Source: Escherichia phage BEU51
Sequence record: OM632672.1
Length of the DNA stretch: 48,949 bases
Strand: one strand, 5' to 3'
Positions 1 through 48,949 of this stretch are shown here, one piece after another. Position numbers and translations under genes: made by a program. The notes under the pieces are model-generated. The model saw nothing but the letters and a program-made list of their open reading frames with translations. It did no database searches and was not told the origin of the DNA. How positions within the stretch are numbered: the first letter of the stretch is position 1; the number at the start of each line of letters is the position of its first letter.

Positions 1-8010: not shown

Positions 8011-9225
8011 ATGCAAACTTTTACTGCCCGTGAATATCTGAAAATTGACATTGCTAATAACTATGGTCTGGATAAAGAAGACTGGGATGACCGTATTGCA
8101 TGGTTCGATAAGAATGAGAACAACCTACTGAACCTTGTAAGAGAAGCTGAAGAACCTGCCCTGTTCTATGCTGGTGTTAAAGCATGGATGGACGTTAAGG
8201 AAGGTAAGCCAATTGGTTATCCTGTTGCACTGGATGCTACATCATCTGGTCTACAGATTCTGGCTTGTCTGACTGGTGACCGTAGAGCTGCTGAACTATG
8301 TAACGTTGTTAACTATCGTGATGAAAGTGGCAAAGTTAAACGTCGTGATGCTTATACAGTTATCTACAACAAGATGCTGAACACTCTTGGTAAAGGTGCT
8401 CGTATCAAACGTAATGACTGTAAACAAGCAATCATGACTGCTCTGTATGGTTCAGAAGCTAAACCAAAGGAAGTATTTGGTGAAGGCATTATGCTCAACG
8501 TATTTGAAAGCACAATGAATGTGGAAGCACCTGCTGTATGGGAACTAAATAAATTCTGGTTACAGTGTGGTAATCCAGAGGCTTTCGTATATCACTGGGT
8601 AATGCCAGACGGCTTTAACGTATATATCAAAGTAATGGTAAATGAAGTGGAGACTGTCCACTTCTTAGATAAGCCATATGACTGTGTTCGTAAAGTACAA
8701 GGTACTGAAGAGAAGACTCGTATGCTATCTGCCAATACCACTCACTCTATTGATGGCCTAGTAGTACGTGAGTTGGTTCGTCGTTGTGACTATGACAAGA
8801 ACCAAATTGAATACATCAAGGCTCTTTGCAATGGTGAAGCTGAATATAAGGCTTCTGAAAAGAACTATGGCAAAGCAATGGAACTGTGGGGCTACTATGA
8901 GAAGACAGGATTCCTGACTGCTCGTATCTTTGATTATCTGGATTCTGAAACTATTAAATTAGTAAATACTCAGGACATTCTAGACCTGATTGAATCCATG
9001 CCTAAGAAGCCATTCCATGTACTCACTGTACACGACTGCTTCCGTTGCCTGCCTAACTATGGCAATGACATTCGTCGTCAGTACAACAACCTGTTAGCTA
9101 CTATTGCTAAAGGTGACTTACTATCTTTCATTATGAGCCAGGTTCTAGGCCAAGAAGTTACTATTGGCAAACTAGACCCGACTCTATGGGAAGATGTATT
9201 AGAAACCGAATACGCTCTATCTTAA
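8011..9225 (+). CDS. phage RNA polymerase II large subunit (T7-like catalytic part)
   Basis: PVALDATSSGLQILA resembles T7 RNAP motif A (DGSCSGIQH) and LTVHDCF resembles motif C (HDSF); ATG at 8011 with GAGGAA upstream gives 404 aa. Confidence 0.85.
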   Translation: MQTFTAREYLKIDIANNYGLDKEDWDDRIAWFDKNENNLLNLVREAEEPALFYAGVKAWMDVKEGKPIGYPVALDATSSGLQILACLTGDRRAAELCNVVNYRDESGKVKRRDAYTVIYNKMLNTLGKGARIKRNDCKQAIMTALYGSEAKPKEVFGEGIMLNVFESTMNVEAPAVWELNKFWLQCGNPEAFVYHWVMPDGFNVYIKVMVNEVETVHFLDKPYDCVRKVQGTEEKTRMLSANTTHSIDGLVVRELVRRCDYDKNQIEYIKALCNGEAEYKASEKNYGKAMELWGYYEKTGFLTARIFDYLDSETIKLVNTQDILDLIESMPKKPFHVLTVHDCFRCLPNYGNDIRRQYNNLLATIAKGDLLSFIMSQVLGQEVTIGKLDPTLWEDVLETEYALS

Positions 9226-9230
9226 TAACT

Positions 9231-9265
9231 AAGGCTATCCCTTCGGGGGTAGCCTTTATTTTTTT
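9231..9265 (+). terminator. rho-independent terminator
   Basis: AAGGCTATCCC-TTCG-GGGGTAGCCTT perfect 11-bp stem followed by TATTTTTTT. Confidence 0.8.
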
Positions 9266-9309
9266 AGTAAATCATAATGGATAGGCATTTAACCTATGAG
9301 GAAATTAAA

Positions 9310-10149
9310 ATGCCTGTTCTTAAAGTGATGTTCCATAAAGACACCAACGTAGCTACTGTACTGGATGCCAGTGGTAGCCTTAGTGATGGTTCCGTTGAGG
9401 TGGGTACTTTCCATCATCCTGATGAAACCTATCCTGATAGTGTAACTATCTATCATGGTGTACGTGACCTGCTGTATAAACGCAGTGCTAAAGACCCATC
9501 TCAAACTGCTTCTTACCCAAATAACATTATCAATATGCAAGTTATCAGTATTGATATGAAGGCAACTCCTCGCCTGATTTTGGGTACTGCATTACCTCGT
9601 GTAATCTCTACTATTGAAGGCAAAGATGTAACCTGGCATGTAGATGTTGCTGGTGGTAAAGCACCATTGACTTACAAGTGGCAGTTTAAAGCTAATACTG
9701 TAGGTGCTGCTTTCGCTGATATTGATTCCGGAGAGAATCCTACAGCTAAAACTGCAACTCTTATTAACCATGCAGTAACTGCTGAATCTGCTGGTACTTA
9801 TAAAGTCATCGTTACTGATGCTAACGGTACTACTATCGAGAGTTCTTCTCTGCTGGTTGTAGGAGTTCAGGAACCACCTGAAGTAGCTTCTATTGTTGCT
9901 TATCCAAGTCCACTGGCTCTATCAGTAGCTGATGATATTACTGATGGTAAAACAGTTAAATTTTCTTCCCTGCCTGCTGGCTCTTTGATTGGTACTCTGT
10001 CCATTAAGACCCAGCCTGACAGTGGTAAAGCTACTGCTGAGATTAGTGGTAATGTACTGACAGTTAAACCTGTAGCCGCAGGTGACACTACTGTAGTGGT
10101 CACCAACGGAACCAAGGAAGTAACTGTTACGGTTAATGTTACAGAATAA
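9310..10149 (+). CDS. Ig-like (Big_2-type) domain protein
   Basis: Two beta-rich segments typical of bacterial Ig-like domains (TYKVIVTDANGTTIESSSLLVV; GDTTVVVTNGTKEVTVTVNVTE); ATG at 9310 with GAGGAA RBS. Confidence 0.5.
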   Translation: MPVLKVMFHKDTNVATVLDASGSLSDGSVEVGTFHHPDETYPDSVTIYHGVRDLLYKRSAKDPSQTASYPNNIINMQVISIDMKATPRLILGTALPRVISTIEGKDVTWHVDVAGGKAPLTYKWQFKANTVGAAFADIDSGENPTAKTATLINHAVTAESAGTYKVIVTDANGTTIESSSLLVVGVQEPPEVASIVAYPSPLALSVADDITDGKTVKFSSLPAGSLIGTLSIKTQPDSGKATAEISGNVLTVKPVAAGDTTVVVTNGTKEVTVTVNVTE

Positions 10150-10170
10150 TGTGATTGTTTTTATGAATGT

Positions 10171-10194
10171 AGCCCTCCTTGTGGGGGCTTTTTA
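10171..10194 (+). terminator. rho-independent terminator
   Basis: AGCCCTC-CTTGT-GGGGGCT hairpin followed by TTTTT. Confidence 0.65.
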
Positions 10195-10218
10195 GTATCT
10201 ATAGGAGAGTAAATAATT

Positions 10219-10533
10219 ATGGCTAATAAGAACCGTCTTCGTGTATGGCATATCCCTCAAGTACCCGGCAAAGCCTTCTATGTTGAAGTAGATTCAGTAG
10301 AAGAAGGTGTACGTATCATTGATATACTAGCCAACTATGACCTATTCCAGTATGAGAACAATATCAAAGGTGATTACTGCAATGTCTCTGGTTTACAGAT
10401 GTATGATGAACATATCACTGATGATGAAATGGAAGAGATGGGTCTGACTGACCGTTGGGTAGACTGGTACTATGAAGATGACCAGAGCTTTTTTGATAAC
10501 CCGAAAGAGTATTTGAATAATCTCAAGAAGTAA
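10219..10533 (+). CDS. hypothetical acidic protein (104 aa)
   Basis: ORF from track, GGAGAG RBS. Confidence 0.6.
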   Translation: MANKNRLRVWHIPQVPGKAFYVEVDSVEEGVRIIDILANYDLFQYENNIKGDYCNVSGLQMYDEHITDDEMEEMGLTDRWVDWYYEDDQSFFDNPKEYLNNLKK

Positions 10534-10573
10534 TTTCTTGGGGTTAATGACCCTTATTAATTCCTTATCCTTT

Positions 10574-10596
10574 GCCCTCCTATGGAGGGCTTTTTT
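10574..10596 (+). terminator. rho-independent terminator
   Basis: GCCCTC-CTATG-GAGGGC hairpin followed by TTTTTT. Confidence 0.7.
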
Positions 10597-10607
10597 ACGG
10601 AGTACAA

Positions 10608-10814
10608 ATGTTTAAGTTTTTAGACCTTATCTGGGCAGTCATTTTGCTGGTTGCTACAGGCTTTGTATATGGCTTCTTGCTCCCATCAATGATGTCTGCT
10701 TTAGACAGCATCATTGTTGTTATGGGCTTGATAGTCTGTATTGTGTGGCCTCTTATCGTAGGCCGTATCGTTTATCTTACAGTTAAGAAAAGGATGAGAA
10801 GAAAACATGTATAA
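10608..10814 (+). CDS. small membrane protein (two predicted TM helices)
   Basis: ATG at 10608 downstream of the terminator; the track start at 10572 would read through the hairpin; two hydrophobic stretches and a basic C-terminus. Confidence 0.55.
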   Translation: MFKFLDLIWAVILLVATGFVYGFLLPSMMSALDSIIVVMGLIVCIVWPLIVGRIVYLTVKKRMRRKHV

Positions 10815-11643
10815 GTACATTGCAGTAGCAATTGCAGGGCTAATCATTGCTCTAAGTTTAACGAGCTGCTATGACCGAGTTGAACCAGGTAATGTAGGTA
10901 TTATCGTTAACCGTCTCGGTGAAGATAAAGGCGTGGAAAATGAGGTTAAAGGTGTAGGCCGTTACTGGCTCACTTGGAATGAAGAACTTTATACATTCCC
11001 AACCTTTAAGCAGATGAAGACCTATGATGGTCTGTTCTACTTCCAACTGTCTGATGGTACTCAGATAGGCCACCAGATGGCTATCAGCTATAAAGTGAAC
11101 CCTACTAAGGTAACTAATATCTTCCAGACGTATCGTAAGGGAGTTAATGAAATTACCGAGCAGGATTTACGCCAACGTATTGCTGATGTACTTAACAGAC
11201 AGGGTAACCTGATTAACACTGATACATTTATTGATGGTGGTAAATCTAAGCTACTAGATAGTGTCACTGACACAATCCGTAAAGAGATGGAACCAGTGGG
11301 GATTGATATTATTGCTATCTCCTGGATTGGTGCTCCTGAATACCCTGATAACGTTAAACGTGCCATTAATGCCAAAGTAGAAGCTACTCAGAAAACTCTG
11401 CAACGTGAGCAAGAGATTCAACAACGTGTAGCTGAAGCTAATATGGAACGTGAACAAGCTAAGGGTGTAGCTGATGCTATTCTGATTAAAGCTAAAGCAG
11501 AGGCTGATGCTATTCGTTTACGTGGTGAAGCACTCACCGAGAATCCAAATGTAATGCAACTGGAAGCTATTAATAAGTGGAATGGTACATTACCTACCAC
11601 AATGATTCCTGGGGCTACTACACCTTTCGTTAATGTGAAATAA
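10807..11643 (+). CDS. SPFH/band-7 (HflC/prohibitin-like) domain lipoprotein
   Basis: N-terminal signal with lipobox LTSC; VEPGNVGIIVNRLG start and Ala/Glu-rich C-terminus (KAKAEADAIRLRGEALTENPNVMQLEAINKW) typical of SPFH proteins. Confidence 0.7.
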   Translation: MYKYIAVAIAGLIIALSLTSCYDRVEPGNVGIIVNRLGEDKGVENEVKGVGRYWLTWNEELYTFPTFKQMKTYDGLFYFQLSDGTQIGHQMAISYKVNPTKVTNIFQTYRKGVNEITEQDLRQRIADVLNRQGNLINTDTFIDGGKSKLLDSVTDTIRKEMEPVGIDIIAISWIGAPEYPDNVKRAINAKVEATQKTLQREQEIQQRVAEANMEREQAKGVADAILIKAKAEADAIRLRGEALTENPNVMQLEAINKWNGTLPTTMIPGATTPFVNVK

Positions 11644-11650
11644 CTAAGCA

Positions 11651-11679
11651 AACCCACCATTACGGTGGGTTTATTTTTT
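11651..11679 (+). terminator. rho-independent terminator
   Basis: AACCCACC-ATTAC-GGTGGGTT hairpin followed by ATTTTTT. Confidence 0.75.
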
Positions 11680-11705
11680 GAAGTTATCTAACACTGGGTA
11701 TTCCT

Positions 11706-11930
11706 ATGAAAGTAAATGTTTTACGTCGTAAGAAAGTTCCTTTCTTTCAAATCAATTGTGGTTCATGTTTTCAACACGATGATGACTACTATATGAAGTG
11801 TAGTTATCAATCTAAAGAACACTTCTATGGTGTGAATTTACAAACAGGGCATCTGTTCACATTTGATAATAATGACTTTGTTTATCCTGTGACTTTAGAA
11901 GCATGTATTCCTGACCCACTTAATAAATAG
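11706..11930 (+). CDS. hypothetical Cys-containing protein (74 aa)
   Basis: ORF from track. Confidence 0.5.
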   Translation: MKVNVLRRKKVPFFQINCGSCFQHDDDYYMKCSYQSKEHFYGVNLQTGHLFTFDNNDFVYPVTLEACIPDPLNK

Positions 11931-11931
11931 T

Positions 11932-12288
11932 ATGGCTCAAGAAAAGAATCGTCGTCAGACACTTATCGAACGTATTCAGGCCAGAATCAAATTACAGGAC
12001 TTAGGCTATACCGTTAATGGTCAGCCTAGCCTCTGTCACATCTGGACTGGTTCACATTCAGGTAATGGACGCGGTGGGCAATATGGCAGGATTTCCGTGA
12101 ATGGAGTTACCTCTGCAACTCACATTATTGCCTATACCCATTATCATGGTTATATCCCCAATAAGATGCAAGTAGACCATCTCTGTAATAATCGTCTGTG
12201 CTGTAACCCTGAACATCTTGAATTGGTTACTCACCAAGAGAACCAGAGAAGAAGGGCTAAGCGTTCTAAATCTAAAGGAAATAAATAA
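11932..12288 (+). CDS. HNH homing-type endonuclease
   Basis: VDHLCNNRLCCNPEHLELVTHQEN is a classic HNH motif (H..N...CC.NP.HL....N). Confidence 0.8.
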   Translation: MAQEKNRRQTLIERIQARIKLQDLGYTVNGQPSLCHIWTGSHSGNGRGGQYGRISVNGVTSATHIIAYTHYHGYIPNKMQVDHLCNNRLCCNPEHLELVTHQENQRRRAKRSKSKGNK

Positions 12289-12459
12289 ATGATTAAAAAA
12301 CTTATTTGTAAACTTATTGCAGCAATCTTAATTAGTATTATTGGTATTGCATGGGTAATTTCTACTCCAGATAACGTTATGCAACAAATTTATTATGCTG
12401 TATATACATCAACCTCTTTTGTTTGGGTTTATGTAATGTACCGTATTTGTAGCGACTAA
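12289..12459 (+). CDS. small hydrophobic protein (56 aa, below track cutoff)
   Basis: ATG overlaps the HNH stop (TAAATG); two hydrophobic segments. Confidence 0.35.
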   Translation: MIKKLICKLIAAILISIIGIAWVISTPDNVMQQIYYAVYTSTSFVWVYVMYRICSD

Positions 12460-12488
12460 TACTTAATATAGCTTAACTGGAGAGTAAA

Positions 12489-13547
12489 ATGGCTAGTATT
12501 GATTCTATTGCCGTATGTAATCCACGGCAGGTACGTAAATTTGTTGAACACTGTATCCGTTCAGGATTGGTTCCATTTATCACTTCATCTCCTGGTATGG
12601 GTAAATCTGCAATTGTTCATCAGATTGCAGAAGACTTTGGCCTGAAACTGATTGACCATCGTCTGTCTACTTCAGCACCAGAAGACCTGTCAGGTCTGCC
12701 TCGTTTTAAAGAAAATGGTCGTGCTGAATTTGCTCCATTTGACGAGCTATTCCCACTGGAAGGGGATACTGTACCTGAAGGATTTAATGGCTGGCTTCTC
12801 TTTCTCGATGAGTTTAACTCTGCTCGTAAAGAGATTCAGGCTGCTGCTTATAAATTGGTACTCGACCGTATGACTGGTCAGAAGAAGCTACATCCTTATG
12901 TAGCTATCGTATGTGCTGGTAACAAAGCAACTGACCGTGCCATTACTAATAACCTGTCTACAGCTATGCAATCACGTCTTATTCATCTGGAAATGGAGAC
13001 TGATTTTGATGTCTTTATGGAAGATGTAGCTATCCCTAACAAATGGGATGAGCGTGTAATTGCATTCCTGAATGCTAACCCAAATAAACTGAATGATTTT
13101 GAACCAGACCATCAAGAGAAGACTTTCTGTTGTTCTCGTACATGGGAGTTCGTTAACAAGATTGTTTCCATTCTCCCACCGGGACCGATTGATAGTGAAA
13201 TGACTCTGCTATTAGCAGGCACTATCACCTCTGGTGTAGCAACATCATTCGTCCAGTTTACTCAGGTCTATAGCAACATGGTGTCTTTGAATGAGATTTT
13301 GGATAATCCTAAGAAAGCTCGTATGCCTGAAGACAATAACCTGTTGTGGGCTGTAGTCACTTCACTGATTAACAATACTGACGAAGATAATCATTCGAAA
13401 ATCTTTGATTACGTTGAACGTATGCCATTTACGTTCAAGGTTTTGTACTACCGTTCCGTAGGTAGTCTGGTTCCAGCTTTGGTTAAATTACCGAACTGGC
13501 GTGTTGCTGCAATCACATTATCTAAATACGTTCATGGTTCCAATTAA
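12489..13547 (+). CDS. AAA+ ATPase, MoxR-like
   Basis: Walker A SSPGMGKSA and Walker B LLFLDEFN; followed by a VWA partner gene as in MoxR-VWA pairs. Confidence 0.75.
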   Translation: MASIDSIAVCNPRQVRKFVEHCIRSGLVPFITSSPGMGKSAIVHQIAEDFGLKLIDHRLSTSAPEDLSGLPRFKENGRAEFAPFDELFPLEGDTVPEGFNGWLLFLDEFNSARKEIQAAAYKLVLDRMTGQKKLHPYVAIVCAGNKATDRAITNNLSTAMQSRLIHLEMETDFDVFMEDVAIPNKWDERVIAFLNANPNKLNDFEPDHQEKTFCCSRTWEFVNKIVSILPPGPIDSEMTLLLAGTITSGVATSFVQFTQVYSNMVSLNEILDNPKKARMPEDNNLLWAVVTSLINNTDEDNHSKIFDYVERMPFTFKVLYYRSVGSLVPALVKLPNWRVAAITLSKYVHGSN

Positions 13548-13713
13548 CAAGAAAGGAGTTACAGACCTCCTGTATGTTGCTGGCTTTAACGGTGAAAAAA
13601 TTACCGTATATGCCCCAAGTCTGGCTGCTGCTAAACAAAAGGCAGTTGAATACTTTCGTCCAAAGAAACGTGTAGCCCATACCATTTGGGTTCATCTCGC
13701 AGAGGAAAACTGA
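13534..13713 (+). CDS. hypothetical small protein (59 aa)
   Basis: Internal ATG of track ORF 13501..13713; no clear RBS. Confidence 0.3.
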   Translation: MVPINKKGVTDLLYVAGFNGEKITVYAPSLAAAKQKAVEYFRPKKRVAHTIWVHLAEEN

Positions 13714-13714
13714 T

Positions 13715-14857
13715 ATGTCCATGACAGATGCTCAATTAACCCGTGAATATGACAGATGTCAGGCTAAAGCCTTTATGGGCAAAACTGCTGCATTCTTTGG
13801 TTCACTGTTATGTTCTCTGAAGTTCCGTTGGGTAAAAGATGGCTGTGATACAGCACAAACCGATGGTGAGCATCTCGAATGGAATCCTGATTGGTTTGAG
13901 AGTCTATTACCTGAATCTCGTGTAACAGTACTCATGCATGAACTATGGCATGTCGGCTTACTGCATTCTGTTCGTATGGGTTCTCGTGACCCAGAAGTAT
14001 GGAATTATGCCTGTGATATTTATATCAACAATCAGCTTATTCAGGATGGCTACAGCTTTATAGGAATCGAAAATTGCTGGAAAGACTCTAAGTATGCTGG
14101 TTGGGCTGAAGAACAAATCTATGATGACCTCATGAGCAAACAGATACGTCCTCCTAAAGCATCAGGTGCTTTTGGGGCTGGCTCAGGTGGTGACATGAAA
14201 CCTTCCACTTCGAAGGCTAGTCAGGTAAATATTGTCAATAATGTAGTAAGAGCCATGCACCAACAGAAACTATCTGGTGGTTCTTTGCCTGGGGTATTAC
14301 CTGGAAAAATGGAAGAAGTTATTACTCAATTCCTGAAACCAGTAGTACCGTGGCAGGTCTTACTTGAACGCTTCTTCAATGACCTGCAAGAAACTTACTA
14401 CTCATGGCAACGGCCTAATCGTAGATACCCTGATATGTACCTACCATCTCCTATGGATGATGACGGTAGACTGGAACATCTGGCTTATTTCCTCGATACA
14501 TCTGGCTCCATTAAACCTAAAGATGCTTTACGCTTTAGCTCTGAAGTGGCCTATGTAAAAGAGAAATACCAGCCTCAGAAGATGACTCTAGTTCAGTTCA
14601 CTACAGAGATTGTAGATGAACAAGTCATTGAAGATGGTGATAAGTTTACTGATGTCACTATCAAAGGACGGGGTGGTACTAGTCTGGTTCCTGTACGTGA
14701 GTGGATTATTAAGCATAAGCCTACTGCTGCCATTATCTTTACTGACTTAGAAGTCAGACCGATGGAGCCATTGCCATTTGACATTCCTGTCATATGGGTA
14801 GTTATTCGTAACCCTGGTGCACAAGTTCCATTTGGGAAAGTTATTAACATTACATGA
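13715..14857 (+). CDS. VWA-domain protein with N-terminal HExxH metallopeptidase-like domain (DUF2201-type)
   Basis: HELWH zinc-binding-like motif in the N-terminal half; FLDTSGS (MIDAS D.SGS) in the C-terminal half; start overlaps the upstream stop. Confidence 0.7.
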   Translation: MSMTDAQLTREYDRCQAKAFMGKTAAFFGSLLCSLKFRWVKDGCDTAQTDGEHLEWNPDWFESLLPESRVTVLMHELWHVGLLHSVRMGSRDPEVWNYACDIYINNQLIQDGYSFIGIENCWKDSKYAGWAEEQIYDDLMSKQIRPPKASGAFGAGSGGDMKPSTSKASQVNIVNNVVRAMHQQKLSGGSLPGVLPGKMEEVITQFLKPVVPWQVLLERFFNDLQETYYSWQRPNRRYPDMYLPSPMDDDGRLEHLAYFLDTSGSIKPKDALRFSSEVAYVKEKYQPQKMTLVQFTTEIVDEQVIEDGDKFTDVTIKGRGGTSLVPVREWIIKHKPTAAIIFTDLEVRPMEPLPFDIPVIWVVIRNPGAQVPFGKVINIT

Positions 14858-14863
14858 GGTTTT

Positions 14864-15370
14864 ATGGTTGTTAATGGAAAACTATTGTTAGGTGCTATAC
14901 CCATTAAGGGCATGGTTAACAGTAAACTCAGTTCAGGTGAGACTACATTTGGACTGGGAGAAGCTGGTTATGACATCCGTATTAAACAGGATGTTACCTT
15001 CTACCGATTTCTTGGTTTGATTCCCTGCATCAAGATTAAGGATGAAGGAAAGACCAAGTGGAAGTTTGGCACTTTCACATTAGCTTCTGCAATGGAACGT
15101 TTCAATGTACCTGCTGGCCTAGTGGGTATTGTCCATGACAAATCTACATGGGCAAGGCGTACATTATCTGTATTTAATACCGTTATTGAACCAGGATGGT
15201 CAGGCTATCTGACTTTAGAACTGGTTTATCACGGTCGTAAAAAACTTCATATCCCTGCTGGTTCAGGTATTGCTCAGGTCATCTTCCATGAGACAGTAGA
15301 GAATACTACCTACAATGGACGATACCAGAACCAGCCTAATCAACCTGTAGCTGCTAAGTCAGCTCGTTAA
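14864..15370 (+). CDS. dCTP deaminase / dUTPase-superfamily protein
   Basis: GEAGYDIRI and IEPGWSGYLTLELV match the dCTP deaminase-type G..D.GY and PGW.G.LTLE motifs. Confidence 0.7.
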   Translation: MVVNGKLLLGAIPIKGMVNSKLSSGETTFGLGEAGYDIRIKQDVTFYRFLGLIPCIKIKDEGKTKWKFGTFTLASAMERFNVPAGLVGIVHDKSTWARRTLSVFNTVIEPGWSGYLTLELVYHGRKKLHIPAGSGIAQVIFHETVENTTYNGRYQNQPNQPVAAKSAR

Positions 15371-15374
15371 TTAA
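15367..15374 (+). promoter_or_regulatory. TTAATTAA palindrome upstream of a gene start
   Basis: Exact 8-bp palindrome 9 nt before the ATG at 15384, followed by GGAAATAT. Confidence 0.3.
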
Positions 15375-15383
15375 GGAAATATC

Positions 15384-15584
15384 ATGTCTATCTTTACTAC
15401 TAAGGTTAATGGTCAGAAAGTTACTGTTGTTGCTCGTAACGTAGCTTACGTTACTGAAAACAGTGAAGGCCGTGGTGTAATTACTTTTACTAACGGTGAT
15501 TCCATTGATACCCAGGTAGGTTATGACTCTATCCGTCGTAACGTAGCTAAAGCACTTGATGGTGCTAAAGACATCGCAGAGTAA
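15384..15584 (+). CDS. hypothetical small protein (66 aa)
   Basis: ORF from track; AAGGAAA RBS; TTAATTAA 9 nt upstream. Confidence 0.55.
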   Translation: MSIFTTKVNGQKVTVVARNVAYVTENSEGRGVITFTNGDSIDTQVGYDSIRRNVAKALDGAKDIAE

Positions 15585-15597
15585 GGTGTTTACAGTA

Positions 15598-15624
15598 ATG
15601 GGGCTATATAGTAGCCCCATTTAT
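15598..15624 (+). terminator. hairpin terminator (weak U-tract)
   Basis: ATGGGGCTA-TATAG-TAGCCCCAT followed by TTAT. Confidence 0.45.
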
Positions 15625-15659
15625 GGAAATTCCTTTCTCCATTGCTTAGTCCCAACTAT

Positions 15660-15682
15660 GCCCACTTTATGTGGGCTTTTTT
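15660..15682 (+). terminator. rho-independent terminator
   Basis: GCCCAC-TTTAT-GTGGGC followed by TTTTTT. Confidence 0.7.
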
Positions 15683-15697
15683 AATTAGAGACTATGT

Positions 15698-15940
15698 ATG
15701 AGCAAACTAGGTATACACGTTTACATAGATGAAGCCGAGAAGATATACCCCTATACATTATTTAGTTCCAGTGATTTACTTCAGATGAAGGTAAACTCCA
15801 TCATCGTAAACTACTGGTATAACGATAAGAATTGGGATTACTGGGCTGCACGACAGAAGAGTAAGAACAAGAAAGATATATTCAAAAGCAAATCAACTCC
15901 ACATATGTTTCCTTGGTATCACAGAAACCGGAGATATTGA
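15698..15940 (+). CDS. hypothetical protein (80 aa)
   Basis: ORF from track. Confidence 0.5.
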   Translation: MSKLGIHVYIDEAEKIYPYTLFSSSDLLQMKVNSIIVNYWYNDKNWDYWAARQKSKNKKDIFKSKSTPHMFPWYHRNRRY

Positions 15941-16401
15941 TGACAAGAATACCATTTTTAAAACCTAGAAAACGAACACCAAAGCTGTATCAAAAGACCT
16001 CAGAAGACGGTTTAGCCTTGAACCAGAAAGCTATTAAGGCCGTTAGTACACTGGTTCAAGGTAAACAGGATGCTGTTGCTTTACGTCTTGTTGTTGAGCA
16101 AATCTTAGTTGCTCTGACACTGGCTCAAGTAGCTAAACAAGAAGGTAAACAAGAAACCTGTAAAACAGCATTAGGTGCTTTGTACTGGTTGTATAAAGAC
16201 CTTGCTGACAACTTTGAAATGTCTATGGATAAGTGGCAGGGCATTTCTTGTGTACTTGCTCTTAGAGAAGGACAGGAATTACTGTCTACTCTACCAAAAG
16301 CAGAATTTAAACTAGCCTACACTGGAGCACATAAGATTGTTCTTGGTTCCAGTAAGGACATCTTTAACCACCTCAAGCTATTCAAGGCTTTCTATGATTA
16401 A
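15940..16401 (+). CDS. hypothetical protein (153 aa)
   Basis: ATG at 15940 overlaps the upstream stop (ATGA) with GGAGAT upstream. Confidence 0.55.
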   Translation: MTRIPFLKPRKRTPKLYQKTSEDGLALNQKAIKAVSTLVQGKQDAVALRLVVEQILVALTLAQVAKQEGKQETCKTALGALYWLYKDLADNFEMSMDKWQGISCVLALREGQELLSTLPKAEFKLAYTGAHKIVLGSSKDIFNHLKLFKAFYD

Positions 16402-17335
16402 TGCAAAAATCCTCGCTGATAGTATTACTCTTTCTGGTGACCGTCTGGTAACAATGGAGCTGGTTTATCCGCGTTTTATTCATTCAGAATTTATGACTCA
16501 CCGAGCACTTAATCGTAATGCTTCCAGTAGTCGTGCTATTCCTACCCAACGCCTTATTGAGCAAGTTCGTAATGAACCAGTAATGCCAGTACATTGGGGT
16601 AAGAACCAGAAAGGAATGCAGGCAAGTGAAGAACTCACTCCTATGGAGATTAAGGATGCTGAGTTCATTTGGGAAAATGCTGCCTCTGCTGCTGCTGTGT
16701 ATGCTGAACAACTTCGTCGTGGACAAGTACATAAGCAGATTGTTAATCGTATTCTGGAACCATTCACGCATATCCGTGTAGTAGTGACAGCTACTCAATG
16801 GAATAACTTCTTTGGTTTACGTATCCATCCCGATGCTCAACCAGAGATTTGTGAATTGGCTACTAAGATGAAGGAACAGTATGACCAATCAAAACCCCGT
16901 ACCTTGTTGGCTGGGGAATGGCATTTGCCGTACATTACTAATAGTGATTACCTCGATGCTTACGATTATTGCAAACATCAACGAATTACTCGTGATGAAC
17001 CAAGTAGTGATGAAATTAATTGCCTGTTAGTAAAAATCTCTGCTGCTCGTTGTGCCCGTGCTTCTTATAACAACTTTAAAGGCACTCCTTCTACTATCGA
17101 AGAAGACCTGCGTTTGTTCTCTAAATTGGTTGAAAGTAAGCCTGTTCACGCAAGTCCTACTGAACATCAAGCAACTCCTCAGCATGTAATGAGTAAAGGC
17201 TTAAATGAGCCTACTGACCCATCTACATGGGAAAATGGCATTAGCCACATGGACAGAAATTTACGTTTATACTCAGGTAATCTGTGTGGCTGGATTCAAT
17301 TCCGTAAGCTGCTTGCAGATGAATGCATCCACTAA
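16394..17335 (+). CDS. thyX: ThyX-like FAD-dependent thymidylate synthase
   Basis: SEFMTHRALNRNASSSR resembles the ThyX signature RHR-x7-S-x-R but with T in place of the first R; start overlaps the upstream stop. Confidence 0.55.
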   Translation: MINAKILADSITLSGDRLVTMELVYPRFIHSEFMTHRALNRNASSSRAIPTQRLIEQVRNEPVMPVHWGKNQKGMQASEELTPMEIKDAEFIWENAASAAAVYAEQLRRGQVHKQIVNRILEPFTHIRVVVTATQWNNFFGLRIHPDAQPEICELATKMKEQYDQSKPRTLLAGEWHLPYITNSDYLDAYDYCKHQRITRDEPSSDEINCLLVKISAARCARASYNNFKGTPSTIEEDLRLFSKLVESKPVHASPTEHQATPQHVMSKGLNEPTDPSTWENGISHMDRNLRLYSGNLCGWIQFRKLLADECIH

Positions 17336-17380
17336 GTAGGTCTTTTGTGGGTGTAGACCACTCATAATAAACTCCGCTAT

Positions 17381-17408
17381 TTGCCTCCTACATGGAGGCA
17401 ATTTTTTT
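17381..17408 (+). terminator. rho-independent terminator
   Basis: TTGCCTCC-TACA-TGGAGGCAA hairpin followed by TTTTTTT. Confidence 0.8.
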
Positions 17409-17432
17409 GATTCCATGTACATAGGAGGCCAT

Positions 17433-17666
17433 ATGGCTAAACCACGTAAATTTCGTATTAAGGGTAAGCCTGTAATGGGTAGTGCTGCTGGTCAGTCACA
17501 TGAGAAAGGAGACATTGTTTATGAATGCCTTCAGTATGATTACGGCGTTGCTCATGATGACACTCGTGCTACTGGTGTCCCACATACCTCAGTAACTCTT
17601 GAGGAAGATGGTAGCTACCCATTCTTCACTGTTCCTACTCATAACCTGGAAGAAATTCATGATTGA
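17433..17666 (+). CDS. hypothetical protein (77 aa)
   Basis: ATG at 17433 with AGGAGG upstream. Confidence 0.6.
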   Translation: MAKPRKFRIKGKPVMGSAAGQSHEKGDIVYECLQYDYGVAHDDTRATGVPHTSVTLEEDGSYPFFTVPTHNLEEIHD

Positions 17667-17985
17667 CCCAAATATCATCCATGCCAAAACAGGCGAATCC
17701 CATAAGCTGTCTGAATATTCCAAAGTAGAAGATATTGCAGTTTGTCCTGCAAATATTGCTTCTCTTTGTATCTGTATTGCAGAGCTATCTAAAGAACGCC
17801 AACTATGGCTATCTCCTAATAAAACAATGGTTCAGGCAGGTCTGGCAGAAGTACAACGTATGCTGGATGAATGGTCTGAAGACCAGATGTTCATTGATGG
17901 CAATGCAGAAGCAATAACCGATGACATGGCCTCTGATATGGCTGTGTTTGTATTACAAGCAATGGCTGAAAAGCGTAGTAGTTAA
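17659..17985 (+). CDS. hypothetical protein (108 aa)
   Basis: Internal ATG of the track ORF, overlapping the upstream stop. Confidence 0.5.
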   Translation: MIDPNIIHAKTGESHKLSEYSKVEDIAVCPANIASLCICIAELSKERQLWLSPNKTMVQAGLAEVQRMLDEWSEDQMFIDGNAEAITDDMASDMAVFVLQAMAEKRSS

Positions 17986-17989
17986 TTAA
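17982..17989 (+). promoter_or_regulatory. TTAATTAA palindrome upstream of a gene start
   Basis: Exact 8-bp palindrome 20 nt before the GTG at 18010. Confidence 0.3.
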
Positions 17990-18009
17990 TAATTTACTGG
18001 AGAAAATTC

Positions 18010-20100
18010 GTGAAACGAAATTATCTCGCCATTATTGCCCTGTCAGTAGACAGTCGTAACCTCACCTTATGGCAACCAGATGGTTCTACTATGGTCATCC
18101 CCCAAGGGGATGCCCGTGTACCACGTATTGTTGCTGAAGCAAAAGAAAAGAATCTTACCCCAGGTAAGATTATCGAAGTGGATGTCACTATCGAAGCTCA
18201 GATTCGTCAGGAGTTTCTGGACGCTGAACGTGATACAGGTGGCTTTGTTAAATTCTTCCGTATTACTAAGAAGAGGCTACAAGAGTTCTTCTTAGGGGAA
18301 GAGGAAGAACAAGTCCCTTATGTATCACCTGTAGAGTTAGGTGCTAAACCCACTGCTTTCAATGCTTTTATTGCTAATGCTGTAGGCAAAACTCTTGCTG
18401 TACAACATGCATCATTAAAAGCACCTGAACCAGAAATGACAGTTACTCATGAGCGTTTTTACGGTAACTATGCTGTATGGATTACAGATGTAGACCCACG
18501 GAATCATCGTATTGAGGTTATTCATGTTATCCGTGAAATCTCAGGAAGAACCAGTGAATATGTCAATAACCTGCTGGCTCAACCAACCCCATTCAAAGTA
18601 TTTGATTGGCTCACAGAGACGCAGGCTAAAGAGTTTGTAAGACGTCTGAATAACACTCAGGGTGTTATCTCTGTCTATAACAAACTGGAAGACGGTATTC
18701 CTGCTAAGGTTGCTGTAAAGGCCACAAAGCCAACCAATAAGGAAAAGCTGGAAGCTGCATCAACTAAGCTGAAAGCTATGGGTGCTGTCGCTACTGATGC
18801 TTATGAGTTTCATACTGACTTGAATGAGAATGAAGAGACTATTGTAGCTGTAGTGAATGATAAGGTGGTTCCTGATGTTCAGAACCTACACCGCCACATC
18901 CGTCAATCTGCAAACCTGAAAGACTATAAAGGCTTTACTAAGTTCCTTGAACGTCTGTCTACTGTAATTGATAAACGTCGTCACTCTGTTGAAGACCTGA
19001 TGAAGTTTATGGAAAAAGGTGACCTGCCAATTGCAGATGATGGCTCCATTGTTATCTTCAAACGTCTGGAAAGCAAAGACAATCCTGAACATCTCAAAGA
19101 CGTAATGGATGATGTATTTGTTGATTGCCATTCTAGGAAGATTGAGCAATGCGTTGGTATGCGTGTAATGGTTAAAGAAAACCTTGTAGACCAGAACCGT
19201 CGTAAAGACTGTTCTCATGGTTTGCACGTAGCTTCTCTGCAATACATTCGTAATTTCTCAGGCAACGTAACCATTATTGGTAAAGTTGCTCCAGAGGATG
19301 TATTTGCAGTACCAGAATACGATGTTACTAAGATGCGTGTATCTGCTTATCACATCATTACCAAGCTACCTGATGCTATTCGTGACCATGTTAATAATGG
19401 CAATCCAATCTCCACCATTGAGGGTGGTACGGAAATCCTGAACATGGTTCTCAGTGGTAATCACCCTGAACCTTCCCGTCAGGTACTGGTTGGTGGTCAT
19501 TATGGAACCAATCTGACTTATTCAGAACTCACCCGTAATTATCTGGATGATGAGGAAGACATCGTTATTCCAGATGAACCAGTAATTAAGAAAACTGCCT
19601 TGAATATGGAAGAGAGCTTTACGGCAACTAATCCTAAAGCTGAACCAGTGAAGGCAACGGATGTTAAACCTATTAAGAAGACTAAGATGGAAATTCTTAA
19701 AGACCTTTGGAACCAGTTCCTGAAAGCAGAGACTTCTAATGAAGCTATTACACTGGCTGATGAAATCATTGCTGCTAAGGGCAAATGTAAGAAGTCATGG
19801 GCTTCTTTAGGCTTCAGTGGTGACATGGTTCAGAAACTGATTGATGCTCGTGCTAATAAACCTAAGCCAGAAAAAGTAGTCAAACAGGATAAAACTGTTG
19901 CACCTAAGAAAACTACAATCACTCGTAGTCGGAATGCTGATGTTATTCGTAGCTATCTGAATGACAAAGGTATGTCTGATTACTGTAAAGCTCATGCCAT
20001 TCACGATGTGAAACGTGCTGCTAAGAAATCTTATGCTGCACTGGGTCTGACTCCTGAAGAATGCAGCCAAATTGATAAACTGAAGCATCATTTGAAGTAA
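18010..20100 (+). CDS. large hypothetical protein (696 aa)
   Basis: Track ORF starting at GTG with GGAGAA upstream; no motif recognised by eye. Confidence 0.6.
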   Translation: MKRNYLAIIALSVDSRNLTLWQPDGSTMVIPQGDARVPRIVAEAKEKNLTPGKIIEVDVTIEAQIRQEFLDAERDTGGFVKFFRITKKRLQEFFLGEEEEQVPYVSPVELGAKPTAFNAFIANAVGKTLAVQHASLKAPEPEMTVTHERFYGNYAVWITDVDPRNHRIEVIHVIREISGRTSEYVNNLLAQPTPFKVFDWLTETQAKEFVRRLNNTQGVISVYNKLEDGIPAKVAVKATKPTNKEKLEAASTKLKAMGAVATDAYEFHTDLNENEETIVAVVNDKVVPDVQNLHRHIRQSANLKDYKGFTKFLERLSTVIDKRRHSVEDLMKFMEKGDLPIADDGSIVIFKRLESKDNPEHLKDVMDDVFVDCHSRKIEQCVGMRVMVKENLVDQNRRKDCSHGLHVASLQYIRNFSGNVTIIGKVAPEDVFAVPEYDVTKMRVSAYHIITKLPDAIRDHVNNGNPISTIEGGTEILNMVLSGNHPEPSRQVLVGGHYGTNLTYSELTRNYLDDEEDIVIPDEPVIKKTALNMEESFTATNPKAEPVKATDVKPIKKTKMEILKDLWNQFLKAETSNEAITLADEIIAAKGKCKKSWASLGFSGDMVQKLIDARANKPKPEKVVKQDKTVAPKKTTITRSRNADVIRSYLNDKGMSDYCKAHAIHDVKRAAKKSYAALGLTPEECSQIDKLKHHLK

Positions 20101-20167
20101 GTAGGTTAACTATTCAAGTAGCTCCGGTTGAAATATACTGGAGCTATCTTTGAAGAGGATACATACT

Positions 20168-20563
20168 ATGGCCAAAGTTTATCGTGCTAACCGTAAAGCC
20201 CATGATGACGATATTATTCGTATGAATGCAGTCGGTTTATCATTGGGAACCATTGCTAAAACACTGGGTGTTCACCCCACTACAGTTACCTTACGATTAC
20301 GCTCTCTTGGTATTGAACCAGCCGACACACGTCGAACATTTATGGAGAACGTACTAGCACCATTACCTACTCACGTAGCTGATTGGTTATCAGAACAAGT
20401 AGGACCAAAGTATGAGATTCGACAATACGTCCGAGACTTATTACTAGAAGCCTACAATAATCGTCATAATCATAAGGAAACTGCTCATGAACGATTCCTC
20501 AAAAGATACGTTGGTACAAACTCAGAACTGGTTTCTGAAGGCAGTACCCAGTCCAACGAGTAA
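20168..20563 (+). CDS. putative HTH DNA-binding protein
   Basis: ATG at 20168 with GAGGA upstream; LSLGTIAKTLGVHPTTVTLRLRSLG resembles a helix-turn-helix. Confidence 0.4.
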   Translation: MAKVYRANRKAHDDDIIRMNAVGLSLGTIAKTLGVHPTTVTLRLRSLGIEPADTRRTFMENVLAPLPTHVADWLSEQVGPKYEIRQYVRDLLLEAYNNRHNHKETAHERFLKRYVGTNSELVSEGSTQSNE

Positions 20564-20948
20564 AAACATTAGTACTCAGATTGGTTGTCATCTGGAAGAA
20601 GTAGTTGAGATGCTGGAAGAATTGGCTCCAAATTCTGAAGAAGCATACGATACACTTCATAATGCCATTGTAGCTTTAACTGAATTGTCAGAATTAATGA
20701 AATCCTCTGATAAAGAAGTTTATGCACCTAACAGCAATCGCTTAGCTATTCTGGATGCACTGGCAGACCAGATTGTTACAGCAACTGGCATCGGTACTTT
20801 CTTGGGTATGAACGTACCTGGAGCACTCACTGAAGTGAACCGTTCTAATTATTCAAAATTTGAAGATGGTGAGCCTGTTTTCAATGAGAATAAGAAAGTA
20901 ATGAAAGGTAAGGATTACACTCCGCCTGATTTAACCCCATTCATTTAA
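20487..20948 (+). CDS. hypothetical protein, possibly MazG-like all-alpha NTP pyrophosphohydrolase
   Basis: Glu-rich helical pattern EEVVEMLEE ... ILDALAD compatible with an EExxE...ExxD arrangement; overlaps the upstream gene by 77 nt so the start is uncertain. Confidence 0.3.
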   Translation: MNDSSKDTLVQTQNWFLKAVPSPTSKNISTQIGCHLEEVVEMLEELAPNSEEAYDTLHNAIVALTELSELMKSSDKEVYAPNSNRLAILDALADQIVTATGIGTFLGMNVPGALTEVNRSNYSKFEDGEPVFNENKKVMKGKDYTPPDLTPFI

Positions 20949-20953
20949 AAGAG

Positions 20954-20975
20954 CCGCCCATATAGGGCGGTTTTT
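20954..20975 (+). terminator. rho-independent terminator
   Basis: CCGCCC-ATATA-GGGCGG followed by TTTTT. Confidence 0.75.
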
Positions 20976-20990
20976 GTATCTGGAGAACTC

Positions 20991-22310
20991 ATGTATAAAA
21001 GTACTACTAAGCTGCCACTAAATCCTGGTCAAGAGGCAGCGGCAGAAGGTTTCTTCGACTTTCTGCTCGACCCCAATGCTTCTGAACTTCGTATTAGTGG
21101 ACCTGGTGGTACAGGCAAGACATTTACAATGGCTCATATGATTGACGAGATTATGCCTCGTTATCATGAGACATGTAGTCTGATGGGAATCCCTGCTCTC
21201 TATAACGAAGTTATTATGACTGCTACTACTAATAAGGCAGCAGAAGTATTAGCCCGTGCAACAGGACGTCCTACGTCTACCTATCATTCCTTTCAAGGTC
21301 TGACAGTACGGAATAACCTGAAGACTGGGGAAGCAGACCTGATTCCATCTAAGTCCTTCAGTATCAAAAAGAATAAGGTCATTTTTATTGATGAAGCATC
21401 AATGATTGACCGTAAACTGAAGAAGTTCATTAACGAAGGTACTCACCAAAGTAAGATTGTTTACTTAGGTGATAAATGCCAATTGTTACCTGTAAAGGAA
21501 ACTTCTTCTCCTGTCTACAATGACAGTAGCATTAAAGAGTTTATGCTGACCCAGCAGATGCGTACTGATGTCCCTGAACTCCATGCACTGCATGAACAGC
21601 TTCGTGGAACCATTGAAGGTAAGCATGGATTCCTGCCTATTAAAGCAGTTCCAGGTATTATCGACTGGATTGAAGATGGTGATGAAATGAGAAAAGAAGT
21701 CGAAGGTCATTTCATGACTAAGACTGACACTCGTATTGTTGCCTATACCAACCAACAGGTTGTTAACTATAACACCTTCATTCGAGCTATGAATGGATTC
21801 CACGGGGAGTTCTGTATTGGTGAAGAGTTAGTAAGTAACTCTGCTATTCAGATTGGTGCTGGTGATCGCCTTAGTATTGAACAGGAATGCCAGATTGTTG
21901 ACCAGGATTCTGCTACTCGTAAGATTCTGATTGATTCCTCTGGCATCGAATTAGAAGTACGTGATTGCACCCTGGATACTGGTTATGGTGGTGTCTTTGA
22001 AGGTATCCCTATTCCGGTAGATATGGATTATTTCATTCGTTTGCAAAAGTACTATGCACACCAAAAGAACTGGGAACGTCACTTCTATTTGAAAGAAACA
22101 TTCCCTGAACTTCGAGCATTACATGCTTCTACTGTGCATAAGTCTCAAGGTTCTACCTACGACACCATCTTTATTGATGCTACTGATTTATCTACTTGCC
22201 GTCAGCCTGATGTAGTAGCACGTCTGCTTTATGTAGCAGTATCTCGTGCTCGTCATCGTGTTGTGTTCTATGGCTCTTTGGCAGAGAAATTTGGTGGTCT
22301 GGTTCGCTAA
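20991..22310 (+). CDS. SF1B DNA helicase (RecD/Dda/Pif1-like)
   Basis: Walker A GPGGTGKTF, Walker B-like YLGDKCQLLPV and C-terminal STVHKSQGSTYD typical of RecD-like helicases. Confidence 0.75.
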   Translation: MYKSTTKLPLNPGQEAAAEGFFDFLLDPNASELRISGPGGTGKTFTMAHMIDEIMPRYHETCSLMGIPALYNEVIMTATTNKAAEVLARATGRPTSTYHSFQGLTVRNNLKTGEADLIPSKSFSIKKNKVIFIDEASMIDRKLKKFINEGTHQSKIVYLGDKCQLLPVKETSSPVYNDSSIKEFMLTQQMRTDVPELHALHEQLRGTIEGKHGFLPIKAVPGIIDWIEDGDEMRKEVEGHFMTKTDTRIVAYTNQQVVNYNTFIRAMNGFHGEFCIGEELVSNSAIQIGAGDRLSIEQECQIVDQDSATRKILIDSSGIELEVRDCTLDTGYGGVFEGIPIPVDMDYFIRLQKYYAHQKNWERHFYLKETFPELRALHASTVHKSQGSTYDTIFIDATDLSTCRQPDVVARLLYVAVSRARHRVVFYGSLAEKFGGLVR

Positions 22311-22319
22311 GGAGAACTT

Positions 22320-22847
22320 ATGCAACTGGGTGAAAAACAAATCCGTGAAATGACTAATAGTAGTGAACTAGTTCAGGAATTATTCTTAGCCGAGTTACGT
22401 CGGCTAGATAAAGTGCTGGATAGTATCATTACACGTAATGGGGAAACATTCGCTGTATACAACTCAACAGGGTTTCTGTATTTAGGGGAGTTCTATTCGA
22501 GTTCCCGTTCATCACAACAACCCCCTTCTGGTCATCGTCTGGCTCTGGCTAATCACCTACTGGATGATATGCGGGAGTATCTGGAACAAGCAGGTAAACT
22601 TCTGCTAGAAGTCCATATGGTGAATCAGATGGTCTTTCGTCTGGTTCAGGGCTGTAAGACTTATCAAGACGTTCGTGATGCATTGCCAGAATGCCTCATT
22701 GCTATGGATAAACAGGGTCATCTGAAATCCTTACAGAGAACCAGAAAGGCAGCATTTACTCTGGATAATGATGCTATGGCTCTCCGTCAGTATGAGAAAA
22801 TCTTGCCGATTATCGAATACTATGCGGGAACCCATCTTATCTTTTGA
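22320..22847 (+). CDS. hypothetical protein (175 aa)
   Basis: ORF from track. Confidence 0.55.
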   Translation: MQLGEKQIREMTNSSELVQELFLAELRRLDKVLDSIITRNGETFAVYNSTGFLYLGEFYSSSRSSQQPPSGHRLALANHLLDDMREYLEQAGKLLLEVHMVNQMVFRLVQGCKTYQDVRDALPECLIAMDKQGHLKSLQRTRKAAFTLDNDAMALRQYEKILPIIEYYAGTHLIF

Positions 22848-22854
22848 GGTCTGT

Positions 22855-24819
22855 ATGCGTCACATTACATTCAACAATGAGGGTATCTACCCTATTGCTA
22901 TCCTTACTACAACGTTACGTAAGGATGATATTGTCAAAGCATACATGGAACCCTGGGATGTAGATAAAGATTCAGTAATGATTCTTGAACTTCATACAGC
23001 CCCAGGGAAAAAGAAAACTCCTGCTAAAGAGATGCAGGAGTTTATTACCCAAGAATTAGTGCCAGCATTCGAAGCAGCACAAACTCAGTATATCATCTGT
23101 GGTGATTCTGAATATTACAAACAGCTAACCAAACAAGGTAAAGCTGATGCCAATATTGGCTATGTAATGGATTGTGCTTATGGGAACCAGAAAGTTATTT
23201 ACGTTCCCAATTACAGACAAATCTTTTATGACCCGGATAAGGTAAAGACTAAGATTGCTTTATCCATGCAGGCTCTGATTGATTATGTCTCTGGTTCTTA
23301 TGTTGAGCCAGGAACTAAGATTATCCACTATGCTGATTATCCATTAACTCCAGAAGCTATATCTAAGTGGTTAGATAAGTTACTGGAGATGAATGTTCCA
23401 TTAGCAGTAGATATAGAAACCTTCAGTCTGAAGCATTATGACTGTGGTATAGGCACTATTACATTCTGCTGGAACAAGCATGAAGGGATAGCATTCCCTG
23501 TGGATTATGAACCAATTGAGGGGGCTACTGAAGCTCCTTATGGTAGACAAGTTCACAACATGCTTGTTCGTTCTATGCTCAGAGACTTTTTTATTAAGTA
23601 TCTGAACAGGCAGATGTATCACAATATTGCCTTTGACGTATATGCACTCATTTACCAGTTATTTATGACAGACCTTCTGGATACGGAAGGGTTGTTGCAT
23701 GGCATGAGTATCATGCTAAGAAACTGGGATTGCACTAAGTTAATTACCTATCTGGCTACTAACTCTTGTGCGGGTAATAAGCTAAGTCTTAAAGACCAGG
23801 CTCAGGAATATGCTGGTAACTATGCTCAAGAAGAAATCAATGACATTACCAGAATCCCATTAGCAGAGTTGTTGGAATACAACTTAGTGGATGGATTATG
23901 TACCTGGTATGTCTATGAAAAGCATTGGGATACTCTGGTTAATGACCAACAGTTAGATGTTTATACAAACATCTTCAAACCTGCATGTGAAGATATTATT
24001 CAAATGCAGTTAACTGGTATGCCTATCAATATGAAGACAGTATTGGAGGTAGAAGAGGCATTAACCCAAGACTATAACAATGCGTTAAAAACAATTGCTG
24101 ACAGTAAAGTAATCAAAGATTTCACCCGTCTTCTTAATGAAGAATGGGTAGAAAAACAGAACCAGATTCTGAAGAAGAAACGAGTGACTTTAGCTGATGC
24201 TAAAGAACAGTTTAACCCAAACTCAGGTATTCAATTACAGAAGCTACTTTTTGAGTTTCTGGAGTTACCTGTACTTGGTTTGACTGCAAGTAAACTACCT
24301 GCTACTGGCAGTGGCATACTCAAGTCTTTGAAGAACCATACCCAAGATACCAGTATTCTGGAAATTCTTGATGCTCTGATTGATTACAAAGCTGTAGATA
24401 AAATTCTGACAGCATTTATTCCAGCATTAAAAAATGCCAGACAAGGACCAGATGGTTGGCATTATCTCTTTGGTAATCTGAACTTAGGTGGGACTGTATC
24501 AGGCCGCCTATCCAGTAGTGAACCAAACCTACAGAACCTACCTTCTGGTTCCAGATATGCCAAGATGATTAAAAAATGCTTTGAGGCTCCTCCTGGATGG
24601 ATATTCTGTGGGCTAGACTTTGCTTCTCTCGAAGACCGTATATCTGCTTTAACAACCAAAGACCCTAACAAGCTGAAGGTGTACATGGGTGTGACTGTTT
24701 ATACAGTTACTATAGAAGGAGTTGACCATCATATCCGAGATGATGATACAATCGTTTATGATGGTAAAACTTATACCGGTGAGGAGTTCTATGACGCTTT
24801 TACCCGTGGCCTTCTATGA
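22855..24819 (+). CDS. family-A DNA polymerase, N-terminal part (3'-5' exonuclease domain and polymerase up to motif A)
   Basis: Exo motifs LAVDIETFSL, YHNIAFDVYAL, EYNLVDGLCTWYVYEK; polymerase elements GTVSGRLSSSEPNLQNLP and motif A GLDFASLEDRIS; the last ~35 aa show no polymerase similarity; ATG at 22855 with GAGG RBS. Confidence 0.8.
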   Translation: MRHITFNNEGIYPIAILTTTLRKDDIVKAYMEPWDVDKDSVMILELHTAPGKKKTPAKEMQEFITQELVPAFEAAQTQYIICGDSEYYKQLTKQGKADANIGYVMDCAYGNQKVIYVPNYRQIFYDPDKVKTKIALSMQALIDYVSGSYVEPGTKIIHYADYPLTPEAISKWLDKLLEMNVPLAVDIETFSLKHYDCGIGTITFCWNKHEGIAFPVDYEPIEGATEAPYGRQVHNMLVRSMLRDFFIKYLNRQMYHNIAFDVYALIYQLFMTDLLDTEGLLHGMSIMLRNWDCTKLITYLATNSCAGNKLSLKDQAQEYAGNYAQEEINDITRIPLAELLEYNLVDGLCTWYVYEKHWDTLVNDQQLDVYTNIFKPACEDIIQMQLTGMPINMKTVLEVEEALTQDYNNALKTIADSKVIKDFTRLLNEEWVEKQNQILKKKRVTLADAKEQFNPNSGIQLQKLLFEFLELPVLGLTASKLPATGSGILKSLKNHTQDTSILEILDALIDYKAVDKILTAFIPALKNARQGPDGWHYLFGNLNLGGTVSGRLSSSEPNLQNLPSGSRYAKMIKKCFEAPPGWIFCGLDFASLEDRISALTTKDPNKLKVYMGVTVYTVTIEGVDHHIRDDDTIVYDGKTYTGEEFYDAFTRGLL

Positions 24820-25336
24820 ACAACGGTATAAGATTTCCGATGAAGGTTTCATCTTAAATCTTGCAAACAATCAACCCCTAAAACCGACTCTCAATCCTAA
24901 TGGATACCTTAAGGTTGGATTAGCTAATGGCGATGGTACACATCACCAAGAGCTACTTCATATTCTGGTAGCTAAACACTTCATCCCTAATCCTTATGGC
25001 TATGAACAGGTAAACCATAAAGACGGTAATAAACTGCATTGTCATAAGGATAATCTGGAATGGTGCTCTGCTACTCAGAATGTTGAACATGCACTTAAAA
25101 CAAAGCTACGTCCTGGTTACATGTCTGCTGACGATAAAGAGAAGTATCTCTTTGAGGTGCTGGCAGGTAAGCAAGTTAAAGACATTGCTTTTGAAATAGG
25201 TAGGCGTCCTGAAACTTTGCATAAGATGCTCAGAACTACTGCTGACCGACTTGGTGTTCGAAATGAGTGGGATGATGTTATGAGGAGAAATAGAAAAGAT
25301 GTTGCTTTACGACAGCTTGCCAAAATCAACTCATGA
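24791..25336 (+). CDS. HNH endonuclease inserted within the DNA polymerase gene
   Basis: HQELLHILVAKHF...NHKDGNKLHCHKDNLEWCSATQNVEHA matches the HNH pattern; own GAGGAG RBS 4 nt before the ATG at 24791; third reading frame relative to both polymerase parts. Confidence 0.7.
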   Translation: MTLLPVAFYEQRYKISDEGFILNLANNQPLKPTLNPNGYLKVGLANGDGTHHQELLHILVAKHFIPNPYGYEQVNHKDGNKLHCHKDNLEWCSATQNVEHALKTKLRPGYMSADDKEKYLFEVLAGKQVKDIAFEIGRRPETLHKMLRTTADRLGVRNEWDDVMRRNRKDVALRQLAKINS

Positions 25337-26129
25337 CTTCACTGGCAAGAAAATTGACAACGTAGTCAAAGCTGGGAGTTCATCAGGTTACGATGGGCAT
25401 AGTCTTCGTGCATATGCTTACTTCGGTGAGATGATGCCTGACATTGAAGATACGGTAGAGTCTGTTAATTCTATTCAGGAGAAGTACAAAGCATATCGTC
25501 AGGATTCTAAAGCACCTACCTTTGCTCTTACCTATCAGGGCACATACATCACTTTGATGAAGAACTGTGGTTTCTCTGAACAGAAAGCTCGAATGGTTGA
25601 AGAACGTTATCACACACTTTATAAGGTAAGTGATGACTGGGTTCAGGCTAAACTAGACCAAGCTGCAAAAGATGGTTATGTAACCGTAGCATTTGGCCTG
25701 AGAGTCAGAACCCCCTTACTTCAACAAGTTATCCGTGGAACCAGTAAAACTCCTTATGAAGCTGAAGCTGAAGGACGTACTGCTGGTAATGCATTAGGCC
25801 AAAGTTGGTGTCTTCTGAATAACCGTGCTGGTTCAGAGTTCATGCGTATGGTGCGGAATAGTAAGCATCGTCTTGATATTCGTCCAAGTACCCATATCCA
25901 TGATGCTCAGTATTTCCTTATCCGTGATGATATGGATGTTGTGATATATACCAATACTCATTTGGTGAAAGCAGTACAATGGCAAGACCATCCTGATATT
26001 GCTCATCCAGATGTTCATTTGGGTGGGGAACTCTCCTTATTCTACCCAACGTGGGCTAACGAGATTGAGATTCCAAACTACGCTACGCCCGAACAAGTCC
26101 ATGAAGCAATCCAAAAGGCATTTAAATGA
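25299..26129 (+). CDS. family-A DNA polymerase, C-terminal part (motifs B and C)
   Basis: YDGHSLRAYAYFG (D.H...FG), motif B-like RQDSKAPTFALTYQGT and motif C-like THIHDAQYF; the start is uncertain and may be supplied by splicing. Confidence 0.75.
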   Translation: MLLYDSLPKSTHDFTGKKIDNVVKAGSSSGYDGHSLRAYAYFGEMMPDIEDTVESVNSIQEKYKAYRQDSKAPTFALTYQGTYITLMKNCGFSEQKARMVEERYHTLYKVSDDWVQAKLDQAAKDGYVTVAFGLRVRTPLLQQVIRGTSKTPYEAEAEGRTAGNALGQSWCLLNNRAGSEFMRMVRNSKHRLDIRPSTHIHDAQYFLIRDDMDVVIYTNTHLVKAVQWQDHPDIAHPDVHLGGELSLFYPTWANEIEIPNYATPEQVHEAIQKAFK

Positions 26130-26464
26130 CCAAACAAATTGAAGAGAAAAAGCATCACTGGTTAGTAGCAGCTCAACTGACTTTTGTTATTCCTGATAAC
26201 AAAGATGGTCAGGAAGGTGCTGTTATTGTTCAGAACACTATGTTGCTTACTGAAGAGAAACAGGTAACTTTCCGTGACCTGGGACGTGCTCAGTCTGCTC
26301 TGTTTCAGAATCTGAATGACCGTTTTGGTCAAGTGGTAGATGTACGGGATATTGTATTCCTGAACGTCAGCTACCTGGGTCATATGAGTCAGCCTGACTT
26401 TCAGCAAAATCTGGTAACTAAAGATACTGCTGCGAAGAAAGCTAAACTGAAAGCTGTGGAGTAA
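26126..26464 (+). CDS. hypothetical protein (112 aa)
   Basis: ORF from track, start overlapping the upstream stop. Confidence 0.55.
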   Translation: MTKQIEEKKHHWLVAAQLTFVIPDNKDGQEGAVIVQNTMLLTEEKQVTFRDLGRAQSALFQNLNDRFGQVVDVRDIVFLNVSYLGHMSQPDFQQNLVTKDTAAKKAKLKAVE

Positions 26465-26466
26465 TC

Positions 26467-34744: not shown

Positions 34745-35229
34745 TGGAAATTAAAGTTCACTTTACTAATTACATCGGAACCAAATGTGTAAATGGTTTC
34801 CCGATGAACAAGGCTGACTACTGCAAACTTCGTGGTTGGGATGTACCTGCTAATGAAGACCCGTTAGAGGAGGGTTACTTAGTAGAGTACCCCGATTCTA
34901 ACCCTAACCATGAGCAATTCCGTGGTTATATTAGTTGGTCACCTAAAGCTGCATTTGAAGAGGCATACTGTGATGTAGACAAAGGCTGCACGTTTGGTCA
35001 CGCAGTAGAGCTTATGAAATCAGGTTTTAGAATGTCCCGTAAAGGCTGGAATGGAAAAGGAATGTATATCACATTGGTATCCGGTGAAAACTGGGCTATG
35101 GATAAACATGAAAATACCATATGCATGAAACAGGATTGGCTGGGTATTAAAACCGCTGACAATGAATTTATGCCATGGGTTCCATCTCAATCAGACGTAT
35201 TAGCAGAAGATTGGGTACTAGCTCAATAA
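34744..35229 (+). CDS. DUF2829-like domain protein (family that includes Thoeris anti-defence Tad2)
   Basis: C-terminal half TFGHAVELMKSGFRMSRKGWNGKGMYI ... MPWVPSQSDVLAEDWVL matches the FG.A...K.G....RKGWNGKG core as I recall it; N-terminal ~80 aa are a separate unassigned region. Confidence 0.45.
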   Translation: MEIKVHFTNYIGTKCVNGFPMNKADYCKLRGWDVPANEDPLEEGYLVEYPDSNPNHEQFRGYISWSPKAAFEEAYCDVDKGCTFGHAVELMKSGFRMSRKGWNGKGMYITLVSGENWAMDKHENTICMKQDWLGIKTADNEFMPWVPSQSDVLAEDWVLAQ

Positions 35230-35235
35230 GAATTA

Positions 35236-35262
35236 AAGCCCCTCTAGTGAGGGGCATTTTTT
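35236..35262. terminator. bidirectional terminator at the convergence point
   Basis: AAAGCCCCTC-TAGT-GAGGGGCATTTTTT; A-tract on one side and T-tract on the other, between the plus-strand stop (35229) and the vRNAP stop (35264). Confidence 0.7.
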
Positions 35263-35263
35263 A

Positions 35264-38200
35264 TTAGTGGGTAAGGTTGAACCAAGGATTGAGGGTAGGT
35301 GCTCTTAGTCCTTGTCCGAAGCCTAATGAATAATCCAGTCTTCCTTCAGCCAGCATGGTTAACATGTTGTCCTGAATTGGTAGACCTACATTACCAAACA
35401 TGGCAGGAGCGGGTACTACTGTAGCAATCAGAGAATGTACTGGGTTGTTTCTAATCATGCTCATAGCAACTTTAATGGAACGAATCTTAAAGTTGTAGAA
35501 CCACATCAGACCCATGCTTTCCATATAACCACGGAAACGACCAGGCAATCTGTCATAGTTAACAAACTCTTCAGTTACTTGACCTAATGCTTCAGAAGAA
35601 GATTTTTTCTTACGTTTCACTAAATCATCATAGATGATGGCTTTAGCAATGAAGTCTGAATACTCTACTGTTTTCTGGATACCCTGGAACAGAGCAGTGT
35701 CCTTAGCAATAAGAGCATAACGGCCAGCATTACGTACTTTTTCTGGAAGTTTATTAGCAAGTTTTTCCATGTACTCATGAATCTTACCTTCAGCTACTAA
35801 CAGGTCATCACGACTAATACCAGCATCAGCAATAGAAGAGAACTCACCTGCTTCAATCAAAGGCCAGATGCTCATACGACGATGGCTATCAGTAATAGAT
35901 TGAATCTCGGTTTTAAGTTTACGAACCAGATTAGGATTGCCTTCAGCAGCACGTAATTCTGCTTCTGCATCAATCTGACGTAAACGAGATTTAATGTACT
36001 GATTAATCTCTGACGTCTTACGAGGAATGTTCACAGCAATATCCTTAACAGGAACACCACGTCCAATCATCTGGTAGATGTTAGCAAGGAAGTTAACTGC
36101 CGGTACTACAACAGATTTAACAACAATTACTGTCTTAGCATCCTTCACCAAATTCTGAATGGTATTTTCAGCATTCATTACTACATGATATGCCTTATTA
36201 CCAAATGCACCGAGGAACATCTTCTTAACAGTATCAAGGGTGCTAGATGACCAACGAGAGTTACCAGTCCATACATCACCAATAGATGCAGCACGATAGC
36301 CAAGTGCATCATTCAGCATATCCCTACGAACCCATAACTCATCTTTACCAAAGAGTTCTTCAGCCTTACGACGAGTCTCAATGTTCATCAGGTTAATTGC
36401 ATCAGCCAGTACTGGGTCATCAATTTTACCTAACAGGTTTACATATTGAGATTTATTAGCATTAGAGTCTTTAATGTCTTTCTCATACATAGCATGTAAT
36501 TGCTCGATGAGAATGTCATTAAAACGTTGTGCTTTAGCCTCTTCCACCTGACGACCACGCCATACACCAACCATCTTAGCAAAATGATTGTCTTGGTTTA
36601 GATGCTTCAACATATTAGGGTCAACGGATTGCTCATAAGCAACTACCTGACCTTTGCTGTTATAAATTGGCATCAGTGGTTCACGTCCACGTTCACCTTT
36701 AGCCAGAGCTTTGGTAATACGCTCTACGGTTGGTTTGTCAGTAATACGACCAGCAACCATAGTACCTAACGTAAAGCCAGTACCAATATCCACGCCACCA
36801 GCAGTATTACGAACGTTCTGAAGAATACCTTGAGAGTATGGGGCACGGGCAGCTACTGGGCTGAAGTAATAACCTTTAGAACCAGTACGGAAACCAGTGC
36901 TTCCCTGATAAGTACCAATACGAGTAAAAGATTGGCTATTTAACTTAGCAAACTCTTTATCGTCAGCAATAATCAAATTCACACCTTGCTGGTTCTCTAC
37001 AGGGATATAGCCCTTAAAGTGATTCAGCAAAGTACGGTTATCACCTTTAGCTTTACGCATCTCTTCAGTACGTTGACCCACCATATAAGCAATGGAGAAC
37101 TCCATACCTTCCACTTCTGATTGAGCCAATTCTGACAAAAGGTCGCGGTCAGACTTATTCATCAATTCCAGAGAGTACAAAGTAATGAGCTTATCAATAG
37201 CAGCTACATCTGCCACAGGACCATTAGTAATACGTTCACCTAACAAACGACTAATAGCATGGGCATTACGAAGGAGGTTATTACCTACTTCCCCTGTAAT
37301 CATGTATTGAGCCAATTGCTTAGATTTCTTCTGAACCAGATTCCAGTTTCTACCTGCTTGGTTCTGAATCTCTTTTTCCAGAGTAGAGATTTCATCTTTC
37401 ACTTTCTTAAATGAAGAGAGTAAATCTCTAATTTCAGCCATGCTCATAGTTTCACGTAGAACAGCTAAATCTGTTTTACCTAAACCAGTATGCATTGCAG
37501 ACCACTCGGTATCAGTCAGTTTACGAGAGAACTTACCAGCAATGACTGTAGGTAAATGCTCACGGAATTGTTGACGGTCTTGAGAAATCTGGCTCTTAAC
37601 CAATTTGATTAAGTCATAGACATTGGCATTAGTCTTAGTACGGCCAACAATGTCATTAACTAAGTCATGGAAAGGTTGCCATACTTTACCCTGGTTCATA
37701 GCAGTCATAATACCCTGAGCCACTATTTCACCTTGTTTTTCAGATGCAATAGCAGCAGTCAGTTTAGCCAGATGAGCAACACCTTTAGCAGCTACATTAG
37801 AAGGGTTAGCAATTACCTTATCTGCCTTTTCAATAACAGTTTCAGATAACCGTTCAATGCTATCCGTTACGTACTGATTAGCACGGTCAATGAAATTACC
37901 GGTAGGGGTTGCTACAGCATCATAGAAAGACTCTCGTTTCAGAGCAGCAGCCATGATTGTTTCTGACAGAGCATCAATACTGTCCTGAACATTAGTAGCT
38001 TTCTGGTCACCAGCCATACGACGGTTCAGAGATTCCATTACCTGAGTGCCTGCATTGGTAAGCAGAGTATCTACATCATTACCTAATTTCTTATCTGCTT
38101 TAGGTACAGGCATTTCTTTAATGATTGAACGTAGTTCTTCATTAACCATAGCCAGACCCAGGAATGTAGGTAACAGACTGGTTCTGCCTTTGGCATCTAC

Positions 38201-41200
38201 TTCAACCAGATTAGCACCAGAGATAGTGTCATATTTCTGTTGAGCGTAGTAACGGTCAGCAGGGTTAGTACTATCAGGGTCAGCCATGAAATGTTCTACC
38301 GTAAGGTGTTTCATTACATGGGTATAAAGTTCCTGAGCACGAGCCATAGCGTGTGGGTCAATTGCAGCTTCAGTTGCTAATGCAGCAGTAACCATCTGGA
38401 ATACAGATTGTTCCTGAGCAGTCATATTGAAGCCACGAGACTGAACATCACGAACCAGTCGAGTAGCACTCATTAATGCATTAGCCACATTGCCACGACG
38501 TTCTACTTCTGTAACTGGGTCAGTACGAAGGTAATCAGTTACCAGTTTATCGAAGGTCTGATTCAACTGAGACAGACGTTCATTGTTGCCATATGCTTTG
38601 CTATGGAACAGTGTGCCATCTTTAGCTACTGCCTGAGTTGTAGGTTGGCTACGCATCAGAATTGCAGAGTTAAACAGCAGATTAGAGAACATATCTTCTC
38701 CCAATGCAGGAGCTTGTTTACGTCCCCAAATCAATTTCTTAATGGCCTGATAAACATCTTTCACCATTTGAACCAGTGAAGATGTTCTCTTCTGTTTAGC
38801 AGCAAGAGCACGGTTAGCTAACCCCCAAGCCATAAACTCATTAAGAGCAGCAGCTTTAGAGATAGCTGGGTCAACAAAGCCATTACTCAAATGACCTTCA
38901 ATAGTTGCAATAGCATCAGCATATGCTTCTCTCATTTCTGGAGAATCTTTGGAAATATCCAGAGAACGGAACTGTTCCATCAGACCTTCAAGGTTCTCAA
39001 TAGCCTGCTTAGAAGTAGGGCTTACTTCATTACCCTGATAGAAGGAATAAACTTCCTCAAAGGTAGAAGCATGAACCAGTTCATGAATGAGGGTTTCCAT
39101 AGATGGGCTAACCAGATAAATGGTCTTATCATCGAAGTTAGTCCAGCCATAAATATTGCCTGCCTGAGCTTCTTCCATTTCCTGAGAAGTCAATTCAGTA
39201 ACATTCTTCTGACGAGCATACTCTGCAACCTGAGTAGGTGTACCGTAGATAATCTTATAGTCTTTAGCTGCCAGTGATTTCTGAATCTCAGCAAGAGTAG
39301 CTGCCTGAGTAGATGGCAGATTACTAATCTTAGCCAGATTACGAATAGCAGTAGCAGACAGGATACGAACACCGGATGCCTTATGCTCACGGCCTACCAT
39401 ACCAAAGTCTGGATTCACTGGTTCTTTTTCAGAAACAGTTTCTTCTTTGACTTCAGCCTTAGCCTTAGCGACTTTTTGTTTACGGGCTTCTAACTCTTCA
39501 CGGAAAAGTTTATTCAGTTCATCAGCCTGTTGTTCAGGAGTCATATTGCTGAGGTCAATCTTACCGTTGTTCTGATAAGGAGCACCTACAGCAGCCATCT
39601 GGTCAATGGACAGATTTACCTTATCCAGTACCTTATGGCGAATATCTACACCCAGTGCAATATTACGTAAGTTACGTTCAATCAGAGATGCAGCATTAGC
39701 AATATCATCTACAGTAGCATTCTCACGTTGGTCATATTCCAGAGCAGATTTACCAATTGCTTCCAATGCTTCAGGGGACAACTTGCTGAAATCTACATTT
39801 TTCATGAACTTAGCATATGATTCGTAAACATTCTTAATAGGGTTACCCTGCCAAGAAGTGTAAACAGCTTCATTAGCCTTACGACTAGCATCAGTGATGT
39901 CATTCAAACCAATGTTCATACCATCAAAGATTTTGAGGGTATTCTTTGGTGCACCTTTCATAGTGGAAAGAGTTTGCATCATCATGCCGTCACCAGTACC
40001 AATAGTCATAAATGGAATACCTGCTACACCAGCCTGTGCTGGGGCATAGATACTCATTGGTACACGCATACGGTCATCAAGGTTAGTAGCTAATACCTGA
40101 TTTGCTACTTCTGCATTTTCTGAGCCAGCAATGTAGAAAGTCTGAGAACCAGTCTCAATCATAGGAGCTAAGTTATTCAGAGAAGCCTGAATATCATTCA
40201 GTTCTTTCTGAGTAAGGAAATCGCCTTTCTTCCATGTCGGGTCTTTAGCCTTCTCTGTCAGTTTCTCCTGTACTCGCTGTTTGAACATATCTTCCAGCAC
40301 TACAGATTGAATCTGAGTAGCTTTCTGTAATTGTTCAGTGGAGTACACCAGACTTTCACCCACAGTCTGAGTAATACCATTACGTAGTGGTTCTACAAAG
40401 AAGTGCAGCATATTTTCCTGAAGTGCCTTCAGTTGCTCACCCTTAATGGTATAGGTCTTAGGATTGATTTTCCCTTTGGCTCCTGCACCTGTGGATTGTA
40501 GTTCCAGTACACCTTTACGTTTAACAGGAACGGTAGAAGTCAGTGTTTCCATATCTTTCAGGAAACGAGCAAGAAGTTCTTCAGCATGTGCTTCTGAAGC
40601 AGCTTGCTTACCAAACATTGCCATAGCAGCAGAAATATTTGGGTCTTTAGCACGAGCTTTCAGCACATCGGACATACGCTCATAGATGGCATCAGTAACA
40701 GAACTAACCAGCTTACCTGCAATACCACGAGCACCAGAACCATAGATGGTAATAGTCAGTGGGTTCTTAGCAATACCACGTTTAAGTTCTAAAGCACCAT
40801 TCTCACCGAGATTAATATCCGGTAAGAACAAATCCATCAGAGAAAGAAGACTGTCTATCTGGGACTGAATAGGCATATTAGAAGCGTAGTTACTACGTAA
40901 CTTACCCAACGATTCCATCAAAGCATTAGTGGATGCTTGATATAAATCATTATTGTCAGCAGTAGAACGATGCTCATTCATGGTCTTATTTGGAGAACCA
41001 ATGAACAAGCCACCTTTGGCAATGTTACGAATCCAGTCAGGGGTAAACAGGCCACCTGTCATTAGCATCATGGCATTGATTGGACCATTAGTAACACCAT
41101 CTGCTTCTACATACAGTGGGGTTACAAATGCAGATTTATCCTCTGCTACTAAGTAACGGGAATACTCCATAAGAGCCATCAATGCTACGAATGACTTCCT

Positions 41201-44200
41201 ATCCCCTAATGCTGTATTCAGAACACCAACTGCATTTTCTGGTAAGGAACCAGTGGTATTAAACTCAACCATCATATCAATGGCTGGTTTCAGATTACCT
41301 TCCAGTAATTTAGTCAACTCGTCAGACATAACCTCACGAGTCATAGTATGGACTTTAATGTCCAATGCCTGAGCCAGACCTAACTGGAATGCAGAGAAGT
41401 CTTCATTGTTCTGGTTCGATAAATCCAAAGTAGCTTTAGTAGGTAGGATAGCCTCACGAACCAGTTTGGCTGATTGAGGATTGTATTTACCTAACATCTG
41501 CATACGACCAACACGGGTCATATTATATGCATAGTGAATAGGCACAGTAGAGATGTCTTCACTCTGTGCTCTTACCTGCTCAATGACGGAAAACAGTTGG
41601 TTGTAAGAGTCCTCTACTGAACGGTTCTTACCTTCCAGAGATTTAGCATGATTATCATTAAGTAACTCTTTATTCAGAGTACCAGCACCCATCAGTTCGA
41701 GAATACGGTCTTTACCTAACGTCTCGTAGAATTGAACCATTGGAGTGTGTACATAGAACTCTGTAGCCTGCTCTGCTTTCAATGCAGCCTTCTGTTCTGG
41801 AGTATTACGAACAGCAGGATTACGAAGCTGAGTATTAGCTACAGGAGGAATATCATCACCAAAGAACATCTTCTCTGTAGGATTCACTAAAACAGCTTCT
41901 TCAATAGCAGTAGGGAAGCTATTAATTGGGTCGAAGGAATCCAGTTCAGTAATGGTGTACAGACCAATAGTCTTCTTATTATCTGGGTCAATTTCTGACA
42001 TATCCACGATGTTCTCTACAACATCAGTAGACTCTACAAATGCAGCCAGAATTTCCGCAGCCATTGCTGTAGGGATACCTTTGGTATAGCCCAATGGAGC
42101 ATTTGGATTACGAGATAATCCCCAGTAAGACTCAATTTTCTGAGCCAGGGAACTAACTGCTTCAGTGAGTGTCATACCAGTATCAAATTGCTCTACTAAA
42201 CCTTCTGGCAGCAGAGCTTGGTCAATACCAGTAATAGCAGCAACATCTTTTGCATCTTTGATAGCAGTATTGCTGGTAGCAGTAAGTCTCCACTGAAGAC
42301 CTGCTAATACAGCAGTCTGTAGCAATTGCTCATTGTACTTAAAGGTATCCCCATCCTGTTCAACGATGTTAAGTAACTTACCGCCTACCCAACGGTTGGC
42401 TTCTGTACCCTGAGCAAAACGTTTACCAACATCCTTAGTGTTAAGGAACTTAGCCAGACGGGAACGAAGAATATCAGCAATACCTTCCCCATGTTCCATG
42501 AGTTCTTTGTATCGCTTAATAACTTCCCCATTAAAAGCAGGATTAGCAACTTCTTTCTCAGTAAAGAGTTCATAACGAGCACGGGAAGACAGAGCTTGAG
42601 CTACATCTTTTAGAGGTGCTTCTGAACCAACAGTACGGGATTTCTGTTCTTCCGGTAAGGTAAAGGACAATTTGAAATAGTTCTTAATACCCTCTGCTTT
42701 AGAATCAGCAGTACCTACCAATGAGGGGTAAACAGCATCGATACCTTCTCTTAATTCTTCTGTAACTGTGCTTTCTTTTGCAGAAGTTTCAGTTTCTTTA
42801 ACAGATTCAGTAGGTTGCTTGATGGTGTCCTCATTAGTAAGGTTAACATCCTGTTTTTCAGACTGGTTCACAGGTTCTTTTATAGCCTGTGGGCTAGACT
42901 CTTTAGTAGTAGGTTCTGTTTTAACAGATTCACTAACAGGAGTCTTAGTCTGTACAGTAGATGTAACTGGTTCCTGTTTTGTAACAGGAGTTTCTTTAAC
43001 CTGATTCACGGAGTCAGCTTTCGGTTGAGAAGAAGCAACGTCTCGATTGCCTTGACGGAATGCCTTGACCACCTCAGCAGCAGGAGCGTTAAGACGTGAA
43101 TCCAATGGAGTAACTTTTATATGACTGACCTTCAGTTCCGGGTAAGCCGAAGCGAGGGCATTAGCAATATCCGCTACCGTTTTCGCTTCAAGAGCAACTT
43201 GCTGGGCAAATTTAACCGACTTAGTGTCATAGGGATTGACCCCCAATCCGGTACGGCTACGAACCCATTCTCTGTCAGCAGTAAGAGCTTGGTAGTGGAC
43301 AGACTTATTCTTATCCGCATCCCCCGTAACAAGATGCTCATTCAACGCTCCAACCTTATTCTGCATGTGCTGGGCGAACTGCATAAAGTCGTTCAGGTAA
43401 GCGGAGGCCAACTCGAAATTACCAGAGTTATACGCAGACCGAATCCTATTCGCATGTTGCAACGCAGAGTATTGTCCTTCCTGAGTTCTGCTCTCATCCG
43501 TTTTAATCTGTTTACTCACAATGTCTTGAGGACGTAATCCAAGACGGGCAGCTTCTGCATCATATTCCCGTGCCCCCTTCAGGATTGCAGCAGCATTCTG
43601 AAGGGCAGCAATTTGGCGATTATTCAGTTTAATACGACCATCAGCAGCATGTTTAAGAACAACATTTACAGATTCTGGATTGAGCTTTTCAGGAGCTACT
43701 TCAGCAGCTAATGCTACGTTCTGCATTTCCTGTGGACTGGATTCTTCAGTCACATCCAAAGAACCATTCTGGGCAGATTCATTAATCATTCGATTAATAA
43801 CATTCAGTGCACCAATTACTTTTGGTGTGTTCTGAATATTAGCTGTCAGATTTGTATAACGATTGAGTAACTCAATAGCCGGAGAATCTTTAGGAATGCT
43901 ATCCAGTGCAGCAGGGTCACGGTTAATGAATTGCTCAAACTCTGAAACAGCATCATACATATAAGATGCAGCTTCCATCAGTGCTTGAGGATTAGATTCA
44001 TCTAATGTGTTAACTAGGTCTGCTAACTTTTGAATAACCTGTACTTGGTCAGTAGAACCAGCTACAGCATTACGAATATGCTCTGGTGCTTCCTGATAAT
44101 TTTCAGGATTAAAACGAGTAGCATTCATTAAGTCAGAAACATACTGGTGTGCTGCAACTTTCTGTTCCGGAGTAGCATCAGTTGCTTCAACAGCATCACG

Positions 44201-45766
44201 AATAGTAACTTCTGCTTCTGGTGCTTGAGCCATAGCTTCTTGTGCTGCCTGTGCAACATAGTCATCAGCAACAGGAGATGCTTCTTCATTCTGCTTCATA
44301 ACCCGCTCACCACGAGCTACCAAAGTGTTCTTAATAGGGGAAACAACCTTACCTGCTACACTACCAGCAGCTTTAACACCAGCCATTGTGGTACGCAATA
44401 CAGGAGCAGTTGCAGCACCTGCTAAACGAGCAGCACCAGCCGGAGCCTGTACAACACCAGCAGAACCAAAGCCATAAAGAGCACCTAAACCAGCTTGTGT
44501 ACCGACACCTTTAAGCAAGTCTTGGTTCTTATCAATGTTTTGTTGCTGTGCAATATTCTGAGCCAGTTGGCCTGTAGCACCCTGAACACCTTCTTCCACT
44601 GTTTCACGGGCAAGGTTCATACCTACAGCACCTAAAGAACCAGCACGGAAAGGAGCCATCTCAAAACGAGATACCAGAGGACCAGTTGCAGCAGCAATAG
44701 GTAATTGAATAGCAGCAGCAGTAAGACCAGTTTCAGATGCAGTCTGACGACGAGCCTGTTCTGGAGACATACCATCTTTAATATGTTGCTGATAAACAGG
44801 AGACTTCTCTAAGTCTTTAAGACTCATCTTCATAATTTCATCAGCAGTTTGTTGGTATGCACCACCAGCTTCCATTACACCAACACCAACCATACCTGGT
44901 GCAGCTCTGCCTACAGTAGAAGCAATACGAGCCAGGGACTGAGTACCAGTACCTGCATCAATAGCACCAGCCAATGCAGCACTACGAAGAGTATTTGCTG
45001 GAACAACTGCTTTACCCAGTAAAGATGCACCCTTTAATACAGGACCAGCACCTAATAGAGAACCTACCCCTTCTGCTAACCCATCAGAAATAATAGAGTC
45101 AGTTTGAGCAGCATTCTCAATTGAACCTACAAAATCACGTCCAAATTTAGATAAGGAAGCTACTATGTCATTAGTGCCTTCTTTCTTATCTGTTTGATAC
45201 TGACGTTCACTCTCTACCTCACTCATTAAGTTACGAGCAGCGAAGAGCTTACGTTTATCTTGTAATGCTTGGCTTTGGGTAGCATGGACAGCATCATTAA
45301 ACTTACTCAATTGTTGAGCAACAACAGCACCTGCGTCATCGTTGAGTAAGCCTGCCCCAAGAGCACCAATGCCCCCAAGGGTATTAACAAAACCAAGACC
45401 AACACCAGTAGCAATATCCCCCAGTTCTTCCCCAGGAGTTCTTGTAGTAACTGAATCATTGAATACCTGGTTCCCTGCATCAGCACGAGCGTTGATAAGT
45501 TGTAAGCCTTGCTCAACCCCATACTTATTCATGATTTGCATTGGAGTCAGATTCATGAAATCTGATTGCACTGTCCCTGGTTCAAATGCATTAGCCCCAA
45601 CATTACCAGTACGGGCAGCTTGCATTTGATAAGCAGCATCAGGAGAAACAAGAGGAGTAGTGACACCTTGTTCAGCTTTCTTCTGGGCGGTTGCAGTAGA
45701 GACGTCAACTTGCTTTGCATTGGTTACGCTGTCTGCGAACCCAGCCAGTCTATCAAATACTGACAT
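35264..45766 (-). CDS. virion-encapsidated RNA polymerase (N4 vRNAP-like giant protein)
   Basis: With ATG at 45766 (AGGAAA RBS, 6-nt spacer) the ORF is 3500 aa; central region carries T7-like motifs: motif A-like YVEADGVTNGPINAMM, motif B RGIAKNPLTITIYG (R-x3-K-x7-YG) and a motif C-like KIFDGMN. Confidence 0.9.
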   Translation of the reverse strand: MSVFDRLAGFADSVTNAKQVDVSTATAQKKAEQGVTTPLVSPDAAYQMQAARTGNVGANAFEPGTVQSDFMNLTPMQIMNKYGVEQGLQLINARADAGNQVFNDSVTTRTPGEELGDIATGVGLGFVNTLGGIGALGAGLLNDDAGAVVAQQLSKFNDAVHATQSQALQDKRKLFAARNLMSEVESERQYQTDKKEGTNDIVASLSKFGRDFVGSIENAAQTDSIISDGLAEGVGSLLGAGPVLKGASLLGKAVVPANTLRSAALAGAIDAGTGTQSLARIASTVGRAAPGMVGVGVMEAGGAYQQTADEIMKMSLKDLEKSPVYQQHIKDGMSPEQARRQTASETGLTAAAIQLPIAAATGPLVSRFEMAPFRAGSLGAVGMNLARETVEEGVQGATGQLAQNIAQQQNIDKNQDLLKGVGTQAGLGALYGFGSAGVVQAPAGAARLAGAATAPVLRTTMAGVKAAGSVAGKVVSPIKNTLVARGERVMKQNEEASPVADDYVAQAAQEAMAQAPEAEVTIRDAVEATDATPEQKVAAHQYVSDLMNATRFNPENYQEAPEHIRNAVAGSTDQVQVIQKLADLVNTLDESNPQALMEAASYMYDAVSEFEQFINRDPAALDSIPKDSPAIELLNRYTNLTANIQNTPKVIGALNVINRMINESAQNGSLDVTEESSPQEMQNVALAAEVAPEKLNPESVNVVLKHAADGRIKLNNRQIAALQNAAAILKGAREYDAEAARLGLRPQDIVSKQIKTDESRTQEGQYSALQHANRIRSAYNSGNFELASAYLNDFMQFAQHMQNKVGALNEHLVTGDADKNKSVHYQALTADREWVRSRTGLGVNPYDTKSVKFAQQVALEAKTVADIANALASAYPELKVSHIKVTPLDSRLNAPAAEVVKAFRQGNRDVASSQPKADSVNQVKETPVTKQEPVTSTVQTKTPVSESVKTEPTTKESSPQAIKEPVNQSEKQDVNLTNEDTIKQPTESVKETETSAKESTVTEELREGIDAVYPSLVGTADSKAEGIKNYFKLSFTLPEEQKSRTVGSEAPLKDVAQALSSRARYELFTEKEVANPAFNGEVIKRYKELMEHGEGIADILRSRLAKFLNTKDVGKRFAQGTEANRWVGGKLLNIVEQDGDTFKYNEQLLQTAVLAGLQWRLTATSNTAIKDAKDVAAITGIDQALLPEGLVEQFDTGMTLTEAVSSLAQKIESYWGLSRNPNAPLGYTKGIPTAMAAEILAAFVESTDVVENIVDMSEIDPDNKKTIGLYTITELDSFDPINSFPTAIEEAVLVNPTEKMFFGDDIPPVANTQLRNPAVRNTPEQKAALKAEQATEFYVHTPMVQFYETLGKDRILELMGAGTLNKELLNDNHAKSLEGKNRSVEDSYNQLFSVIEQVRAQSEDISTVPIHYAYNMTRVGRMQMLGKYNPQSAKLVREAILPTKATLDLSNQNNEDFSAFQLGLAQALDIKVHTMTREVMSDELTKLLEGNLKPAIDMMVEFNTTGSLPENAVGVLNTALGDRKSFVALMALMEYSRYLVAEDKSAFVTPLYVEADGVTNGPINAMMLMTGGLFTPDWIRNIAKGGLFIGSPNKTMNEHRSTADNNDLYQASTNALMESLGKLRSNYASNMPIQSQIDSLLSLMDLFLPDINLGENGALELKRGIAKNPLTITIYGSGARGIAGKLVSSVTDAIYERMSDVLKARAKDPNISAAMAMFGKQAASEAHAEELLARFLKDMETLTSTVPVKRKGVLELQSTGAGAKGKINPKTYTIKGEQLKALQENMLHFFVEPLRNGITQTVGESLVYSTEQLQKATQIQSVVLEDMFKQRVQEKLTEKAKDPTWKKGDFLTQKELNDIQASLNNLAPMIETGSQTFYIAGSENAEVANQVLATNLDDRMRVPMSIYAPAQAGVAGIPFMTIGTGDGMMMQTLSTMKGAPKNTLKIFDGMNIGLNDITDASRKANEAVYTSWQGNPIKNVYESYAKFMKNVDFSKLSPEALEAIGKSALEYDQRENATVDDIANAASLIERNLRNIALGVDIRHKVLDKVNLSIDQMAAVGAPYQNNGKIDLSNMTPEQQADELNKLFREELEARKQKVAKAKAEVKEETVSEKEPVNPDFGMVGREHKASGVRILSATAIRNLAKISNLPSTQAATLAEIQKSLAAKDYKIIYGTPTQVAEYARQKNVTELTSQEMEEAQAGNIYGWTNFDDKTIYLVSPSMETLIHELVHASTFEEVYSFYQGNEVSPTSKQAIENLEGLMEQFRSLDISKDSPEMREAYADAIATIEGHLSNGFVDPAISKAAALNEFMAWGLANRALAAKQKRTSSLVQMVKDVYQAIKKLIWGRKQAPALGEDMFSNLLFNSAILMRSQPTTQAVAKDGTLFHSKAYGNNERLSQLNQTFDKLVTDYLRTDPVTEVERRGNVANALMSATRLVRDVQSRGFNMTAQEQSVFQMVTAALATEAAIDPHAMARAQELYTHVMKHLTVEHFMADPDSTNPADRYYAQQKYDTISGANLVEVDAKGRTSLLPTFLGLAMVNEELRSIIKEMPVPKADKKLGNDVDTLLTNAGTQVMESLNRRMAGDQKATNVQDSIDALSETIMAAALKRESFYDAVATPTGNFIDRANQYVTDSIERLSETVIEKADKVIANPSNVAAKGVAHLAKLTAAIASEKQGEIVAQGIMTAMNQGKVWQPFHDLVNDIVGRTKTNANVYDLIKLVKSQISQDRQQFREHLPTVIAGKFSRKLTDTEWSAMHTGLGKTDLAVLRETMSMAEIRDLLSSFKKVKDEISTLEKEIQNQAGRNWNLVQKKSKQLAQYMITGEVGNNLLRNAHAISRLLGERITNGPVADVAAIDKLITLYSLELMNKSDRDLLSELAQSEVEGMEFSIAYMVGQRTEEMRKAKGDNRTLLNHFKGYIPVENQQGVNLIIADDKEFAKLNSQSFTRIGTYQGSTGFRTGSKGYYFSPVAARAPYSQGILQNVRNTAGGVDIGTGFTLGTMVAGRITDKPTVERITKALAKGERGREPLMPIYNSKGQVVAYEQSVDPNMLKHLNQDNHFAKMVGVWRGRQVEEAKAQRFNDILIEQLHAMYEKDIKDSNANKSQYVNLLGKIDDPVLADAINLMNIETRRKAEELFGKDELWVRRDMLNDALGYRAASIGDVWTGNSRWSSSTLDTVKKMFLGAFGNKAYHVVMNAENTIQNLVKDAKTVIVVKSVVVPAVNFLANIYQMIGRGVPVKDIAVNIPRKTSEINQYIKSRLRQIDAEAELRAAEGNPNLVRKLKTEIQSITDSHRRMSIWPLIEAGEFSSIADAGISRDDLLVAEGKIHEYMEKLANKLPEKVRNAGRYALIAKDTALFQGIQKTVEYSDFIAKAIIYDDLVKRKKKSSSEALGQVTEEFVNYDRLPGRFRGYMESMGLMWFYNFKIRSIKVAMSMIRNNPVHSLIATVVPAPAMFGNVGLPIQDNMLTMLAEGRLDYSLGFGQGLRAPTLNPWFNLTH

Positions 45767-45829
45767 AGTAGGTTTCCTATACAAACTTATATCTATTAGA
45801 AATCACACTATACCTAGTGTAAGGACGAG

Positions 45830-45850
45830 AAAAAAGCCCCGAAGGGCTTT
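45830..45850 (-). terminator. rho-independent terminator between the late 644-aa gene and vRNAP
   Basis: On the minus strand AAGCCC-TTCG-GGGCTT followed by TTTTTT. Confidence 0.65.
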
Positions 45851-45866
45851 TGTATTATGGTAGAAA

Positions 45867-47801
45867 TTAACGAGGAAATATATCAGGGATACCCAATCGA
45901 CGTCCGGCATCTCTGCCTAAACTTCTCCGGTTTGCCTCGCTCTCTTCCTGTTTAATATTTTGTAGGCTCTTAATATCCAAATTCTGAGGGTCAGCAGCTA
46001 CAGCACTACGAGCACCATCAAGAAGACGTTTAGCAGTATTAACTCGCTCCTGATAGCGAGGTAGTACACTTCTAAGGTTTTCCTGACCGGTCTGAATACG
46101 ACGCTGTACTTCACGTAAATCAGCAAGTGCAGTATCTAACGTATTCTGTGCTGCATAGATGTTTGATTGAATTTGTGCAGTAAGCTGATTACGAGCATTC
46201 TGTTCAATAGCAGTACCAGTAGTTGCAAGTTTTGCATTTGCTTCTACGGCTGCTTTATCCAGTTGGTAATCACCACCCAAATCAATAACATCAGTATCAA
46301 AGGCATTTCGAATACCACTAAACCATCCCTCTGGTTTACCAGTGATACTGCGTTGAATGATTGCTCCTGCCATAGCGGGAGAAATAGCATTCTGTTTTGC
46401 TACCTCATTGATTTGTCGAACCAGTGCACCTTGGTTAATGCCTTTCAGTTCATTGTTATCAATAATACGTTTAGCCACCTGACCAGTCGTAGAAGGGTCA
46501 ACAGTAGCAGCTTGGTATTCAGGCAGCAGAGTATTACCAATATTCTGCATATTACGAGTACCAACAGTATTACCAGCAACAGAAGTGAATGCTTGTTCCT
46601 GTAATGGATTAATAGAATTACCTGTTTCTGCTTGAGCAATGTAATCCTTCATTTCATCCCATGACAGGTTCTTATAAGCACCCGGAGTATCATCTGGTAA
46701 AGCAGCCCATGTACTCTTCAGATTGCCATTCTTACGAGCATTAAAAATAGCTTCACCCAGTTTGTCTTGGTTCTCCGGAGACATAGGGATGTTCTGCCAA
46801 TCTTCACCAAATACCTTTGGAGCAAAGTCTTTAAGGGTATCTTGGTTAATCTGGTATGCACCAACAGGAGAAGCACCTAGTGTCTTCTTCATAGTGTCTT
46901 GATGCTGAACCACCTGACCTAAGTTCATCTGAGTAATAGGTACATCAGTTGGTGTGAACTTATAGGTAGTGTCATATGCAGAACCATTCCGAGTACCCTG
47001 AGTACCAGGAGGAGATAGAGATGCAGAACCAGTTCCCGGAGTATATGCACCTGGGTATGCTCTATCTAACTGAGATAGTGCACGACTTACTGCTCCTGGT
47101 GACATTTGGTCGAACGTACCCTCTGCAAGCATACGAGCATCGTCAGCACTGTATGCACCACGACGAATATTATTCAGTAACTGCATAGCAGCCTGAGTAT
47201 CCGCATCGTTACGCATATCAACACCTAAGTTGAATAAGCTGCGACGTTGACCAATACCAGCAGTACCCTGTCCTTGAAGGTTGTTCATGTAGTCCATAAC
47301 AACACCAGCAGGAAGGGTTTTTAATACGTCTCCATACTGAGCCTGTGCTGCCTGAACCTTTCTTGGGTCACCAGATTGATAAGCCAGAGCCAATTCCTGC
47401 AATGCAGGAGCAGCAGCATCAGTAGCTGCATTTACCTTCATGGTTCTGTCATTACTGTATCGAGTGAAATCCAGATTTTGTTGTTTAGATGCTTGGTCTA
47501 ACAGATTGCCAGCACGATTATCTAAGTTCTCCATAGTACGAGAAGAAATTAGAGAAGGGTCATAGCCAGCAAATAATGCTCCAGAAGCTAAGGCATTACG
47601 ATACTCATTAGGGTCTTGGTAACGCATGGCTTCAGCCATAATTGCATCACCAGCTTGCTGTCTTGCAGAGTCTCGAAAATCACCTAATGCATTACTCAAT
47701 CCGGCAGTGGCATTACCCAGCATATTGGAGAAAGTACGAATACTATCCCCAACACCAGAGAAAGAAGGAGCATCAACATTACGCCATGTAATTTGAGCCA
47801 T
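45867..47801 (-). CDS. late protein upstream of vRNAP (644 aa), probable virion component
   Basis: Track ORF with AAGAGG RBS 8 nt upstream on the minus strand; Gln/Asn/Ala-rich; function not assignable. Confidence 0.6.
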   Translation of the reverse strand: MAQITWRNVDAPSFSGVGDSIRTFSNMLGNATAGLSNALGDFRDSARQQAGDAIMAEAMRYQDPNEYRNALASGALFAGYDPSLISSRTMENLDNRAGNLLDQASKQQNLDFTRYSNDRTMKVNAATDAAAPALQELALAYQSGDPRKVQAAQAQYGDVLKTLPAGVVMDYMNNLQGQGTAGIGQRRSLFNLGVDMRNDADTQAAMQLLNNIRRGAYSADDARMLAEGTFDQMSPGAVSRALSQLDRAYPGAYTPGTGSASLSPPGTQGTRNGSAYDTTYKFTPTDVPITQMNLGQVVQHQDTMKKTLGASPVGAYQINQDTLKDFAPKVFGEDWQNIPMSPENQDKLGEAIFNARKNGNLKSTWAALPDDTPGAYKNLSWDEMKDYIAQAETGNSINPLQEQAFTSVAGNTVGTRNMQNIGNTLLPEYQAATVDPSTTGQVAKRIIDNNELKGINQGALVRQINEVAKQNAISPAMAGAIIQRSITGKPEGWFSGIRNAFDTDVIDLGGDYQLDKAAVEANAKLATTGTAIEQNARNQLTAQIQSNIYAAQNTLDTALADLREVQRRIQTGQENLRSVLPRYQERVNTAKRLLDGARSAVAADPQNLDIKSLQNIKQEESEANRRSLGRDAGRRLGIPDIFPR

Positions 47802-47811
47802 GTGATACCTC

Positions 47812-48264
47812 TTAACGAGTTAAGCGATTAGCTGCAATGTAAGCATCAGCCGTAGATTGGTCACGATTTTCTGCAACAGCACGACTACGAGCACGGTCTT
47901 CCAGAGCAGTGTTATAGGACTTAATCTGGTTATTCAGATTAGTGTTAGTAACATCTTTAGCAAAAGAGAACTGACTCTTAGCTAACTTGTTAGCCTGTAA
48001 TGCACCATAGATATTACCCAGTGCGTTAAGACCACCTAACCCCAACTGGAAGGTAGGAATGTTCAGACCCAGTTGGTCAGTAAGCCCTTGAGTCTGCCCA
48101 CCGGTATTCCCTGTAGCACCACCAGTAATATTCTGAAGCCAATCATTACTAAGGATGCCGGATTGCATAGGGTTATAGTTCATGGTTGGGGTATTAAAGG
48201 AACCATACCCATAGCCAAAATTGCTTTGTGCAGATGGGGTTCCAAAAAGGAAATTAGTATCCAT
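47812..48264 (-). CDS. Gly/Asn-rich late protein (150 aa)
   Basis: Track ORF with AGGAGA RBS; low-complexity Gly/Thr/Asn-rich N-terminal half. Confidence 0.55.
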   Translation of the reverse strand: MDTNFLFGTPSAQSNFGYGYGSFNTPTMNYNPMQSGILSNDWLQNITGGATGNTGGQTQGLTDQLGLNIPTFQLGLGGLNALGNIYGALQANKLAKSQFSFAKDVTNTNLNNQIKSYNTALEDRARSRAVAENRDQSTADAYIAANRLTR

Positions 48265-48277
48265 AAGGATTCTCCTG

Positions 48278-48949
48278 TTACGTATCTAAATCAAGCTGCA
48301 ACGTTATATCTGCAAAGTTGGTAATCATGTTGTTAGACATGTCAGCTATATCATGACCAGTCATAAGAGTACGGTTAAGGAATGAATCCAATGGCTCAAA
48401 TTGTTGGCCTACATTAGTTAGGTTCATTGGGTCAATGTAACCCATGCCCTCAGTGCCAAACATTTCCTCGTACTTTTCCTGAATGGTTTTCATCTGGTCA
48501 CGGTACTCTGCCATAAGTTTCTCTGTCTTTTTGACAGTTTCCATAGCAGAAGCATTGATGTAATCACTTATGCCATTTCCTACAGATGAAGTGAGTTTAA
48601 TGATGTTATCTGCTTTCATCATTTCACCCAGCATCGTAGACATGGATGAACCAGTGGATAAAGCTGTACCAACATTCATGGCTACCATAGAGGCAATGGT
48701 AGCAACAATGATTCCAATCTTATCCCCAAGCAGACTAACAGAGACTGTTTGAATAATGGACATCAGAATCATAGCTGCAATGGCATTAGCCACAGCCCCA
48801 ACGATAATAGCAGCTAACCCTGCAAAACCTAATGCAGCACCAATAGAAGCAGCAGTACCCATTACCCCAGCACCAGCAGCAGGAGTAAAGAACACAGACA
48901 CTACTACTGCAACAACAACCACTACTACTTTAAAGATGCCAGACTGATA
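48278..48949 (-). CDS. hydrophobic late protein, 5' end truncated by the window edge
   Basis: Reading frame stays open from 48922 to 48949; N-terminal part extremely hydrophobic (VVVAVVVSVFF...AAIIVGAVANAIAAMILM). Confidence 0.5.
   Translation of the reverse strand, partial: YQSGIFKVVVVVVAVVVSVFFTPAAGAGVMGTAASIGAALGFAGLAAIIVGAVANAIAAMILMSIIQTVSVSLLGDKIGIIVATIASMVAMNVGTALSTGSSMSTMLGEMMKADNIIKLTSSVGNGISDYINASAMETVKKTEKLMAEYRDQMKTIQEKYEEMFGTEGMGYIDPMNLTNVGQQFEPLDSFLNRTLMTGHDIADMSNNMITNFADITLQLDLDT

Follow-up and report, generated by a model that had tools for sequence, protein, structure and literature searches.

Organization of the locus

The window analyzed here is a stretch of 48,949 nucleotides from Escherichia phage BEU51 (sequence record OM632672.1). 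In its early/middle region, a single gene for a protein with immunoglobulin-like (Ig-like) domains is located between two RNAPII subunit genes and a superinfection-exclusion gene (Table 1). The boundaries and length of this gene and its place directly after the RNAPII genes, as given in a preliminary description of this DNA, proved correct. The same is true of its orientation opposite to the late block, since the late genes of the window (vRNAP, the 66 kDa protein, the 16.5 kDa protein, and the start of gp53) lie on the minus strand from position 35264. The genes gp19 and gp20, found near gp18, are annotated as a membrane protein and a lipoprotein.

Table 1. Features of the gp17 locus in the window; the borders of domains DI, DII, and DIII are estimates
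Feature	Position	Strand	Characteristics and evidence
gp15 (N4 RNAP1), RNAPII subunit	7154-7963	+	PHROG 2166, E = 1.4e-118
gp16 (N4 RNAP2), RNAPII subunit	8011-9225	+	8011 is the equivalent of the N4-annotated start; PHROG 2051, E = 3.5e-172; Pfam RNA_pol
Upstream terminator-like hairpin and T-run	9231-9256, T-run to ~9265	+	11-bp stem, UUCG loop; between gp16 and gp17
Shine-Dalgarno sequence GAGG	9298-9301	+	8 nt before ATG 9310; read from the sequence
gp17 coding sequence	9310-10149	+	ATG 9310, TAA 10147-10149; 279 aa plus stop; ORF, N4 annotation, PDB and PHROG matches
Domain DI (~aa 1-88)	9310-9573	+	N-terminal, capsid-binding; no Pfam match
Domain DII (~aa 89-186)	9574-9867	+	Classical Ig-type beta-sandwich; sub-threshold Ig_3/I-set match at aa 96-182
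Domain DIII (~aa 190-279)	9877-10146	+	C-terminal, Ig-like, solvent-exposed, flexible; all-beta in the AlphaFold2 model
Downstream terminator-like hairpin and T5	10171-10189, element to 10194	+	7-bp stem with one G-U pair; between gp17 and gp18
gp18, P22 gp17-like superinfection-exclusion protein	10219-10533	+	PF17420, E = 2.4e-56; PHROG 1510; N4 annotation

The two hairpins flanking the gene had both been described as strong terminators. This holds for the upstream one, a textbook intrinsic terminator with a folding energy of -18.9 kcal/mol (z = -4.27; 0 of 200 shuffled sequences folded as well), while the downstream one is only moderate (-11.4 kcal/mol, z = -0.8; 42 of 200 shuffles folded as well). 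In the reference genome of coliphage N4, the downstream stem is a perfect 7 bp, and each of the flanking hairpins differs by one base from that of this isolate. Hairpins with T-runs were also found 3' of many plus-strand genes in this region, so that bracketing by terminators is a general trait of the early/middle region in N4 rather than one peculiar to gp17. The gp18 gene is likewise a single gene between two such elements (10171-10189 and 10574-10590). A gene of the gp18 type follows the decoration gene in phage Moo19 too; this is not the case in EC1-UPM, KP8, and Ea9-2.

Three short GC-rich intergenic hairpins were found on the plus strand in the leftmost part of the window, at 2641-2653 (GTTGC-TTC-GCAAC), 3110-3122 (GAAGC-TCC-GCTTC), and 7098-7112 (AGCTGC-TCC-GCAGCT), the last of them just before gp15. 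The second and the third are each followed by CTTTTGG. We take these hairpins to resemble three early hairpin promoters of the N4 vRNAP. Four tRNA genes, for Asn-GTT, Ser-TGA, Thr-TGT, and Pro-TGG, are encoded on the plus strand at 33193-33871, within a stretch of about 1.5 kb devoid of long ORFs between the equivalents of gp47 and gp48; ARAGORN and Rfam agree on all four.

The order of the record itself is unusual at its left end. Positions 1-2526 represent a complete rIIA-like gene (N4 15460-17985), cut exactly at its ATG and its stop codon and placed before the N4 left end, which starts at about position 2553 of the window; the junction is at 2526/2527. The native rIIA site, at the junction 18009-18011, reads ...AAAATTCG followed directly by TGAAACG. 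The rIIB gene (18010-20100) hence starts with GTG, versus an ATG overlapping the rIIA stop codon in N4. Records of the BEU5 type are simple circular permutations starting at rIIA, and the window is not colinear with them. Since exactly the coding sequence was excised, the arrangement looks like an artefact of record assembly or re-ordering and not like biology. A second, different non-native rIIA junction occurs in record OM632669.1 (Escherichia phage BEU42, positions 1-3625), where rIIA (1-2526) is fused directly to the sequence starting 8 nt 5' of the gp17 ATG (record position 2527 corresponds to window position 9302).

Identification of the gene as N4 gp17

Translation was assigned to start at 9310 on the basis of the Shine-Dalgarno sequence, the N4 annotation, the chains deposited in PDB, and the N-termini of homologues. 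The motif GAGGA is invariant 5' of the homologous gene in N4, Moo19, KP8, EC1-UPM, and pSb-1, the phages whose upstream regions were compared. The PDB chains of gp17 begin with MPVLKV, and all 29 aligned homologues start with M-P-x-L-K, residues Met1, Pro2, Leu4, and Lys5 being conserved. An alternative start at ATG 9277, which gives a 290-aa ORF in the mechanical ORF list, was rejected; it has no Shine-Dalgarno sequence and is neither the start annotated in N4 nor that of the PDB chains.

In megablast searches of the phage collection, region 9000-10400 was 100% identical to several Escherichia phage BEU isolates and 98.9% identical at the nucleotide level to coliphage N4 (EF056009 / NC_008720), where it spans the genes labelled "RNAP2", "32 kDa protein", and "gp18". 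The gene at 9310-10149 corresponds to N4 positions 6759-7598, also with 98.9% nucleotide identity. It differs from the N4 reference (EF056009) at 11 nucleotides, all of them in third codon positions and synonymous, and there is no amino acid difference. The exclusively synonymous nature of these changes indicates purifying selection on a functional protein.

The PDB sequence search yielded chain J of entry 9e99, aligned over residues 1-279 with 279 of 279 amino acids identical and no mismatch (E = 8.6e-178); the identical 279-residue chain, named "32 kDa protein", is present in entries 9e99, 9lbz, and 9ld7. The whole protein (residues 1-279) also matched PHROG 2973, "Hoc-like head decoration", with E = 4.5e-95. 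In N4, the gp17 product (YP_950495 / ABK54386) is labelled "32 kDa protein, 32 kD VP" in GenBank and "Hoc-like head decoration" in RefSeq. Comparison with the solved virion protein, together with the synonymous-only changes, puts the coding status of the ORF far beyond chance. Positions 9310-10149 encode gp17, the decoration ("cement") protein on the capsid of coliphage N4; this is N4 gp17 itself and not merely a relative. The preliminary description had rightly pointed to an Ig-like protein of the capsid-decorating kind and had not recognized it as gp17. Nothing we saw contradicts this identity or the structural role.

Domain composition

According to the published structure, gp17 is monomeric and built from three beta-rich Ig-like domains, DI to DIII, with flexible linkers between them (PMC11768535). 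An AlphaFold2 model built from 30 sequences (mean pLDDT 83) also contained three beta-rich units. DII and DIII were modelled as confident all-beta units at residues 90-185 (pLDDT ~83-94) and 194-278 (pLDDT 86-97), respectively. DI was represented by three strands (residues 3-35) plus a helix in a unit covering residues 3-56 with a pLDDT of about 65-77, and the loop at residues 69-83 was below 50. The model is thus consistent with three tandem Ig-like domains, with DI predicted at lower confidence.

The best Foldseek matches of the model in PDB were, in order, the N4 capsid (9e99_K/J), the N4 unique vertex (9lbz_q), and the decoration protein of Moo19 (9d7z). They were followed by proteins with tandem classical Ig domains of the I-set/V-set type, such as titin I-band fragments, JAM, and Fabs, with E-values from 1e-7 to 1e-9.

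Pfam profiles gave weaker signals. At residues 96-182, Ig_3 scored 23.4 bits with the whole protein and 24.9 bits (E = 3e-5) with DII alone, against a cut-off of 30, and I-set scored 17-19 bits against a cut-off of 23.7. Scanned separately, DI had no Pfam match, and DIII had none at E<=0.1. For most homologues with 63-72% identity, a precomputed assignment to PF13927 (Ig_3) exists. The sub-threshold Pfam scores of gp17 are outweighed by the solved structure, the AlphaFold and Foldseek results, and these assignments in homologues. Judged by its profile matches, the recognizable Ig domain appears to be of the Ig_3/I-set type.

The protein had been described as containing two Big_2-like segments. 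The "Ig-like" label is correct and established by experiment, namely by the solved structure; the number of domains is three, and the Big_2 assignment was rejected. The Big_2 profile (PF02368) matched neither the whole protein at E<=1 nor DI, DII, or DIII separately at E<=10. The search for an Ig-like profile suggested in the same description gave only Ig_3/I-set matches on DII below the Pfam gathering score, a borderline outcome, and no match for Big_2. The Big_2 label should not spread further.

Position on the capsid and function

The protein has been annotated as "32 kD VP" since the genome deposit, was seen on the capsid in 2008, and was solved at 2.45 Å in 2024. In the 2.45 Å cryo-EM structure of the T=9 N4 capsid, three copies of gp17 are present per asymmetric unit (PMC11768535). 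They lie flat on the exterior of the mature HK97-fold capsid, around the quasi-2-fold axes, with DI on every quasi-3-fold axis and DII resting on the P-domain of a subunit of the major capsid protein (PMC11768535). DIII makes little contact with the capsid and was too mobile to build, so that an AlphaFold3 model was fitted as a rigid body instead (PMC11768535). The virion contains 175 copies of gp17 (PMC3715699). Identity to the chains modelled in three cryo-EM entries of N4 indicates that gp17 of this isolate should likewise be located on the outside of the mature capsid.

The authors of the structure see gp17 as a reinforcement of the capsid and consider a non-structural, accessory role of DIII possible; the evidence for capsid stabilization cited there comes partly from unpublished mutant data (PMC11768535). 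In a review, gp17 is said to have no effect on infectivity and to provide stability under harsh conditions, and its functions are given as "stability, host adhesion"; the same review lists it both as stabilizing and among the Ig-like proteins thought to add little stability (PMC7602432). Therefore, gp17 is a non-essential protein reported to stabilize or protect the capsid under harsh conditions, and an adhesion-type accessory role has been suggested for its exposed domain. The protein, its fold, copy number, and site on the capsid are all published, and its placement in the genome is no new discovery.

Conserved placement in Schitoviridae

A tblastn search with gp17 returned 407 phage records. 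Most of the protein was covered in 82 of them, and those shown belong to Schitoviridae; the other records contain unrelated structural proteins whose match is limited to DII, the Ig domain. The matches to KP8, phiEaP-8, Zuri, and PB119 span only residues 1 to ~56-104. Homologues vary in length from 171 to 279 aa, and in distant genera recognizable conservation is limited to the capsid-binding domain DI.

We inspected the gene neighbourhoods in N4 (Enquatrovirus), EC1-UPM and pSb-1 (both Gamaleyavirus), Moo19 (Moovirus), KP8 (Kaypoctavirus), Ea9-2 (Johnsonvirus), phiEaP-8 (Yonginvirus), PB119 (Pokkenvirus), and Zuri (Zurivirus). In all eight genera with an annotated RNAP2, the homologue is located on the same strand, zero to three small ORFs after the gene for the large RNAPII subunit; this count rests on the annotation of RNAP2, and the genes on either side in pSb-1 carry no label other than hypothetical protein. 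A hairpin with a T-run was present 25-55 nt 5' of the start codon of the homologue in every relative examined, and another one 3' of the gene in all seven phages whose downstream region was read. Some Schitoviridae, namely LUZ7/LIT1/PEV2, CB1, and DEV, have been reported to have no gp17 homologue or capsid decoration.

Consequently, gp17 is an accessory single-gene cassette with a fixed address after the RNAPII genes, bounded by terminators and conserved in the genera checked that carry it. The preliminary description regarded this location as unexpected for a capsid decoration. It is odd in general terms, the gene being separate from those of other virion proteins, but it is the norm among the checked relatives that possess the gene. 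The puzzle of an Ig-like protein encoded among early genes is thereby resolved: it is a known decoration protein whose gene occupies a conserved place in those decorated Schitoviridae that were examined. The decoration gene soc of phage T4 is also located away from the main head-gene cluster, and decoration genes apart from the structural block are therefore not unprecedented.

Public records annotate gp17 homologues inconsistently and often wrongly. Among the labels are "RNA polymerase" for gp27 of Pseudomonas phage Zuri (locus L008, 3501-4259), "tail tube protein" for the homologue in the Xanthomonas virus PB119 (locus L007, 3501-4292), "neck whiskers protein / kappa-carrageenase" for that in Klebsiella phage KP8 (locus L006, 3501-4016), and "fibritin neck whisker protein" for those in the N4-type records AlfredRasser, PMBT57, and AL25. 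The N-terminal domain by which the N4 decoration protein binds the capsid is common to all these proteins.

Probable class of expression

The N4 genes gp15 and gp16 are early genes transcribed by the injected vRNAP, and the host RNAP, with N4SSB, transcribes the late genes. Early and middle transcription in N4 resists rifampicin, and late transcription is sensitive to it. All mapped RNAPII (middle) transcripts are located in the leftmost half of the genome on the rightward strand, and the minimal promoter described in this transcription context is an AT-rich region from -7 to +2. Because gp17 lies in the leftmost half and on the rightward strand, it is most likely a middle-class gene, as far as position and strand can indicate. 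The strong terminator after gp16 would end the early transcripts made by vRNAP, and gp17 would then need either its own start just after this terminator or read-through. As a middle-class transcript, it would be made ahead of or alongside the late capsid genes. An early pool of gp17 would be tolerable since a decoration protein binds only finished, expanded capsids.

A more specific proposal is that RNAPII transcribes gp17, in a rifampicin-resistant manner, beginning at the post-gp16 terminator or immediately 3' of it; among the virion proteins, gp17 alone would then be produced by another polymerase than the others and ahead of them. We regard this as doubtful. Given the conserved placement in eight genera, the temporal uncoupling of gp17 may itself be selected. 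If true, the reasons for such selection could be a pre-made pool for the very large burst of N4 or a role of the protein, or of free DIII, prior to assembly. In the literature on transcription of N4 and on Schitoviridae, including PMC4496689, PMC7145618, PMC9163698, PMC13478754, PMC13434306, and PMC7650795, we found no report on the timing of gp17 transcription or on the polymerase responsible.

Scanning of the region 5' of gp17 for sigma-70-type promoters revealed only one match, at 9282-9311, which overlaps the start codon and is unusable. Two further candidate promoter motifs were rejected by counts in the window. The motif TTTTTAGTA, present after both hairpins flanking gp17, occurred 22 times with one mismatch allowed, versus 24.4 expected in shuffled sequences, and TTTATTTTTT was found 3 times versus 9.3 expected.

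Alternatively, gp17 may be a true late gene, its ATG preceded by a weak promoter of the sigma-70 type that lies downstream of the terminator and is activated by N4SSB. A -10-like CATAAT is present at 9272-9277, TTCATAAT also occurs 5' of the KP8 homologue, and gamaleyaviruses carry TATACT/ACTAAT at the equivalent site. N4 late promoters are only remotely sigma-70-like, about 20% of the late start sites in LUZ7 are on the early/middle strand, and the simplest logic for a decoration protein would be expression together with the partner it binds. However, the consensus scan did not report CATAAT, and no acceptable -35 element accompanies it. Moreover, the -10-like element found in N4, KP8, and gamaleyaviruses is deleted in Moo19, where only ~20 nt separate the T-run from the ATG and leave no room for a promoter, yet the protein is present on the Moo19 virion. 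Expression as a late gene is therefore, in our estimate, the less likely but still a serious alternative. The linkage to RNAPII genes, with RNAP2 adjacency conserved in the eight genera checked, could also reflect a second, non-virion function of gp17 in the early/middle phase, for example at the cell envelope, where the neighbouring products of gp18 (superinfection exclusion), gp19, and gp20 act; DIII, nearly free of capsid contacts and with a role called uncertain (PMC11768535), would be a candidate for it. Against this, gp17 has no signal peptide or other non-structural feature that we could see, distant relatives conserve the capsid-binding DI and not DIII, and the phages that have no such gene (LUZ7/LIT1, CB1, DEV) use the same transcription programme, which makes such a function very improbable.

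The least plausible alternative is that the ORF represents a bacterial Ig-like adhesin module of the Big_2 type, derived from a bacterial surface protein, instead of a dedicated capsid protein. The sequence is indeed beta-rich, and Big_2 is the family of many Ig-like domains in phages. Nevertheless, the Big_2 profile recognized no part of the protein, its structural neighbours beyond phage capsids are the classical I-set/V-set tandem Ig proteins, and the identical sequence has been built into the N4 capsid map, so that we give this origin next to no credence. The explanation built on gp17 identity, the capsid role, and the conserved placement is almost certainly right, with middle-class expression as its less certain, inferred part.

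Comparison with known decoration proteins

The gene of this isolate and N4 gp17 have the same 279-aa product, the same neighbours, strand, and flanking hairpins; the differences are confined to the 11 synonymous nucleotides and one base in each hairpin. The next closest characterized protein is gp28 of Shigella phage Moo19 (PDB 9d7z), an Ig-like protein with full-length similarity to gp17 (E = 1.1e-89); structurally aligned, the two are 58% identical. The protein appears in the list of virion proteins and was modelled on the capsid (PMC11654681). As with gp17, RNAP2 immediately precedes its gene, and a P22 gp17-like superinfection-exclusion gene follows. Unlike gp17, gp28 consists of 273 aa, only residues 1-183 were modelled, and the upstream untranslated region is much shorter. 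The binding sites also differ: gp28 is found at the quasi-sixfold axes in Moo19 (PMC11654681), whereas gp17 occupies quasi-2-fold and quasi-3-fold positions in N4 (PMC11768535).

The Hoc (highly immunogenic outer capsid) protein of phage T4 resembles gp17 in being a non-essential capsid decoration of tandem Ig-like domains. However, Hoc projects from the hexamer centre and has a separate capsid-binding domain, while gp17 lies flat over the interfaces between capsomers and uses DI and DII for binding (PMC11768535, PMC7602432). The PDB search revealed no direct sequence match between gp17 and Hoc, and "Hoc-like" is for gp17 an annotation label only, used by PHROG and RefSeq. Two PDB chains named "Decoration protein", 8zvi_a and 5lxk_A, showed a weak, marginal sequence match to DII (E ~1e-3). 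Presumably, both represent pb10 of phage T5. This protein is grouped with gp17 among the Ig-like decorations, but chains of the pb10 type combine one Ig domain with a distinct capsid-binding domain and are attached to the centre of the hexamer (PMC7602432).

Follow-up and report, generated by a model that had tools for sequence, protein, structure and literature searches.

The gp19-gp20 cassette of an N4-type coliphage: a small two-helix membrane protein paired with a predicted prohibitin-like SPFH lipoprotein

The window analyzed here is the entire 48,949-nucleotide sequence of Escherichia phage BEU51 (OM632672.1), and the locus under study occupies its positions 10,608 to 11,643. The genes and sequence elements at this locus and immediately next to it are as follows:

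10219..10533, plus strand: gp18 homologue (Pfam PF17420, E = 2.4e-56), 64% identical to P22 gene 17
10574..10596, plus strand: upstream hairpin with a T6 run, 7-bp GC-rich stem and 3-nt loop; intrinsic-terminator-like, after gp18
10599..10602, plus strand: Shine-Dalgarno sequence GGAG of gp19, 5 nt before the ATG, read from the sequence
10608..10814, plus strand: gp19 homologue, ATG to TAA, 68 aa (phrog_1130, E = 2.7e-20)
10807..11643, plus strand: gp20 homologue, 278 aa, predicted SPFH/Band_7 prohibitin-like lipoprotein (phrog_200, E = 6.8e-95)
10807..10869, plus strand: residues 1-21 of gp20, predicted lipoprotein signal peptide with the lipobox LTSC at 10858-10869
10876..11436, plus strand: SPFH domain of gp20, residues 24-210 (Pfam envelope), starting 3 residues past the predicted lipidated Cys
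11347..11541, plus strand: predicted long Ala/Glu-rich helix of gp20, residues 181-245, counterpart of the coiled-coil wall (CC1) in SPFH cages
11542..11640, plus strand: C-terminal tail of gp20, residues 246-278, with the conserved pattern NP..L.AI.KW.G.LP...PF..K
11650..11679, plus strand: downstream hairpin with a T run, 9-bp stem; intrinsic-terminator-like, after gp20

This locus is the gp19-gp20 cassette of an N4-type coliphage (Enquatrovirus). Its DNA is 98.7% identical to that of coliphage N4 over 2.3 kb, and N4 and N4-like phages match it at 98.7 to 100% identity, in agreement with the phage origin proposed in the preliminary description. With respect to the N4 reference (EF056009/NC_008720; proteins ABK54388 and ABK54389), gp19 carries the single substitution M29V and gp20 the single substitution R110H (99.6% identical), and there is no difference of substance between the two genes and their N4 counterparts. 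Gene order and spacing are also as in N4 (gp18-gp19-gp20-gp21-HNH); the collinearity of OM632672.1 with N4 is broken at the rIIA gene. The pair is already known, and public records label gp20 as a "lipoprotein" or an "SPFH domain protein"; the preliminary description did not identify the two genes as the annotated N4 genes gp19 and gp20. Several GenBank and UniRef records name gp20 homologues "serine protease." We rejected this label: Pfam reports Band_7 only, and the single "protease" PHROG match is confined to the coiled-coil region at residues 199-259. The upstream gene gp18 carries the label "superinfection exclusion," but gp17 of P22 instead releases the exclusion exerted by Fels-1 (PMC4837284). 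A like order is found in Kuttervirus FEC14, where a gp17-like gene is followed by a small open reading frame (ORF) with two transmembrane (TM) helices and an SPFH lipoprotein gene.

The two genes had been described as bracketed by terminators. Hairpins and T runs are indeed present on both sides: the upstream hairpin (10574-10590) has a folding energy of -13.6 kcal/mol (z score, -3.1) and the downstream hairpin (11650-11672) one of -14.3 kcal/mol (z score, -4.2), values equalled in neither case by any of 200 shuffles. Terminator-like sites are, moreover, enriched between positions 9000 and 13000 (10 observed versus 2.2 expected). Nevertheless, the pair is not a self-contained promoter-to-terminator unit. 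The end of the upstream hairpin and T run is separated from the ATG of gp19 by only 11 nt, and since the Shine-Dalgarno sequence lies inside this gap, there is no space for a promoter. The mRNA of the pair must thus either read through the upstream hairpin or begin upstream of or within it. No N4 middle-promoter consensus was found in the literature. The start of gp20 lies inside the end of gp19, with an overlap of 8 nt (ATGTATAA) that had also been noticed previously. This arrangement suggests translational coupling, and gp19 and gp20 are therefore probably made together.

The earlier view of the 68-aa ORF as a small two-helix membrane protein holds. The hydrophobic segments of gp19 span residues ~7-25 and ~35-57, the loop between them is short and has a net charge of -1, and the C-terminal tail has a charge of +6. 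Because of these features, the protein is predicted to be a hairpin with both ends in the cytoplasm (N-in/C-in). The predicted periplasmic loop is conserved as P26-x3-S30-x2-D, along with G40, and P26, S30, and G40 are invariant in an alignment of 17 family representatives whose identity falls as low as 16%. The search for NfeD (PF01957) gave no match to gp19 at E <= 0.1 and none among the 17 family members at E <= 1; a protein of 68 aa also leaves no space for the NfeD domain. No consistent match to any Pfam or PDB family was obtained. A holin assignment was also rejected: the best match has an E value of 0.044 and 14 bits, compared with a cut-off of 28, and only 2 of the 17 members match Phage_holin_3_6.

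The N terminus of gp20 reads MYKYIAVAIAGLIIALSLTS and then C, so that the lipobox L-T-S-C noted in the preliminary description corresponds to residues 18 to 21. The segment MYK-YIAVAIAGLIIALS-LTSC fits the lipoprotein pattern [LVI][ASTVI][GAS]C and is composed of a positively charged n-region and a hydrophobic h-region. L18, G/S20, and C21 are retained in at least 90% of 46 gp20 homologues, and the lipobox Cys is present in distant phage homologues as well. On these grounds, gp20 is predicted to be lipidated at Cys21, which would form the N terminus of the protein. The residues that follow vary among lineages. The N4-type proteins, including the copy in the window, have C-Y-D or C-Y-E, with Tyr and not Asp at position +2, and other lytic-phage homologues have Glu, Gly, or Asn at this position. 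The prophage and phage-plasmid homologues mostly have Asp at +2 (LTGC-DR in 71 of 87 SPFH matches, plus LVGC-DR and LSGC-DR variants). In Enterobacteria, Asp at +2 is the Lol-avoidance residue and acts as an inner-membrane retention signal, and under the standard +2 rule, Tyr at this position predicts sorting to the outer membrane, away from gp19; the Arg at +3 of the prophage forms does not provide a classic strong retention context. The sorting of N4-type gp20 is hence ambiguous due to its Tyr at +2. An inner-membrane location is nonetheless plausible, considering the Asp at +2 in most prophage homologues and the natural fusions to the two-TM partner described below.

A profile search bore out the SPFH assignment of gp20. 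Band_7 (PF01145) matches with an E value of 1.7e-23 and 84 bits, well over the cut-off of 23.6, and the alignment spans positions 2-175 of the 176 in the profile. Blocks that are invariant in the homologue alignment are RVEPG, FPTFKQMK, FQTYRKGV, and FIDGGK. The Ala/Glu-rich character of the C-terminal part is likewise clear, with 35% Ala plus Glu in residues 195-245 compared with 11% elsewhere. In the AlphaFold2 (AF2) monomer (pLDDT 79), an N-terminal helix precedes the SPFH alpha/beta core, which is followed by a helix of 65 residues and a short segment at the C terminus; the predicted structure thus has the layout of alpha/beta core, long helix, and C-terminal segment known from solved SPFH proteins. 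The C-terminal tail is modelled at low confidence (pLDDT 50-60) and is a candidate for the segment that would cap an oligomer. In Foldseek searches, the model matched prohibitin, HflK/C, erlin, stomatin, and QmcA over its full length (E = 1e-13 to 1e-8), with a probability of 1.0 over 250-300 columns, and further matches included the QmcA-YbbJ complex (8z5g) and flotillin. All of the proteins matched form ring or cage assemblies.

Among the proteins of known structure, prohibitin (PHB1/PHB2; cd03401) is the best match to gp20 by both sequence profile and fold. The coiled-coil region of prohibitin-2 matches the gp20 profile with an E value of 1.6e-4, and prohibitin 8rrh_B matches the model with an E value of 1.1e-13 over 285 columns. 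The likeness extends to the length of 272-299 aa, to the succession of N-terminal anchor, SPFH domain, long helix, and C-terminal tail, and to the compartment that prohibitins face, which is equivalent to the periplasm. However, identity amounts to only 15-17%, and gp20 differs from prohibitins in its predicted lipid anchor in place of a TM helix, in being encoded by one gene and not by a PHB1/PHB2 pair, and in its dedicated two-TM partner. The preliminary description had termed the protein HflC/prohibitin-like. The prohibitin half of this term stands, whereas gp20 is no HflC or HflK orthologue: the HflC model TIGR01932 yields 19.6 bits against a cut-off of 134.4, the HflK model gave no match, gp20 is a single gene and not part of a K/C pair, and it has a lipobox signal peptide where HflK/C have a TM anchor. 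What gp20 shares with the HflK/HflC-FtsH complex of Escherichia coli is the SPFH fold and the predicted orientation towards the periplasm on the inner membrane.

With respect to gene organization, the closest comparison is with the SPFH-NfeD operons (QmcA-YbbJ, FloA-NfeD, and PH1511-PH1510), in which an SPFH gene is likewise accompanied by a gene for a small membrane protein. A conserved, co-directional membrane-protein gene beside the SPFH gene, as is characteristic of these systems, is also present in gp19-gp20. In the case of QmcA, YbbJ is built into the cage at a 1:1 ratio (PDB 8z5g; PMC13086221). The phage pair differs in that gp19 is a bare two-TM hairpin that lacks an NfeD/OB-fold domain, that the system is phage-borne, and that gp20 is predicted to face the periplasm, whereas the SPFH proteins of NfeD systems face the cytoplasm. 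Another counterpart is the Kayvirus pair MbpV/MbpS (ORF29/ORF28 of Staphylococcus phage K), which has been described, although its function has only been speculated on (PMC7150955). Here too, a small membrane protein is encoded just upstream of an SPFH protein, with a stop/start overlap and terminators on both sides. MbpS is ~25-30% identical to gp20 but has a TM anchor and no clear lipobox, MbpV, which is not homologous to gp19, combines a single TM helix with a charged coiled-coil tail, and the pair belongs to a phage of a Gram-positive host and lies beside lysis genes.

A tblastn search with gp19 retrieved only 22 phage records and under-reports the family, for which reason a hidden Markov model (HMM) built from positional homologues was needed. 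With this model, 90 of the 95 sequences searched proved to contain exactly one copy of a gp19-family gene, in each case immediately upstream of the SPFH gene (39 distinct sequences); among them are N4-like phages, phage-plasmids, and prophages of the lambdoid, Stx, and P2-like types. Copies were likewise detected in Vequintavirinae phage BIS47 and in Pseudomonas phage Ostro. In essentially all loci with an SPFH protein at least 60% identical, a two-TM ORF of 55-80 aa directly adjoins the SPFH gene or overlaps its start, and non-homologous small TM partners occupy the same position in more distant phages (MbpV/MbpS of phage K, phiCbK, and FEC14). Exceptions among distant phage SPFH proteins are Fifi318, which lacks a TM neighbour, and cr128, in which the TM neighbour is located downstream. 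In total, the cassette is present in 702 phage records, with its prophage form detected in 536 of 5,426 complete E. coli genomes; the carriers include a P2-like prophage, with the cassette upstream of gene A, and phage-plasmids, with the cassette beside Tad2. Phage IME11 of the sister genus Gamaleyavirus has kept gp18, whereas gp19 and gp20 are absent genome-wide. The cassette is therefore accessory.

The two proteins are also found fused in nature. There are 6 distinct in-frame gp19-SPFH fusions of 347-363 aa, on at least 17 contigs, and they arose by a change in the length of an A run, from A7 to A6 or A9. We also weighed programmed -1 frameshifting at the A_AAA_AAC run of the prophage alleles and dismissed it: SPFH is read in the +1 frame with respect to the small ORF, and the fused alleles differ simply in run length (A7 to A6 or A9). 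The topology of the fusions fits the model in which the C terminus of the hairpin is cytoplasmic and the signal segment leads out, although the fusions could be non-functional slippage alleles.

The best explanation as a whole, which we hold with about even confidence, is that gp19-gp20 is a dispensable accessory module of N4-type phages that moves between unrelated phage lineages and in which a gp19 hairpin and a gp20 SPFH ring or cage condition the host envelope. The pair most likely assembles, in the course of lytic growth, into an SPFH ring that lies on the inner membrane and faces the periplasm. In this scheme, gp19 would sit in the inner membrane with its ends in the cytoplasm and its conserved loop of 8-9 residues in the periplasm. 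The predicted export of gp20 and its lipidation at Cys21 would place the prohibitin-like SPFH body directly on the periplasm-facing membrane surface, where, by analogy with all solved SPFH proteins, the long helix and the C-terminal tail would mediate its oligomerisation into a ring or cage enclosing a patch of membrane. The gp19 hairpins would then provide what a lipid-anchored SPFH protein is missing, a partner embedded in the membrane; this role would resemble that of the NfeD protein YbbJ for QmcA but be taken by an unrelated protein. In the genome, the cassette lies with early or middle lytic genes and adjoins genes for counter-defence or anti-exclusion. As to the benefit for the phage, our best guess, a speculative one, is a conditioning of the infected-cell envelope during lytic growth. 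This could mean that other phages are excluded or out-competed at the inner membrane, or that membrane integrity is preserved during the long latent period of N4. The preliminary description had raised inner-membrane remodelling, modulation of FtsH, and superinfection exclusion as possible roles; the PADLOC defence models gave no match to gp18, gp19, or gp20 at E <= 0.1. The searchable literature yielded no functional work on N4 gp19, N4 gp20, or any other SPFH protein of a phage, and no evidence on gp20 lipidation, localisation, or oligomerisation, on gp19-gp20 contact, or on a phenotype.

The alternatives differ in the membrane and in the partner that they assign to gp20. One holds that gp20 mimics HflK/C, capturing or modulating FtsH on the periplasmic face of the inner membrane, alone or mixed with host HflK/C, and thereby altering the turnover of phage or host substrates. 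HflK/C is the sole periplasm-facing SPFH complex of E. coli, gp20 is predicted to lie on the same side, and its model matches HflK and HflC in FtsH complexes (7vhq and 7wi3) over the full length with E values of ~1e-12 to 1e-13. Weak profile matches to HflK, HflC, and TIGR01932 point in the same direction, as does the presence of homologues in the early operons of temperate lambdoid and P2-like phages, for which control of FtsH could matter. However, gp20 falls far below the HflC equivalog threshold, possesses neither the HflK/C TM helix nor a K/C paralogue pair, and resembles prohibitin more than HflK/C; furthermore, the cassette is mostly found in strictly lytic phages that have no CII-type switch (N4-like phages, Vequintavirinae, Kuttervirus, and Kayvirus), all of which makes an FtsH-directed role unlikely. 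A function at the outer membrane or cell surface, which we also regard as improbable, would have gp20 sorted by the Lol system, masking a receptor or being shed in vesicles, largely independently of gp19 as a mere co-transcribed neighbour. The phage exclusion lipoproteins Llp and Cor are outer-membrane proteins, and receptor masking by them provides a precedent. The +2 residues of the N4-type (Tyr) and other lytic-phage proteins (Glu, Gly, or Asn) are not classic retention residues, and outer-membrane vesicles were found to contain PM0222, an SPFH protein of a Pasteurella prophage that is likened to gp20 by its domain layout (PMC9872710). In most prophage homologues, the Asp at +2 points instead to retention in the inner membrane, and the co-inheritance in 90 of the 95 sequences with partners diverging to 16% identity, together with the start/stop overlaps and the natural fusions, argues for a joint function in one membrane.

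Even less probable, in our judgement, is a device for lysis timing, in which gp19 would be a holin- or antiholin-like hairpin restrained or organised by gp20, adding to the delayed lysis of N4. A small protein with two TM helices and a highly basic C-terminal tail is holin-like, and the Pfam holin matches of gp19 and of two family members mentioned above might be read in this sense, but they are far under threshold and typical of hydrophobic noise. Elsewhere, Kayvirus MbpV/MbpS adjoins lysK and holA, with MbpV said to resemble holins (PMC7150955), and FEC14 encodes an Rz-like spanin ~2 kb upstream. In N4-type genomes, by contrast, the cassette is flanked by gp18, a small Zn-finger-like ORF, and an HNH endonuclease gene, and these neighbours include neither an endolysin nor a spanin. 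IME11, which lacks gp19 and gp20, has an annotated holin-endolysin-spanin cassette far from this region, and the prophage cassettes are located in early operons and not in lysis operons.

SPFH proteins are now known as cage builders that fence off membrane patches. As a sequence feature, the gp19-gp20 pair was annotated before, is no surprise, and is of modest interest; added here are its pairing frequency (90/95), its count in E. coli genomes (536/5,426), the fusions, the absence from Gamaleyavirus, the match to cage-type folds, and the failed HflC and NfeD tests. A bolder extension of the envelope-conditioning reading, tentative and rather doubtful though deserving some weight, is that gp19-gp20 represents a distinct phage-borne two-component SPFH system, in which a minimal non-NfeD hairpin and a lipid-anchored prohibitin-like protein would together form a cage on the periplasm-facing side of the inner membrane, and that it is traded horizontally between phages as an inter-phage weapon. 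If so, this weapon would block the genome entry of competitors or shield the membrane from abortive-infection effectors, and such a system would be carried by hundreds of phages and by about 10% of the complete genomes of E. coli. Since the cassette is common, comprises two genes on ~1 kb of DNA, occurs in a tractable phage, and is dispensable in the sister genus, it offers a convenient entry point to the viral use of SPFH proteins, and it could show whether a non-NfeD hairpin can serve as an SPFH partner. Genetically tractable carriers are N4 itself or the BASEL phage AlfredRasser.

Within the window, the gp19-gp20 cassette and the elements around it are arranged as follows.

Features of the cassette and its surroundings
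9231-9266: hairpin plus T-run ending a short gene cassette
10171-10200: hairpin plus T-run ending a short gene cassette
10219-10533, + strand: gp18, match to PF17420 (E=2.4e-56), 64% identity to P22 gp17
10574-10596, + strand: upstream hairpin plus T-run, ending a short gene cassette (dG -13.6, z -3.1)
10608-10814, + strand: gp19, 68-aa ORF
10807-11643, + strand: gp20, 278-aa ORF
11650-11679, + strand: downstream hairpin plus T-run, ending a short gene cassette (dG -14.3, z -4.2)
11706-11930: gp21, 74-aa Cys/His-rich ORF directly downstream of the cassette, weak zf-UBP match (E=1e-3)
11932-12288: gp22, 118-aa free-standing HNH endonuclease, PF13392 (E=8.6e-20)

Two hydrophobic segments (residues ~7-25 and ~35-57) were identified in gp19, and net charges of -1 in the loop and +6 in the C-terminal tail (TVKKRMRRKHV) predict, by the positive-inside rule, a hairpin whose two ends are cytoplasmic and whose loop of ~9 residues is periplasmic. 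The start of gp20 overlaps the gp19 stop by 8 nt (ATGTATAA). Its N-terminus, MYKYIAVAIAGLIIALSLTSC, is a lipoprotein signal peptide with the lipobox L-T-S-C, and the SPFH domain begins three residues on; residues 24-210 match Pfam Band_7 (E=1.7e-23, 84 bits versus a cut-off of 23.6). In residues 195-245, Ala and Glu account for 35% of positions, versus 11% in the rest of the protein. The preliminary description, made from the sequence alone, had proposed an SPFH lipoprotein with an LTSC lipobox and an Ala/Glu-rich C-terminus, overlapping the stop of a double-TM protein and bracketed by terminators, and the data bore it out on each of these points.

Window positions 10200-12500 are 100% identical to Escherichia phages BEU5, BEU13, BEU14, BEU42, and BEU44; identity is 99% with PMBT57, AlfredRasser, and VEc25, and 98.7% with coliphage N4, from whose gp19 and gp20 the window proteins differ by one residue each. 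In N4 numbering, the gene order is gp18 (similar to P22 gp17), gp19, gp20, gp21, and gp22 (HNH endonuclease). It is virtually certain that these are the N4 genes and that gp20 has an SPFH domain, and public records already contain the genes as well as the assignment of gp20 as an SPFH protein and as a lipoprotein. N4 gp20 was originally labeled "similar to Yersinia pestis protein" and is a "lipoprotein" in RefSeq; other records name it "putative SPFH domain protein," "SPFH domain-containing protein," or "predicted HflC." PHROGs assigns gp20 to phrog_200 ("lipoprotein," E=6.8e-95) and gp19 to phrog_1130 ("membrane protein," E=2.7e-20). Many GenBank/UniRef records, including those of OLB145, vB_Eco_AL25, Stx2_95, and ST11-VIM1phi8.3, carry the label "serine protease," which we reject, as Band_7 alone, without a protease domain, was detectable; the name probably goes back to ClpP-type NfeD proteins or to "protease modulator HflC."

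Homologues of gp20 were found in 702 phage records from very different lineages, including phages of Staphylococcus (275), Pseudomonas (76), Erwinia (50), and Klebsiella (45). Identity to gp20 is 62-66% in Stx-converting and other temperate enterobacterial phages, 47% in Vequintavirinae, and 25-30% in Caulobacter phiCbK and crAss-like phages; SPFH folds are frequent in giant viruses too. For gp19, tblastn retrieved 22 records only. By position, the picture differs: we surveyed 87 sequences, the window plus 86 GenBank and IMG/VR loci, and where SPFH identity is at least 60%, essentially every locus has a 55-80-aa ORF, predicted to have two TM helices, that adjoins or overlaps the SPFH start. 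A hidden Markov model built from these small ORFs matched 90 of 95 sequences (39 distinct), exactly once each and always directly upstream of the SPFH gene. In an alignment of 17 representatives (A2), identity with gp19 drops to 16%, and P26, S30, and G40 are the invariant positions of the motif YG.L.P.LIS.KD.I.V..G, which covers the predicted periplasmic loop. Members of the family also occur in Vequintavirinae phage BIS47, with an intercalated 54-aa gene, in Pseudomonas phage Ostro, and in a P2-like prophage of E. coli UTI89 and ~95-kb phage-plasmids, in which the small gene is unannotated. None of its members matched NfeD, holin families, or solved structures.

The five sequences without a gp19 homologue belong to the most distant phages, and four of them have another small TM protein beside the SPFH gene. 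These are phage K (the MbpV/MbpS pair, with a stop/start overlap), phiCbK (a 3-TM protein overlapping the SPFH gene), Clew-1 (an upstream 72-aa protein with a single C-terminal TM helix), and crAss-like cr128 (a downstream 3-TM protein); no TM neighbor was seen in Fifi318. Outside these sequences, Kuttervirus FEC14 (locus L095, NC_049427.1) has the order of N4 gp18-gp19-gp20, with a gp17-like gene, an unannotated 72-aa 2-TM ORF (2809-3027), and directly downstream the SPFH lipoprotein. The loop of this ORF is strongly basic and its predicted topology is opposite to that of gp19, of which it is not a homologue. In Clew-1/TL-type Pseudomonas phages, the annotated SPFH ORF starts at family residue ~40, without signal peptide and lipobox (locus L088, 1446-1552). 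In these phages, tblastn similarity already starts ~50 nt before the annotated ATG, pointing to a frameshift, a truncated gene, or the use of an alternative start.

Natural fusions were also observed. Protein P0074 (347 aa) joins a gp19-family protein in frame to the SPFH lipoprotein (...FFREKTRKLINEK followed by TLISAAIIFGSLCLTGCDRVEPG...), and its cluster comprises six distinct fused sequences of 347, 348, and 363 aa (P0074, P0122, P0123, and P0125-P0127), with three junction types in at least 17 contigs from NCBI, ENA, and Logan assemblies. The fusions are caused by the length of the A-run at the gene junction, which is A7 in separate genes and A6 (or A9) in fused ones. Just upstream, a second A-run makes alleles differ in the reading frame of the basic tail of the small protein (...REKTRKLINEKNVD versus ...RKKIQEID); such variation may reflect phase-variation-like slippage or neutral drift. 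The sites in the compared loci, with the Tad2-linked ones discussed below, are as follows.

Sites in compared loci
L099, 3001-4044: fusion/junction site, E. coli contig JAPPYW010000018.1
L054, 3000-3023: fusion/junction site
L093, 2410-2480: fusion/junction site
L093, 3959-4534: Tad2-linked locus, E. coli phage-plasmid
L099, 4729-5304: Tad2-linked locus, E. coli phage-plasmid

The predicted topology of the fusions agrees with the model of a hairpin with a cytoplasmic C-terminus, followed by a signal segment that crosses outward. They thus offer modest independent evidence that both products may act together in one membrane. Overall, we consider it likely that gp19 and gp20 form a functional pair.

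To classify gp20, a profile of 46 homologues was compared with solved structures. At the sequence level, matches were weak; prohibitin-2 came first with its coiled-coil region (E=1.6e-4), and HflK and HflC ranked next (E ~3e-3). Since gp20 scored 19.6 bits with the HflC equivalog model, versus a cut-off of 134.4, it is not an HflC/HflK orthologue. In an AlphaFold2 model from the 46-sequence alignment (pLDDT 79), an N-terminal helix precedes the SPFH beta/alpha core; residues 181-245 then form a single helix of 65 residues, and a short helix leads to a C-terminal tail modeled with low confidence. Foldseek aligned 250-300 columns of this model (probability 1.0, E=1e-13 to 1e-8) with human prohibitin, E. 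coli HflK/C (alone and with FtsH), erlin, stomatin, QmcA-YbbJ, flotillin, and major vault protein, whose solved structures are all large rings or cages walled by the long helix and capped by the C-terminus. The predicted monomer has the same modules in the same order, and with 278 aa it is similar in length to prohibitins. A gp20 cage on the inner membrane is slightly favored.

The lipobox region bears on this location. LTGC-DR was found in 71 of the 87 SPFH matches, plus LVGC-DR and LSGC-DR variants, and Asp follows the lipidated Cys in most homologues from prophages and phage-plasmids. Asp at +2 is the canonical Lol-avoidance residue for inner-membrane retention in Enterobacteria. In N4-type gp20, an extra Tyr is inserted after the Cys (C-Y-D or C-Y-E), so that the +2 rule does not predict retention; Seydel et al. 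1999 reportedly found that aromatic +2 residues can also retain a reporter lipoprotein. The Pasteurella prophage "HflK/C-like" protein PM0222 (cd03401, residues 22-245), likened to gp20 by domain layout, was detected in outer-membrane vesicles (PMC9872710). Our preferred reading is that gp20 would reside on the inner membrane and face the periplasm.

As to transcription, only 11 nt separate the end of the upstream hairpin from the gp19 ATG, their sole content being a GGAG ribosome-binding site, and the cassette therefore lacks room for its own promoter downstream of the terminator. Expression must result from read-through of the hairpin or from a start site upstream of or within it. An N4 middle-promoter consensus for testing start sites was not found in the literature searched. 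In this genome part, each short gene cassette ends in a T-run preceded by a GC-rich hairpin, the next start codon following after 10-50 nt, and 10 terminator-like sites were counted in 4 kb, versus 2.2 expected. Ends with a T-run followed by A (TTTTTTA) may double as initiation regions for phage RNA polymerase II. The sequence immediately downstream of Pasteurella multocida Pmorf0222 (GCCACCACTACGGTGGC TTTTTT), taken from the Pmorf0222 primers (PMC9872710 supplement), is close to the N4 gp20 terminator (ACCCACCATTACGGTGGGT TTATTTTTT); this likeness of the DNA 3' of the SPFH gene hints that the cassette may have traveled together with its terminator.

Gamaleyavirus IME11, of the N4 subfamily, has kept the genes for RNAPII, for the decoration protein, and for the gp18 homologue, with their order unchanged. 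No gp19 or gp20 homologue was found anywhere in its genome, other small genes being at their place, and the cassette is thus dispensable for an N4-like life style. Of the complete E. coli genomes searched (5,426), 536 carried the prophage version, and 199 of the copies were plasmid-borne. In the lambdoid/Stx phage Stx2_95, this version precedes xis and int and shares their strand; in a P2-like prophage, it lies upstream of the replication gene in the early operon; and in the ~95-kb phage-plasmids, it lies among tRNA genes, ~0.7 kb upstream of a Tad2 (anti-Thoeris) gene, a counter-defense neighborhood. In N4 and Kuttervirus, the cassette or SPFH gene pair directly follows a P22 gp17 homologue (see also PMC3220722). 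N4 gp18 is annotated everywhere as "superinfection exclusion," and its family, with members in Kuttervirus, Gamaleyavirus, and Bacillus phages, spans 325 phage records. P22 gp17 was reported to free the phage from Fels-1 exclusion (PMC4837284, citing Susskind and Botstein 1978), which makes it a counter-exclusion factor. Gene order, the sole basis here, suggests that the cassette may be expressed in lytic growth and kept in accessory, conflict-related neighborhoods.

We propose that gp19 and gp20 would be co-produced via translational coupling, that gp20 would be lipidated and then assemble into an SPFH ring or cage that sits on the inner membrane and faces the periplasm, and that the gp19 hairpins would be its membrane-embedded partner, touching SPFH1 via the conserved loop. 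The pair may be a functional analogue of SPFH-NfeD, not a family member. Confidence in any specific biological role is low. We rank first an envelope conditioning in inter-phage competition, or membrane protection. Modulation of FtsH is ranked second, with the fold likeness to HflK/C on one side and the low HflC score on the other. Third is an action at the outer membrane, independent of gp19: the vesicle location of PM0222 and the Tyr insertion speak for it, the conserved pairing with gp19 against it. Lysis timing is ranked fourth, given that holin families gave no match to gp19.

No functional study of gp19, gp20, or a phage SPFH protein was found in the literature searched. Pairs of a small membrane protein and SPFH have been remarked on in Kayvirus, with speculation only about function (PMC7150955), and, according to a 2026 article on an N4-like phage, why a phage should have an SPFH lipoprotein "remains unclear" (PMC13239085). 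The same literature did not contain the systematic gp19-family conservation with its loop motif, the natural fusion alleles, the +2 dichotomy of Asp and Tyr, the lack of the cassette in Gamaleyavirus, or the negative HflC and NfeD assignments, and the cassette represents a reasonable experimental opportunity.

Two minor observations concern the surroundings. Phage Moo19 lacks gp21, and its HNH gene directly follows the SPFH gene. Furthermore, the window is not collinear with N4: rIIA (841 aa, phrog_2979) lies at 1-2526, joined directly to the N4 left end (N4 position 1 is at about 2552), and in the region 17985-20100, at the canonical rIIA site, rIIB (18010-20100) comes directly after gp32. 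The BEU5, BEU13, BEU14, BEU42, and BEU44 records start with rIIA at base 1 and are collinear with neither N4 nor the window, and the rIIA placement looks like an artifact of assembly or record ordering rather than biology.

Follow-up and report, generated by a model that had tools for sequence, protein, structure and literature searches.

The gp24-gp25 gene pair of N4-like phages encodes a MoxR-branch AAA+ ATPase and a VWA protein with a candidate zincin domain, and may specify an ATP-dependent protease or remodelling machine

Two neighbouring genes of N4-like phages, gp24 and gp25, encode an AAA+ ATPase and a protein that joins a zincin-like domain to a von Willebrand factor A (VWA) domain. 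Their products, probably together with a small protein encoded between them (gp24.5), would form one machine. The reading favoured here is that this machine, produced during mid-infection, is a split metalloprotease or remodeller that depends on ATP and is specific for its substrate, and we put its chances at about even; the same holds for the view, as part of this reading, that gp24/gp25 is an ancient module common to virulent phages and conjugative elements.

The locus and its genes

The window is the whole 48,949-nt stretch of Escherichia phage BEU51 (OM632672.1) that was analysed. It belongs to the genus Enquatrovirus and shares 100% identity with phage BEU5 and 97.9% identity with N4. Over the gp24/gp25 region, identity to N4 and its relatives is 97.9-100%, and in these phages the two ORFs are gp24 and gp25; the order gp23-gp24-gp25-dCTP deaminase is kept between the window and N4. 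The locus is N4 gp24/gp25, which has been annotated as an AAA ATPase and a vWFA protein since the 2000s. The domain make-up of these long-catalogued genes is no new discovery. Both genes are found in the core-gene lists of N4-like phages (PMC4193335; PMC7650795) and are transcribed as middle genes, not early ones (PMC4193335). On the evidence of their sequences they are not chance ORFs; the genes are real and probably important.

The initial annotation had described a MoxR-type ATPase paired with a VWA/HExxH protein. Both ORFs were found at the positions it had given (Table 1), translation confirmed the four motifs that it quoted (SSPGMGKS, LLFLDE, HELWH and DTSGS), and its interpretation of the pair is supported. 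It had also left the role of such a pair in a lytic phage unsettled, and this is still correct.

Table 1. Features of the gp24-gp25 locus in the window
Feature	Position (nt)	Strand	Evidence or remarks
Terminator-like hairpin upstream of the gp21-gp27 block	11650..11672	+	9-bp stem, then T-run
gp24, MoxR-clade AAA+ ATPase, 352 aa	12489..13547	+	phrog_1297, AF2, Foldseek, family profile
Walker A SSPGMGKS, residues 33-40	12585..12608	+	G38, K39 and S/T40 each in 37/37 members
Conserved LIDHRLSTSAPEDLSGLP motif, start of the long beta2-beta3 insert	12648..12701	+	Candidate helix-2 insert / pore loop
Walker B LLFLDE, residues 103-108	12795..12812	+	D107 in 37/37; position 108 E in 28, D in 9
Sensor-1 Asn (A143-G-N145) to candidate arginine finger R163	12915..12980	+	N145 and R163 in 37/37
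gp24.5, conserved 59-aa protein	13534..13713	+	phrog_19202, tblastn, synteny
gp25, zincin-like domain + linker + VWA, 380 aa	13715..14857	+	Pfam, AF2
HELWHVGLLH (HExxH + H84)	13937..13966	+	HELWH at 13937-13951; motif in predicted helix 66-81
NYACDIYIN motif (N97, A99, C100, D101, N105)	14003..14029	+	D101 candidate third zinc ligand
Gly/Ser/Pro-rich flexible linker, residues ~141-170	14135..14224	+	pLDDT ~52; length differs among homologues
Minimal C-terminal VWA with MIDAS, residues 256-380	14480..14857	+	D261-x-S263-G-S265, T322, D344; DTSGS at 14495-14509
Terminator-like hairpin downstream of gp27	15660..15676	+	GC-rich 6-bp stem, then TTTTTT

Seven terminator-like sites were observed in the region against 2.7 expected from shuffles. 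A scan of the same region for sigma-70 promoters found 8, below the 11.8 expected by chance, and a search against Rfam gave no match.

Is the small ORF between the two genes, which the initial annotation had listed as possible, a gene? Its first 14 nt lie within the 3' end of gp24, and a single nucleotide separates its stop from the ATG of gp25. Its product matches phrog_19202 (1.5e-33), and tblastn finds relatives with 42-56% identity in schitoviruses of Achromobacter, Pseudomonas, Erwinia and Burkholderia; the alignment has 18 invariant columns. Phages Axy04, Zuri and Kuerle have the gene at the corresponding place, with the ATPase gene on one side and the DUF2201 gene on the other. Thus, gp24.5 is a genuine gene, conserved in synteny, that the N4 reference annotation lacks.

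The slot between the two partners is filled by genes that change fast and are specific to a lineage. Viral middle genes of 218, 150 and 61 aa have no Pfam match, and the bacterial copies of the pair usually come with a third gene resembling DUF3150. No DUF3150-like gene was found within the window, gp24.5 has no detectable relation to the bacterial DUF3150-like protein, and no solved structural relative was found for either of them.

The ATPase gp24

The gp24 protein matches phrog_1297 (ATPase, 1.3e-136) and has 2,643 homologues in the protein database. Its AF2 model has a pLDDT of 83, and the best fold matches found by Foldseek are NorQ, CbbQ, dynein, Rea1 and the MoxR protein CHU_0153. A profile of the gp24 family matches midasin at 4e-39 overall and at 5.5e-13 for the best single AAA domain, NorQ at 2.9e-7 and CbbQ at 5.9e-6. 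The breadth of the profile matters here: a narrow, phage-only version reached midasin at an E value of 0.0037 and became informative after bacterial homologues were added, while single-sequence PDB searches with gp24 and gp25 returned only noise.

The initial annotation had named Pfam families for both proteins. DUF2201_N and DUF2201 were found in gp25, whereas AAA_5 was not called for gp24 itself, which scores 19.3 bits, just below the gathering cut-off of 22. Among 37 family members (E<=1e-3), AAA_5 is matched by 29 and AAA_3 by 10, and the homologue from Desulfobacter lies above both cut-offs. Since the AAA_5 score of gp24 falls below the cut-off, its clade assignment rests on fold and family profile and not on a direct Pfam call. 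On this basis, its place in the MoxR/midasin/dynein (helix-2-insert) branch of AAA+ ATPases is supported; neither Foldseek nor the family profile led to a non-MoxR clade, an outcome that the initial annotation had allowed for.

In gp24, the Walker A and Walker B motifs, the sensor-1 residue and the arginines expected of an active AAA+ module are all present. R163 is a candidate arginine finger by its position, and R217 is likewise conserved in 37/37 phage and bacterial homologues. We take the motor to be active because GK[ST], D-[ED], N145, R163 and R217 are conserved throughout these 37 sequences. Between beta2 and beta3 lies an insert of 42 residues with a conserved PxDLxGLP, in which P64, D66, G69, L70 and P71 are each kept in at least 34 of the 37 members; it is modelled with low confidence (pLDDT 52-59). 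The LIDHRLSTSAPEDLSGLP motif can be aligned with 'RFSTPEEVFG' of RavA, and a short strand (residues 132-134) precedes beta4.

The zincin-like and VWA protein gp25

In Pfam, gp25 matches DUF2201_N (2.6e-86; 290 bits, cut-off 23.2) followed by DUF2201 (1.4e-46; 158 bits, cut-off 26.4). It also matches phrog_1314 (2.1e-136) and has 1,133 homologues in the protein database; clustering at 50% identity leaves about 21,500 representatives of the family. The AF2 model has a pLDDT of 81.

In the N-terminal domain, H75, E76 and H79 of the HExxH motif are found in 36/36 members and H84, which like D101 is a candidate for the third zinc ligand, in 34/36. N97, A99, D101 and N105 of the NYACDIYIN motif are kept in 36/36, and two gp25 homologues carry an intein inserted exactly between A99 and C100. 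Inteins usually sit in catalytic motifs of important proteins. Profile matches of this domain in the PDB are zincins only, at marginal E values of 0.009-0.8, and include the minigluzincin MJ1213 (0.009), an HtpX homologue (0.017), M48 (0.023) and BepA; a narrow, phage-only profile of gp25 matched nothing in the PDB. The top matches in both fold searches with the full gp25 model were VWA domains and included no zincin fold, because the VWA domain dominated these searches. With an HExxH motif placed on a helix by sequence and model, the N-terminal domain is a candidate zincin.

The C-terminal domain has a Rossmann-like VWA fold, whose absence was the other outcome considered at the outset. Its complete MIDAS (D261, S263, S265, T322, D344) is present in 36/36 members. 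Structurally it is near the ring-docking VWA domains of NorD, midasin and BchD, and no NorD-type finger-like VWA insertion was identified in it.

Pairing and distribution of the two genes

Of the 72 viral loci in IMG/VR with enough flank, 71 have a gp24-like gene upstream of gp25 on the same strand, and so do almost all bacterial loci whose flank is long enough. The gp24-gp25 pairing is nearly obligate. Cyanophage S-TIM5 and jumbo phage K64-1 likewise carry the two genes side by side. In Bacillus phage G no gp24-like gene lies within 4 kb of the gp25 homologue, and rV5-like phages have the two genes in divergent orientation, separated by 3.6 kb. The upstream pairing in viruses and bacteria, the adjacency in S-TIM5 and K64-1 and the tight spacing of the three genes in the window (-14/+1 nt) point to functional coupling.

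How far does the family extend? It is common to unrelated phages, namely Schitoviridae, jumbo phages, rV5-like phages and a cyanophage. The bacterial copies are mostly found in conjugative plasmids or ICE-like regions, next to PRTRC genes, T4SS genes, TraN (DUF4138), RadC, ParB, a DUF3991-toprim primase, DUF4942 and zeta toxin. Some bacterial copies, such as those in Desulfobacter, have ordinary metabolic neighbours.

A proposed machine and its alternatives

What might such a pair do? To our knowledge, the characterised MoxR-VWA pairs are remodelling or metal-insertion chaperones and not proteases. A literature search for DUF2201, DUF3150, N4 gp24/gp25 and Schitoviridae VWA proteins returned genome descriptions only, and no experiment on gp24, gp25 or any DUF2201 protein was found. 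N4 is mentioned in the CRISPRi-ART paper solely for rIIA/rIIB knock-downs, and searches of two phage Tn-seq preprints found no mention of Schitoviridae or N4-like phages.

From the features described above we infer a physical complex, a peptidase activity and an order of events. In the proposed mechanism, gp24 would be the motor, an active AAA+ protein of the MoxR clade that forms a ring. The C-terminal VWA domain of gp25 would dock on this ring, in the way that NorD docks on NorQ and the MIDAS domain on the ring of midasin. The MIDAS metal site of gp25 would capture an acidic residue of a specific protein, and ATP hydrolysis would pull or twist the flexible linker. The N-terminal HExxH domain would then cleave the captured protein, or be switched on to cleave it. 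The slot between the partner genes would hold lineage-specific third components. The architecture of NorD (N-domain, linker and VWA) is mirrored by gp25, and NorQ remodels the NorD linker (PMC13036017). A bolder version of this proposal, which we consider unlikely, is that the MoxR ring with its VWA-zincin adaptor-enzyme constitutes an ATP-dependent protease of a class not recognised before, which many mobile elements carry. With it, virulent phages and conjugative plasmids would destroy or reshape a particular host protein or a regulator of their own at establishment, and the middle-slot gene (gp24.5, the 218-aa family or DUF3150) would set the target or gate the activity.

Alternatively, the pair could be a pure chaperone or metal-insertase like NorQ-NorD, CbbQ-CbbO and CobS-CobT, in which nothing is cut and the HExxH motif holds a metal or is structural. 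The target would be a phage or host enzyme, possibly a neighbouring enzyme of nucleotide metabolism. The nearest solved structures, NorQ and CbbQ, are consistent with this view, as are the weak match of gp24 to the phage CobS family phrog_249 (9.8e-7) and the way in which characterised MoxR-VWA pairs work (PMC13036017; PMC7159879). Genomic context points the same way: a dCTP deaminase gene follows gp25 in four schitovirus subfamilies and in a Mesorhizobium element, ThyX is nearby, and the S-TIM5 pair is flanked by genes for Hsp20 and thymidylate synthase. However, the cassette also occurs in conjugative elements that lack those enzymes nearby, and the catalytic Glu of the HExxH motif, which mere metal holding would not need, is present in 36/36 members. 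Moreover, we know of no metal-insertion factor that dCTP deaminase or ThyX requires. Overall, a pure chaperone or metal-insertase is rather improbable. A further proposal, itself improbable, is that mobile elements use the module as a device for establishment or counter-defence, which would remove or remodel a host defence or stress factor as foreign DNA starts replicating; this refines the favoured explanation and does not exclude it. It would fit the bacterial copies in conjugative plasmids and ICE-like regions, the sharing of the family by unrelated phage lineages and the fast-changing genes in the slot between the pair. By contrast, the pair is core in all N4-like phages whatever their host, while anti-defence genes are usually accessory; it is transcribed in the middle and not the early phase (PMC4193335), and the Desulfobacter copies have ordinary metabolic neighbours. 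PADLOC gave no match for gp24, gp24.5 or gp25, which also argues against this proposal, though PADLOC covers defence and not anti-defence. NCBIfam gave no match either. A defence system as such was rejected, because the genes are a core pair of a virulent phage and have no PADLOC match.

Could the pair instead assist virion or tail assembly? The MoxR-type p618 and the VWA protein p892 of Acidianus two-tailed virus (ATV) are cited as a viral pair tied to tail development (PMC7159879). The genes studied here, however, are middle genes in a region of replication and nucleotide metabolism, not in the late structural block, and the same pair is found in conjugative plasmids, which build no virions; a prohead or tail chaperone was rejected on these grounds, and such a role is very improbable. 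It also counts against this role that, as far as we know, p618 and p892 have no HExxH domain. Least credible by far is the HNH endonuclease that RefSeq and PHROG 1314 make of gp25, a label found in NC_008720 and many other phage records. The whole length of gp25 is covered by DUF2201_N and DUF2201, and no HNH-family Pfam match was found at E<=0.01 in a search that detected HNH_3 in the neighbouring gp22, the positive control, at 8.6e-20. Judged by its Pfam content, the RefSeq label of gp25 is wrong; it may have originated from the intein-bearing homologues.

Significance

The two genes belong to a set of just ~14 common to all N4-like phages, and are among the few of these core genes to which no function has been assigned. 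Since the gp25 family is large and found in conjugative elements as well as in unrelated groups of phages, and since N4 is a tractable phage of E. coli, one experiment in N4 would annotate thousands of genes. If the favoured reading of a targeted, ATP-driven protease is true, the few known AAA+ proteases would be joined by one of a new design, and a MoxR-VWA pair in a virus would have its first biochemical role. Two corrections can be made to existing records: the widespread "HNH endonuclease" label of gp25 should go, and the 59-aa gene belongs in the N4 reference annotation.

Comparison with known systems

The best structural match for gp24 is found in the NorQ-NorD and CbbQ-CbbO systems, in which MoxR 'CGN' AAA+ proteins work with VWA partners (Foldseek E 3.5e-8, TM ~0.6 on the target). 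As in the phage, the genes are adjacent, and in the partner a linker connects an N-terminal domain to a VWA domain whose MIDAS is of the DxSxS-T-D form. However, identity between gp24 and NorQ/CbbQ is just 15-18%, gp24 has ~90 extra C-terminal residues, NorD lacks an HExxH domain, and the VWA of gp25 is minimal (~125 aa) with no pore-inserting finger identified. The targets of NorQ and CbbQ, cNOR and Rubisco, are irrelevant to a phage. The best sequence-profile match for the gp24 family is midasin/Rea1, an AAA_5 ring on which a MIDAS domain sits and holds an acidic residue of the ligand. By contrast with the phage pair, midasin is a giant eukaryotic protein in which a single polypeptide contains the MIDAS domain and all six AAA domains; it acts in ribosome biogenesis and has no peptidase domain.

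The E. coli host has its own pairs of a MoxR ATPase and a VWA partner, RavA-ViaA and YehL-YehM-YehP, and in the latter a third gene also lies between the two. Neither system has a zincin domain, and they are not orthologues of gp24/gp25: the hhalign scores against single E. coli sequences (E 0.005 for RavA, 0.037 for YehL and 4e-4 for the YehP VWA; probabilities 1-35%) are weak and so give no support for orthology.

Selective, ATP-driven proteolysis by an AAA+ motor and a zincin is known from FtsH, in which the AAA+ domain is fused to an M41 HExxH peptidase, and from Wss1/Spartan with Cdc48/p97. The likeness to gp24/gp25 is one of working principle, with no homology shown; these AAA+ proteins belong to the classical clade, are fused to the peptidase or recruited by other motifs, and have no VWA/MIDAS adaptor. 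CLCA1 is a self-cleaving zincin that combines HExxH and VWA domains in one polypeptide, and its VWA domain is the top Foldseek match for gp25 (E 2.4e-4). It differs in being a eukaryotic secreted protein with no AAA+ partner, and the VWA match does not imply kinship of the zincin domains.

Virus-encoded MoxR-type ATPases with VWA proteins were described earlier for phage CobS/CobT and for ATV p618/p892 (phrog_249; PMC7159879), which differ from gp24/gp25 in belonging to other subfamilies and in lacking an HExxH domain. Finally, in MoxR-vWA ternary conflict systems (Kaur et al. 2020, PMC7159879) the core of MoxR and vWA is joined by a third component that varies. Their third components are VMAP, iSTAND, FtsH or beta-propeller proteins, compared with the DUF3150-like, 59-aa and 218-aa proteins here, while the vWA domain of gp25 is fused to a zincin and the phage genes have no match in PADLOC. 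Nevertheless, the variable third component of the ternary systems parallels the variable slot of the gp24/gp25 locus.

Identity of the gp24/gp25 Region

The 3-kb region encoding gp24 and gp25 is 100% identical to that of Escherichia phage BEU5 and 97.9% identical to coliphage N4, where the gene order is gp23, gp24, gp25 and the dCTP deaminase gp26. The N4 GenBank record already names both ORFs and labels them "similar to S. coel. protein 1" and "protein 2". The core set of N4-like phages comprises 14 genes, including gp24 (AAA ATPase) and gp25 (vWFA domain); published comparisons assign both to middle transcripts and give their function as "unknown" (PMC4193335; PMC2784036; PMC7650795). The genes and their domains were therefore catalogued beforehand, and the initial annotation rediscovered a known, uncharacterised pair. 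Its ORFs, coordinates and four quoted motifs are right, and family support for two real proteins is overwhelming: gp24 matches phrog_1297 (1.3e-136), while gp25 matches phrog_1314 (2.1e-136) and Pfam DUF2201_N (2.6e-86) and DUF2201 (1.4e-46).

Features in and around the gp24/gp25 pair
Feature	Position	Strand	Remarks
gp20	10807-11643	+	SPFH/Band 7 protein, 1.7e-23
Terminator-like hairpin	11650-11672		bidirectional, strong intrinsic-terminator-like; one flank of gp21-gp27 block
gp22	11932-12288	+	HNH endonuclease
gp24	12489-13547	+	352 aa
59-aa gene	13534-13713	+	phrog_19202, 1.5e-33
gp25	13715-14857	+	380 aa
Position aligned to intein site	about 14009-14014		in gp25
Terminator-like hairpin	15660-15676		strong intrinsic-terminator-like; other flank of gp21-gp27 block

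Because terminator-like hairpins bracket the block, the sequence suggests that gp21 to gp27 form a single transcription unit; none of the known RNA families searched is present in the region. The gene two places upstream of the pair, gp22, encodes a genuine HNH endonuclease with a His-Me finger zinc-loop match, probably a homing endonuclease. The product of gp20 has a lipoprotein-like N-terminus (..LTSC..) and is a membrane-scaffold type of protein, unusual in a phage.

The gp24 ATPase and the Intervening Gene

What kind of ATPase is gp24? The Pfam AAA_5 model scores 19.3 bits, slightly under the 22-bit cut-off, and no direct sequence relative was found in the PDB. A fold search with the AlphaFold2 model (pLDDT 83) returned NorQ as the best match (E 3.5e-8), followed by CbbQ, dynein AAA modules, Rea1/midasin and the MoxR protein CHU_0153. 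A family profile (A3; 37 members, bacterial homologues included) matches midasin (4e-39), NorQ (2.9e-7) and CbbQ (5.9e-6). AAA_5 is matched by 29 of the 37 members, AAA_3 (the MoxR model) by 10 and bpMoxR by five, and all 37 conserve Walker A GK[ST], Walker B D-[E/D], N145, R163 and R217. Strands 2 and 3 are separated by a long insert that contains a PxDLxGLP motif and lies at the site of the clade's helix-2 insert; since the hairpin inserts are modelled at low confidence, this defining feature is taken only as consistent with the MoxR/midasin assignment. We conclude that gp24 belongs to the MoxR/midasin branch and is predicted to be an active AAA+ motor, in agreement with the MoxR-type call made initially.

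The 59-aa ORF between the two genes, at first listed only as "possible", is a real gene. It shares 14 nt with the end of gp24, stops 1 nt short of the gp25 start and recurs in schitoviruses of Achromobacter, Pseudomonas, Erwinia and Burkholderia, with 42-56% identity at the protein level. The Axy04, Zuri and Kuerle annotations include it at the identical position, flanked by the ATPase and DUF2201 genes, but EF056009 and NC_008720, the two N4 reference annotations, leave it out. No relatives of known structure or family are detectable for its product.

Domains of gp25

In the gp25 model (pLDDT 81) the N-domain is helical, the Gly/Ser/Pro linker that follows is disordered, and a small alpha/beta domain forms the C-terminal part. 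Fold searches with the model picked up the VWA domain and nothing beyond it. PDB profile matches of the N-domain are marginal and exclusively zincins: minigluzincin MJ1213 (0.009), an HtpX homologue (0.017), an M48 peptidase (0.023) and BepA. Among 36 homologues from N4-like, jumbo, rV5-like and cyanophage lineages and many bacterial phyla, the MIDAS residues D261, S263, S265, T322 and D344 are invariant, as are H75, E76, H79, N97, A99, D101, N105 and Y136 of the N-domain; H84 is found in 34. The combination of an HExxH motif with a VWA/MIDAS domain, as originally proposed, is borne out.

Inteins usually occupy catalytic motifs of important proteins. Two gp25 homologues contain inteins, a mini-intein of ~150 aa in P0244 and one of ~320 aa in P0249. 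The insertion point in both is exactly the A99/C100 junction of the invariant WNxA|CDxxIN motif, directly ahead of its Cys-Asp. This placement supports the view that the motif belongs to a putative active site, with D101 a likely candidate for the third metal ligand.

The RefSeq/PHROG name "HNH endonuclease", carried by N4 NC_008720 and a large number of further phage records, is a widespread mislabelling of gp25 homologues; 'anti-sigma factor' and 'metallo-phosphohydrolase' also occur in places as wrong labels. None of these domains can be detected in gp25, which is made up of DUF2201_N and a VWA domain; the search that gave no HNH match for gp25 scored gp22 at 8.6e-20 for HNH_3.

Distribution and Gene Coupling

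At E<=1e-3 the gp25 family comprises 21,504 cluster representatives. Among phages, 669 records contain a homologue; these cover Schitoviridae, jumbo phages (K64-1, SHEFM2K, Bacillus G and others), cyanophage S-TIM5 and rV5-like phages. Of the 72 IMG/VR loci with enough upstream sequence, 71 show a same-strand gp24-like gene upstream of the gp25 homologue, and in 56 of these it lies no more than 700 bp away. The ATPase gene adjoins the gp25 homologue in S-TIM5 and K64-1, lies 3.6 kb off and divergent in an rV5-like phage, and is absent within 4 kb in phage G. In S-TIM5 (L094), an Hsp20 small heat-shock protein gene directly precedes the pair, which hints at a protein-quality-control context there. 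In other viral lineages (among IMG/VR contigs L147-L171 and L135-L144) the middle slot holds a conserved 218-aa family (16 contigs) or families of 61 aa and 150 aa (six contigs each), none with a Pfam match.

Bacterial records show the same coupling: among 80 loci, the ATPase is upstream in nearly all with enough flank. About 63 bacterial loci (L015, L021, L032, L065, L083, L091, L092 and about 55 more) carry a well-conserved third gene whose ~300-aa product resembles DUF3150; it is usually placed between the ATPase and DUF2201 genes and sometimes immediately upstream or downstream, the latter in three Bacteroidota loci (L032, L050, L065) and L041. Where the context is annotated, it is a conjugative plasmid or an ICE-like region, with PRTRC genes, T4SS genes, TraN, RadC, ParB, DUF3991-toprim primase, DUF4942 and zeta toxin as neighbours; ordinary or defence-island neighbours are a minority. 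Mobile elements carry the pair as a conserved module, and the DUF3150-like protein is its third member in conjugative elements.

A Mesorhizobium yinganensis chromosome contig (L004; contig2, 434974-448110 of 727 kb) has N4-like synteny, with gp24-like, gp25-like (46% identity), dCTP deaminase and thymidylate synthase genes in order; it may represent either a schitovirus-like element that has integrated or a chimeric assembly. The MAG 'archaeon' contig JANQNF010000027 (L003; 69 kb, gp25 relative at 67% identity) and the Acinetobacter baumannii 'plasmid' pRBH2-3 (L090; 75 kb, circular, phage-type RNA polymerase encoded near the pair) look like N4-like phage genomes entered in the records under other names.

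Possible Mechanism

How might the two proteins work together? Three catalytic or binding centres (ATPase, MIDAS and HExxH) are strictly conserved, and genetic coupling is near-obligate. In NorQ-NorD, the VWA partner is seated on the ring, its finger reaching into the pore, and what the motor remodels is the stretch of the partner that links N-domain and VWA (PMC13036017). By analogy, gp25 would dock onto a gp24 hexamer and its MIDAS would grip an acidic residue of the target; ATP hydrolysis would act upon the flexible linker, and the zincin domain would thereby be positioned or activated for cutting. Such a split ATP-dependent peptidase or remodeller has, in our estimate, an even chance of being correct. 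The main rival, a non-proteolytic chaperone or metal-insertase, is the mode of the characterised MoxR-VWA pairs of which we are aware; we consider it unlikely here. The target may be a host protein, in take-over or counter-defence as the mobile-element distribution suggests, or a phage protein. Membership of the core set and expression in the middle phase speak against an accessory anti-defence gene of the usual kind.

Comparison with Known Systems

The module is large, conserved and well defined, and lends itself to direct tests in a classic model phage; the result would not surprise a specialist. The pair is not orthologous to host RavA-ViaA or YehLMP, and it falls outside the described MoxR-vWA conflict systems (PMC7159879). 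With its MoxR-clade AAA+ protein and VWA-MIDAS partner, it is a member of the MoxR-VWA kind, among which it stands out for its minimal VWA, the HExxH domain fused to it and a third gene that varies.

Follow-up and report, generated by a model that had tools for sequence, protein, structure and literature searches.

An N4-type virion RNA polymerase gene in Escherichia phage BEU51 and the probably disordered linker between its N-terminal and polymerase domains

Phage N4 serves as a model system for the translocation of proteins through phage tails, and with it for a general question: how an enzyme of 383 kDa can cross a channel of about 30–35 Å and then work at a membrane. Experiments have shown that the N4 virion RNA polymerase (vRNAP), gp50 (YP_950528; PDB 2PO4, 9PNQ/9PNR, 11GP), is carried in the virion and enters the host by ejection. 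Its gene, its motifs and a linker at residues 907–1006 have been described, most recently in two cryo-EM papers of 2026 (PMC13434306, PMC13492108), and its catalytic residues are listed in PMC2784036. The polymerase domain, studied as mini-vRNAP (residues 998–2103), has the T7-like right-hand fold with fingers, palm, and thumb. The whole vRNAP has four times the length of T7 RNA polymerase (RNAP), from which it also differs in being packaged and injected, in using hairpin promoters, and in being autoinhibited by a plug and a motif-B-loop. The vRNAPs of other Schitoviridae (KP8, G7C gp50, Pseudomonas PEV2/DEV gp71, roseophage EE36phi1) also consist of an N-terminal domain (NTD), a linker, a T7-like RNAP, and a C-terminal domain (CTD) with an HExxH motif, and they share the catalytic residues, a near-absence of cysteine, and a hydrophobic-poor linker at the junction.

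The virion RNA polymerase gene of phage BEU51

The window analyzed here is the whole 48,949-nt stretch of Escherichia phage BEU51 (OM632672.1), in which a 3,500-codon ORF with an ATG start occupies 35264..45766 on the minus strand and ends with a stop codon at 35264–35266. The mechanical ORF call starts at a TTG instead (35264..45784, minus strand, 3,506 aa). The ATG at 45766, which has AGGAAA 7–12 nt upstream, gives a protein beginning with MSVFDRL that agrees with N4 gp50 and the PDB chains in its N-terminus and 3,500-aa length. This length also fits among the complete vRNAPs of relatives, which range from 3,022 to 3,785 aa.

The DNA of the gene is 100% identical to that of Escherichia phages BEU5/13/14/42/44 and 98.0% identical to that of N4. 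At the protein level, 3,476 of the 3,500 residues are the same as in N4 gp50 (99.3% identity over residues 1–3500), including the catalytic residues and the HExxH motif; of the 24 substitutions, three fall in linker 1 and none is catalytic. Full-length PDB chains match the translation at E = 0, and the vRNAP-specific Pfam models PF21894, PF21769, PF21867, and PF21624 score 78–325 bits against a cut-off of 27, with vRNAP_dom_2, vRNAP_plug, N4_RNAP_helical, and vRNAP_dom matching aa 1324–2058. The ORF, which an earlier note made from the letters had called a giant virion RNA polymerase, thus encodes the RNA polymerase that an N4-type coliphage of the genus Enquatrovirus carries in its virion and injects. 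Packaging and ejection of the BEU51 protein are assumed from its 99.3% identity to the N4 protein. Because the N4 counterpart is already described and nearly identical, with the gene, the catalytic motifs, and the linker at aa 907–1006 already known, the significance for the BEU51 gene itself is small.

The surroundings of the gene are those of N4. The locus is collinear with N4 24657–48208 and has the same neighbors, gp49, gp51, gp52, and gp53. Upstream on the same strand, at the position of the ejection-protein operon, the ORF list gives a 644-aa gp51 orthologue (45867..47801, minus strand; collinear with N4 45126–47060) and a 150-aa gp52 orthologue (47812..48264, minus strand; collinear with N4 47071–47523). 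Both are ejection proteins: gp51 forms the periplasmic tunnel and is the partner of the gp50 NTD, and gp52 forms the outer-membrane complex (PMC13434306). On the other side, where gp49 and gp50 converge, a terminator scan called a GC-rich hairpin on both strands at 35238..35255, between the two genes.

Catalytic motifs and domain organization

The catalytic motifs follow one another along the chain in the order T/DxxGR, A, B, and C, at 0.41–0.56 of its length, bearing out the suggestion that T7-like motifs occur in the expected order in the central third. All lie on the minus strand and fall on the catalytic positions of N4 vRNAP. The T/DxxGR motif, TRVGR, is located at aa 1417–1421 (41504..41518), where R1421 corresponds to R424 in mini-vRNAP numbering and is invariant in 15 schitoviruses. 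The catalytic aspartate of motif A, D1556 (41099..41101; D559 in mini-vRNAP), is likewise invariant in the schitovirus alignment A1. Motif B extends from K1667 to Y1675 (40742..40768; K670 and Y678 in mini-vRNAP), with the lysine invariant and the tyrosine nearly so across the 15 schitoviruses, and the catalytic aspartate of motif C is D1948 (39923..39925; D951 in mini-vRNAP), again invariant or nearly so in these viruses.

No T7-type chain appeared among the PDB matches, either with phmmer (E <= 0.001) or in a profile hmmsearch (E <= 10). After these searches had missed T7 RNAP, we compared the motifs directly with its sequence. TRVGR aligns with T7 DWRGR (421–425) inside a common YNM...GR...NPQ block, EADGVTNG of motif A with AFDGSCSG (D537), RGIAKNPLTITIYGS of motif B with RSVTKRSVMTLAYGS, and KIFDGMN of motif C with LIHDSFG (D812). 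Block by block, R1421, D1556, K1667, Y1675, and D1948 correspond to T7 R425, D537, K631, Y639, and D812, so that the two enzymes agree in motif order and in their catalytic Arg, Asp, Lys, Tyr, and Asp. The spacing differs, with 135, 111, and 281 residues between successive motifs in the gp50 orthologue and 112, 94, and 181 in T7 RNAP. Pairwise hhalign against T7 RNAP gave a weak match (E 0.0068, probability 5.6%) in which the DxxGR and motif A blocks were correctly placed. The central domain is a single-subunit RNA polymerase of the T7-like type that has diverged strongly.

The protein is best explained as a chain of three folded units with an unstructured linker at each of the two junctions, all encoded on the minus strand. 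The NTD comprises aa 1–906 (43049..45766), within limits taken from PMC13434306, and a Pfam search of this region gave nothing significant. In N4, the NTD is lipid-binding, associates with gp51, and is required for genome injection (PMC13434306). A Gly/Ala/Leu-rich stretch at aa 224–278 (44933..45097) coincides with low-entropy windows that our scan placed at aa 224–305; this stretch was predicted to form membrane-spanning helices, and the NTD incorporates into nanodiscs (PMC13434306). Linker 1, aa 907–1006 (42749..43048), separates the NTD from the RNA polymerase domain at aa 1007–2101 (39464..42748), to which the Pfam matches belong and which matches PDB 2PO4, 3C2P, and 3Q0A at E = 0. Extended to aa 998–2101, the region gives E = 0 against the N4 structures 2PO4, 3C2P, and 9PNQ, and from this match the BEU51 domain probably has the right-hand fold as well.

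At the polymerase–CTD junction, linker 2 (aa 2102–2123, AKAEVKEETVSEKEPVNPDFGM; 39398..39463) is the only disorder-type peak besides linker 1 in the entropy and TOP-IDP scans, and it has been published as an invisible 23-aa linker. The CTD, aa 2124–3500 (35267..39397), is covered by PDB chains 9PNR and 11FW. It is known as an autoinhibitory helical domain needed for encapsidation, and it gave no significant Pfam match.

Composition and variation of linker 1

The earlier note had pointed to a low-complexity segment at about 42760–43040 that looked like a disordered linker. Both peptides that it quoted were found, QVKETPVTKQEPVTSTVQTKTPVSESVKTEPTTKES at aa 922–957 (window 42896–43003) and TESVKETETSAKESTVTEE at aa 986–1004 (window 42755–42811), and the segment matches the published linker. 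It is rich in Thr/Glu/Val/Ser/Lys/Pro/Gln and lacks Gly, Phe, Trp, Tyr, Met, His, and Cys altogether, with Leu and Ile totaling only 4. The 40-aa window with the lowest entropy of the whole protein starts at aa 919 (2.83 bits; mean 3.71, sd 0.19), and the T/E/K/S/P/Q fraction peaks at 0.77, compared with a protein mean of 0.35. Bulky hydrophobic residues are fewest in the 100-aa window that starts at aa 904, which has 3 of them, and the next-lowest real window has 9. In shuffled sequences, the minimum averaged 12.1 and was never below 6, so that 0 of 2,000 shuffles reached 3.

Disorder was assessed with simple scales rather than trained predictors, and by these linker 1, with a mean hydropathy of 0.367 under a Uversky boundary of 0.431, plots in the disordered region and holds the TOP-IDP maximum of the protein. 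A single-sequence AF2 model of aa 801–1106 shows coil at aa 913–1000 between helical flanks at low confidence (mean pLDDT 39.6, below 50 almost everywhere), the linker and its flanks being indistinguishable by confidence. The N4 protein behaves as the note's reading would have it: cryo-EM density is seen from residue 1007/1008 onward only, leaving linker 1 invisible (PMC13434306, PMC13492108), and limited trypsin treatment cuts at residue 998, within linker 1, freeing mini-vRNAP (PMC4496689). The segment itself has no Pfam or PDB match.

Charges are well mixed in linker 1 (FCR 0.31, kappa 0.08), and its Pro content is only 8%. The pattern K-x(0-2)-P-[VT] occurs 6 times, compared with 0.72 expected from the shuffled linker, and 6 more times in the other 3,400 residues; KEPVN is present in both linker 1 and linker 2. 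Tandem Repeats Finder detected no repeat at the DNA level in 42500–43300, so the K-x-x-P-V recurrence does not come from recent tandem duplication. Linker 1 is best explained as a permanently unfolded, well-mixed polyampholyte of short [K/E/T]-x-P-[V/T] units. We also considered a hidden second coding or regulatory feature in the linker DNA, where mechanical ORF calling gives antisense frames with 78 and 94 aa and two weak plus-strand hairpins are present; neither idea found support, and we read these elements as by-products of the biased coding sequence.

The three substitutions that separate linker 1 from its N4 counterpart are N981T, T996A, and K1006R. Among codons differing from N4, 3 of 4 are nonsynonymous in linker 1 and 21 of 205 elsewhere (Fisher p = 0.005). 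Against phage KP8, linker identity drops to 46%, with indels, while the flanks retain 84% and 73%. The values are 15–29% for Axy12, Zuri, Paxi, Ea9-2, QDWS595, and RHEph16, the lowest being that of Ea9-2 (15%). Linker 1 therefore changes faster and with more indels than the flanking domains while its position is retained, which suggests, on sequence comparison, that constraint on its sequence is relaxed.

Relatives were collected by tblastn against phage records and from IMG/VR loci, and linker length was compared in 15 named schitoviruses and 66 distinct IMG/VR relatives. A protein homologue search with aa 723–1206 returned at least 3 fragmentary matches, with low-complexity words dominating. 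All 15 named schitoviruses, which represent several subfamilies, have a hydrophobic-poor segment of 64–113 aa at the linker site, as measured by a crude criterion that gives 124 aa for N4 compared with the published 100. Of the 66 IMG/VR relatives, a set drawn from the best 80 matches and biased to the N4-proximal part of the family, 61 have such a segment with a length of 60 aa or more (median 95, maximum 164). The few loci whose single segment is shorter than about 60 aa have several shorter hydrophobic-poor stretches instead. The structured part restarts at a conserved a-[VF]-[FY]-P motif (AVYP, aa 1011), where the cryo-EM models start.

Length and composition vary between relatives, as had been anticipated. 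The span aligned to aa 907–1006 ranges from about 61 to 340 residues, and the linker sequence is essentially unalignable past the subfamily, with a make-up that shifts between lineages. In the N4 group, the linker is Thr/Ser/Lys-rich and nearly neutral, whereas in most other Schitoviridae it is more acidic and contains more Ala, Pro, Val, and Glu; among the relatives compared, it carries a net charge of −0.31 to +0.12 per residue. A dipeptide bias nevertheless recurs in 37 unalignable linker clusters, where Pro-Val occurs 95 times (47.9 expected) and Pro-Pro 6 times (45.8 expected). The same bias is weaker outside linkers (1.4-fold for Pro-Val, 0.58-fold for Pro-Pro).

Proposed role of linker 1 and alternative explanations

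Taken as a whole, the three-unit protein with linker 1 as a disordered tether for threading and leashing is the explanation that we favor, with a probability of about 85% for the layout and the linker roles together. In N4, linker 1 has been treated as a flexible tether from the membrane-binding NTD to the polymerase, with a published upper estimate of its reach of about 250 Å. In this reading, the NTD (aa 1–906) is the first part to exit the capsid and associates with the inner membrane and the gp51 tunnel. The polymerase domain (aa 1007–2101) transcribes the early genes from hairpin promoters, which helps pull the genome into the cell, and the CTD (aa 2124–3500) restrains the polymerase and is required for packaging. 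By letting the NTD fold and move independently of the polymerase, linker 1 could allow the 383-kDa chain to thread as beads on a string through the tail and tunnel channel of about 30–35 Å. After ejection, it may serve as a flexible leash (a random coil of such length would measure about 70 Å) that holds the polymerase at the membrane exit site of the emerging DNA. The threading and leash roles are models that we infer; they agree with the published beads-on-a-string and membrane-tether model, itself inferred, and fit the note's suggestion that the linker could matter for injection.

Pro-rich spacers of comparable make-up include the Glu-Pro/Lys-Pro region of TonB, the Ala/Pro-rich linkers of pyruvate dehydrogenase E2, the OmpA hinge, and titin PEVK. 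Such spacers are rich in Pro, Glu, Val, Lys, Ala, and Thr, contain few bulky hydrophobics and little Gly, and have X-Pro-X units that favor extended, non-collapsing chains tethering or spacing folded domains. Linker 1 differs from them in that it has no sequence homology to them and is a 100-aa segment within an injected phage protein. A periplasm-spanning role like that of TonB was set aside as the leading model, given that published work places the NTD at the inner membrane and the polymerase in the cytoplasm.

The best-surviving alternative is that linker 1 is a neutral leftover of domain fusion, a spacer with no length or composition requirement. The fast evolution of the segment, with 3 of its 4 differing codons relative to N4 nonsynonymous, its 15–29% identity and frequent indels in more distant relatives, and its lack of a Pfam or PDB match are all compatible with this idea. 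However, a similar segment is kept at the junction in all 15 named schitoviruses and in 61 of 66 metagenomic relatives, single segments under about 60 aa are rare, and the dipeptide pattern recurs across the 37 unalignable clusters. Given the capsid-limited genome size, at least some lineages should have lost or shortened a spacer that is neutral, and we consider this explanation unlikely.

Somewhat less probable still is that linker 1 is a processing site, at which the HExxH module of the CTD or a host protease would free the polymerase from the NTD after injection. The motif, HELVH, lies at aa 2228–2232 (39071..39085, minus strand) in CTD subdomain C1, was previously noted in PMC5512222 and PMC13434306, and has a single counterpart at the corresponding position of each of the 15 relatives. 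On the basis of a published HHpred result, Iyer et al. (2017) united this region with the zincin metallopeptidases and proposed self-processing of injected multidomain "polyvalent proteins" (PMC5512222), and the trypsin cut at residue 998 inside linker 1 (PMC4496689) would also fit. Against cleavage, recombinant full-length protein showed "no evidence of degradation", the NTD was intact on an immunoblot, and the cryo-EM paper draws no protease conclusion (PMC13434306). The N4 transcription apparatus is membrane-associated throughout infection (cited in PMC13434306), which fits an uncut tether, and Pfam metallopeptidase models found no match in the CTD at E <= 0.1.

Avoidance of Pro-Pro together with an X-Pro-Val/Ala pattern is typical of extended Pro-rich spacers. 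Least probable of all, and in our view very improbable, is a docking array in which the K-x-x-P-V units would serve as short linear motifs that bind a partner, for example gp51, a host envelope component, or SSB, because the excess of K-x(0-2)-P-[VT] (6 compared with 0.72 expected) and the sharing of KEPVN by both linkers are offset by motif positions that are unconserved even in the closest genera, by a family-wide signal that is the generic X-Pro-Val/Ala with Pro-Pro avoided, by the replacement of Lys with Glu or Ala in distant relatives, and by a net charge range that is hard to fit to a single conserved partner.

Beyond the tether model, the linker may be a selected element across Schitoviridae, with a floor of about 60 residues, [E/K/A/T]-Pro-[V/A] units, avoidance of Pro-Pro, and a role as a preferred insertion site for injected modules; we offer this as a tentative proposal, with a chance of roughly one in three. 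If it is true, the "string" of the injection substrate would have design rules of its own, and linker length would set the working distance of the polymerase from the membrane exit pore. The family comparison adds variables for injection experiments, namely the presence of the linker, its length range, and the Pro-Val pattern. Extra domains are inserted in the linker zone of some lineages, and the use of this zone as an insertion site for extra effector domains may aid the annotation of giant schitovirus ORFs. G7C has two extra folded inserts there, neither with a significant Pfam match, and EE36phi1 carries an ADP-ribosyltransferase (ART-PolyVal) domain and a second HExxH module.

Identity and catalytic core of the giant ORF

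The longest mechanical ORF spans 35264..45784 on the minus strand (3,506 codons) with a TTG start, and an ATG at 45766 lies six codons inside it, with AGGAAA 7–12 nt 5' of the ATG. Translation from this ATG gives a 3,500-aa protein with the N-terminus MSVFDRLAGF, reproducing the extent (35264–45766) and length of the virion RNA polymerase proposed in the earlier note. In a megablast search of 50,697 phage records, the 10,503-nt gene was 100% identical in Escherichia phages BEU5, BEU13, BEU14, BEU42, and BEU44, 98.6–98.9% identical in eight further Enquatrovirus isolates, and 98.0% identical to phage N4, where the match is annotated as gp50, "virion RNA polymerase" (vRNAP). The protein differs from N4 gp50 at 24 of 3,500 residues (99.3% identity), matches the PDB chains of full-length N4 vRNAP (9PNQ/9PNR, 11GP, and others) and the crystal structures of residues 998–2103, all with E = 0, and carries four vRNAP-specific Pfam families on aa 1324–2058 with scores far over the cut-offs. 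Next to it, arranged as in N4, are the ejection-protein genes gp51 (644 aa) and gp52 (150 aa). Judged by sequence, these matches and this gene order identify the window as an N4-species phage and the ORF as gp50.

Motifs A, B, and C had been claimed in the expected order in the central third of the chain, and alignment to N4 vRNAP bears this out. The catalytic residues of N4 mini-vRNAP are R424, D559, K670, Y678, and D951 (Kazmierczak et al. 2002, as quoted in PMC2784036). With mini-vRNAP residue 1 set to full-length residue 998, the equivalent positions in the window protein lie in TRVGR (1417–1421), EAD(1556)GVTNG, RGIAK(1667)NPLTITIY(1675)GS, and KIFD(1948)GMN, which is at 41–56% of the chain and in the same motif order as in T7. 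We fetched the T7 RNA polymerase gene sequence for direct motif comparison, in which the N4 blocks aligned to those of T7 for T/DxxGR (YNMTRVGRMQMLGKYNPQS to YNMDWRGRVYAVSMFNPQG), motif A (EADGVTNG to AFDGSCSG), motif B (RGIAKNPLTITIYGS to RSVTKRSVMTLAYGS), and motif C (IFDGM to IHDSF). When a 15-phage profile was compared with T7 by hhalign, the first two blocks were in register. All 15 schitoviruses in the alignment share the Arg, the motif A Asp, and the motif B Lys, and the Tyr is nearly invariant. Neither phmmer nor profile hmmsearch against the PDB detected overall similarity to T7 RNAP, in agreement with the description of N4 vRNAP in the literature as a "highly-diverged member" of the T7-like family.

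Cysteine is absent from the window protein and from 13 of 15 relatives, N4 among them, with one cysteine in G7C and two in the partial HN03 sequence; earlier literature has remarked that this absence may bear on host entry. In Burkholderia phage HN03 and Salmonella phage As2, vRNAP is annotated as 2–3 consecutive overlapping CDSs in place of a single giant ORF, which points to frameshifts or sequencing errors in the genomes as deposited.

A probable disordered connector between the NTD and the polymerase domain

The Thr/Glu/Lys/Ser/Pro-rich segment at about 42760–43040, which the earlier note took for a disordered linker, corresponds to linker 1 (aa 907–1006; 42749–43048), between the NTD (aa 1–906) and the polymerase domain (aa 1007–2101), and both peptides quoted from it were located, at aa 922–957 (42896–43003) and aa 986–1004 (42755–42811). 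Its low complexity was confirmed by composition. The entropy minimum of the protein (40-residue windows) begins at aa 919, with 2.83 bits versus 3.71 ± 0.19, and the T/E/K/S/P/Q fraction peaks at 0.77 versus a protein mean of 0.35. Residues 907–1006 include no Gly, Phe, Trp, Tyr, Met, His, or Cys, and Leu and Ile total four. The poorest 100-residue window has three bulky hydrophobics, whereas the minimum in 2,000 shuffles was at least six and the next-poorest real window has nine. The disorder assignment was supported by simple scales: in the charge-hydropathy plot linker 1 falls on the disordered side and the three folded domains on the ordered side, and the TOP-IDP maximum of the whole protein is in linker 1. 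An AF2 single-sequence model gives coil at aa 913–1000 with helical flanks, at a confidence so low throughout that it carries no weight. The segment is a well-mixed polyampholyte (FCR 0.31, NCPR −0.05, kappa 0.08). It is more than composition bias alone: linker 1 has six copies of K-x(0-2)-P-[V/T] versus 0.72 expected when its own residues are shuffled; no DNA-level tandem repeat was found in its coding DNA.

Linker 1 accounts for half of all matches to this pattern in the protein. The sole other region flagged by both entropy and TOP-IDP, aa 2076–2120 (TOP-IDP peak at approximately 2096–2111), overlaps the published linker 2 (aa 2102–2123; 39398–39463), between the polymerase domain and the CTD (aa 2124–3500). 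KEPVN is found in linker 1 (aa 963–967) and linker 2 (aa 2114–2118), which may reflect chance or convergent linker composition. Two antisense mechanical ORFs over the linker-1 DNA, 42768–43004 (+, 78 aa) and 42815–43099 (+, 94 aa), are probably open only as a side effect of the skewed codon content of linker 1, and nothing else supports them.

Full-length N4 vRNAP has been solved by cryo-EM in two 2026 papers. Bellis et al. (PMC13434306) resolved residues 1007/1008–3500, with the NTD invisible and the equivalent of linker 1 unresolved, estimated that the NTD-polymerase linker "could span as much as 250 Å", and found that the isolated NTD incorporates into nanodiscs. Narwal et al. (PMC13492108) call the same element "linker 1" and give the same modular picture. 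The limited trypsin digestion defining mini-vRNAP cut at residue 998, within linker 1 (PMC4496689). The observation of the segment and its interpretation are thus correct, and both are in the literature for a 99.3%-identical protein; the feature is a known one. The published reading, in which linker 1 is an unfolded connector, is the best supported: the linker would let the NTD and the polymerase act as separate beads through a channel of approximately 30–35 Å and, after passage, would keep the polymerase tethered, through the membrane-bound NTD, close to where the DNA exits.

Variation of the linker among relatives

The suggestion that linker length and composition differ between relatives was borne out. 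By tblastn, vRNAP homologues were found in 347 phage records, and 14 from different genera and subfamilies were fetched and aligned with the window protein (15 in total). A hydrophobic-poor segment of 64–113 aa is present at the NTD-polymerase junction in all 15 schitoviruses, and the span aligned between N4 residues 906 and 1007 is 61–109 residues in most relatives, 247 in G7C, and 340 in roseophage EE36phi1. The KP8 linker is 46% identical to that of the window protein, versus 84% and 73% in the flanks, and the Ea9-2 linker is 15% identical, versus 58% and 36%, with numerous indels in the linker alignments. Compared with N4, three of four differing codons in the linker are nonsynonymous versus 21 of 205 elsewhere (Fisher p = 0.005). 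We also scanned IMG/VR with a palm-region profile; among 66 distinct sequences with sufficient upstream sequence, from the best 80 loci, 61 have a hydrophobic-poor segment of at least 60 aa in the corresponding zone (median 95, maximum 164), and the others mostly have several shorter hydrophobic-poor segments.

Linkers of the N4 subfamily are Thr/Ser/Lys-rich and near-neutral, whereas those of other lineages are mostly more acidic with more Ala, Pro, Val, and Glu; net charge per residue ranges from −0.31 to +0.12. In the 61 pooled linkers, the favoured residues after Pro are Val (z = 12) and Ala, and those before it Glu, Lys, Ala, and Thr, with Pro-Pro avoided (z = −7.9). Across 37 unalignable clusters, each entered as one representative, there are 95 Pro-Val dipeptides versus 47.9 expected and six Pro-Pro versus 45.8; outside linkers these biases are weaker (1.4-fold and 0.58-fold, respectively). 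Across the family, the presence, approximate length, and amino-acid pattern of the linker are kept while its sequence is free to change, which we read as the signature of a spacer selected for its physical properties. Much less probable are the proposals that linker 1 is a neutral leftover of domain fusion, a protease processing site tied to the HExxH module, or an array of short binding motifs. A family-wide linker comparison was not found in the main text of PMC13434306 or PMC13492108, and ours is a small addition to knowledge rather than a new kind of element.

Some relatives carry extra folded modules in this zone, bordered by short low-complexity stretches. The G7C-type linker is divided by two folded inserts of approximately 100 and 135 aa (G7C aa 987–1265), neither with a Pfam match. 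The EE36phi1 zone (aa 928–1425) contains an ART-PolyVal ADP-ribosyltransferase domain (E = 4e-10, 40.9 bits, cut-off 31.2), a further hydrophobic module, and a module with an HETGH motif, parted by short low-complexity stretches. Iyer et al. (2017; PMC5512222), in their work on polyvalent proteins, had described both the fusion of ART to roseophage vRNAPs and the HExxH region (aa 2130–2448) of N4 gp50, and only the placement of these insertions within the NTD-polymerase linker zone is new from our comparison. In the window protein the already described HExxH is HELVH at aa 2228–2232 (39071–39085, minus), in the first CTD subdomain, with one copy at the equivalent place in 15 of 15 relatives. 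No Pfam metallopeptidase model matched this region, and a peptidase role is putative.

Other features of the genome

Sigma-70-like promoter matches are depleted in gp50 and its surroundings, 35000–46000 (7 versus 22.9 ± 5.1 in shuffles). A GC-rich hairpin at 35238–35255, between the convergent gp49 and gp50, is terminator-like on both strands in a terminator scan. A second hairpin with a T run (AAAAGCCCTTCGGGGCTTTTTT, minus strand) occupies the gap (approximately 45829–45850) from the gp51 stop to the gp50 start, two genes described as belonging to a single ejection operon.

The window and N4 are not collinear. Positions 1–2527 correspond to rIIA (N4 15460–17986), the N4 left end (N4 1–15459) follows approximately 25 nt later at 2553–18010, and rIIB (N4 17986 onward) directly follows at 18011, placing rIIA at the record start and not between gp32 and rIIB. 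Because the BEU5, BEU13, BEU14, BEU42, and BEU44 records likewise open with rIIA at position 1, this displacement is more likely an artefact of assembly or of the record than a biological feature. Approximately 140 nt at 20623–20762, in the gp35/gp36 region (N4 20599–20728), gave no megablast alignment to N4, with flanks 97–98% identical. An insertion of approximately 700 nt relative to N4 (24684–25385) lies inside the DNA polymerase gene (N4 gp39), contains an ORF at 24722–25336 (+) for a 204-aa NUMOD4 + HNH_3 endonuclease, and breaks the family A polymerase into two ORFs (683 and 276 aa); the arrangement resembles a polymerase split by insertion of a homing endonuclease.
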